A stretch of DNA of 52,459 nucleotides, filler included, from Sphacelaria rigidula (GCA_964200075.2; 4 parts of 4 records of this genome joined end to end with filler, not necessarily neighbours in it); one strand, 5' to 3'; shown: positions 1 to 52,459, numbered from the whole stretch's first letter. The notes: a model not told the origin generated them from the sequence alone. Translations and numbers: made by a program.

Positions 1-203
1 GTCTAACTTGTCGCACATGGCGTGCATGTACAAGCCATTCACGTCTTGAGTCACGAAGAAGAGTTGACTGCGTGAATTACGTCACGCCGTGAGTCATGAA
101 GAAGGGTTGACTGCGTGAATTACAACTGATGTACGAACCGCATGATTTATTCATTGAGATGATGACTTTGAGTTGACTCACGAGTTGATTTTTCCTAACC
201 GTG
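1..203. repeat. Right end of a TIR element with short direct repeats, truncated by the contig start
   Basis: GAGTCAyGAAGAAGrGTTGACTGCGTGAATTAC occurs twice. The terminus GAGTTGACTCACGAGTT...CCGTG resembles the end of 9628-10102. Confidence 0.45.
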
Positions 204-499
204 AACTCTTCTGTGTGAGGCGTGTACCAAAGCGCTGAGAACAAAATCGATTAATTCCATTGTTATAGGATTTTGACAAGTCATTCGTGTGTCAAATCTC
301 TTGCAGTACAGACCACGGGCACAACCACATAGGTCAACCACTCACCCCAACTTGAGTGCATTTTTGAACGGCCGGCCGTCACCATTTACACTCAGAGGCG
401 AGCTTGCAAAATTCAGCATGAGTCGGGCGTTCAGTCGTTCACATCTACTTCGAAGTATACTTGCAGTACGCTCGTTGCAACATTTGCCCTGTGTGTTCG

Positions 500-650
500 A
501 AGGTCGACGGGGTGGGAGCGAGTTGATCCAATCCTCGACATCAGAACATCAGCCAGGTATCGGGGGAGAGGTGGACAGGATAATAAATAATCCCTTGGGA
601 CAACGCACTGCTCCCGCGGAGGGGAGGGAAGGGGGCGGGTTACCTCCTCC
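500..650 (+). mobile_element. SINE body and 3' module without a recognisable head
   Basis: GTCGAC...CCTCGACA...GGAGAGGTGG...TAATCCCTTGGGACAACG...GGAGGGAAG aligns with the reverse complement of 21650-21800. Confidence 0.55.
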
Positions 651-842
651 TCATCGTGCGTTCATGTTATACTTCAGTTTTGTCTAGCGAGTGCTCTTCA
701 GGTGCTCTTCACCTTGGCTATAAATATATTTTGTGATGACCACGAATAGCCTCACGGCAGATCAGTTCATGTGCGAAGACCGAACCATCAATCCATCTAT
801 TTATCCATTGCACCAATCACCCCATCAAGCAATCCACTTCAC

Positions 843-3800
843 CTGGTCTTCCATGAGGGAAAGGAGGGGGCTGACCACGACCGTCACGGGGCCTTTTGCT
901 TGTTCCCTTCGGCGAATAACTGAGGCGCAAATACGCGACCAGGGGGGGGGGGGAACAGACCATCCGGCGAGCAGAGGTCACACCATCACCTCGCCCACTT
1001 AATTCAAAACGCGGGACCCCGTAGTGCAGCGCTGTGCAGCATAGTGAGGTCATGAACACAGCGCGAACACATAATGGCAAGAGCCCGTGTTCAGCAGCGC
1101 CCTTTCTGCACGGTGCACCGAGTCAAATCGCTTTGAAGCGCGAGAAAACAGCGCGACGTCTGCCGCCAGCACGATCTTGAAAACATCAACACATTCCACG
1201 AGCAACTGTGCTGTGGTGACAGCGAACATCCAATACTTGCAGATTGAACAAATTCAGGTCAATGATGTCGATATGCGTCAGCTCGGGGTCTCGGTGAGCA
1301 TAAACAGTTCGCGCAGGCGCGTCAGGTTCTCCGTAAACCCGGATGGATGAAGTTTCGCAGCCAAAATCACGCGCCTCAATCGCTCCTGCCGGAAGAATTT
1401 TCCCGAAAAAGGCGACAAAAACCCCATGGTTGAAAAATACTTAGCTTTCGCGTAGACCATCCTACTGAAACATTTACGGGGCTAGTAGTCCAAACAGCTT
1501 TTGCCCAGCGTGCGCAGCACAAAATTGTGGCTCGAGTCGGCGCCGGTGTGAGCTCTACCGAGACTCCCTCCGCCCATGGTACTCCTCGCCCGAAGGTTCG
1601 CTCTCTACCTTGGGGGGACATAGTCATTTTTTGCACGCCTTAGTCGTTTGACCATTGAGCACGCATCTCTTTCGTGATGGAGCACGGCCTCGGGGAGGGC
1701 AGACACAGGAGTAGCCCATGCTGTACTCCACACGGAAAGATAGGGTTAAATACTTCAGTACACAACGTACTCATCTACACACAGAGATGCACACCACCGT
1801 AATTTTCTCGCACAAACTCCCCGGTGGCTCACTTGGTAATCTCGGAACCTTCTGACGGTTAGGTCGTTGGTTCAAACCTCGGAGCGATCTGGGATTTTTT
1901 TTCACACCATGCCCAACAGTGGAGAGCGACTATGTCGTGGGAACACAAAATTCGACCTAACGGTCGACGAGGGAAAAGGGCTGCTGAACTCCTCTTGCGA
2001 TAAAAATGAAGACAAGCACCGCAGAAGGCAGGTGGGGTACTAAAAACAAATGAAAAAGAAAAACCTCCTGTATTGACCTTCCTCCTGTGTGACCCCAGCT
2101 GGTGCGCCCACATATACCGAAAGGTGTAGACTGGCGTCCAGAACAGATGGGATGACAACACAACACACACAAACTCTACAATGACTCCACCGACCCCTCC
2201 CTTACTAGCTTCCGTTTGAACCCGACCATATTCCGTTTCATCACTCTCGCACATATGCCTTACTCAGCAAAAGGGTAAGGATGGCCTTACAGGTTGGAAA
2301 AAAACAAAGCACGTTCCAACATGGGGTTTGATCGCCGGGTTCGAACACACCCGCCTACAAATACCAACCACCGTCTCATTCAGGGGAATCTTTCAGCAAC
2401 CCGTTGGCGCATATTCGTCCTGTCGGAGCCGTATTGCCGGCTGTCCTACAACGCTGTCAACTCCGACGTTATAGCCAAGCAACTCTTCAGTGTTCGCAAG
2501 GACCACCACCAGAGCCAGGAACATGCCGCGTACTGGTCCCCAAGCCCCTATCCATGTCATTTTATCGAACCAGAGCAAATGTATATCAGGTATCTTCGGG
2601 AGTCATCTTGAGGTCCGTGCGGTAAGTATCCAGACGAACAGGTCCGAACAATAAACCGCGACAACTCGAAATGGGTGGGGTTCACTTCATTCCGTGAAGA
2701 GAAGTGGCCAGACAAGATACACCTTGCCGTTTTCTGCGTTTATCGGTCGGCGAGCGTTGTGCAATCCGAGTTGAACACACCCTTTTTTTGTCCAAAAAGG
2801 GGTATTCAAATCAACATCAAAACGTATGAAAGTGGCAACAATCAGCAATAGGTGGCCAGGCAAGGTGATGGAGGCGGGCAACTATACCTTGGCGTTTGGG
2901 GAAAAGTTAATGGCACAAGACAGCCCTGATGGGTTACCTGCATATTTGGAGCTGTGCTTCGTACGCAGCATCCCGCCTATTTTCCTTCTTTTCACGGTAG
3001 AACTTGTGAAGAAAGTAGCACTGACTGTGCTCGGTAAGAAAATACGCTGAAATCCGGTCAAGTCCACGCGTTCTTGACACCGCGGAGATCACTGTACCCT
3101 ATTGTGACTGGAGCTGACAAGGTATACCTTTTCCTGACTACTGTCGTTTCACAAATGCTTGGAGGCTGACTGCAAAATTCTGGCTACTAAATTCGAGCGC
3201 CAGAATAGTGTAGGGCAGCGGAGAGCTTGGGGAACCCGTCTTTCTCCTTAGCGTACCTTTTTAATGTGAATAAGTCCTCGATTGGACAGTCTTGGGAACC
3301 CAGTCTTGTTTTCTCAGCGTTGGGAGTTTTTCATGTGATATGCAAGAAACATGGGGGTTTTCAAAACATTTTTACTCGTGGGCTACTTACACTGAGAAAA
3401 GTTGTATCGGATACAGGAATGAAAGAATAAGGATTTCTGAAGCTGCCTCGAGTCGGTTCCAGCCTCAACCCAACATGCGGCTGACGAAGACGAGTCTGCG
3501 TCACATGGCACATGACACATGCCACAACGAGTAGCGAATATGTGTACAAATTTATAAGAGAACGTACACTATAGACCAGAAGAAAGCATGCACGTGTGGA
3601 AGCTCCCACTCACCCGCTGGAAGTTGATAGCAAACGGATTTCCCAGAGCCGGTGCTCATGAGGACGAAGGCGTCTCTGCCGGCCAAGGAGGCTTGTATCA
3701 CCTGCGCCGAACATGGAACATGGTCGGTCGCAGCACTTGTTTGATCATCACGCCCAAGCCATTGTCTTTAACATAGGATTAAACTGCGTCGTACAGGACT

Positions 3801-6800
3801 GATGGCACACAAGTGGGGCCCACTGTACTGCAAAGTTGACCGCACGACGAGCACAGCATCCCAGTACAGCCCAATGAGATGGTGGGACAATCCTTCTTAC
3901 ACGGTGATTTGAAGCCGGGCGACTTCGGCGACTCTCGTACCTACCTCTTAGATCCCTAAAATAACCACAGCACAGTTTACGCAAATCTGTCGTCGAAATT
4001 CACGGCCGTTCCCTTTGGCACAACGCCCAATCTCGAAACAAAATGCCGGCTCAAGCCCCGGGGACCAACTTCGTAGGGGGCGCTATCGGGAGCGTTCTGG
4101 TGATACGGTGACTGCGTCACAAGCGGCCGAAGCTCCGAAGAGCATGGCGCCGCGTGTACTGCGCCAAGTTGATGGGGGATTATAGTGGGAGCATCCCCCA
4201 TACTGCCTTGAGCAACCGCTCGAGGCATCTACCCCACATGACTGCCGCGAGGTGGTCTAGCCGAACTTTCGGATAATCGGCACACGAACTCGCTGGCGGG
4301 GTAAGTGTTGGGTTGGGTTTCCTCTTTCCGTCAAAGAAAAGAAAAAATGACTGCGTCACAGCCAAGATTATCACAAATTGATCTTGTACTTCTCATTGAC
4401 ATGGGAACAGATGCACCCCTCGCATCAAGTCCGGAATGTAAATGTACCAAAGTATTTGACGTATATCCACGTCATGTTGGCCCGAGATATCTTGTGCCAG
4501 TGTCCCGGTGCGGCCTTGGGTGCGTATGTGAGGGAATGGCCTCGTGCGTATTCCCGGCACAGCGCGGTCAAGGACAGAGTTGGTACGATAGCACAGGAAG
4601 TACAGCGCGGTGTGGTGCGGCGGGTTCCTGGCTGCTACTGCGGGGTGGACTTCTGGCTGGTACAGCGCACAGGAAGACTCCCCGTCTTTCCGTCTGTACT
4701 GTACCGGAGAGCTGCTTGGGCATGCTATGCCTACTGATTCGTGACCGACGAGTGCTGCACCGCACATCTAATATCGTAGCCCTTGGGAGAAGCAAAAAAA
4801 TCCACACAGCTACCCGTGACATGACAGCACCACACGGAGGGGGTAGAAAGCACTTTCTACGACACAGCGGCGACGGTGTTCGAGAGTATACGCACAGGGC
4901 GTGCCATGTCTCCACTGCAACCATGACAACACGCACTGAACATCGGAACGGCGAACGCGAACCCACATTACTCCCCGACATGCGAAAACAAGCGTCGTGA
5001 CGAATATGTTTCTGGCAGTCCAATTTAGTTTTGTACGGGTGGTCATTCCAAGGTTCATTGAGCTGGATCTCGCCCCCCCTTCTGACCGCCAGCTTCGTCT
5101 CAGAACAATATCACTGGCCGACAGCAGAAGGGTTTCCACGGGGAAGGGGAGGGTCCTTCTTGATGGGGGTAGCGGAATGCGAACTATCAGATAGTCGAAG
5201 GAAGTGTGTGAGATCTCTGATGCGTGTTTCCAGGGAATTCTTGGGTCGGAAAACAGGCCTGAAGGAAGTAGAGTCGCCATTGTGATTAACTTGAGTGGTC
5301 GAATGGTCCATTATGTTCCCTTACGAATCGAACAACGTAGTCCACGTGGCGGTCAAACTATCTGTGGGCATTTCCATAACGGCCACTCACCTAATGAAAC
5401 ACGGGGGACAGAGAGGTGCTGCTTGTCTTCCCACAATCTTCGAGACTTGTCTACCCATTTTTGTGCTGTCAAGAAAGTTTCAACAGCCTCTGTACGGTTG
5501 TGGTAGAACTTTGAGCAGAGATAAAAACACTGCGTGCGGTGAAGGGCGATGATACGCTGGTTGTTTTGTACCATTTTATCGAAAAATCGGCTCCCGATGA
5601 AACAAGCTTGCGAGGGGGCATCGGATAGGGTATGTACCATCGAGCACCCGGGTATAATACCCGGATGTCTACTGCATCCAAGTTTGGGTAGATTGGGTAG
5701 GACCTCATATACTCTACCCGAGAATGGGGTGAAGTTGCGTATGATCCGAATATTCAACCCATAATGGGGGTGGAGTTGGGTATGATCTCAATATTCTACC
5801 CAAAAATGAAGTAGGGTTGGGTAAGATCTCATTACACCATTCAAATATTGCGTAAGTACTCTCAACAATACCCGGGTATAAAATACAATTTAGGTACGAC
5901 CTAAATATTCTACCCGATTATTGGGTGGAGTGGGTTATGATTTCAATGCTCCACCCAGATTTTAGGTAGTTTGACGATTATGTCAATAATCTACCCCACA
6001 TTGGGTACATACTCTAAGCAGTACCCGGTCAGAGAGTTAAGTTAACACTGGGTAGACCTCAACACCCTACTCAAAGTTTGGGTCGAGTTGGGTATGATGT
6101 CAATGCGCTGTCCAAATGTTGGGTGAATAGTCTCGGCAATACCCAGGTAAAGAGTATCACTTGGTATGATGAGAACACTGAGCGTTGGTGACTTCGTGAC
6201 GTCACTTCACATACTACCTCAAATATTAGGGCGAGCGACGGCCACCAGTGACAAACGTGACGTCACCTCACAGACCACCTCGAATGTGAAGGGCGAACAG
6301 TGACCATCGAGAACAGCAAAACGCGTGTATTGAAGTTACACCATCCCCCACACGATTACCCTTACTCCGAGTCTTGTCTGATGTTAGCTTTCAGCACGAT
6401 AGCGCCCATCACAACTGGGTATTTGAGTGAAGGTAAAGAGTGTAAAATATGAGCGACAATGCGTGCCGCGCGTGTGACCTCTCGACGGGAGATCCAGCGT
6501 CGGAAAAGGTGGTAGATATCGATGTGCCACGATCGCGAGGGGAAGCAGCATAAGCAGGCGACAACCCAACGGCGGGCGGGGACGTGGGAGGGTCAGATTC
6601 GCAAGGGTATATTCTACGGAGTACCCGGATACAATACCCGAGTACTATATCTACCCAAGGTTTGGGTCGATACGACCTCAAATACTCTACCCAAATAGGG
6701 GTAAGTGCTCTAAGCAATACCTGGATATCGAGTGTTCAATGGGTATGACATCAATACTCTCCTCAAATTTGAGTAATTCGGGTAGGATCTCAATACCCCA

Positions 6801-9800
6801 CCCAATATTCTGAGTACTAAATTTACGACCTTCTGAATGCCCGGGTATCGGGAATATTATACCCGACACAGCCTTGTTAAGTTTGCAAGGGCAGGTCGAG
6901 TAGAGTATACTCAACACTCAGTATTTTCGAAGAGTCATACTCTGAGCACTCAAATTTCGAGTCGAGTATTCAAGGCCCTACTCAATCTACCCAAAAATTG
7001 AGTGGAGTTTTGAGGTCATACCCGATGATACTCTATTCTCAAGAATTCCCGAGGGTGCTTGCTCAATATTTCAGTAGAGTATTATTGGAGGTCGTACTTG
7101 ATCTACTCAAAATTTGAGTGGAGTATTTGAGGCCGTACTCGACCTCCTCAAACTTTGTGTAGACTATTTGAGGTCATATTCAATCTACTCAAAATTTGAG
7201 TGGAGTACTTGAGATCATACTCAATGTACCCAAAATTTGAGTAGAGTTTTTGAGGTCACACACAATCTACACGAAACTTGGGTAGAGTATTTGAGACCGG
7301 ACGCGATGTACCACCGCTGACTCTCCCATGGAGGAGTCACATGTGCGGCCAGTAGAGTCGCTCATTTTGATAACACCTACCCGACTACCCGTCTACTCGA
7401 TTACTCAATGATGATGAGTAGCGCCCTTTACTGAAAGTGATCTCGAAGGGGTTGAAAGATATCGAGTATGTACTGCCATGGGTGGGGGCAGGTGAGCTGG
7501 GGCAGGTAGGTTCATTCACCTGCACGCTTTGTTTTTTTATGGCCATCATCCGCTCATACTCATTGTAGCCCGTGGCGTACCGCCAATCATGTAATTGATG
7601 GCCATCGTTCACGCATGTATTCAACATATGCTGTGAAGTGACGTCACGCAGTCGCCGACGGTCACGGTCACTCATCATACCCAAGTGATTCTCTATACTC
7701 GAGTGTTACTGAGAGTGCTTACTCAACATTTGAGAAGAGTGTTGGAGGCCGTTTTCGATCTGCTCAAATTTTGAGTAGAGTATTTGAGGCCGTACTCAAT
7801 CTACCCAAAAATTGAGTAGAGTATTTGAAGCGATACTCAATCTAGTCAAAATTGAGTAGAGTAGTGGAGGTCGTACTCGATCTGCTCCAAAATTGAGTCG
7901 AGTATTTGAGGCCGTACTCAACCTACCCAAAATTTGAGTAGAGTGTTTGAGGCCTCACTCGGACCTACTCAAAATTTGAGTTCAAAAGTTCATGCTCTAC
8001 TTGACCTGCCCTTGACAGTTTGTATGCACGGTGCAAAATCAGCAGTAATAACTATCATGGAATGCAGCTAAGAAAATGTGACATGCATGCAACATCAGCA
8101 CATGCTGAAGGTATGCCAGCTTTGAGGTAACGCGAACGTACGAGTACTGCGAAAGCACAGATATGAGGTATTTCGAGCGTCCATCAGCAGTAGTGGTTGC
8201 CAATGCCAATGTCCATCACTTGCAGAAGTATGGAAACATGCACCCGACAAGAAGGCTCGGCGAAGCCGTAACACAGACTTGGTCAACTGGGTCGATATCA
8301 ATTAGACATTCTTCCGAACAAATTTCGATACAAATGCTCGACACTCGCCTGTTCATGTGAATCGGCTTGTTTGTTGGGTCCCTTGAGAACTTTGGGCGAT
8401 CTGAAGGGACGTCGCGAAAGAAGGGTGAAAAAATGAAAGTAAATGGCATGTGCTTCTATAGTAGATTATGGTTGGAATATACTCAGGCTATATGTCTAGA
8501 CGGACGAAAAAACAGCAAAAGAAAACAAAGATTGACCCCATAATGACTCGAGCTCGGGCACAAACAAAAAACACACCAAAACCACACAAATGCCTTCTTG
8601 TGGAAGTGGTGCTCAGTTCGGGACGAGACACAGTCCCATCGGAGGCAGAAAATATCTTCGCGCTACAAAAACCGTGAGTGATGGATGTTACACCTTCACA
8701 ACCGATCACAAGCAAAAACACGCAGACATCCGCACCATACGCGCATTGCGTCTAGCGCTAGCTCGTAGTCGTCTACTGTACACACAGTGGTGTGTCTCTA
8801 AGCCAATCCATTCAGTACTGGAAGGAAAGCGGCCGTGTGTGTGCTAAAATAGTTGCGTACGATACAGCCATTGACCGTTCGGGTGTGTCAGACGACACTC
8901 GTATGACAGAAGAAATAGTACCTCAATCAATTTCGAACTATGTGATCCAAGCCAAGGACGGCTGATCAACACCTGCGGCTCGAGCCATGCAGTATCATTG
9001 CGCCGCTTCTTCTGTTCTGTTTCAAGCAAACGCGTTTGCCAATAGACCAGTTCAATCTTTGATATTTCACGAATAATCGTTGCGAAAAAATATCCGGCAA
9101 GCACCAAAAAAATAATACGCATCTTCTTCTTCAGGGGGTGGGGGGTGTTATCGGGGCGACCGATCACCACGCATTATATGGACGCTTTTGTCGTGAGCTC
9201 ATATGTCTCATCCCGGAAAAGACAAAGCCCTACGGGGTTGAGAGTTCGAAGTGCCTGCTTGTGTACGCATCACGCATATGGCTCCAATCGACGCCCCCGG
9301 CGCTGATTCGAGCTCTGCCAACGTACACTTTGTTTGGAGCATCCTCTGTTCCCCCCCTCGTCTGGGGGTTCTCGGTCGGCCTTGGCTTGGGGTTTGGGTT
9401 CGGCTCATCCGTCGGGCTGGACAGGAACAAGGCATGTTCAACCCCTTGAGTGGGATCCCCCGTAGATGGACTGGTGTAATTTTGACTGTGGTCAGTATTC
9501 ACATGAACAGGCGAATGCTGAGCGCTTGCGAATAAGTTTGTGCAGGAGAGCCTCTAGATGGTTCCGAGTCAAGCCAGGCCCATGTGCGCTTGCACTAAAC
9601 TCTTCTCACGGAGCACATCCTTTCATACATGGGGTAACTTAACTCAGGTTAACTCGAGTCACTCTTTTCCCCGCACCTCACCTGAGTCACGGCAACATTA
9701 CTCAGCGGCACCTACTCCGATTTGGTGAGGTATACAACAAGACTCACTTCGCGTTGCAGATTCCGATCTGGTGAATTATAGAACAAAACTCAGTGGTGCA

Positions 9801-11073
9801 TATCCTGACCGGGTGATCTTTAGAGCACAACTCAGCGGTGCATATGCTGGTCGGGTGAGTTATAGAACATAACCCAGCGGTGCATATTCTGGCCGGGTGA
9901 GTCATACAAAATCACTCATCGATGCATGTTTGGTGAGGTGAGTTATACAGCATAACCCAGCGGTGCATATTCCGGTCGAGCGACTTGTATAGCATATCCA
10001 TCGGTGACATTTTTGGTGAGGTGAGATTTAGAACGACACTCAGCACATTCTGGCCGGTGAGTTATACAACATACTGAGTTAATTCACGAGTTATCCGACG
10101 TGTATATCCTTTCATGCTTCGTAATTTGGTGCACACTGCTGGCCACTACTGCTTCGATCGAGGCATCAAATATCTTTAGGCCATGCTTTCGCAAGCTTGT
10201 ACGCTCGGTGTAGTGGACAACGTTGGCATACCTCGAGCATGTTTTTTTGCTGCCGTACTGTACATGTAGAGCTTATTCAGCAGCGGCGAAATACTTGAAA
10301 AGTAAAATGAACGGATCGGGATGTTTTCGCTCTCCACTGCACGCAATCTACGCCTTACAGAAGCATAATTCAGTACGTGACTAGAGCACCGTGCACGGGA
10401 CACAACGAGCTAACGGGGCACACAGTAGGTGTATCGTGCTCCCTTGACAGCACAGCATGTACAACTGTATTCGTAGTGGTACAGAGAGCAGACACACACG
10501 ATCCATTCTCTTCACGTGTCGTGCTGCATCGTGGGCGACAGAGAGTAACACGCGATCTCTGCTGTTCTCCAGCGCTATGTGATTAATAATATGAATGCCG
10601 TGTACGGACCAGGGGGTCAGTCAAAGTGCGACAATCAATCAGTCGCATCACGGACGGACTGCTTGATCTCCCCCATTGGAGATCCTGTCATGATACATAT
10701 CGGAACACAAAATTTGAAATCTGAAATGTTCGTCTGTCTGTGGACTATACAATTGGACACACACAGGACAGCAGCATGTTCAGCATATGTCCGCCGTGGC
10801 TTGACTCGGCCATTGACCCTATGCCTCTCCACATGCATCATCATGGCCGGAATGATATGTTGTGCTCGTTCACACCACAAGTGCGATATCGCACCGAAGA
10901 GGTAACCGTGCTGCACTGTCTCTTGTGCGCTGTGCGGTGAATGAACCATAGAAAGGGTGTCTGCCCGCATGATAGCGTGGGCAAGGCGATCTGAAACGTA
11001 CCTCGAGTTGATACGGCCGAAAATTCTCATGACCCCATTTAATCTTCAGGCATTGGGTAAGCTCGCTTTCCAT
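843..11073 (-). CDS. RecQ/WRN-family ATP-dependent DNA helicase, 5' part (exons 11073-11002, 3701-3614, 919-843); 3' part runs off the contig
   Basis: Three exons with GT-AG ends and matching phases (0, 1) splice to MESELTQCLKIKWGHENFRPYQLE-VIQASLAGRDAFVLMSTGSGKSVCYQLPA-VIRRREQAKGPVTVVVSPLLSLMEDQ. This contains RecQ motif 0 (GHxxFRPxQ), Walker A (TGSGKSxCYQLP) and motif Ia (VVSPLxSLMEDQ). Confidence 0.92.
1821..2170 (+). mobile_element. tRNA-derived SINE (family 1, copy a)
   Basis: A-box TGGCTCACTTGG, B-box GGTTCAAACC and a CA-rich tail. Aligns over ~350 bp with 26931-27298. Possible TSD CACAAACTC on both sides. Confidence 0.75.
5625..6876. mobile_element. Related, more degenerate element in inverted orientation; left end unclear
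   Basis: Similar ~40-bp repeats; ends ...CACAGCCTTG. Segment 6113-6246 aligns with the reverse complement of ~7598-7732. Confidence 0.6.
6886..8014. mobile_element. Non-autonomous hAT-like element with ~40-bp subterminal tandem repeats
   Basis: TIRs CAAGGGCAGGTCGAGTAGAG / CTCTACTTGACCTGCCCTTG (one mismatch). The 8-bp flanks TAAGTTTG / ACAGTTTG fit a degenerate TSD. Arrays of TACTCAATCTACCCAAAATTTGAGTAGAGTATTTGAGGCCG lie at both ends. Confidence 0.75.
9628..10102. mobile_element. Non-autonomous TIR element with ~9 internal 39-40-bp tandem repeats
   Basis: Imperfect TIRs CATGGGGTAACT / AGTTATCCGACGTG with TA flanks. Unit is approximately ACTCAGCGGTGCATATTCTGGCCGGGTGAGTTATAGAACA. Confidence 0.6.
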
Positions 11074-11236
11074 GTTCTATTCGAGGTCACAAAACCGCAG
11101 CCAACAGGTCACCCTCTGGGCTTTTAGCCTTCGCCCCACCGGCTTCAAATCTCGTGGAGCATTAAGAATGGTACACCATACTCCAAACTGGTACGACTAC
11201 AAATGAAACATGATACATGATTTAGGACTGCCTTAA

Positions 11237-11335
11237 CCCTTAGACCGCGAGGTTAGTCTTCTGTTGAATCGGCATCAATTTCAAGTGAAAAAAAAGTATG
11301 CATGATCTAGAAAGACTTATCTTGCGGTCTAAGGG
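11237..11335. mobile_element. piggyBac-type MITE (~100 bp)
   Basis: TIR CCCTTAGACCGC...GCGGTCTAAGGG flanked by TTAA/TCAA. Confidence 0.8.
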
Positions 11336-11467
11336 TCAAGCCGCGCAGTACAGAGGAAGGACGGTGCCCGTCCTTGGCTTCGGTCGAGTGACCTCGGATA
11401 GAATATGAAGATCGATCTTCTTCAATTTTAGGTGGTTTCTGGAGGGGGGACTATCGTAGAAAGTGTC

Positions 11468-11479
11468 AATAATAACAAT

Positions 11480-11573
<94 letters not shown>

Positions 11574-11599
11574 ACAATAATAATAATAATATAACAAGA

Positions 11600-11640
<41 letters not shown>
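11468..11640. repeat. Compound (AAC)n/(AAT)n microsatellite
   Basis: Directly visible; it accounts for the poly-N, poly-I and poly-L ORFs. Confidence 0.97.
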
Positions 11641-13041
11641 TGCGGATCGGATCAGCACTCCCCTACCGCGTTGACTCGCGTCGAACAACTCATCATGATC
11701 TCACGGTTTCAATAGCAGAATCAGACACTTCTCAGAAAAGCAAAATAATTTCATGGTTGAGTTTCTGAGGCGAACAGTGGGTTGTGCGCCATACAAGGAG
11801 GTGGTGAACGTGCGCTAACTTCTAACGAGAGATGTCAGCTACTGATGTGGTTTCCACTCAGCACCCAGGGGAAGCCACGAGGAGGCCTCTCTCATATTCC
11901 CCCGCCCTAAATGTACTGGCCTTGAGCGTCTACACTCACCCTACCATACGCTACACTTCTTCTGGAACACCACCACGCTACACATCACACTACAAGGCGG
12001 CAAAGTCGTTGTTCTCGCAGTCGTCAATGTTCCCGCATATGTACACCCACCTCAATGATGCATCTATGTATTTACTGCACCCATCACTTGCCGTGAGCGG
12101 ATAGAAATCTCGGCCAACGCCAATGAATCAAAGCCAGGCACTGACATGCGCAATAGGAACTCTCGTCGTGTCCGCTCGAGAACGGAGAACCAAACGTAAG
12201 AGTCATTTCAAACGACAACTCTGGTGGTAGCGCTGATCTTAACCAACTCGAAACAAGAATTCGTCGTTGTTCGCGAGATATCGACGCTCGAAAGCTGAAG
12301 AACATGCGATTTCGGCTGCTGCAGCCGACCGAGAACAGCTATTGAAAATTCTACCTGCTTGTGGGTTGAGTGTTTCCTTCATCTTCCCCCAACTCGTTAT
12401 GTTGTTGTAATCAACGCAAGCCTTCGTTTGCTGTCCGGGCAGCAATACTTCGCGCTCGTCTACTACTGGCGTCCCGCATATAGGTGTTGAGACACGAGCC
12501 AGAAATTGGACTCTTTCGGAAGTACAGTAGCTCCATGGTTTCTTGCAATCCTTAATTCTGTTATTGGGTGGTCAGTTGGAGCCACGGCCTGCTCTCGAAA
12601 TCTTGATATTCGCCATGCTGTGACCTTGAAGGCCTGGAATTTGTCTTGTCCGATTCACTACGAAAACATGAATTTGTCTTGAAAACCTCCGCCAGACATG
12701 AACGACACTTGCTGATTCTGTTCAATTTCTGTACTCGAGTGCGGTCATTCATCGCCATTGCTCGCTGGCTGGGAGGACCAAATATTTATATATTTGGCGA
12801 GTATGCGACATGCTGTACATATAATGTTTTCCCGTAGTGACCTACCTATTCGTCTCCAAACCTCCCCACACCTGCGTCCCTAGCTATCCGTATATCTACA
12901 CAGAGCGCTATCTACCCAGAAGAGCGGCAGCGGCCCACTACCGCCAACGACCATTTTCACCCGGCGGCGGCGGTAGACGGCCACGGTATACCCTGCTGTG
13001 ACTACTTTCCTCCCAATTGTACCCTTGTTTTTGGAAATTGT

Positions 13042-13141
13042 NNNNNNNNNNNNNNNNNNNNNNNNNNNNNNNNNNNNNNNNNNNNTTAATTAATTAANNN
13101 NNNNNNNNNNNNNNNNNNNNNNNNNNNNNNNNNNNNNNNNN
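13042..13141. other. Artificial contig-join spacer
   Basis: 100 bp of N containing TTAATTAATTAA (stops in all six frames). Confidence 0.98.
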
Positions 13142-14718
13142 TAGTGCTTGCACGTATGAGGTTGTGCGGGGCGCGTCTGCGGGGACAAGGGGAACACGAT
13201 ATGGACGAACCTGCTCTTCAGGAAGACTCAATAACTGGTCATTGTGGGGGCGATCGCCTTTCACAAGGGGATTTTCAAAATAGAGGTAGTCCCCTTCGAC
13301 AAGAACCCGCCTGAGAACGCGTTTTTTGTATCAAATGGCGTCTGCGGCGCCGATTCGAGGTCTGCTAACGCACACATGGCCTACAGCATCCTTTGCACCC
13401 CCCTTGCTCGAGGGTTCTCGGGTAAGGTTATAGATCACGAGTAGAGTAAAAAGCAGGTTATTTGTGCCCATGTTATCGATATATGTTGAATTGCTATGAC
13501 CAAAATAAGGAATGCGGCTTTTGATAACGGAGTAGTCCATCTGTAGTCCACCTGTGTGGGGAACAAAGTGGCCATTTGATGGCCATGATAGGACAGAGTG
13601 ATCACTCCGCTCCTCTCGGGCCTCGTTTCTCGCTTGCAATATCACGTAGGACACTTTCAAACACGCATGGTAGAATTGATGCGCTTTTCGGCTGTTCTGC
13701 GAACAGGCCCCCACCCCCCTGTCAAAAATCACCCCCGCCCCCTTGAGTCCCCCGGACGTCCCTGGACTGTCAGCCTGTGAAATTTTTCAGAGGCGACGCT
13801 CGCTCTCTAAATGAACAAGGGTGGAGGTTTGCTATGTATTGAGGATTGTTAAGTTGGAGGCGAACTGGAGTGAGACTTGCCTTATTTCATCAACTTTTCA
13901 AGGTCTCGAGGTGTTCTACTTCATCGGTCGCTCGTTATTTCATTGGATACAATGAAACCGCGTCCTCCTCCCTTGTGGTGAGCGAAGCGACAAGTGTTTT
14001 GTACTTGTACGCGACTATGCCCCTATGGTATGGGCCCCAAACGCTTCGTGGCCAGGCGGTGAACTCCGTGTTTAGCCCCGAAACAGTTTAATATCGCCAC
14101 CGCGTTTCTTGGACAACATGCATCAATATTCCACTACAGGGCAGTAGCTGTATGCTACCTGACCGATTCGCTACTGTAAACTCCGACGTTCCAAAAACGA
14201 CCTCTGATCGAGGACAAAACATCCGCTTCGATTCGCACGTCATGTCAACCATCGCTCATTTTTTAGGCGAACCGGGGTAAGCTCTACTGATGCCGATGCT
14301 GCCCGTGAACATTTTCAGGGCTATTCTGGCCTGCGTCCAGAGCAAGAGAAACACCGCTCTTCCGGATATCGAACATTTTTACCGAAGGGCGGTGTAAGCT
14401 TGCCTGCACCAACGGGACGTCCGCCACTTATGGTCACTTCGAGCTCGCCCGGACGTCGGTGCATGCCAGATGTTTTCGGACAAGGCACCACATGCATCCC
14501 CCTTCCCCTGAGAGTTCCCGGTATCCTTTGGGTTGGGGTTAGGGCCCATCTTAACTAGACAAAGGGGAAAAAAAAAAAAGGCGAAGAGTGAAGCAACCGT
14601 CCGAAGGTACCATGTTGACTGGTCTCCGCGGCATCACGCGGCGGCATGACCAATCGGCATATATATGCTGCTTTTAGGCGCTTGCTTTGCTCTTCGTTGC
14701 TTTTCTTCAGTCCGTCAA

Positions 14719-14926
14719 TCCCTTGACCGCGAGCATGGGTTATTTGTTTAATCGGCATTATTTTTTTCATGTGGAAAAAAAAATCACGACCTACGTGGAC
14801 TTTTAATACCCTCGCGGCCAATGGGTTAACTCTTTGACCGTGAGCATGGGTCATTCGTTGAATCAGCATCAATTTCATTAAAAAAAATACTGCATGACCA
14901 AATGGCTCATGTTCGCGGTCACAGGC
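14719..14926. mobile_element. Two tandem piggyBac-type MITEs (14719-14825, 14830-14926) sharing one TTAA
   Basis: Same TIRs and internal sequence as the other copies; TTAA at 14826-14829 lies between them. Confidence 0.75.
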
Positions 14927-15329
14927 TCAAGATCGGCTCTTACGGTAAGCGTTGCCGTTACCATTAGCGTTATGAGTTGACGAGAACACAGTATGTTCAA
15001 CCATGGAATTTGTTCAAGGGTTCGCGTAAACGTATCTCAACGGTGGGCCTAACAATTCAGGGGATGGAGTATTGCCTACAGACACCCACAACAGAACGTG
15101 CACATATATCCACAGATAGCCTGACTCCACTACAATTCAACGTACGTTGTTGATCGAGTGCCATATTTCATTCCGTGTTGGGTATTGGGCGAGGGTCAAA
15201 GATCTGTTGAAACATCTGTGTGATATCGTTACGCCCCAAATTGTGCTGTTTTTTATACAACTTGCGCTGTGCATTTTTCATTATTCCCCCCCCCCCGAAA
15301 AATCGATCATTGCAATCTCATTTCTTGAA

Positions 15330-15430
15330 CCCTTGGACTGCGTGCGGGTAGTCCATTCAGATGACACATACTTTTTTCAAGTGAATATTGATGTCGTTTG
15401 AGCAGGTGATCTGCCCTCGCGGTCAAAGGG
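15330..15430. mobile_element. piggyBac-type MITE
   Basis: CCCTTGGACTGCG...CGCGGTCAAAGGG, flanks TGAA/TTAA. Confidence 0.8.
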
Positions 15431-15672
15431 TTAAGAATTTGTTACAAGCCAAAACAACAAGCAAATCATATGCACGTTTTTTTCAAAGGACAGCTATCGA
15501 GCGGGCGAGGCTATCGAGTACTGTCTCAGGAGGGCATACCAACTCTGATGATCGTCAGCATTTGAACTCCTTGGATCGTCCATCAATTGTCAGCGGCTGG
15601 TCGTTGTGGGCCCGAATTCTCACAAGTCTGTGAAGCATATTCACACGTCGAACAGGTCATGATCTATCTTAA

Positions 15673-15774
15673 CCCTTTGACCGCAAGGGTAGGTCACCCG
15701 CTGAATCAGCACCAATATCTACTTGAAAAAGGCGTGAGTGATCCAGGTGGACTACCCGCACCGCTATGTAAGGG
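15673..15774. mobile_element. piggyBac-type MITE
   Basis: CCCTTTGACCGC...TAAGGG with a perfect TTAA on both sides. Confidence 0.8.
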
Positions 15775-16198
15775 TTAATAAGCTATTACTTCTTATTAGT
15801 ATACCGATCCGTATCATGAGCTAGCTCATTTAGCCCCATTTTCCACGATTGTTCCCTAGAGCGCTAGATGCCGAGCACGCGGAGTAGCCCAAAGGTGGCG
15901 CTTTGGCTTCTCGCACCCGCTGTCACGTAATTTGTGTGCTTAGACAACGCATCTGAGAGTCCTCTTCGATTCGTGATTTTAGGTAGGTAGCTCATGAGCT
16001 GTCCGACATGCTTGCATGTACGCTGGTGGTGCTGGATCCAGATCCGTGAATCGGAATCGTATTCGGTTTTCGCTGTCAATTTCGATTTCGCTTCTTTTTT
16101 CTTTCGGCCAAAACACACCCTTGTCGAGCACGATTAATTAAGCCCATGTAGCGCCCATGAGTAAGCAGGGCGTTTTCTCCACTGAAAAATTATATGTA

Positions 16199-17556
16199 CA
16201 GCCGGGTGCACCATCGAAATCCATGCGCACCCTGGGATAATGGCAAAAACACGTGCGATTGGTCAGTGGCACATGGCCACCCCGACCGTGGTGGCTTGGA
16301 TCACATTTTCAATCGGAGCCAGCGCAACCTACGCAGAGTAGTACAGTAGTAAGATATGTTGTACTCTCTCTCTCATCTCTCACTACTCATCGCGTGGCCG
16401 ACTCTATTTTGTCTGCGTGACTCCCCATTGCCAGCTCGAAAGTAAAGACGTGCTCTGTCTTGATTATTTCGAAGCTCAAATTATGTTCTCGCCTACTTCC
16501 CATCCATGTATGATGCACGCGGACAACCGATGAAGGGAAATAACTGCCGCGTTTTGTTCCCCAGCGGTACAGAGAACCCAAGGTAGAGAGCGTGGCGTAT
16601 ACCGGAACAGATGACGTCATGGCGACTGTATTATGCTCCTCTGTTTGTTAGTTGTGCTGGGTTCAGCGGTACCGCCATGTGCGCCTCGCCTTCTGCACAG
16701 CAAAATGAGTGATGACGTACACGCAGGATTATACACATGATAACGTAGGTAAACGGAAGCCCCAAAAAGCACACAGGACAGTACAATGCTATACAGTACA
16801 GTACAGTGTCGTCTTGTCTCCCCCCCCCCCTCGCCCGACGGGTTTCTTTTCCTCTTCTAAGAAGACCATTGAGAAACTACAATGCAACACACTTCCGGAG
16901 AGCGTGACCCCTTTCGGCCGCCAGCTCTAAAAATTAACCCTTTGTCCGCCAGGGTGGGTTACCTGGGTCTTGTATTCATTTTTCAAGTGAAAAAATTGCC
17001 GACGCAACAGATAACCCACCCTGTGGGTGACACGTGCTCCATGGTTTTCGAAACAGCGACGGATGCTGTAGAGACGGCACGGCGCACATGGCGGTATTGA
17101 TAGACTCAACACAACTAAATAACGGAAAAACATAATACACCAGTCTCCATGATGCGGTCTGTTCAGGTACAGGCCACGCTCCCCACCTTCGGTTCTTTGT
17201 TCCGCTGGGTACACAAAGCGACAGCTCTTTTCCCTTCATTTTAGCATGTGTGTCGGCGCGCATTATACATGGATGGGAAGTAAGCGAGCAAAGAAATTTG
17301 AGCATTTTCTTCTGTTCTCGAGCTGGCGGTGGAAAGTCATGCAGACAGTAGGAAGTCGGCCACGCGACGAATAGTGAGAGATGGAAGAAAGAGTGCAGCA
17401 TCACCTGACCGTCCTACTCTACGTAGGTTGCGCTGGCTCCGATTGGACATGTTACCGAAGTCACCACGGTCGGGGTGGCCATGCGGCACTGACCAGCCGC
17501 ACGTGTTTTTGCCATTATCCCAGGGTGCGCATGGATTTTAATGGTGCACCCGGCTG
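16199..17556. mobile_element. Non-autonomous Tc1/mariner-like DNA transposon with ~143-bp TIRs; nested truncated piggyBac MITE at ~16938-17030
   Basis: 16199-16341 (CAGCCGGGTGCACCAT...) is the reverse complement of 17413-17556. TA lies on both flanks. Confidence 0.85.
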
Positions 17557-17689
17557 TACATACTTCCTCCAAGACATGGGTACAGTCGGTTATAGGGCAT
17601 AGATCACATCGTTTGAACGGAAGCGCGTAAGATTCTGCAGTTAGATTATTTGGGAAGATACAGTGACGGAGATGGTCACGAACAAAAAA

Positions 17690-18165
17690 CAAACAAAAAT
17701 CCGAGTTGGTATTGGAGATAAATCGTGGATTAAATTTGATCCAATTTAGGCCGATTTCGTCCGGTTTTGTACCGTTTTCGGCCGAATTTGGACGATTTTT
17801 GCCTGTGTTTGTCAGTCCACAACATGACCACACGCTTTCAGACGAGGCGTAGGTATCGTCTATCAATAATAAAGCGCAAACAAACACCAATTTTCTGCAC
17901 ATTCTTGCGTTGTTGGCCATTTTTCCGATTTTCAGTTTTTCTCCCCTTTTTCCGGAAAACGGGGAGAAAACGTCCATTTCTGGGCCAACTGATTTTGTTT
18001 CAGCCGCTGGTCCATGCTGAAGGCTGCGCCAAAAGAAAAACAAGAACGGGGTTCAACTACAAAAATGACGAAGATTGAAAAAATATCATCGCTAACGTCA
18101 TCGGACACGGTCAAGTGCCCGTACAAACATAACCGACTTTACTCATGTGTTGGAATAAGTATAAT
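17690..18165 (+). repeat. Dispersed repeat family, unclassified (other copies ~45860-46290 and ~51835-52200)
   Basis: Shared text such as CCGTTTTCGGyCGAATTT, AGACGAGGCG.AGGT, CCCCTTTTTCCGGAA..GGGG.AAA..CCATTT..GGGCC.ACTG across three positions on two contigs. Confidence 0.75.
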
Positions 18166-18816
18166 TTTCACGTACTTTTGTATTCCTTCGCATGGGTCAA
18201 ATCGGCCTCGATGTAAGGAGGGTGCGAGCTATTTGCGCGGCAACGGCCCAGCGGGTCCCGGACCCAGAACAAAGCACACTTTACATGGGGCACCCTGTGC
18301 ACACACCCTGCCCGAGGGTTCTCGGTCTACCTCGGGATTGGATGAGGGTTAGGGTTAACGTGGAGGTCTTGTCAAAAACAGAGTATGTACCACGCATCGG
18401 TTTTTGGCGCCGAAGTGGCGTAAATCCCCGTCTCGCCGGCTCCATCGTACAGTGTACCGTATTCATAGTTAAAGCTGTCCAATGAGACTTCTTCCTCGCG
18501 TTTTGTGTCTTGGCCCGGATTGCAATGTTACTTGACGCCTTGTTACTCCCCCTCAGGGCCGTTTGCAAGGGGGTCACGGAAGGATGTTGCAGGTCTAGTC
18601 CAGGACTGTTCACCAAATCCTGCATTATGATAGGTTTGTTTTCAAATGTTGTCTCGGTACTCGGCACCCTCCGTTTCTGTTTACCACCATTCGTATTCCC
18701 CAAATAAACACGACGATGTACATGCGAAAAACATGCCACATTCTTTACCCCCGTGCGCTAGGGAAGCTGATCATTCGACAGAAGATCAGGTCACGACAGG
18801 TGGGAGTCGCGAAATA

Positions 18817-21800
18817 ATGAGTGCTGCTGAGGCATGGACGCCCCCCGTGGTGAAAATGGACGACCCTTCAGCGCCCGCTATCATCGCTAAGGTATATACT
18901 GTAGTAGACAGACTTGCTGTTGTTGTTGTTATTCTTGTCTTCACATTAAAAACCGTTCCGATAATATCTGCGCGGTACATTCGTACTGGGCATCTGATGC
19001 GGACGCCTTCCGTAGTCACAGGCTAGCTACCTGTGTTCAGGTACTACCATGAGGAAATAATAATAAAATAAACAGACCTAGATTAGAACTCACAAAAGGC
19101 GATACAAGCAAAACAGGGATGGATAATAAAGAAAGAGAATACATATGGCTAACCTCAGAAGATCCGGTGCCGCAGGTGGCCATTCGGACGTTAGGGGGTG
19201 GCACTGCGTTACGTTACGTTACGTTGCATTACGTGTGAAATAATGTACCTCGCACTGCGTGAGGCTGTGTCTTCGCACATCATTTTCCGATCGAAAAAGT
19301 GGGTTGGAAAACAAGAATTCCGATTTGATATCCCCGATCTGATAGTTCAGCCACCTACCATTAAAATGAGTTGCGATGGTTGAAATCACGACCTGTTCAG
19401 ATCGAAGTTTTCTTTTTCCACCGCATATTTTCGATCGAAAAATAATGTGTGCTAAGAGGCGCCCTAGGGCGAGAAAGACAAGAATATACGAGATCCCAGT
19501 TTCGTGTGCACCCCCAAAATTGTACGAGAGTCAGCCAGTTAGGGATCCTGTTTTTTAGTCAGCAGACGGTTTTGCCTCAACACTTGTGGAGAACTTTGAA
19601 CAAGATCATACCATTCTACATCTAGTCTCATGGATCGCCAGTGAACGGGCAATGGCGCCAGGTTCCTTCCGCGAGAGACACGGTGTCGAGCTTCCCACTG
19701 TGTGTGTTGGGGTTTTGGTCAGGAGTGACCGAGTAGAGGGGTGCGAGGCAAGGAGCCCCGCCAGGGCTTGACGGATCGCTCCATGGCAGTTAGCATTGAC
19801 ACCCCGGTGACAATGTCGGAGGTTGCATGCCACGTACCATGCGCAGCAGTGGGTGTGAGCTCATGAGGTGGTACAGGTATACAGCATTAAGCATGTCATG
19901 GGGGGGGGGAGGGGTAAAGGGTGTGGATACCTAGTGGAGGTGGGACATGGGGGTACCTGGTGTGGACGACTTCCGTTTTCAAACGAGTACGAGTGACAAC
20001 GTTTCTCCCGCCATGAACTGATGGGGGAAACAGGAGAGGATAGGTGGGATGATTGTAACCTGGGACTGTAGCCGCCCAGCCGGTTTTGTGGTCGGCTTTT
20101 ACTTTGTTTTGACAGCACGTTCGTACCAACACATATCCCGCACCCGCCCTGCTCGTCCAAAGCAAAGCTGAGTACACTATGCACACACACACACACAGGC
20201 ATGCAAAGATTTCGGGTTCTTCTATCTTGAGAATCACGGGATTTCCGAGGAGATAATGCGGGAGGTTTTCAACCAATCGAAGGCGTTTTTTAATCTACCT
20301 GTGGCGGACAAGATGACGGTGCTCACGGACAAGAACAATCGAGGTTACACCCCCATGCACGAAGAGGTACTGGACCCCAGCAACCAGGCGAAGGGAGACA
20401 CGAAGGTACCGCGATTGTTTTTTGCAGTGTTCTCGTAACAGTTATATTCGAGCGATGATTGTCTGAGTTGCGTACACATGGCAAGCTGACTAAAAACAAC
20501 ATCCAAATAAAGGTGTATCGTATTCCTGAGGGGGTCAACTCAAGGTAACTTACTGTACGGAAAATGGGTATATGTTGTCTGCGTAAGGGTGAGCTCTCTC
20601 ACGGACACTGTTGTGGTTGCAAATCGCCGCCGCGCTCCGGTGGTGTAATGATCCGACTGTCGCCATTAGGGTGGAAAGAACGGGGGTTCGATTCCCGATG
20701 TGTTGGGTTTTTTCTTCGCAGCGTATGATTTCCACCGTGGAAAGCGTGAGAACGTGAGTAACAACGTAGTCGACTGGGTTCGTGTAACGTGAGTTGACGC
20801 GGTGCGGGAGTGCTAACCCAATTTGCGAGACCAAAATGAAAGGCGCGTACCGAGGAAGAGATGGGTTGATCCCTTGAGACCACGGACTCATCCCGAGGAG
20901 GGGGAGGGGTTCCAAGTGTGAGAAGAAAAAAAAAAACGCTCGTGTAGTTCCCCTTGCACTGTACTGTACAGGTTTTGGTGGGTTCCTGCGGAGCGGCCAA
21001 AGCGATTCGACACATCGAGCAAGAAGCACACACACACACACACAGAGGCCGTCGCAACAAGGTCATCCCATGCCGCTTTGTGTGAGAGCCCAGTTTTCAA
21101 TTTTCTTTGGATTTGGGGCAGGTACGATAAAAAAGGTTATACTCGTGACATTTGTGGACTTTTCCATGAGCCATGTGTATGCTTCCTCCTCATCCATTCC
21201 GCCGTCGGCCAGGAGGGTTACTACGTATTTCGAGAGATTGAAGTAGGAAGCGAGGATGCGCTCAAGCCGTTGAGAGGACCCAACCAGTGGCCAGCGGAGC
21301 ACCTCGTGCCAGGGTAAGTTATCACAGTACTGCTGTGCCTTATGCGGTTCACGCAGGATGGCGGAAGGGGTACACCTTTTCGTCAGTATCAGACCACAAG
21401 GTTCGTCGAAGGGTGCTGTGCGTTCCCAGCACATACGGTTCTTCTTCTTTTTTGCATTTTATCTTGGCACTATTCACAAAGCTGGGTCGAAATACGTCAG
21501 CATAAGGTAAGCAAAAAAAAGGCATTTTCGATGGTCACGCTATATCGCGTTTCATCCCCATCCCTTCACGCGGGCTATTGCTTTCTCCCATTCTAGGCTG
21601 AGGTTTTACGCGAGAGTAATGAAATGAACCAGGGTTCAAACCAATCTAGTGGGGGGAGGGTGGGTACTGCTTCTTCCCTCCCGCATTCCTCGGGACGAGA
21701 CCGTACTGCACTCTCGAGGGATTAACCCATCTCTCCTCTGGTGCCTCGCTCGTCCTTCGCTGTCGAGGGATGGACTAGCAATCCCACAGCCTGTCGACTT

Positions 21801-24800
21801 CCTCCCTCGAATTACCGCGCCAACTCTCCGTGTCACGTCTTTGAACTACGGAAAGAACAAGTGCGCTGTCGGGAGTCGAACCTACGGAATCCCACCGAAG
21901 TAGGATTGATGCACCAATGTGGCTGACCGCCGGGGCAAGGCTGGAAAATGATCACGTAGCATCCGCGTGTATATTTGGAGCAACCGCAATGATGCACTCT
22001 TGAGAAAGATGTGGTGCATGATCATTAAATTGATGTTGTGCACCTCGTTTGCACGTGCGGTCTTCTTGTCGAGAACCATGGTTGAGCATCCTTATTTGGC
22101 CGCGTCATTGAACATAACGCACATGTGTCGCTTTTTTTTCGATATACATGCTTCCTCCTCTGTCCCATGAGTAAACTAGGTTACCTTCACACAGGCCGTT
22201 AACCGTGGCGAAAGCGTGATTTGTGTTTTTTTCTGTAATATTCGGAGTTTTTTCGTGGGCGCACCCCGCCAGGTCTCCAAACGGCCCAATTGATATCAGT
22301 CGGCCTAAAAATGACCGCATATCGCACCTAATTCATAGGCAAAAACAAGTCGAGAATAGATAAAAAAAAAGTAGGAGCAAAGACAGGCCACGGCCGCGTT
22401 TACGGGCGGGGGGGGGAGTGCTCGGAGGAGATTCCATCATATTGTGTAGTCTGTGAATAGTGGGCTTGGCATGTGAAGGTATCAAATTCTAGTTTGTGGG
22501 GGGGATTTCTCAAAACGAAGTCCCGAAACAAAATTCCAAAATTACCCCCAAAATTCTACACAAACTATACTCGTACGATATATATATACATCTATATATA
22601 TACGGGCACCCCCTGTACCTTATCTTCATATTGAACCCAAGTGGAGAATCCCCAAGCCCGTGAATGGGCTAATATATATAATATAATATAGAAACCTGGT
22701 TTACTGATGGATATGAAGGAAGTATGTACCTGTCTCTGTTTCGTCACAAGCGTTCATTTTTTAACTCGTCAGCCTCTTTTCCGGGTGATGAGTGGGTATT
22801 CTCGCGCTGTCACGAGCGAATCGCGAAATGATCCAGTCAAACACACTCGGTCCCCTGCAACACCTGCATGCAGGTGGAAGAGCACGATGCAGGCGCACTT
22901 CGAGAGGATGCACGACCTGGGGATACGACTTACTGGACTGCTGGCTGTCGGACTGGGGCTCGACCCCAACTTTTTCGCCAAGTATTTCTCCAAGTCCATG
23001 GCTGCGCTGCGGTTGCTCCACTACTCCTCGGAGGTACTCGAGTGGTTGATTTCATCTGACTTGGTTTCTATCGGCCACTTTTCACGCTTCCTAGCGCTTT
23101 GGAAGCCTTGGGGATGCCTCGACCTTATTTCGGAACAAATATTCCAGCAGGCCTTCACGCCGTCTACCCCCATGCTATGGCGGAGCAGCAGCTCCTTTTT
23201 GTGTGTACCATCCTTAGTGACAGTATATTAGAGAGTTTCGGGAAAAATCCAATTTCATTTCAGAGTCAGAGTGGAAGAACTTCAGAGTGGAAGGTTTTGA
23301 AACTTCAGAGTGGAAGCTCAGAAGTTTATAGCAGAAGCTGATGTGACGTGGCTTGACGTGTATTTTTTTGTCGCAGTGATTGGCCGCAGGTTGCCCGCCA
23401 AGTGTGCGATCGACCAACGTCCAGTGCGAACATGCATAGGTCAGCATGGCACTGACTGTACAACAGTAGCGAGTCTGTGTTGTACCGTACCCTGCGGCAC
23501 CTTACCGTACCGTACTCTACGCTTCACTGCTCTAGAACTACTTGACTGCACCACGGTGCCCTACAGGGCACTGTAATGCTGCGCAGTATACAGTGCAGAC
23601 AATGCAATGCAGAACCCCACAGTACATTGCGGTACGGTGAAGTATAGCGATGGCGTACAGACAGCACGACAGCACTTCCAAAGGCAAAGTCGCCTCGCAG
23701 TGATTTTCCAACATGTTGCCCATAACGGTGGTGCAAGACGTCATGGTATCTAACGAAAGGGCAATGCAGCCAGGTACAGCATTGCTTGTGCGCTGTAGAC
23801 TACGAATCGTTCACACCGTCTTCTTCCAGCTGAGGCTGGCAAGAGAGAGAAGCTGTACCCAAGGTAACGTCTTATACCCGTCGACCATTGAAATTTTCAC
23901 GCAACACAAGCGAGCGAATGCTGATACCATGTCGGCGGCAGGGAGGCCCTCTGATTGCGACGCCAAGCGTTGCTACTTTGTGACAGGTCCACTGTGATGA
24001 GCATGACAGCTATGATGGGTGTCCCACTTTGCTTGCTAGGGTATATTGATCGTGAAGTGCCTGTAACCGTGGTGGTGGGGGTGGGGGTGATTATTTTTCC
24101 CTCCGCTGTGAAATACGAAGAGGCACGTCGGTTTTCAGAGTGAAGTGCTCCAAACAGGACTCTGACTCTGAAGAGTTGACTCTGATTCTTTTCTCACAGT
24201 GGAACGTATACCGTTACCGGCTTTTCCCCTTCCACTCTGATTCTAAAACGCTAAAAAATATTTTTCCGAAAATTTACATCATGTGAATTATGTGACGTTT
24301 AGCCCCTGACTCGTGCAATTTGTGTAACAAAATCCTTTTTTTTTTTTCATTCACGGTGGTCTGGCGGTTTACGCAGCGTCGTCATTCTTTTGTTCGTAGG
24401 AGACAAGAGCTATTGCACCTAGATTGTAGTTCTCGAGTACCCACAAGTGTGTGCACCACTCTGCATCGTCTCCTCGTAGCACACTACTGCTGGATATCTC
24501 CAGGGGTGGTCAGGGTAGGGTACGAACCCTGGGCTACCCCTTATTCTTAGGGTACTTTGTAGTACCTTTGGAGCACCCGGTACTCTAAAGTACCCAACGT
24601 ATCGACACACCAGCATACCCTACTCTGTCTCGTATCCTTCTCTAACTACCTCTATACAGGTTGTTTGGGTACAATACGCGCCCTGTAGCTTCAGGGTACT
24701 TTGAAGTACCCAGTACAGCACTCGAGTGTATCCAGCGTATCGACACCCTGACATACCTTATTCTGCACCCTACCCTACTCTTTACTACCTCTACACAGGT

Positions 24801-25183
24801 GGTTAGGGTGGGGTACGTCCCCTGGGGGGGGGGGGGGGGTATTCTGGATTTTCAGGGCGTTTCGGAGTACCCAGTAGTCGAGGGTACGAAGGATATCGAC
24901 ACCCCAAGATACCCTACCCTCTACCCTACCCTTACCGTAAACACCTGTGAATATGTCGACCTATGAGTCTCTTTGTGGTACCGTATTGTTGTGTGCGTGT
25001 TGTCCAGTCGACATTTCGGTCGGTACGTTGATGATGTACATTCCTTTTCGCGTGTTATTTGGACCACGTTTGCTATTCCCGCTACTGTGCACCAAACAAA
25101 AACTACAGGTGTCGGACCCTGACAACGGCGTGTTGGGCACGGGTGCGCACTCGGACTACGGTCTCATGACCATGCTAGCCACG
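18817..25183 (+). CDS. 2-oxoglutarate/Fe(II)-dependent dioxygenase (DIOX_N + 2OG-FeII_Oxy, IPNS-like), 5' part (exons 18817-18891, 20199-20405, 21213-21313, 22874-23033, 25109-25183); 3' exons not on this contig
   Basis: Five exons with GT-AG ends and consistent phases (0, 0, 2, 0) give MSAAEAWTPPVVKMDD...ACKDFGFFYLENHGI...AFFNLP...RGY...DTKEGYY...GPNQWP...LRLLHY...GTGAHSDYGLMTMLAT, including the HxD iron-binding motif. The distal His and RxS motifs are missing because the contig ends. Confidence 0.93.
19250..19473. mobile_element. Degenerate fold-back MITE in dioxygenase intron 1
   Basis: TCTTCGCACATCATTTTCCGATCGAAAA pairs with TTTTCGATCGAAAAATAATGTGTGCTAAGA; pairing continues inward. Confidence 0.6.
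20627..20936 (+). mobile_element. tRNA-derived SINE in dioxygenase intron 2
   Basis: A-box-like TGGTGTAATG, B-box GGTTCGATTCCC, shared core and 3' module (GAGGAAGAGATGGGTTGATCCCTTGAGA...CCCGAGGA), A-rich tail. Confidence 0.65.
21640..21936 (-). mobile_element. tRNA-derived SINE in dioxygenase intron 3 (reverse orientation)
   Basis: Reverse complement has A-box-like CAGCCACATTGG, B-box GGTTCGACTCCC and the same GAGGAGAGATGGGTTAATCCCTCGAGA...CCCGAGGA module. Confidence 0.65.
24501..24947. repeat. Three tandem ~150-bp units, each with its own imperfect inverted ends
   Basis: Units start CAGG..G..AGGGTrGGGTAC at about 24501, 24657 and 24797, share a GTATCGACAC core, and end ACCCTAC...ACCT. Confidence 0.55.
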
Positions 25184-25261
25184 GTAAGCAAGATGTGAGC
25201 GTATTTAGCTAGCCATATGAGGTAATAGGCACGACCCTTGCAACCACAGGACTCGGATGTA

Positions 25262-25428
25262 CAGCCTGGGCAATATATGGTCAATAGATGTAATATACAA
25301 AATATATACTGGATAAAGTATAGGCCTATTGCAACTATTGACGACCGATAATACTTACAATAGGTCTATACTTACCCAGTGCACTTCTTGCCTATTGCAT
25401 CCATTGACCATATATTGTCCATGGTCTG
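25262..25428. mobile_element. Fold-back MITE (Tc1/mariner-type) in dioxygenase intron 5
   Basis: CAGCCTGGGCAATATATGGTCAAT pairs with ATTGACCATATATTGTCCATGGTCTG; flanks TA/CA. Confidence 0.7.
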
Positions 25429-25778
25429 CACGGATGCCAGGATTTTGGTGTCCTCCCCACTTCTCCTGCGTCTGATCGTAGCGAGCTGCAGCGTACGTCT
25501 GACAGTATCGGCCCGCCGTTGCTGAGCAATTTCAACTAGATGAACTGGCTGCCTCGAGTTTTTTCAAACAAGATATCCGGGCTGAGAAATCGGGCGGAGG
25601 ACCTGACCCCAGTTGATCCCTACGTAATATGTGTAAGATCTTCGTGTTACGGGTGAGGATACGCATATCTGTCATATTATTTTTCCGTTGCCCTCCGGGT
25701 GTTCGTATAGCCGATCAAACTCAGGGACCGACGGTTGCACTCGTATGTAGTCTGCAGACCCCCTCGACTAATTTGAAG

Positions 25779-25809
<31 letters not shown>

Positions 25810-25962
25810 ACCCAGTCCCCCCCCGACAGGAAACGGACAACCTCACGCCAGCAGNNNNNNNNNNTTCGTATCGCCGATCAAACCCAGGGCCCGACGGTTG
25901 CCCTCGTATGTAGTCTCCAGCCCCCCCCGACTAATTTGAAGCCCCCCCCCCCCCCCCCTCCA

Positions 25963-26182
25963 CGAGTACGCGACCTGGACCTGCTAGAAAGAAGGAAGAG
26001 CTATACCAGTAGTCGAGTGGAGGAGGAAGTACATGCACAGAGTTGCCCCTGTGGAAGAGCAATTGAGAGTAGAATTTATATGGTGACAAAAGGTGAACTA
26101 CAGTGTACAAGGAGGTACAGGATGTGTTGAGAGGGGGATTGGCGGAAACCAAGACGACATGCTGTCCATAGATGAAGACGCG
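25963..26182 (+). mobile_element. LINE C-terminal fragment of the same family as 29955-31697
   Basis: RVRDLDLLERRKSYTSSRVEEEVHAQSCPCGRAIESR is nearly identical to the peptide encoded on the minus strand at about 30216-30315. Confidence 0.8.
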
Positions 26183-26282
26183 NNNNNNNNNNNNNNNNNN
26201 NNNNNNNNNNNNNNNNNNNNNNNNNNTTAATTAATTAANNNNNNNNNNNNNNNNNNNNNNNNNNNNNNNNNNNNNNNNNNNN
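26183..26282. other. Artificial contig-join spacer
   Basis: Same 100-bp spacer. Confidence 0.98.
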
Positions 26283-26930
26283 TTTTTTTTTGTTCCCCGT
26301 CTCCAAAGGGATTCGTGTTCCATGGTCCAACGTCTACTTCTAGCCACCAATGTTTTCGCCCCCCCCCCCCCCCATTTCTATCATGCCTCTTACTTTTGTC
26401 TTGTACCCTGCGCCTTCACCTATGAGCTAGAGCTCGGAAATGGTTTGTCTAAGCACTAACTAGTAGAATGCTCACGCGTAGTGTAACCATTAACCAGTTA
26501 AATGGTACATGATGGTTTGGTCATCGAGCGGCGCAGCCGCGAGCCAAAAAGACCCCCCCGACAGAGGGAGTGCCGCCGGAGGCACGTTTGTTTGCGATTG
26601 GGCCCCACTAAAGCTAAAAAATACGTCAGATTTGGGCCAATTTTCAAGGGCAAAACCATAGCGCACTCGGCTTGGAATTGCGAGTAAGAAAAGCAGACAA
26701 TTTTAAATGTAATAAAAAAAAGTAGAACTGAAGCACGAGCCATCGATGGTGAAGGCTGGCGGCGAGCTTGAGACAGGCGACGTTGCAGAACACCATGGGT
26801 GTGCTGTGCACCGCCTGAGGTCGACAGCGGGAAAATTCTTGAGCAAGAAAGCGGTTAATTAGCAATTGCTGAGTTGGTGTCGGAAGACGGCGACACGGTA
26901 CACAAGCGTAGATATACGAGATGTACAAAG

Positions 26931-27298
26931 CCGGTCGCCCCGGTGCTCAGTTGGTAACCTAGAACCTTCTGACGGTTGGGTTGTGGGTTCGAATCTCGGA
27001 GCAAGCTGGGATTTTTTCTCACACCAATGCCCAACAGTAGAGAGCGACTATGTCGTGCGTAAAGAAAAGTCTACCTAATCGTCGACGAGGGAGGGAAAGG
27101 GACTGCTGAACCCCTCTCGCGATATAAAAAAGAAGGCAAGCACCGCAGAAGGAAGGAGGAGGACTAAAAACAAAGAAAAAAGAAAAAAACTCCTGTGTTG
27201 ACCTTAATCCTGTGTGACCCCGGCTGGTGTGCCCACATACACCGAAAGGTGTAGATCGGCGTCCAGAATAGATGGGACGACAACACACACAACACACA
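26931..27298 (+). mobile_element. tRNA-derived SINE (family 1, copy b)
   Basis: A-box TGCTCAGTTGG, B-box GGTTCGAATC; same body and CA-rich tail as 1821-2170. Confidence 0.75.
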
Positions 27299-27559
27299 GT
27301 TGGTTGATTTATTGGTTTTTTAACATTTATTCACTGATTCGCTGCGCACTCAGCCGTCATTACATAAAACAAAGGGCAAGAACAATGAAATGCATGTTGT
27401 GTACTGTCTGTTGTAACTGTGCTCAATGTAGCATACGTATTCGGTAACGGGATATATAAAGCCGGTCACGATAAATGATGGTTTGAAACCAATGTCCAAA
27501 ATGTTCATATTATCAGTATCATTATCACCATTGTAATGATGATGGCTCGTTATTACTGG

Positions 27560-29040
27560 TACCATTTCCGAGCCCTATGAATGGTATTTCGTCTTGATTT
27601 CCTCCTATCTCCTTCCATACTTTCTACACTTCTCCATCCCACCATAGTCCAGCCCACCCTTTTGTACTTTTCTTCCATACAGTCCCATCAACTATAGCTG
27701 GCAATCTCTTTCTCTGCATGCTCTGTACGCTATATTGTCATCGCAGTTTCCTCATGTCTCTGTTTGTTTTAAGTGAGTGCATTCCCAACTCTGCTCTCAA
27801 AGCTGTATTACTCTTCGTTTTCGAGCATCCCAGTATCTTCTTTGCTGCTGCCATCTGTACTGTTTCCAGCCTCTTCACCAACTTCGCCTTCCCCTCCCAT
27901 ACCTCTCCTGCATATTCCAGCTTGGTACGATCACGTTCATCAGGACACCTCTCTTGATCCTAGGGTCTAGGTGCGAGTCTCTGAGAATCACGTCCATCCT
28001 TCCTATCTGTGCCTTACCCTTTTCTTTTACTTTGTTCATGTGTGCATCCCAAGAACAGTTTCTTGAGATCTATACGCCAAGGTATGTATGCTGGTCTACG
28101 ATCGGCAATTATTTCTACTCGATTCGTATTCTTCTTATCTTCCCCGTGTTGCCCAGTGGTATCATCCGGTTGACCTGCTTTTCCTACCCTAGCATTAAAA
28201 TCTTCCACCAACATTACTCCTCCTTGCCTTTTATACTTATGTACATCTGCTGCTATCTCTCAAAACCTCAGCTGTATGTTTTTCACTCTACTCCTCGATT
28301 CTGGAGGCATGTAGATTTTCTCTACGAAGAAGTCCTTCGTTCCCCGCTCTCCGGGTACCCCTATCTACATATGCTCTCGTCAAATTTCGTGCCGTCGATG
28401 AATTCTAAGCTGTCACGTAGGTATTCCTTTACTAAGAATCCTACTGTCCCCGCTCCCCTGCTCTAGGGCTTCTGTCCCTTCCGCTTTTTTCATATCCATG
28501 CGTACTCTTCAACTTTGCATCTCATTTCTGCCATGACTCTTGGATTCCTACTAATATACCTAGGTCGCGTTTACCTACTTGTTGCGCTATATCTCTTCTC
28601 TTTTGCGCTCGTCTGTGACAAATCGACACACGTTCCACGATCCTATTAAGTTCCTTTCCGAATCATTATCTGCCCTCCTGTTGTCTACTGTTCTATCTCC
28701 GTCGCGTCTATTCCTACTTTCCCTTGCTTGGTTGTTCTTCCCGTTTCTGGGTTGATCTTTGTCCATTTGCTTCGGGCCGCTATGTCCCCTCTCCTTCCCC
28801 TTCGGGGCACATACCTGCTTCTGCCTCTCTCCCTTGTTTTACCCGTGGACTACGTCCTAGGTTTATTGTTCCCTTAGTTGTGCATACTGTCCAACCTATT
28901 CTTCTAACCCATGCCGGCATCTTACTTGTCTCTATCCTTTCCCACTCCTTGCTCGCGCTCTGTTTTGGTGTGACTCGAAAGTGTTTCCCCCCCCCTTCTT
29001 TTCCCTTTTGCCAAATAGTATAATCCAACGCCATTGCATT
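27560..29040 (-). mobile_element. Decayed LINE (non-LTR retrotransposon): ORF1 remnant, APE endonuclease and RT C-terminal region, internally deleted
   Basis: Minus-strand translations with stops and frameshifts: VGFLVKEY and MLVEDFNARVGKA (GDFNA motif of APE), then IVDQHTYLGV*ISRNCSWDAH...KRLETVQMAAAKKILGCSKTKSNTALRAELG (post-RT thumb region). Confidence 0.85.
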
Positions 29041-29049
29041 CCCTTTTAA

Positions 29050-29151
29050 CCCTTAGACCGCGGTGCGGGTAGTCCATCTGGATCGCGCACACTTTTTTCA
29101 AGTGAAATTTGATGCCGATTCAGCAAGTGACCTACCCTCGCGCTCTAAGGG
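29050..29151. mobile_element. piggyBac-type MITE
   Basis: CCCTTAGACCGCG...CGCGCTCTAAGGG, flanks TTAA/TTGA; close to the 15330 copy in sequence. Confidence 0.8.
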
Positions 29152-30552
29152 TTGAACTCTAGTTCTCGTTATATGTCGCCACGAACTCCGGATACCAGCA
29201 CTACCAGTATATATTACCCGTGAGTGATGCTACGGTAGGGTTGCACTTTTTGAGCGAAAATGTTCCTCGGGGTGTTGCACGGATCATTCTGAGAATCGGC
29301 ATCATTTTCACTCGAAAAAGACTGAAAATGATGCCGATACACGAAAAGGCCCCTGTGTGCATCTCCATGTCTGTCCCCGGAGATTTGGGTTGCACAGTAA
29401 GCCCCCCATATATTTCGGCTCCTACAAAAACGAGACCCAGAAACCAAAAGTGCAACCCCTGTTGTAGCATTGCTCTCGTCCACTCTTTACTTCTCCATCC
29501 GCCCTTCCTTACCGTCTCTCTCGATCTCTTTTGAAGAATCTCCAGCTTAATCGATTCGAGTGTATTGGTGGGATGTAGTCAACGTACTGGGACATCCCAA
29601 TCCTTGTACTTGTTGGGGTTCTGGTGCCTTTTAATTCTTCTGTGCGCTCACCGACACTAAATAATGCCCCCAGTGCGGGCTCGTAGCCTGAAACCAAATT
29701 CAACACCTTTGACACAAATCCCCCCAGCGGGGGCGCGCGGGGGGGTGTACTCATGATATTGCGTGCCATAGTCATGAGAATATTGACCCCGCATCCCTAC
29801 AAAGCCGGGACGGAGCACGCCGGGTTCTCGCCGGACCAGGTTCGCAATCATGGGGGGGGGAGGGGGGGGGTGCTCATTTGTCGCACGCCTCAGTCATTGA
29901 TCATTGACCACACATGCCTTGTGAGACGGAGCACCGTTCCTACTCCTGATTGAAACACGTCCAACATTCGAGGGCTCGCTGCGTGTCCCCCATACGTTAC
30001 ACGAGATCCCTTTCATATGTTACCTCCTTCCTGTTTCGCCGCTTGTTGCTACCATTTATCTCCTGGGGTAACTACTGTATTGTGTTCTCGCCGCTGTCCA
30101 ACATAGTATAGCAAACGAGCTCATGTCTCTTCGCTTGCTCCCCACATTTCCCCCTGTAACACGCCCCATTTCTCCTTGCATAATTCACATGCTGCCACTG
30201 TATGTGTTCTACTCTCTATTGCTTGCCACAGGGGCGACTGTGTGCAACTCCTTCCTCCTCCACCCGACTGCTGGTATACCTCTTTCTTCTTTTTGGTAGG
30301 TCCAGGCCCCCCACCCGAAATCGCACTTTCATTTTTTTCGCAGAGTCCACTGGGCCGTGCAGATATGTTTCATCCCCTCTCTCAATCCCCCGTAAATCTC
30401 TCGGTGTTCTTCCTCGTCCACTTTCCATGTTAGCGGTTGTTTTTTGTCTATCGCTGTGAACTGCAGACCAACCTGGCCATGCACGCTCTGTAGCTGAAAT
30501 ACAAAATTAACGAAACATACATATGAGCTCAACGACGGAATCAGATTTGGCG

Positions 30553-30637
30553 AAAAAAAAAGGATATTTTATCGGGATTCGAACTCGTGACCGCTATAAC
30601 TCGATTCTCCCGTATCACTTAGATAACAGGGGCGCAG
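30553..30637 (-). mobile_element. Truncated tRNA-like SINE head inserted in the LINE
   Basis: Reverse complement contains a B-box GAGTTCGAATCCC followed by a T-run. No full cloverleaf. Confidence 0.4.
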
Positions 30638-31273
30638 CCGTGTCGCACAAAAAGTTCAACGCTGGGTCTAACTCTAGAAGTTTTTAGCCGACTTATACCC
30701 GGATCTTCTGCACGCAAGTACTAAATTCGTGGCGGGGGATGCCGCTGTTTCTTTCCACGGAGTCATGACATTTCAAATCACTCTGATTTTTTTTTTTTTT
30801 TCCCTTTACATACCCGAAGATGAGGAACGAGTCGACAATGTCGTGTTCAAAATTCAACTCCTAACTCCTCCAATGAAGCTCCGCGTCACGCGATTACCGA
30901 CAAAAACACCATCAATCAGCTGGCCCAGCTCGTACAAGTACCGCCCATTTTTTCATGGTCGCTATCACCCTCTATTATTCCCTGATGTATGCTTGCGCCT
31001 TTTGTGTGTGTTTCTGCAATCGTGCTGGTGTTCATGATATTCCCACTAAAGAATCACCTACGAACATCAGCCCCGATATCGTCTCTCCTCTTTCCTTGAC
31101 TCCTTGTTTTGCTCTTCCTACTGCCACCATGTCACCTATAAACCGGTTAAATAGAGTGGGTGATGACGTACATTCTTGCGCAAGTCCTTGTTTGTTGTAA
31201 ATATGAAGATATACCCCGATGCTTCCCAGTCCAGCGTCATAGCACTTCTCGCACACTGCCATACATTTCACCA

Positions 31274-31383
31274 CACGGGTGGCCACTGGGGTGCCTGCGA
31301 CCTCAAATTTGGACGTTACAGACCTTATGCAACCTTTGTAACGTCCAAATTTGAGGTTGCAGGCACCCCAGTGGCCACCCGTG
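31274..31383. mobile_element. Hairpin MITE (47-bp arms, 16-nt loop), CACTA-like termini
   Basis: CACGGGTGGCCACTGGGGTGCCTGC...GTTACA and its reverse complement with one mismatch; 2-bp TSD CA. It interrupts the LINE RT reading frame. Confidence 0.88.
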
Positions 31384-34300
31384 CATTATCCACATTCTCC
31401 CTAGCTCCGATCCCAGTTTCCCACGACTTTTTCGCCCATTTCTCCATAATAATATACTGTTACATAGGCGTTCAGTATGTCTAGAAAGAAACAGCACGTT
31501 GTTATAGCCCCGCGTCTTTCCTATCCAGAATAACCCTACCTACCTAACGTGTACATGTGGTCCACACAGCTATTATATAGTAATATGGTTTGGTCTAAAT
31601 CCTGCTTACCCTTCGCTGATATCCTCTTACTTCTCCAGAATGCTACCACGGTGCTCCGTAGCAATATCCCTCTATAATTCCCTGGGTCAGCCTTGGCCTA
31701 TTCAAGGGAAGTAGTGCCATACTTGGAATGGCGATTGTCGGAGGGAACTCGGTGAGGGAACCGATCTTCATAAATACCACCAGAAGTCTTGAAATTACTC
31801 ACGAAAGCCTAGGATTTAAAAACTCGTACGCCCGTTGCACGACCGGCAAACTGGTGTATCCTGGCGACGTATTCGTGACCTCCAACCAAAAATTATTGCC
31901 CTGCGTAACCCGAAGGCCGTAGTCCCTTCATCAACTTATTATGGAACGTATTCTGAGGGGGGCATACTACTGTAGTGTCAACATGCATGCCCACCTCCCG
32001 CTGGTGCATAAAATAGGTGTACCGTATAGTGCTTATGGGAGTACTGTATACGCGAGCTGGTTCGATCACGCTCATCATCCGAAATTGTGTCATTATATAG
32101 CAAGTAATGTGTGCATTTCGCAATATCTATACCCGATAGCGGCATACATGGTACCATACTAACCGCCATGAACAATTAAAAAAGAGCGTGACATAGCCGG
32201 ATTGTTGTTCAAGGCTATAGGGTTGGCGCGAAGGGCGAACAAATATCTCGACCGATCAGCGACCTTCAGATTGTTCTAAACTCAAAGATAGGAATGATCG
32301 AAATTTTCCCAATCTCCACATTATTTCAAGTCGCAGTAACCATCAGCTCGCAAATCTCTTGATACAACATATATATTTGAAACCGGTGACCATAGGATCG
32401 AACTACTATCATATATCCAATTAAAACCGTGGCATTTCGGTGATGTGGGGATTTGGCATTGTCGGATTTGCATCGATCAACCCACCGTCGAAAATATTTA
32501 AAAAAATCCTCCGCTCTTTACCGGCTATGGGGGGTCCAGGCGTAGAGACCCCCGGAAGCTGGTACAGAAGTCCTCAAAACAAAGGACAAGAAGAGCTGTA
32601 AGCGTCCCGGAGTAGTTCGAGGAACATTTTTGCACAAAATATGTTTTCATACAAAAAAAAACGTGTAGGAGTTGAACATTTCAAGTTCACTTCATCGCAC
32701 CAAAGCGGAGTGAATGTTCACGCCAAATGTCGCAGTGGAGGATGGTCCATCTCCACGTCGCATACTTTTTGCAAGCAAAATTAATGCCAATCCAACAGCG
32801 ATGACCTACTCTCGCCGTCTACGGCTCAAGACACTGAAACCTACACATACTGTTATTGTATGGGTAAAAAATCGAAACTTTTGGTGGATGGGATTTTCCG
32901 ATTTTCGTTTCACCAGTCATCGGGGATCGCTGAAGGACTTACTATTGGTTGAGGACTGATGCCCCATTCTCAATGCCCCCGAAGAGGGCCCTGTCTTATC
33001 AAGACCGAAAAAGAATCATAGAAGGAAACAAGCGTCCAAAAGCAGCATGTTGGTTGGTGGCCGCAACAATAGACCCGTTGGGCGGCCAATCAACGTGCTG
33101 CTTCTGGACGCGTGTTCCTTTTCTCGATTCTTTTTTGTCTCACCTAAAATACAGGGCCAAATTTACTCACAAAAACTGATCATTGTGAAACTGAAAAGCG
33201 TGAGAACGGAGGAACAATCTGATGAGAACACAAAAGGGACGCGAAATGGTTGCCACGAGTGGGCTGTTCGGCCCTTCATGGGGTGCACAGCTGTTTTCCC
33301 ATCATCCGCATGAGCCAAGCGTGCAATGCACACCCAGCCGACATGCACACAAGTCTCATTGAGAGATTTAACGAATAGGGGACTTGTTCATGCCCAGACC
33401 CATCATTCCTGTGCTGTAGCTGAGACGGTCGTCCGGTGCGTTTGGACCCTATGTTCTGAATGTTGCTATGTCCCGGTCGGTGCGCAAGTAACCTAGACAC
33501 AGCCGAAAACGTCATCATGGTGCGACGTATTCGATGCGTTGTGTTGTTTGTAAAACCAGCAACAACGCGCTTCGTCGTGCATTGTCGTGCGCCCGCCTCG
33601 CAGTCATGAAATTTTCGTGTCAAAGTTGTCTTTACGAACATGGTTTGATCTGCGCTGGATCGAGATTGCAGGCAGTTCCTGTCTGTGTGGTACGGCATGT
33701 ACAGAACTGGAATGAGAACAAACTGCTGTCGACACAAAGTTGGAAAAGTCACGTGATGGGTCGCAGCATGCCTTCTTTAGGTGCTGTTGTGTATAAGTGC
33801 GCAACTCCTAGATCACGCAAACTCAATGAGCAACTAGCTCCAAGAGTATGCCATAAATGCTGAGGAGTGTCTTTTTTCTCATGTCCATTCAAAATCGCGG
33901 CAGGCAGAAACTGCAATTTTTCACGAGTAAAAAAATTAACGGCTACCAAAGAGCCCGTCTAAGACGCGACCTAAAACTCGGAGAATCGGCGCGAACATTT
34001 GCGGATAAGAATTCTGGGTGATGGGCGCGTGAGCCAGCTCGTAGCACACACACCCCACGAATATCTCCCGAAGAAAAACGCAACCCCCCGAAACCACCGA
34101 ATTTCAACTCCAGGGGTGTGGGCGTGAGCGGCAACTCATAAACAAAAAAAGCCACTGGCCGGTACAGACGTACGGACGAAAGGATATGCGGTGCGAGTAC
34201 ACTGTACATGTTCTAGCGGCAAAACCGGGATATTTCGTTCTCCTTCTCGGTGACATTCTACTCACAGTTCTGTTTGTACCCATCTATGCTGTTGTAGAGC

Positions 34301-35533
34301 TGATTGCGGTACGAGTATTCATGAGCTGTGATCAATTGTACGATATTGAGCTGTATTGTCTGCACAGTGCGTTCTTGCCCGCGGCAAGCACTGCATTCTT
34401 TTCGCGTGTATACAATGGGTGCCGAATGTACCAACAACATTACCTCAGTATGTGTTGTCTGTCCGACTGCGTTTTGGAGGCATATGCTGAACCCCTGTGG
34501 TGATGTAGTCCTGTATTGTCCCAGTTGTTGTACGCACGCGCAGTGATTTCGCACCAACCAGTTCGTGGGAGGGCGGGGGAAATCCTTGATGCCGACCACT
34601 TTATGCTCATAGAAGGATGCGCTTGTGTTGTACAAAAGGTGCAAACTTCCGTTATGCACTCTTGGAATGCGGCCTCGGGAACGCAGGTGGGTATGCGCGT
34701 GCGGCGAGCTGATGATCTTGTGCCAATTATCATGTAACACAACAGTACACCAGAATTGCCACACGGCGAGGATATTTCTCTGGGGTGGGTGAACTTTGAA
34801 GATGGGCCATGAAAGATCAGAGGGCGAAGAGCGAACGAACGGTGTAGAGGGCCGCAGTTATAGACGTAACTTCTCCAAATCTCGTCATTGGCACTGCCGA
34901 ATACGCTCTGTTTCACTGCTTTTATGTATCCTAACAGCTAACTTCTCTCCCAGATCTGGTCTTGCCGCTGCAGCTCCGCGTATTGCTATTCGTCATGGGG
35001 GGGGGACAAGCATATTGCCATATCACCTTGGTCATGTTCCTCCGAATAACAAGATCCAATTCCGAGTTGGATAGCTTCGGATATCGCCACAGCAAAAATT
35101 CCGAACGACCAGGCTACGAGATTGACCAAAAGTGTCCACACAATAGGTTCTGAAACGTCCGCGTGAAGACTGAAGAAAAAAAAAAAGAGATCCTACATGA
35201 CGAAAAATCCGCCGCGTGCCCGTAAAAAATCCAAAGTTCATGTCGGCTTCACGTGTGTGTAACTGTTGTTTTGCAAGCCATCCGCCACCAGTCCCCGCAA
35301 ACTGCTCCTCGCCTCACTTTGCAACACACCCAATCAACAAACCTCGTACGAAAACCCGTGTGTTCGTTGCCTCGTAGCTACCGGCGGTATCGCGGAGGGA
35401 GAGACACTATAATCGTTTCCGAACGCTTGGGTGACTGGCATACTGAGATCGTCTGCAGTACAGAGAAACACAAGGACAAGGAGCCACGACATCAACACCG
35501 CTAGGCAGCAGTTTGTCCATCAGAAACAGAGCG

Positions 35534-38500
35534 ATGAAGCGCAGTTCCAAAAGATGCTTCCAATCGAACTGCTATGCCGTTGCCCCATTCGCCTCTCCGG
35601 CCAACCCGACGGTCCACGCATGCGAGGAGCACAAAAAGCGAGACTTCGTCAACATGCGGAACAAGGTAGGTGTACAGATAGTGCCTCGTAAAAGTAGTAT
35701 TATTGCAGTGCTGTACAGTAGTAGGACGGTGCGTGCATGTATCATGTAGTGCTATACCGTAGTCGTGCCGCCTATCATTCTGTCACCATCATGTGTTACA
35801 TACCCCCGTGCCAGTGCCACCAGGGGGCCAACATAAATGGATCTACAGGCAGAAGGCCAATGCCAAGAGGATAAGCTAGCTCACAAACCCTTGGACCTTC
35901 TTCAAGGGGGGCTTGGGGTGATCGTTTCCTCTTCATCAATCATTCGATAACTTTCATGGCTCTTCTCACTCGCCACTTGATTGCACCAGCCCCGTTTGTG
36001 CCGCATTTATATTCCTTCTTCAGCCCCATGCACAACAACAGCGCGTTGACTTTGTCGACAGGTGTATAAACCCCACGCGGCCGTATCTTCCAGACGATAC
36101 CAACCGCCCGCTTCTTTGAAAACCTGAATTTGAGGGTGACCGCCGCATTTGTGGGAGGTTGGGGAGCTTGCTTGGGGTCGGAGGCGATTATTCCCATAGC
36201 TCTGGTACTTGGGATCGTAATTAGTAATTATGATCGTCGCCGTGACGAGCGAGAAAAATGCCACACAACGCCGATCCATAACTTTCGACACATGAATTAA
36301 TCAGACCTGCTCGTACTACCCATCACCTCGTGTGTGTTCACTCTTTTCCTCCGTTTCATAGAGAACTTGCTTGCTGACGGAGCCAAGCTCTAGTATGCAG
36401 GGCGGGGTCTTGAATCAATTCCCACTTTACTGACGTGTACACGTGCAGGCATTGATGCTCCTCCACCACAGGAAATGCTTGTTGCCGGAATTCCTCACGC
36501 ACGGTAGATCAGACAGATGATCACGTACGATATTGCTCTGTAGGGATGCATGGAATAGCGGCTCGCCATGTCGAAGGAACGATGTGATGAAAGCTTGAAA
36601 CCTTCCGGTGCCCCTCGGGGTTCAGATTGGATTTTCACCAGATGTTTCCAAACACAGCATTTTAAGTTTGTTCCAAGAGATCAAACTCAAATGTATAACC
36701 GCTCCCCCCTGTGAGGAGGGCAAGCAAAAAATCGGGCCAATGCATTGTACTGCCCTCGCACGTCGTCCGGGAGAGGTCGTCGTGTGGGCATCGAGGTGGC
36801 CCATTCGTTCGCTCTTGACGATAGAGTATAGTATGCCTTCGTTTGACGTCGTACAAAAATAACGCCGTCAGGGGTGTGTGCGTATACCAATTTACAGTAG
36901 TACCGGTATACTCGTATTACATTTCATTTCAGCGCTCGTGTTGAAATACCAGCTCTCGAAACAGGTCTTGCATCGCAACCGCCAAAACAAACCAGGAGCA
37001 TGTCGGAGCGACATTTTACGGAGATACGGAGTAGATAGCTACGACACTGTTGTTCGTGTTGCTGCGGGAATCAGTACCCTGGTTTCTGGAAAAGAGTAGA
37101 CGGGTGTGGAAAGTAAAGGGAACGCTGTTGAAGATACGCAGGAAGGTGCGCTTAAACGTGCTCAATCGAACTAGAGCTGTAGATCCACCGCATGTTATTT
37201 GCCCGTGGGTGTACACTTCCGGTTTGGAAGTACATACACCCACCTGTTTACGTCTTGGCATTATTTTCATCCGTCAACACCCACGAGCTATGCAGCCCAT
37301 TGTGGAGTCTTACATATATACTCATTTACGTTGCACTGTCTGTTGCATAGCATGCAGGGCATGGGCTTGTCGCAAAGGCGGCAAGACTCAACTCCAAACA
37401 CAGACGTAAAAACATTCCTGAGCGAAAGCGGGGCGAGTGTGGGTTCGTAAATAAGAGCGTGCTCTCTCTCCCGAGACGACACATGCAAACATGAAATAAT
37501 TCCTGCTGTGTAGTGCACCGCGTTGCGTACTGTACTGGGACTTATCCGCATCCACGTAGATATGCTTGCACAAGAAATACTTTGTAGTGCAGTTTACAGT
37601 ATATGCAGTCCTCAACTCGTTGCCGTGGGCATTGTTGACCGCGAGCGAGCCCACGATGACCGTCCACGAGCGTACATGAGCACAAGTTGTTGGCGCCATT
37701 CCGCGATTTTTTGGGGGGGTATCCGTGAGCAAGTCATGGGCGACCGCCATCAAAAAGTCTTTCTGGATCGATCGATATACTGTACCCATGGGTAGCCTCC
37801 TGTTTCACCCATTTTTGTATACTTCAAATCTATGGTATTTCTCTTTGCTTCCCCGCCCCCCCCTCTCCTCCCATGATGAAAATTCCATGTTGAACCTGCC
37901 CGAGAGTTATCAATTTCTTACGCACGCGAATTTAAAGCAGTACAATTGAAGTGCTCAACAAGGTGTAGTTCATTACATTCAGGTGTAAGCTCCGTGTCAG
38001 TTTCCCGCTACCGGCAAGCTCGACCAAGCATGATGGTAATCCATCATCGATGAAGCATCGGCAAAAAGTGCATCAGTAGACTCTTTCACGTTTAACGGCG
38101 GGTCGACCACCCCAAGCCAACCCTTTTCCAATACCTGACCACCACTGTGCATTGCTAGAGTAACGACAGCACTGCAGTAGTAGGAGTCGTGCCAATAGCT
38201 GATCTCCGAGAACAAGAAGTAGATCGGCAGCACAACATGCTGGCACGATGCTCCTTGCAACGACGGCCCTGATCTTGTGGTCGAAGGTATGCGTTCGATC
38301 ACAAACCAGATCAAGCCCCTACTCAAAGTTTTTCACACCTCGACTTGGATTTGTTTCAACTACCGACCACTCCATCCGCAGCACATTTAGTCCCGTAATT
38401 TAGTCAACTTATCGTTATATAATAATTCAGGAATTGCCCTATGGTTGTCGTCCATCAGTGGTGAATGAATGAGAATGAGTCACATTGTGGGCAACCCTGG

Positions 38501-39225
38501 GGTCAACGTCCTTGGGCAGTCACTCCAGGGAACTAACTGTGTGTGCGAGAGCCATGAAGGCTACATAAGGAGCAATTCACCTTATCGTGAACTAGGTTTG
38601 AACGGGATGCAAATTTCAGAGCGCTCCCTGTCGATTCTGTAGTTTCATTGATAGTTCGTTTGTTCCGCCGTGCAAAGCTGCTTGTTGATTCTTCTTCCCC
38701 TTCCCCTTCCCCTCCGTACTTATGTTACGTCGTTCGTTCAGCGGTGTCTCGCCCCGGGATGCTACCGTAACCCTCACTACGGAGTGAGTCGCGCGGTGGA
38801 CCCCAACAGCAAGGCGCAGTTTTGCACTCTCCACAAAGCACCCGGTGAGCAGAAGATGGCCATCACCACCATACACTACTCGTAGCTCCACAGGAGAATA
38901 CATGAGCGAATCGGAAGTACGATTCCTTTCAAGTCCCCCCCCGTCCCCCCTTCCCCTCTCCCCTGACTCCCCAGTTTACCCTAATTAATACGTGTAGCAG
39001 GGGTATACGCGATGAGACGAGTAAAACATTGACCCACAAACGTCAAGTTCGAGTGTACTCGTTGTCGGGAAGATATATTCGGGACTTTGATCCGTTTTAG
39101 AGTTCACAGTCATAACAAGGCCCAAATGTCAATGCAATGTGCCTGGCATCCGTCCGAAGCGCAGTTACTTTTTCCAAGGTTATGCTTGCGACAATGAACA
39201 CACAAACGGCTCGGGTAGTAGATGA
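35534..39225 (+). CDS. Spliced EsV-1-7-repeat gene (exons 35534-35665, 38742-38844; tentative third exon 39101-39225)
   Basis: Exon A MKRSSKRCFQSNCYAVAPFASPANPTVHACEEHKKRDFVNMRNK ends AAG|GTAGG (phase 0). Exon B follows TTCAG| and reads RCLAPGCYRNPHYGVSRAVDPNSKAQFCTLHKAP, ending G|GTGAG. Each has C-X4-C...C-X2-H, and the junction rebuilds the VNxxNKRC linker. The third exon is in phase but less certain. Confidence 0.7.
37500..38560 (-). pseudogene. Possible heavily decayed piggyBac transposase 3' half, inside intron 1 of the spliced EsV-1-7 gene
   Basis: Minus-strand fragments occur in the expected order: MDDNHRAIPELL (cf. DNxF/YxS), YWHDS..VVTLAMH (cf. WxDxKxVxxLSxxH), QKDFLMAVAHDLL, and RTAYTVNCTTKYFLC (cf. 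Cys-rich tail). Many stops and frameshifts. Confidence 0.4.
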
Positions 39226-39255
39226 ACCCCGCAGAAAGCAAATGTAAACGTTCCT

Positions 39256-39297
<42 letters not shown>

Positions 39298-39321
39298 ACA
39301 ACCCACGAACGGCAGCAGGGA

Positions 39322-39421
39322 NNNNNNNNNNNNNNNNNNNNNNNNNNNNNNNNNNNNNNNNNNNNTTAATTAATTAANNNNNNNNNNNNNNNNNNNNNNN
39401 NNNNNNNNNNNNNNNNNNNNN
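39322..39421. other. Artificial contig-join spacer
   Basis: Same 100-bp spacer. Confidence 0.98.
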
Positions 39422-40226
39422 CGAAAGGGATGCGTGGTCAATGGTCACACGACTAAGGCAAGCAACAAATGAGTACGCCCCCCTCCCCCCCAATTATGTG
39501 CAGACCGAAATACGGCATGCAGCAGCAGTACAACTGTTCAGGCCCTCTCCAGCGCACATCACACCATGTTCGTCGTAGAGTGCTTGGATGCACAGCAGTA
39601 CAGCGACAACTACAGCATAAAAATGATGGTTGTGGGAAGCGCCTCGTTCGTTTGACGTAGAACGAAACAGCCAACTTCGACAGTCGACAGTGTGTATACA
39701 GCACTGCGTGCCAAAAAACATAATTTCGCTCATTTTCTGTAAAGACCAAGGCAGCGACAGTAAGGCAACTAGCGCAGTCCCAGCGGAGACCAAACCGTCT
39801 TCGCGAAGGTCCGAACACACCACAGTACAGTGACAGCTACAGCACATGAGAGAGAGCGTGAGTATGTTTCTGCTGCAGCACGGTGAAACAGCACATGTCC
39901 AATGTGATCGCTATTCCCGTCATTTCAGATGGATCCTCAATTATTGCTGAGTGCCGAATTTTGAACGCTCGGCCATGATCGCGCTCCGCGCTATATTCTT
40001 TTTGTTCACCTCGACTTAGCCTTATCTGTAGTAGAGGAGCCGAAAAGCATGTCCTGCTGTATCTCATGCTTGCTGCCTTCTCTTGCTTTGAACTGCCGTG
40101 CAAACCGGATACACGTCACGTTTGTTTCGTGCTCGTGCTACTCGCTGTCTGTGTCAAGTTGTGCTCAACACTCTTTCTTTGTGCATATGCTGCTGTGCTG
40201 ACTTCATGAGAACACCACTGCCACAT

Positions 40227-40350
40227 CAACCGTTCTCGGCGTGTGGTCTGGTGTGCGCCCTACGCGCGATGATGGAGCTGGTGTGTCTCACCAACCGTCT
40301 GCGGCGTATGGTCTGGTGTGCGTCCTACGCGCGATGACAGAGCTGGTGTG
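40227..40350. repeat. Tandem duplication, 65-bp period, 2 copies
   Basis: CAACCGT..CGGCGTrTGGTCTGGTGTGCGyCCTACGCGCGATGA..GAGCTGGTGTG occurs twice. Confidence 0.85.
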
Positions 40351-43300
40351 GTATGTGCTGGGAGGACGGAAAACCCTTCGGGTCTCTTGACCAATAGCAT
40401 GTACGTCTAAAAGACCAAACCGAGAGAACATCAGAACGGTCTTTTCGCCGCGGATTTTGGGTACAAATCTGCTTCCCAAAACACCGTACCGGTAAAGATC
40501 GAGCGGACTTGAGACTGTTGGCCAATAGGAAAGACCGAGCCCACCACCAGAATTTGGTATTCACATCATCATAGTTGGTGGGGCCGTTAAAAGCCAGTTG
40601 TTGAACCGAAATCGGGTGACAGTCCCATCTTGCTCTGAACTTCAGGACCAGACCCGTTTTTCATCCGCGCAAACTCCCCAGTATCGAGAAACATCATGGC
40701 TACTGTCACCAGCCGGTGAAAATTGAGGCAACCACGGGAAAAAAAATCGCTGTCGACGCTCAAGGTTTCGTGCTGGAGCCATCTGTCAAAGTGCAGGTGA
40801 CTTGCATCCGTGATTTCGCTCTCTGCAACTCAATGGGTATAGAGCACCCGGTCTTCCAACCCCAGGTTACCCTTGGTGCACAACGGCGCAAACCAAAGCA
40901 TCAGACGGCCGCGTGCAAGGTGATGCAAGGCCGTCACAAATTTCTTCCTGCAAGCAAAGGCATGTGCTCGGAAATGCAACACGGCGAGTATGGCACCGTG
41001 TACATCTTGTTTTTAGTAAAGACACTCAGTCACAAACATCATCTCTGTTTCGAGTTTGCGTTGTGCTCTTGTTTGGATTTCCCGCTTTTCTTCGATTTCC
41101 CCATTTTGGATCTCTACACCCGTCCACTGCTGGTCCTCAACCCCAAAGTGCCGATCTTCCAACGCGGTTATCTCGGCAATCAAGCGGAGGATCGGACTGC
41201 GGTGTTTCGCGGGCGCTTTCCACACACCCAATTCAAGTCAACATTTTGGCGACTTACTTTACGCGTGACACAAAGCCACACCAAACCGGAATGTTCCAAT
41301 AATAGGTTTTGGGGGTTTTGGAACCGCTGTGGCAAATTGAGCAAATCGCTAACAAGATGGCCTAGCTTTTGTGTGTTTACGGGGGATTGTGAAGTGCCGC
41401 AGACCGGGTTTCTTTCTTTGTCGGGAAAAGCGCGATCAAAAAGTGCTACAGCTGTCGCCGACTAAACTAAGTTAATTGATTATGGAACGTGTATTCTGCT
41501 CGTGTTCTGTTCGTGTACCATGAGATGACATGTCGATTATTCCTCCGCATTGTGTATTATATTTTGGGGGAGTGTTTTTTGGGTTGTTATGCTCTCCTAT
41601 TACCCGCCATAACCGGTTTTCCGCGCGTAAGCTGCGGCGGGTGTGGACGGTTACCATTACTTGATCGCATACGCACATGACAGGGTTACATTTGAGCACT
41701 CAGCTGGTGGCCTGTTGTGCCTGACACCGCACCAACAATCAACATCAATTTCGTTCTTGGGGAAGTTGGCTTGAAAAAGTGCCCCGAGAACAAGACATAA
41801 TTCTATTGTTCCCGGTAGGATCGTAGAGAGAAGTCATCGCCGCCTACGATTGTGATATCCTGCCCTGCGACATACAAAAAAATGCTCGGTGCTAAATGGC
41901 TGCTGCCCCTCTGTGAAGTACGACTGTTGTTTCGTGTGCTCAACACTTGAATTCAGGATTCTTGTGGATTTAGCTCTGGAGGCGTTTGCGACCCGCACAC
42001 TCTTATTTGCATACCTCACCTGTGAATAGGTCGCGCCGAAGTTCTTGCTGGTCATTATACGTAACAGCCCCGCCACTGCCGACCGTCTTGGTCGTTGGCG
42101 CGGCGTTGAGCGAAGAGCATCTTCGTGTGTGCGAGCTGCAGTTGTGGGATATGACTTGTTCTCTTGGTATGTGCAGTGCTCTGTTCAAGTGGCCGGCGGA
42201 CAGGGAGTATGCTTCAACTCTTCTGCCTACTGCCTACACAGTGGCATTTCAGACAAAGTATCAAACAGTATTGGCAAAAAAAAACAGATCTGTTGTCCAC
42301 AGTGACACAAGCTCGCATAGGGTCCACAGCAGCTCTTGAACAGTAAATTTTCTTGCGATTGTATGGTTGTTGTGCACTTCTATTTCACCCATTTACTCCG
42401 GACAACACCCCCTTCCGCAGAATTCCGATGTCCCAAACCCCAATCCGCCGCTTCTGACACGTTTTTGAGGCCCCCCTCTAGGATCCATCCGAAGTCTCTG
42501 ACATCAGAAGGGCTAGGCATAACATGCGACGATGAACGATCCACCGCAATAGGCGACAGTCATCATCCAGCAGTCCAACCGACCCTTCCCCCAGCTGTCA
42601 AGAGAATTGACGCTGACAAAAAGTACTAGCATCTGTTGTCTGCAAACTACCATTTGCATCCAATTCAGGCAGTACAGCACGTTACTGTCTGGGCCACACG
42701 TTTCTTGAAGTCACGGCACATGGTTGCAGAGATCCTGCGGGACTGTCAGACGAAATATTGTACCGAAACGAGCCCCGCGTACGAAGGGTCAATTGTTCAC
42801 CTTGCTGTAGGTCACATGCCCGAGTGCACCAGGATCGGATCAATGCCCGATCGTAATCGCCAGCAATACTACTGCACCTTCAATGTTATTGGGGCACTTT
42901 GGTTACTATGGGAAAACACCGTGCAATACTAACCGGCATTGAATTGTTCCGATCTCACCATTACCTTCGCTTGCCTCCGGGTAGCTGTACTGTGTACATG
43001 CCTCATCGTGAAGTGTAATACTGTACAGTACAATGGAGGAAACACGGAAAGTGCGTCACCACGGCGTTTCCGAAACAGAAGTGGCCGTTCCTTTGAGACT
43101 GAATCTGAGTGAAACACTGGAATAGGTAGACCCGAGCACACCACAAAAGAAAAGGCGATGCCTGTCAGCTTGCTACAGTGCTCTCTGGGTCTGCGGCCGG
43201 GTTTGCATTTTGATTTGGCGTTTGCGTCGTGCATTGGAAACCTTCGACGACCCTGGTGGAGTTCTCGAAAATGGACGCTATCCCAGTGGTTGTGGCAGTT

Positions 43301-45859
43301 TTTCTTTCATCAACCCCGCCGTAGACTCTGTGCAAGCATAGTGGGAGAACCTACACAGCCATGCCCATGGGCGTGTCATGCACCAGCGGGGGTTGGTGAG
43401 TACATGGATAGTGTATCTCGCGTAATCATTTGTTGCATGTCGATGGTGCGTGTACCATCGACAAATGAAGACATATTTTTCATGCCCACACTCCAACATC
43501 CGCGCAAAGAAACGACGAAGCCCACCCCAAGCCCTGGTAGCGTAATAATCCCATCTAGGATTTTTGGGAAAACGATGGAGACGACGGCAACACGGGTCGA
43601 CCAAGAAACACTAGGGCAGTTACAGCATGCGTAGCGGAGTGGATCACTCCCGACAACCAAACCGTCGGCGGACATCCGAGCCCACCCCAACCTGCACGAC
43701 CCTCCATTGATTGCTACGTAAGTTTGGAAAATAGCACCAGTGGGCTTACTGGCGTGCTCCGCATCTATCTAGTCAACCTATCACAGCGTGCTGCCCCACG
43801 TCGACACATGCCGCAAACATCAGCACGATCGAGTCCTTTGACACCTACATCACTACATCCCAAGCCGATTTATGATTTCACCATGCTTGCTGTCCACCTG
43901 ACCCTTGTCCGGGGACGTGTGTACGGGCATGTGCACTTTGGACCGCCGTAGTAGGCCTGTCCAGACGTTGACGATGGGGACGTTGGGCACGGAGATTACC
44001 GGAAACGTTCCTGGCAAACTGGGGTGATGTCCACAGAAAAGGACATCGAAACTGCAAGACACAGTAAGAACCGATATTTTGACTGTGAGGATGATAGATT
44101 CATGGTACAGAATGTGAGTATCGCGGTATCACAATGGCACACGTCGTGCGGTACATTCGCGGTTACATCAAGATTTTGTGGTTTCTGCGGTAATGACAAA
44201 CCTCGGTGTCCTACCGCGGAAATCGTGGTTTTTTGCATGCGCATGCCTAACCTACAGCTGCAGTGGAACGTAATGCCGGTATTCATGTAGGCGTTGTAAG
44301 GGAGTGAGTAGATTGTAACCCCGATAGTCATCGTGTAGACACAAATATATATGCAGGCAATGTACAAAACTTTCGCAGGGCTATGCCCCTGTTTTCAAAT
44401 GGTGTAGCAATAGAGCATCGATTGAAGCTGGTGGGTGCTGGTGCTATTGAGGATCTGGGGCCTCGACAGCACCGTGTTGGCCGAATGTACCAGTACATTT
44501 ATTCTCCGGCTACTACCGACCTTATCACATTTGCGGAGGGCGAGTGACCAAGCCGGTAACGACCGATTACCACCACGTTCATGTCTTCAACTTTCAGGGA
44601 AGGCGTGTGCACTCCCTAATGCCCCTGCACTCAACAGCGTGATAAGAGCAGCTCTAACTTTCGATGGTCAAGGTTGGTTTCTCTGGGTGTCCAGTCTAGA
44701 TGCTAGGAGAGAGACGGACTGATTCCTTGAGACAACGGACTCTTCCCGAGGGAGGCGAGGTGCTGGAAGTTCGACGGGAAATGAACGCACGTTTTTTCGT
44801 CCCTTGACCCAAGTGCTGAAATTCATCGGGCAGTCCCCGGCCTTCCTTGGGTTCATACTGCCACATGCCAAGAAGCTGGAACAACATCAGGAACCCCACT
44901 GATGCGACGACTGAAGGATGCCTCAATGGCCGAATTTCACTTCGCCCTACTACTCGTGCCTGCCCCCTCAAACTATGGCTGGCAGCTTGGGGTAGGGGGC
45001 ATGAGCTGCTGGCAACTTCCGTGCGCACACTGACGAGACATGGATTCCGCTGGCACCTAATCTCTATAGTCTTCAGTTTGCAGCAGCTGTCATGAAGCTC
45101 TGGGTCACTTATGGAATCAAAATGATGGAAATCAAAGCAAAGGATTGTGTTTGAAGCTCCCCACTTGACACGACGAATATAATATTTCCCTGTTTTTGTT
45201 TGGCAACAGTACCTGTCCACCATAAGAAACATGTTCGCCGAAAAGAGCCAAGGAAAACGACATATGTCGGACGAAATATTTCAACAAGCTCCGGAGAATC
45301 CAGCGATATATGAGCAAATATCCCTGACACAGCAACCACCATGGCTCACATTCCACCCAGTTCGTGTGTAGTCGTGCGTCATATCTCACACAGGGCAACA
45401 CCATACCACTCTGGAACAACATGCAAAGGGAACAGTCTACAAGGGATGGGTGGTAACTCAGTAAGTCCTTCAGAATGTGTGGAGCGTATACAGCGAAACT
45501 TGATACTATGTTCAAGAACACGAAAAGCTCTGAAATATCGTTCACATAAAGTCCGTATAGACGCTACTACAGCGACAGTGTGAGACAACGTTCCCTTCAC
45601 AGCTAATGGATGTATGCTCCTTCTCGGCCTGTCATCATTTGTGACCCGCTGCCACCAACAACAGCCGTTGCTGCTCTGGCGCCGTTCTGATCGTTCCAAC
45701 GTGTGGTGTGACATATCGGCATACTGATGGAAGTTCTGTATGTAGGACTGCGCTGCACTGTGCTATACTGCTCTGCTGTGACCAATACTGTATGGGATAT
45801 CAGCCGCACCGACTACAGTAAAGGGCATGCGATGCTGTAGTTAGATTCGTTGCTAGTAC

Positions 45860-46290
45860 CATGGAAACAGTGCGGCTTAAATTTTACCGAATCCAGGCCG
45901 TTTTCGGTCGAATTTTGACGAATGTTACCTGTTATCATTTTGAACGTTAACGACATGATATCATGCTTTGAGACGAGGCGAAGGTGTGGTCTTCCAATGA
46001 TGAAGCGAAAACGAAAAGCCATTTTTGCACATTCGTGCGTTTTTCGCCATTTTGCCGGGTTTCCATTTTCCCGCCCCTTTTTCCGGAAGAGGGGGAAAAA
46101 TGGCCATTTTCGGGCCGACTGCTTGAGTTTCGGCCGCTGCCCATGCAGGAGGTGGCGTGAAAACACAGCAAAACTGGGTCCAACTTGAGAAATGACAAGG
46201 ATTTCAAAGGTATCCTCTCTAACGGCATCGGACAAGGTTGAGGGCCCGTGTAAACCTAGCCTACTTTACTTCTGTGTTGCAGGAAGTACA
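45860..46290 (+). repeat. Copy of the 17690-18165 dispersed repeat
   Basis: Colinear similarity over ~430 bp. Confidence 0.75.
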
Positions 46291-47888
46291 AGCTCTTGTG
46301 AGACCCATCTCATAGATGGTAAAACGTTGTGTCGTATCAGTACAAAAGCATGAAAAAATATGAAGTTACGGTGGGCTTATAGTTTCTTTCCACGCCGCTG
46401 CGCAGCTGATAAAGCCTGGTGAAATATCACCAAATCGTTTCCCTGCAGTGCATCTCGGAGTCGCTGTTTCCACCTAGGGTGGTTTTGTGGTTGGACAGCG
46501 CATGCCGACGATGTTTGGGATAGCCCTGCTGTTTTGCGCAACGCAAAAGGCCCAGCAGGAAGATGAAAACAAAACCCCGTCCCTCGCCATGCACCTGCAG
46601 ATGCCTTCGCACGCCGGCGCGCATCTGTTGAAACTTTTCCCACCGGTACCGATGCAAGGCCCTTGTTCCTATCGTGCGTCTGGGCGTTGTCGTAGCATAT
46701 GGTGCCGTGTAGATCAAGTGTGCATCGAAACGAGCACAGTAGATGTGGTTGCCGTATTTCTCTTTATTCGAACCCATCGTCTGGTTTCTATTTTATTTGT
46801 GGCCTCGGCCACGGTGGCATGTCGTTCAATGTTCGGGAGGAAACCACAATTTCTCAACGAACGGGGACTGGAACGTCGCCGAAATGTCCACAGAGGCCGC
46901 ATATTGACGCTAGTAGCACAAAGTCGTCCGGGTGCGTCTTCACTCAGCGGGTTCAAGTCATGGCACAACTGTCGGGCACATCCTTGCTGGTGTAATTGCA
47001 TGTCGATACCGTTCGAAATTTGTTCTTCACCGTCATTTTTTCTTCGGTGTTTCCGACGAAGATGTACAACTGCGTCTATGTAGAGGGCTTACACAGCCAC
47101 CGCAAAGACACCTGCGGTGCATGAAGTACCCGTCCGCTCCGACATGTCCCGTCCAATAATTCAACATCACCGTGACCCTTCCTCTATACCGTGATACAAC
47201 TCGTGCGTTTTTGCTGGTGCTCCTAAACATGGAAGCTGCATCACCCCCCCATGCGCGCCCGTTCAACTGTGTACCCCAAGTATGTTGCTCATGTGATGTT
47301 GCACAGCTATTGCTGATAAATGTCATCAGGTTCTTTGTTTTGCATATGGGTATCTAGCTGGCTCGTCCTGTGTGACCTGAAACCCTGAGTTGGTTACTTC
47401 GACATAATCAATGCGTCAGGTTTCTTTGATATGATTGGACATCCTCTGACATTAGCGTTGTGCTTCGCATGTTTTCTGGAACGTGATCATCGTGTCGTCG
47501 TACTATACGAATGTTTGATGCGCTTCCCTTCCCTGCTGCAACGATGTGGGGAACGTCCTATTCGATGAAATGATCTTACGACTTGGGATCAGCTTACATG
47601 AGGCGTCATCAAAATTAATGAGATAGGTGCTTTTTTTCCAGAGTATGTGGAGCAATAACACGGCCGTTTGTTCTTCAAAGCGTTCAGATCACCCATGGCT
47701 CACGAGGCATTTTTCGTTTGTCTTGGTATCTGTGCTAACGTAAGCAGTACGGCTTTGGACGAGCGCTATCGAAGAAGCTGACGGCCGACGTCGCGGGCGA
47801 ATAGTGCATCAACAAGCGCTGCTCCAAGCCATCTCAAGGTGCACAGGGTTACGAGGCGGGGTTCCGCTTCGAGTACAGTAGGGCCGGA

Positions 47889-50630
47889 ATGTTGGATGTG
47901 AACAAGAGACAGCTGTGCAGTGACGGGGGCTGCTCGGACAGGCCATCGTATGGTGTAGCGGGAAGCACGAAGGCGGGGTTCTGCTCAAAGCATGCCAAGA
48001 CAGGAATGGTGAAAGTGAAGAACGGGACGTGCGGCTACGAGAGCTGCTCCATGTCACCGTCGTATGGCGTGGCGGGGAGCACGAATGTGGAGTTCTGTTC
48101 GAAGCATGCCAGGACAGGAGTGGTGAATATAAGGGACAAGAAGTGCTGCTACGAGGGCTGTTCCACGCATCCGTCGTACGGTATGGCGGGAGGCAAAAAG
48201 GCGGAGTTCTGTTCGAAGCATGCCGGGGCGGGGATGGTGAATGTAAAGAAGAAGACGTGCGGCTACGAGGACTGCTCCACGCAGCCGTCGTATGGTGTGG
48301 CGGGAGGGAGAAAAGCGGAGTTCTGTTCGAAGCATGCCAGGACCGGGATGGTGAATGTGAAGAAGAACACGTGCGGCTACGAGGGCTGTTCCTCGTATCC
48401 CTCGTATGGTGTGGTGGGAGGTAAAAACGCGGAGTTCTGTTCGAAGCATGCCCGGACGGGAATGATGGATGTAAGGAACAAGAAGTGTGGCTACGAGGGC
48501 TGTTCCTCGTATCCGTCGTATGGTGTGGCGGGAAGCACGAAGGCGGTATTCTGTCTCAAGCACGCCAGGATGGGAATGGTGAACGTGGTGAGCAAGAAGT
48601 GCGGCCACGAGGGCTGCTTCTCGCACCCGTCGTATGGGGTACCTGGAATGAAAAAAGCGGAGTTCTGTTCCAAGCATGCCAGGGCGGGGATGGTGAATGT
48701 AAGGAAGAAAACATGCGGCTCCGAGGGCTGTTCCTCGCATGCGTCGTATGGTGTAGCGGGAAGCACAAAAACGGAGTTCTGTTCCAAGCATGCCTGGACG
48801 GGAATGGTGAATGTGCAGAACAAGATGTGCGGCTACGAGGGCTGCCCCTCGCAGCCGTCTTATGGGATAGCGGGAAGCACGAAGGCGGAGTTCTGTTCCA
48901 AGCATGCCTGGACAGGAATGGTGAATGTGAAGTACAAGAAGTGCGGCTACGAGAGCTGCTCCTTGCAGGCGTCGTATGGGGTGTCGGGGAGCACGAAGGC
49001 GGAGTTCTGTTCCAAGCATGCCGGGGCGGGTATGGTGAATGTGAAGAAGAACACGTGCGGCTACGAGGGCTGCTCCACGAAACCGTCATATGGGGTGTCG
49101 GGGAGCACGAAGGCGGAGTTCTGTTCCAAGCATGCCGGGGCGGGTATGGTGAATGTGAAGAAGAACACGTGCGGCTACGAGGGCTGCTCCACGAAACCGT
49201 CATATGGTGTAGCGGGAAGCACAAAGGCGGAGTTCTGTTCCAAGCATGCCTGGACAGGAATGGTGAATGTGAAGTACAAGAAGTGCGGCTCCAAGGGCTG
49301 CTCCTCGCAGCCGTCGCATGGGATAGCGGGAAGCACGAAGGCAACATTCTGTTCCGAGCATGCCTGGACAGGAATGGTGAATGTGAAGTACAAGAAGTGC
49401 GGCTACGAGGGCTGCTCCTTGCAGCCGCCGTATGGGGTTGCGGGAAGCACGAAGGCAACATTCTGTTCCAAGCATGCCGGGGCGGGTATGGTGAATGTGA
49501 AGGACAAGAAGTGCGGCTGCGAGGGCTGCTCAAAGCAGGCGTCGTATGGTGTAGCGGGAAGCATGAAGGCGGAGCTCTGTTTCGAGCACGCCAGGGCGGG
49601 AATGGTGAATGTAAAGAGCATGGCGTGCGGCTCCGAGGGCTGCTCCACGCAGGCGTCGTATGGTGTGACGGGAAGCACGGAGACGGAACTCTGTCCCAAG
49701 CATGCTAGGACGGGCATGGTGAATGAAGGGGGAAAGATGTGCCCCTACGAGGGCTGCCTCACGTCTTCGTGCTCGGAGGTAACGGGAAGAGAAAAGGCGG
49801 AGTTATCTTCCAAGCACGCCAGCGCGGGAATGGTGGATGTAAAGAAGTGCGGCTACGAGGGGTGCCCCGTGTGTCCGTCGTGTGGTGTGGCGGGACGCCG
49901 AAGGGCGGATTTCTGTTCCAAGCACACCAAGGCGGGAATGGTGCGTCGGGTGCCCAAGAGGTGCAAAGAAGAGGGGTGCTTCAAATCAACTCCCGACGAG
50001 AAGCACAACGTTGATGAAGCGACGCGACAGCTTGTTGATGCACGCACCACAGCCGCGGTACTCGACACTACGGAACTCAACACTGGAGAGGGCTTTCGCG
50101 ACCGTAGCCCGACGAAGGGTAGTGCAGCAAACGTTGCTAATGTACGAGGAGCAAAGCGCAAGCGCGCAGCATTGTCGGGGCCTGTTGTGAACGACGATGT
50201 TGGTGCTCCCCGTAGTGTGTGCGTCCGTCCTGGGCAGGGTGTGAGAACACCGTTGCTTCCGGGAAACTCACCTTTGCTCTTGGGATACCCACCTTCGAGG
50301 GCTTATGGCAAGGAATCTTTGGGAGCACGAGCAGAAGCAGGATTGAAAGTGGAGATGACAGGCCTTTCTCCTACACACGATGGCGACGGGGTGAGAAAGT
50401 GTCGCGAGCAGGCTGTCCGTTCGATTGGTCGGACTAGCGAACGTGGTTGTGGTGGCTTCACCAGCAGTGGTGGTGGGAGTACGGGACTGCTCTGGGGTTC
50501 GTTGCAAGTGATTCCTGGACATCAGGGCGCATGTGATGATGTGGCTTTCGAAGGTGCACAGGAGGATCGGAACGTGAAGTTGGAGCTCGACGTATCTAGT
50601 CCTTCTCCCCAAACGTCCGATACATGGTAG
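47889..50630 (+). CDS. EsV-1-7 cysteine-rich tandem-repeat protein (913 aa; 18 repeats plus a partial one, then a low-complexity C-terminal tail)
   Basis: Uninterrupted 2742-bp ORF. Repeat consensus CGYEGCSxxPSYGVAGSTKAEFCSKHAxxGMVNVKxKx (C-X4-C-X16-C-X2-H, GMV(N/D)V linker) is the pattern of the EsV-1-7 family known from brown algae and phaeoviruses. The true start may lie in an upstream exon. Confidence 0.9.
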   Translation: MLDVNKRQLCSDGGCSDRPSYGVAGSTKAGFCSKHAKTGMVKVKNGTCGYESCSMSPSYGVAGSTNVEFCSKHARTGVVNIRDKKCCYEGCSTHPSYGMAGGKKAEFCSKHAGAGMVNVKKKTCGYEDCSTQPSYGVAGGRKAEFCSKHARTGMVNVKKNTCGYEGCSSYPSYGVVGGKNAEFCSKHARTGMMDVRNKKCGYEGCSSYPSYGVAGSTKAVFCLKHARMGMVNVVSKKCGHEGCFSHPSYGVPGMKKAEFCSKHARAGMVNVRKKTCGSEGCSSHASYGVAGSTKTEFCSKHAWTGMVNVQNKMCGYEGCPSQPSYGIAGSTKAEFCSKHAWTGMVNVKYKKCGYESCSLQASYGVSGSTKAEFCSKHAGAGMVNVKKNTCGYEGCSTKPSYGVSGSTKAEFCSKHAGAGMVNVKKNTCGYEGCSTKPSYGVAGSTKAEFCSKHAWTGMVNVKYKKCGSKGCSSQPSHGIAGSTKATFCSEHAWTGMVNVKYKKCGYEGCSLQPPYGVAGSTKATFCSKHAGAGMVNVKDKKCGCEGCSKQASYGVAGSMKAELCFEHARAGMVNVKSMACGSEGCSTQASYGVTGSTETELCPKHARTGMVNEGGKMCPYEGCLTSSCSEVTGREKAELSSKHASAGMVDVKKCGYEGCPVCPSCGVAGRRRADFCSKHTKAGMVRRVPKRCKEEGCFKSTPDEKHNVDEATRQLVDARTTAAVLDTTELNTGEGFRDRSPTKGSAANVANVRGAKRKRAALSGPVVNDDVGAPRSVCVRPGQGVRTPLLPGNSPLLLGYPPSRAYGKESLGARAEAGLKVEMTGLSPTHDGDGVRKCREQAVRSIGRTSERGCGGFTSSGGGSTGLLWGSLQVIPGHQGACDDVAFEGAQEDRNVKLELDVSSPSPQTSDTW
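47916..49961 (+). repeat. Coding tandem array of 114-bp units (18 copies)
   Basis: 38-codon periodicity visible in DNA and protein. Unit 17 is degenerate (36 aa, third Cys lost). Confidence 0.95.
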
Positions 50631-51834
50631 ATGGCACCATTCTTCCCAACGATGCCGTTGCTCAGAGTGAGGAAGAATATGTCCGTGCGGACTCGCGTAT
50701 GTTGACACCGCAAACGACGGGTGGTCGGCACGGTGTTTTAGCTTCTGTTGATGCGAGCCGTTCGTGGGGTTTATGGGGTCCTGGTAGCAGGACTTTGCCA
50801 GATTGAGAATTTGGCATCCAATTGAGCATGAGAACTCAGAAAAATAGGAAATCCTGATCAACTCATCGAATGGAGACTGTTTAATAATACGTTCTGCGCC
50901 GAGCCAGGCAAGAAGCGGCTAAATGAAAGCTTCTACCCGTGCTATGCACCCCATGTATTTTCTGATTCCATTGGCGTCATCAGCCAGCAGAAATCTGAGT
51001 CCAGATTTCAAGAAAAAGGTGGATGTATACTTGAAACAGTTTCAGTTCTAAAATGCTCGTCGAATCTGTATACGCTCTCTGTACCAGCTTGCCACTGAAG
51101 CCTCTGATATCCCCGGGAAGGATCGCATCTGAAGCTGTGTGCACACGACGTTGTTCCCAGCATAACGCACACACGAAAAATGGATCAAGTCAGAGCCAAT
51201 CATAAACTTAGTTGTAATCAACGCTAGACTCTCAATCTGTCGAAACTCTCTTATATTCCAGTTCCGGATTCCACCAGAGACCGAGGCGCCGTTGTTGTAC
51301 TAGCGGTAACCGTGCCCTCCAGTTTCAAGTTGCCGAGGGCTGGTCGAAAGTGACGTCTATAGGAGTAGCCGGCGACCCGACGAATCGCGACCCCACTTTG
51401 ACTTGTAATTCGTATTTGTTCCCCACCTTGTTTGACTGATGGTGTAATGCGTGCAGTAACTTTGGTTCGCGTTCCACTGCAGCATCTGTACCCCCGAAAA
51501 AACGCGCGTGCGGCGCATTTCAGGTCTCAAAGAAATCCATGCATAAGAGGTTTTTCTGTCACAGTATGGGTATGGCGGATGGTACACCAGTCTTCGTGCT
51601 GTGATAATAGAAAGATGCTTCCTCTGTCCCATGAGTACAGTCCGTTATGGGGGATATAGGCCGTACCTCGCGGACGGAGGTGCTCACGGTGGTATGGTGA
51701 GGTTCGTGATAAATATTTAGTTGTGGAGATGACCACTGGAAAAAACAAGAAGAAAATAATCTACCCACAACCTTAGAATCGTTGGGTCAAGCATAGTCAA
51801 ATATCGACCAGATTTCGCCAATCTGTACATTGTG

Positions 51835-52200
51835 GGCCGAATTTCGACGAAACTAGCTTAGTTTGGAGTAATTGAAAGCTGCAATGTAAACGAGTGGTTT
51901 CGGACTTGGCGTAGCTATCTTATGCCAGCGATGAACAGGAGAAAAAAAGCCAGTTATACTTTTTTTTCGCGATTTTTGCCGTTTTTCGGGTTTCCAAGGT
52001 TCCTCTCCGTGTTATGGAAAAGGGGCGAAACATGGCCATTTCCGGGCCGACTGATCCTTTGTCGGCCATTCGCGCACGCCGGCTGCTGCGCAAACAGCAA
52101 GAAAAAAGACGCGATTCAACTAAAAAACCCCTGAAGATGAGAAAAATATATCGCCTACAGGCTGGGCCAGCCGACAGTGATTTTTGAATGTATTTTGGCG
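51835..52200 (+). repeat. More diverged copy of the 17690-18165 dispersed repeat
   Basis: Shares GGCCATTTCCGGGCCGACTGAT and TTCAACTAAAAAA...GAAGATGAGAAAAATAT segments. Confidence 0.6.
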
Positions 52201-52459
52201 ATGCTGTGGGTAGTTCGAAAAGTTGGGCGCTGAAAATTTGGCAACAGAATTTTATTATCACGACGCACAACATTGTCCGAGGTGCATTGAAAAAAACGAA
52301 AAACAGAGAGATGGAGCGATTTGAAGTTTCTGCAAAAACTAGAAAAATGCTGTAACTCGGTGGGAAAAAACAGAAGCACCTCCAGAAATAAGAGCCGATC
52401 CTAATTTTTGGGGTTGAAACATATAATGAGGTTGAAGTCCCATTTCTCCATTGTAGGGA

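Follow-up and report, generated by a model that had tools for sequence, protein, structure and literature searches.

A long EsV-1-7 repeat protein of the brown alga Sphacelaria rigidula combines a constrained scaffold with a few fast positions and may bind DNA

The EsV-1-7 repeat defines a protein family that is greatly expanded in brown algae. The accessible part of one comparative-genomics preprint counts 2018 EsV-1-7 proteins, with up to 335 per species, and includes among them IMM (IMMEDIATE UPRIGHT of Ectocarpus), in which a unique N-terminal domain is followed by five repeats (10.1101/2024.02.19.579948). In Ectocarpus, the accessible text of one study reports no other Pfam domain together with the repeat (10.64898/2026.04.27.720984), and in the literature available to our search no published ligand or nuclease link for EsV-1-7 repeats was found. 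The spacing of the ligand residues has a counterpart in plants: the first zinc site (Zn1) of the SBP domain is given, in the accessible portion of its description, as CX4CX16CX2H (10.1101/2021.08.22.457055). This spacing is identical to that of the EsV-1-7 unit, but the latter has four ligand residues, and the second SBP site (CX2CX3HX11C) is absent.

Among known modular arrays, C2H2 arrays have Cys2His2 ligands, a recognition helix and a few fast positions on a conserved scaffold. TALE and PPR repeats are metal-free alpha-helical solenoids with units of 33-35 aa.

The locus described here lies in 52,459 nucleotides of S. rigidula DNA (GCA_964200075.2; four parts joined with filler), hereafter the window, and encodes a long member of the known EsV-1-7 family. 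In common with IMM and the rest of the family, the protein has the repeat, the C-x4-C-x16-C-x2-H spacing, the 38-aa period and a place in a brown-alga genome; unlike IMM, its non-repeat part is a C-terminal tail common only to a subfamily of paralogues. The features of the gene are collected in Table 1.

Table 1. Position of the EsV-1-7 array gene and its parts, counted from the first letter of the window
Feature	Coordinates	Strand	Remarks
EsV-1-7 array protein, complete ORF	47889..50630	+	913 aa plus stop; Pfam and selection evidence
N-terminal nine residues, MLDVNKRQL	47889..47915	+	similar to the M-V-N-V plus linker ahead of each unit
Units 1-16, sixteen 114-nt (38-aa) EsV-1-7 units	47916..49739	+	perfect register; Cys1, Cys6, Cys23 and His26 in each
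Unit 17, degenerate	49740..49850	+	third ligand Cys replaced by Ser; linker one residue short
Unit 18, last complete unit	49851..49964	+	diverged linker MVRRVPKR; shifted by one residue
Additional C-x4-C knuckle (CKEEGC) following unit 18	49962..49979	+	without the second half of a unit
C-terminal tail, 220 aa	49968..50627	+	no Pfam family; conserved among paralogues with shorter EsV-1-7 arrays
KRKRAA basic cluster, candidate nuclear localisation signal	50154..50171	+	KR[KT]RA in 12 of 17 aligned tails
LKVEM, a conserved hydrophobic-K-x-E motif of the tail	50343..50357	+	in 14 of 17 tails
Second hydrophobic-K-x-E motif VKLEL in the tail	50574-50588	+	in 12 of 17 tails

The uninterrupted ORF starts from the first ATG that follows the upstream stop, in a stop-to-stop frame open from 47805. 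Over residues 382-879 the protein is identical, except for a 14-aa gap, to a public record annotated 'unnamed protein product, partial [Sphacelaria rigidula]' (P0089), which, judged by this match, is the public model of the same gene; the next-closest protein is 67% identical. Several further reading frames through the repeat stay open over 321-407 aa, so that the length of the ORF is by itself no proof of a gene. The ORF is considered real because codon comparison of the array units gives an overall omega of 0.39 and because the omega of the scaffold, described below, rejects neutrality. A functional host gene is the best explanation of these observations, and it shares the somewhat less than even chance that we give jointly to the whole proposal made below. 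The surroundings are gene-poor: none of the 16 other ORFs tested in the window matched Pfam, an Rfam search of the window gave no match, and a pattern search detected no further EsV-1-7 units elsewhere in it. Four loose matches to the pattern elsewhere in the window look like chance.

Sequencing runs provided additional observations. In runs X1-X3, which are labelled RNA only by guess, most of 44000-47665 is without cover; contigs of these runs were placed on 47746-47958 and 49583-50875, and a 1293-letter X1 contig is collinear with 49583-50875 and contains no other letters. Run X5 shows cover in every bin. Joints within the array look like mis-joins of the repeat and were set aside. Variants between runs in the array are few (three non-synonymous, at unit positions 18, 9 and 8, and three synonymous), and they may derive from paralogues.

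The tandem array of 38-aa units described in the earlier note was borne out. Pfam PF19114 (EsV_1_7_cys) matches the protein in 18 stretches (E 4e-243; 785.2 bits against a cut-off of 25), and each of the 18 units matches when searched singly (best E 2.8e-19). The strict pattern is present in 17 of the 18 units, with 15 consecutive spacings of exactly 38. Tandem Repeats Finder delimits the repeat at 47942-49943 (period 114, 17.6 copies, 81% matches, 0% indels, score 2115), with no second period-114 array in the window, and units are on average 0.80 identical at the nucleotide level (range 0.67-0.94). The array carries a net charge of +53 and has a pI of 9.2, and 15 of 16 units are net positive. 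Cys1, Cys6, Cys23 and His26 most likely hold one zinc per unit, and the protein may begin with a partial linker.

Comparison with 88 long homologues, which contain 395 strict units and 213 adjacent spacings of 38 aa, indicates that the array is unusually long, as none of them has more than 10 strict units. When the 209 unique in-register units of 61 of these homologues were aligned, about 21 of the 38 positions were found to vary freely. Conserved across the family are C1, G5, C6, P10, Y/F12, N/G13, G16, F/Y22, C23, H26, K/A27, G30, M31, V32, N/D33, V34 and K37. Hence, the 'near-invariant scaffold' of CGYEGC, SYG and AEFCSKHA that had been proposed from the window is largely particular to this array and is not family-wide.

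Within the array, a fixed scaffold with a few fast positions is real. The scaffold, taken as the 30 of 38 codons outside the slots, evolves with an omega of 0.25 by maximum likelihood (ML), and neutrality is rejected (LRT 156, p 7e-36), while the hot positions have omegas of 0.88-1.03, that is, about neutral. Constraint in this array also extends to non-slot positions that are variable in the family at large (omega 0.36, p 3e-13). A model with two omegas improves on one with a single omega by an LRT of 21.4; under a post-hoc-corrected null of uniform constraint (150 simulations), the 95th percentile was 15.3 and the observed value was reached in 2 of 150 simulations. Variation is thus concentrated beyond what uniform constraint would produce, and the hot positions are non-random. 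All these codon models assume a single tree, an assumption that gene conversion among repeats breaks.

The eight most variable positions of the unit are 3, 8, 9, 15, 28, 35, 36 and 38, and of these 8 and 9, with entropies of 2.18 and 2.22 bits, are hypervariable. The earlier note had placed the variation in three slots, namely the four residues after the second Cys, the pair after HA and the basic linker, and the residue strings that it listed were all read correctly. As a layout, the three slots hold in part: 8, 9, 28, 35, 36 and 38 are hot, but 7, 10, 29 and 37 are not (14 of 16 units have Ser at position 7, and position 10 takes Pro or Ala only), and the hot positions 3 and 15 fall outside the slots. 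Neutral evolution of the variable positions, which the note had named as evidence against a recognition code, is what the ML estimate gives (slot omega 0.88, p=0.39 against neutrality), and diversifying selection is not significant. A slot omega of 1.54 obtained with NG86 was dropped, as ML gives 0.88 for the same sites. The estimate is therefore method-dependent, and NG86 probably overestimates omega in the viral arrays below as well. Position 9 taken singly has an omega of 2.14 (LRT 3.7). Hydrogen-bonding side chains make up 0.92 of the residues at hot positions against 0.64 at other variable positions. Covariation across unit junctions gives no clear signal over the same-unit control (mean z 3.3 against 2.8).

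Arrays that are independent of the one in the window replicate these positions partially. The most variable positions are 9, 38, 36 and 37 in six Sphacelaria paralogue arrays and 9, 36 and 35 in 29 long homologues. In 13 giant-virus arrays, NG86 gives omegas of 1.88 (CI 1.13-3.12) at position 9, 1.54 at position 11 and 1.11 at position 36. By ML, which was restricted to eight of the 13 because fits of the other five were saturated or unstable, the omega is 1.73 at position 9 (LRT 4.7, p 0.03), 1.26 at 11, 0.92 at both 24 and 36, and 0.48 at 29, with all other positions at or below 0.26. Hence, 9 and 36 recur, with 11 and 24 added in viruses; the latter two are nearly fixed or mildly variable in the window array. 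Of the slots, the parts that recur elsewhere are the linker 35-38, mainly through 36, and position 9; the slot at 28/29 is not hot in independent arrays, and position 28 is hot in the window array only, as compared with viruses. As a general rule, the three-slot layout barely survives: in the 13 viral arrays, the core slots have an omega of 0.69 and the other variable positions one of 0.54, a difference whose bootstrap CI touches 0, and the expected direction is seen in eight of 13.

The best clue to function comes from beyond the window, namely from what the arrays of relatives are joined to. In 46 of the 88 long homologues, the array is followed by a conserved domain in which RPD, E-x-DE-x-x-H and NPD motifs are invariant. 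This domain has at least 457 relatives in IMG/VR, many of them on contigs named GVMAG, and of 76 giant-virus loci whose ORFs contain the motif, 60 also encode one or more EsV-1-7 units upstream of it in that ORF. The order of the motifs in this domain agrees with the E-D-x-H-D set of Vsr-like homing endonucleases, as presented in the accessible part of a paper on the I-Bth0305I family (PMC3239194). One of 14 nuclease-like tails matches Hjc, a Holliday-junction resolvase, in Pfam (E 9e-4), and one of eight proteins matches PHROG 9084 'homing endonuclease' (E 0.006); no Pfam family scored above its cut-off with the domain, and PDB sequences gave no match. An hhalign comparison with E. coli Vsr (11.6% probability, 16 columns) aligned RPD with the RPDF stretch of Vsr. 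Assignment of the viral domain to Vsr/PD-(D/E)xK-like nucleases is thus possible but weak. Two EsV-1-7 homologues carry the Pfam 'Helicase associated domain' too.

The viral fusions and the window protein have the repeat unit, its period and the hot positions 9 and 36 in common, with similar nucleotide identity within arrays (0.78 in viruses, 0.80 in the window). In contrast to the fusions, the window protein sits in gene-poor host DNA and has no nuclease-like domain: neither the RPD ... E-x-DE-x-x-H ... NPD motif nor a Pfam match was found in its tail. Because giant-virus relatives join EsV-1-7 arrays to a likely DNA-cutting domain, DNA binding by the array is plausible, and the nucleic-acid binding suggested in the earlier note gains indirect support; since the window protein is without that domain, its own link to DNA runs through homology of the repeat only.

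What the window protein has instead is its tail, which at E<=1e-3 has 29 representative relatives, including eight proteins named Sphacelaria rigidula. The alignment with paralogues extends to the last residues. No tail homologues were found among proteins of 502-1598 aa, and the relatives were found among shorter proteins. The motif counts of Table 1 refer to 17 aligned tails, some of which are fragments. The KRKR cluster may act as a nuclear localisation signal, and we take the two hydrophobic-K-x-E motifs to resemble SUMO-acceptor sites.

AlphaFold models depict the units as small beta-rich beads with strands at positions 12-14 and 31-33 and without any helix of four or more residues; DSSP detects three-residue helical turns only. 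The six-unit model has a pTM of 0.28, and geometry between units is not confident. Isolated beta-bridges at position 38 and at position 9 of the next unit were assigned by DSSP at two of the five junctions of this model and at the sole junction of a two-unit model. The parallel with TALE and PPR arrays drawn in the earlier note fails at this point: the unit length is comparable and variation falls at fixed positions in both, but the models have strands only, with neither helical hairpins nor a confident superhelix. The resemblance to C2H2 arrays such as KRAB-ZNF proteins is one of analogy only: small zinc modules in tandem, a scaffold with a few fast positions, and a constant non-finger part with array length varying among paralogues. 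EsV-1-7 differs in its Cys3His ligands, its 38-aa unit and the lack of a recognition helix in the models, and a Pfam search of the window protein with E up to 10 gave no zf-C2H2 match. As for SBP, positions 1-35 of its Pfam profile align to one unit below the cut-off (E 0.032, 15 bits against 27), a single-unit search matched one of 18 units (E 0.17), and no SBP structure was among the sequence or fold search matches, so the similarity may be regarded as a lead only.

On these grounds we propose that the locus encodes a strongly basic poly-zinc-finger protein that binds DNA multivalently through flexible beads and has a constant tail, a reading that in its entirety falls somewhat short of an even chance. 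Each unit would hold one zinc and fold as a small beta-rich bead, and 18 such beads, flexibly joined, would most likely bind DNA together. Candidate contacts are the fast positions on both arms of the putative Cys1-x4-Cys6 knuckle hairpin, with a contact patch that might be formed by linker residues 35-38 of one unit and residues 8-11 of the next, chiefly 9 and 36. The 220-aa tail with its KRKR cluster would be the constant part of a paralogue subfamily with varying array length, and it would probably provide nuclear import plus an effector or partner surface. A bolder version sees in the EsV-1-7 array one more natural scaffold for modular DNA recognition, built of zinc beads instead of helical solenoids, in which residues 36 and 38 of one unit would face 9 and 11 of the next in a composite base-contact patch. 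Giant viruses would aim a Vsr-like nuclease by means of the array, and brown algae would have domesticated the array with a constant nuclear tail, giving rise to a large and rapidly diversifying family of sequence-specific regulators, IMM among them. This version we regard as a rather slim prospect. Two observations speak against DNA binding: the hot positions of the window array evolve as plain unconstrained surface loops would, and the best structural matches, weak as they are, are RING and B-box domains, mostly protein binders.

The latter matches lead to the rival that survives best, according to which RING- or B-box-like zinc beads recruit or multimerise partner proteins. The variable loops would then be a partner-contact or tolerant surface, and the charge would serve nuclear or chromatin association without base reading. 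A VIA wide fold search reached Z 2.1 with the six-unit model and at most 3.3 with the two-unit model, and RING and B-box domains were the sole matches at Z >=2, headed by the IDOL RING (Z 3.3, rmsd 2.7 over 44 residues) and followed by MEX-3C (Z 2.9), BIRC7 (Z 2.8) and the TRIM5 B-box (Z 2.2). However, a Z of 2-3.3 is under the tool's meaningful level. Foldseek found no match at E <1 for either model, searches of solved-structure sequences with the protein, an 18-unit profile and a multi-unit family profile returned nothing relevant, and an ESM Atlas search gave no usable match. Moreover, RING fingers have two cross-braced zinc sites, unlike the single four-ligand site of the EsV-1-7 unit. The statistical neutrality of the hot positions fits a protein scaffold, as does the domain composition reported for Ectocarpus; the recurrent fusion to a nuclease-like domain would be expected of a DNA-targeting module, not of a protein adaptor. 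Altogether, a protein-binding scaffold appears unlikely, yet it deserves serious attention.

The interpretation proposed in the earlier note was a programmable code, with the variable residues of every unit recognising a single base or a short motif. The division into scaffold and hot positions agrees with it, as do an omega at or above neutrality at position 9 in both the window and the viruses, and a constant tail or nuclease combined with varying array length. The vocabulary at positions 8-9 is moderately restricted: six pairs (KQ, TR, ST, KR, TQ and KI) account for 49% of 346 unique units. There are, however, 83 distinct pairs in the same set, which is far looser than in TALE arrays, where a handful of RVDs dominate. 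The hot positions also differ by lineage (28 in the window; 11 and 24 in viruses), and the low pTM gives no confident regular superhelix. Such a code is quite improbable.

RNA binding by the array has a still smaller chance. CCCH fingers are RNA binders, and both the Cys-Cys-Cys-His ligand set and the basic charge of the array are compatible with that role; the spacing is nonetheless unlike the classical C-x8-C-x5-C-x3-H, the Pfam search with E up to 10 gave no zf-CCCH match, and the partner domain of the viral arrays resembles DNA nucleases. Finally, a decaying or neutrally drifting repeat ORF without function, which the other open frames might suggest since stop-free tandem repeats easily give long frames, is already disfavoured and hardly credible, given the constraint on the scaffold codons, ligand residues intact in 17 of 18 units and a non-repetitive tail conserved among paralogues up to its last residues.

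The accessible literature ranks the EsV-1-7 expansion with the largest of any gene family in brown algae, and IMM, a member of the family, is a developmental regulator. Taken with the viral nuclease fusions and the paralogues that share the constant tail, the array leads to the hypothesis of DNA binding, with positions 9, 11, 36 and 38 as candidate contacts. Should the hypothesis be wrong, the hot positions would be no more than tolerant loops. If it is true, it would explain how the EsV-1-7 family regulates development, and the repeat could yield a new engineerable scaffold for DNA targeting.

The window contains one long open reading frame, which starts at the first ATG past an upstream stop (the stop-to-stop frame runs from 47805). 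An earlier note had described 18 tandem EsV-1-7 units here, an observation borne out by the open frame itself, by Tandem Repeats Finder, by Pfam (18 EsV_1_7_cys stretches, PF19114, E 4.3e-243) and by the strict C-x4-C-x16-C-x2-H pattern, which occurs 17 times in the protein. Every residue string listed in that note agrees with the translated units. Unit 17 has lost its third Cys, unit 18 carries a one-residue shift, and an orphan C-x4-C knuckle lies past unit 18. The array is strongly basic (net charge +53, pI 9.2), and the tandem-repeat scan of the window found no second array like it. Because the unit is devoid of stops in several frames, additional frames are open within the repeat, and ORF length alone is therefore no evidence in this region.

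Coordinates of the array gene and of other features of the window
Feature	Position	Strand	Remarks
Long ORF, 913 aa	47889-50630	+	carries the EsV-1-7 array
Tandem array	47942-49943		period 114, 17.6 copies, 81% matches, no indels (Tandem Repeats Finder)
Units 1-16	from 47916	+	perfect 38-aa register
Further open frames, 321-407 aa	48425-49708	+	
	48054-49019	-	
	48556-49533	-	
Gap in public model P0089	49596-49637		42 nt, GC start, AG end
Frame past the end of P0089	50526-50630		
Other tandem arrays	5686-5831; 7062-7295; 7720-7981; 9770-10025		41-42-bp units, 81-122-bp higher-order periods
Poly-C runs	25779-25824; 39257-39297		46 and 41 bases
Strong strand asymmetry	28001-32000		GC skew -0.20; AT skew -0.25, then -0.12
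Depth rise	51614-52459		summed contig depth, sequencing run X5

Long frames are few in the rest of the window. Pfam gave no match in 16 other ORFs and no EsV-1-7 unit was found elsewhere in the window; hence the gene stands alone in gene-poor DNA, and its surroundings are host-like rather than a dense viral insert. At the 3' end, depth climbs from about 27 to 1,080, 2,594 and 118,984 over the last three bins, which suggests a very high-copy repeat. The array gene has a public model, protein P0089 ('unnamed protein product, partial [Sphacelaria rigidula]'): it corresponds to residues 382-879 and is identical save for a gap of 14 residues within units 15-16. P0089 ends at residue 879, short of the frame's end at 913, and the tails of paralogues can be aligned right up to that end. 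The gene model looks imperfect.

The earlier note had also proposed that a fixed scaffold carries three variable slots, namely the residues after the second Cys (positions 7-10, counting from the first Cys of the unit), the pair at 28/29 and the basic linker (35-38). Per-position entropy across units 1-16 shows that this layout is only roughly right. The most variable positions are 36 (2.43 bits), 9 (2.22), 8 (2.18), 28 (1.77), 38 (1.68), 3 and 35 (1.63 each) and 15 (1.50); hence 3 and 15 are hot, while 7, 10, 29 and 37 are not. The concentration of variation at few positions is real. The 16 units were placed on a tree with IQ-TREE and fitted with a codon model (M0: kappa 3.3, omega 0.39); the null was then simulated with one omega for all 22 family-variable positions, and every simulated data set had its own top eight selected post hoc. 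With two classes, the observed LRT of 21.4 exceeds the null 95th percentile (15.3) and was reached in 2 of 150 simulations.

Maximum likelihood (ML) gave an omega of 0.88 for positions 8, 9, 28, 29 and 35-38 (LRT against neutrality 0.73, p 0.39) and 1.03 for the entropy top eight, compared with 0.25 for the other 30 codons (LRT 156) and 0.36 for family-variable positions outside the slots (p 3e-13). The slot estimate is method-dependent, as NG86 counting raises it to 1.54. Positions 8 (1.84), 9 (2.14, LRT 3.7), 36 (1.25) and 3 (1.18) are the only ones with omega above 1, none significantly. Hot positions of the window array are unconstrained or mildly diversifying. Units have diverged considerably at synonymous sites (dS about 0.43, mean nucleotide identity 0.80), so recent duplication alone does not account for the uniform scaffold, which reflects selection. 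The protein clearly has a function.

Family-wide, conservation is limited to about 17 positions, judged from 209 unique in-register units in 61 of the 88 long homologues, and many more vary than in the window array. Protein sets were compared by mean within-array amino-acid difference, and viral arrays at the DNA level (within-array identity 0.78).

Variability of slot positions and of other variable positions in four sets of arrays
Set	Most variable positions	Slots vs other variable positions
29 long homologous arrays	9, 36, 35	0.60 vs 0.58
Sphacelaria paralogues (6 of 31, with at least 4 in-register units)	9, 38, 36, 37	0.54 vs 0.32
Other brown-alga proteins (7 of 21 used)	35, 9, 2, 36	0.52 vs 0.48
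13 distinct giant-virus arrays (255 unit pairs)	9, 11, 36, 24 (by pN)	a-priori core slots, omega 0.69 (CI 0.53-0.92) vs 0.54 (0.42-0.70)

Slots exceeded other variable positions in 8 of the 13 viral arrays. The contrast is sharper at individual positions: by NG86, omega reached 1.88 at position 9 (CI 1.13-3.12) and 1.54 at position 11. ML on eight viral arrays (five were dropped for saturation) left all positions at or below 0.26 except 9 (1.73, LRT 4.7, p 0.03), 11 (1.26), 24 (0.92), 36 (0.92) and 29 (0.48). What generalises is the combination of a rigid scaffold and the hot positions 9 and 36 with their neighbours; only the window lineage has 28 as a hot position, and 11 and 24 are hot in viruses. 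Positions 8-9 show 83 distinct pairs family-wide, six of which account for 49% of 346 unique units: a restricted vocabulary, yet not an RVD-like one.

The likeness to TALE and PPR arrays drawn in the earlier note does not hold structurally. AlphaFold2 models (units 7-12: pLDDT 70, pTM 0.28; two units with 81 aligned sequences: pLDDT 81, pTM 0.52) show short strands at 12-14 and 31-33 of each unit and lack helices as long as four residues. Relative unit placement is not confident, and the models would picture beads on a string rather than a solenoid. Tandem zinc fingers are a better analogue. DSSP assigns isolated bridges to position 38 of one unit and position 9 of the next; as the Cys1-x4-Cys6 knuckle lies between them, these positions would be the arms of a single hairpin, and 36 and 38 of one unit would adjoin 9 and 11 of the next. 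Fold searches did not find a relative: Foldseek hits all had E above 1, and the best VIA match was to RING fingers (Z 3.3).

A 220-aa tail follows the array. Pfam assigns it no family. Its sequence is conserved across 29 representatives (37-67% identity), of which eight are named S. rigidula proteins in whose models fewer strict units precede the tail. Within it lie the cluster KRKRAA and a pair of conserved hydrophobic-K-x-E motifs. The paralogues, which combine a constant tail with arrays of differing length, may be likened to transcription-factor families such as KRAB-ZNF, which have this layout.

In 46 of the 88 long homologues, alignment reveals a different, conserved C-terminal domain behind the array, with invariant RPD, E-x-DE-x-x-H, two Arg and NPD; no named brown-alga protein of the set has it. 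An IMG/VR scan yielded no fewer than 457 relatives, many of them on GVMAG-named contigs. Of the loci fetched, 76 had the motif within an ORF; in 60 of these the ORF also contains one or more EsV-1-7 units upstream of the motif (at least three units in 43). Array and domain in one ORF make up a large giant-virus family (homologues P0002-P0086, viral loci L002-L081), and two homologues, P0027 and P0035, combine array, 'Helicase associated domain' (PF03457), DUF2769 and nuclease-like tail.

By its motifs, the viral domain appears to resemble a Vsr or PD-(D/E)xK-type nuclease. The catalytic residue order in the available text of PMC3239194 fits the motif. No Pfam family covers the domain; single matches were to Hjc in Pfam (1 of 14 tails, E 9e-4) and to a PHROG 'homing endonuclease' family (1 of 8 proteins, E 0.006). 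In an hhalign comparison with E. coli Vsr, its RPD fell on the RPDF stretch at a probability of only 11.6%, and a PDB sequence search with the domain gave no match. An array recurrently joined to such a domain would most simply be a DNA-targeting module, and this fusion is the best available clue to the ligand of the repeat. The window protein is without the domain, and for it the DNA clue is indirect. The literature searched contained no paper connecting EsV-1-7 with a nuclease, and the accessible texts on EsV-1-7 give no ligand.

In the plant SBP DNA-binding domain, the first zinc site has the ligand spacing of the EsV-1-7 unit, according to the available part of 10.1101/2021.08.22.457055; SBP profile support for the array is below threshold. 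Homologue P0008 exceeds the Pfam cut-off for Zf_WRKY19 (PF24906; 35.3 bits vs 27), and this profile match makes a link between the two repeat families possible. Four EsV-1-7 proteins (P0119, P0127, P0170 and P0181) also fall under Zf_WRKY19, named after a land-plant protein.

Altogether, the window protein is a long, functional member of the known EsV-1-7 family, which has undergone a huge expansion in brown algae according to the accessible text of 10.1101/2024.02.19.579948. The interpretation offered in the earlier note is supported in part: variation is concentrated and hot positions 9 and 36 recur, but the three-slot layout hardly extends to other arrays and the likeness to TALE and PPR is not borne out by the models. 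DNA binding by the array is a plausible, if tentative, reading; a per-unit code is possible but improbable, and can now be tested at named residues.
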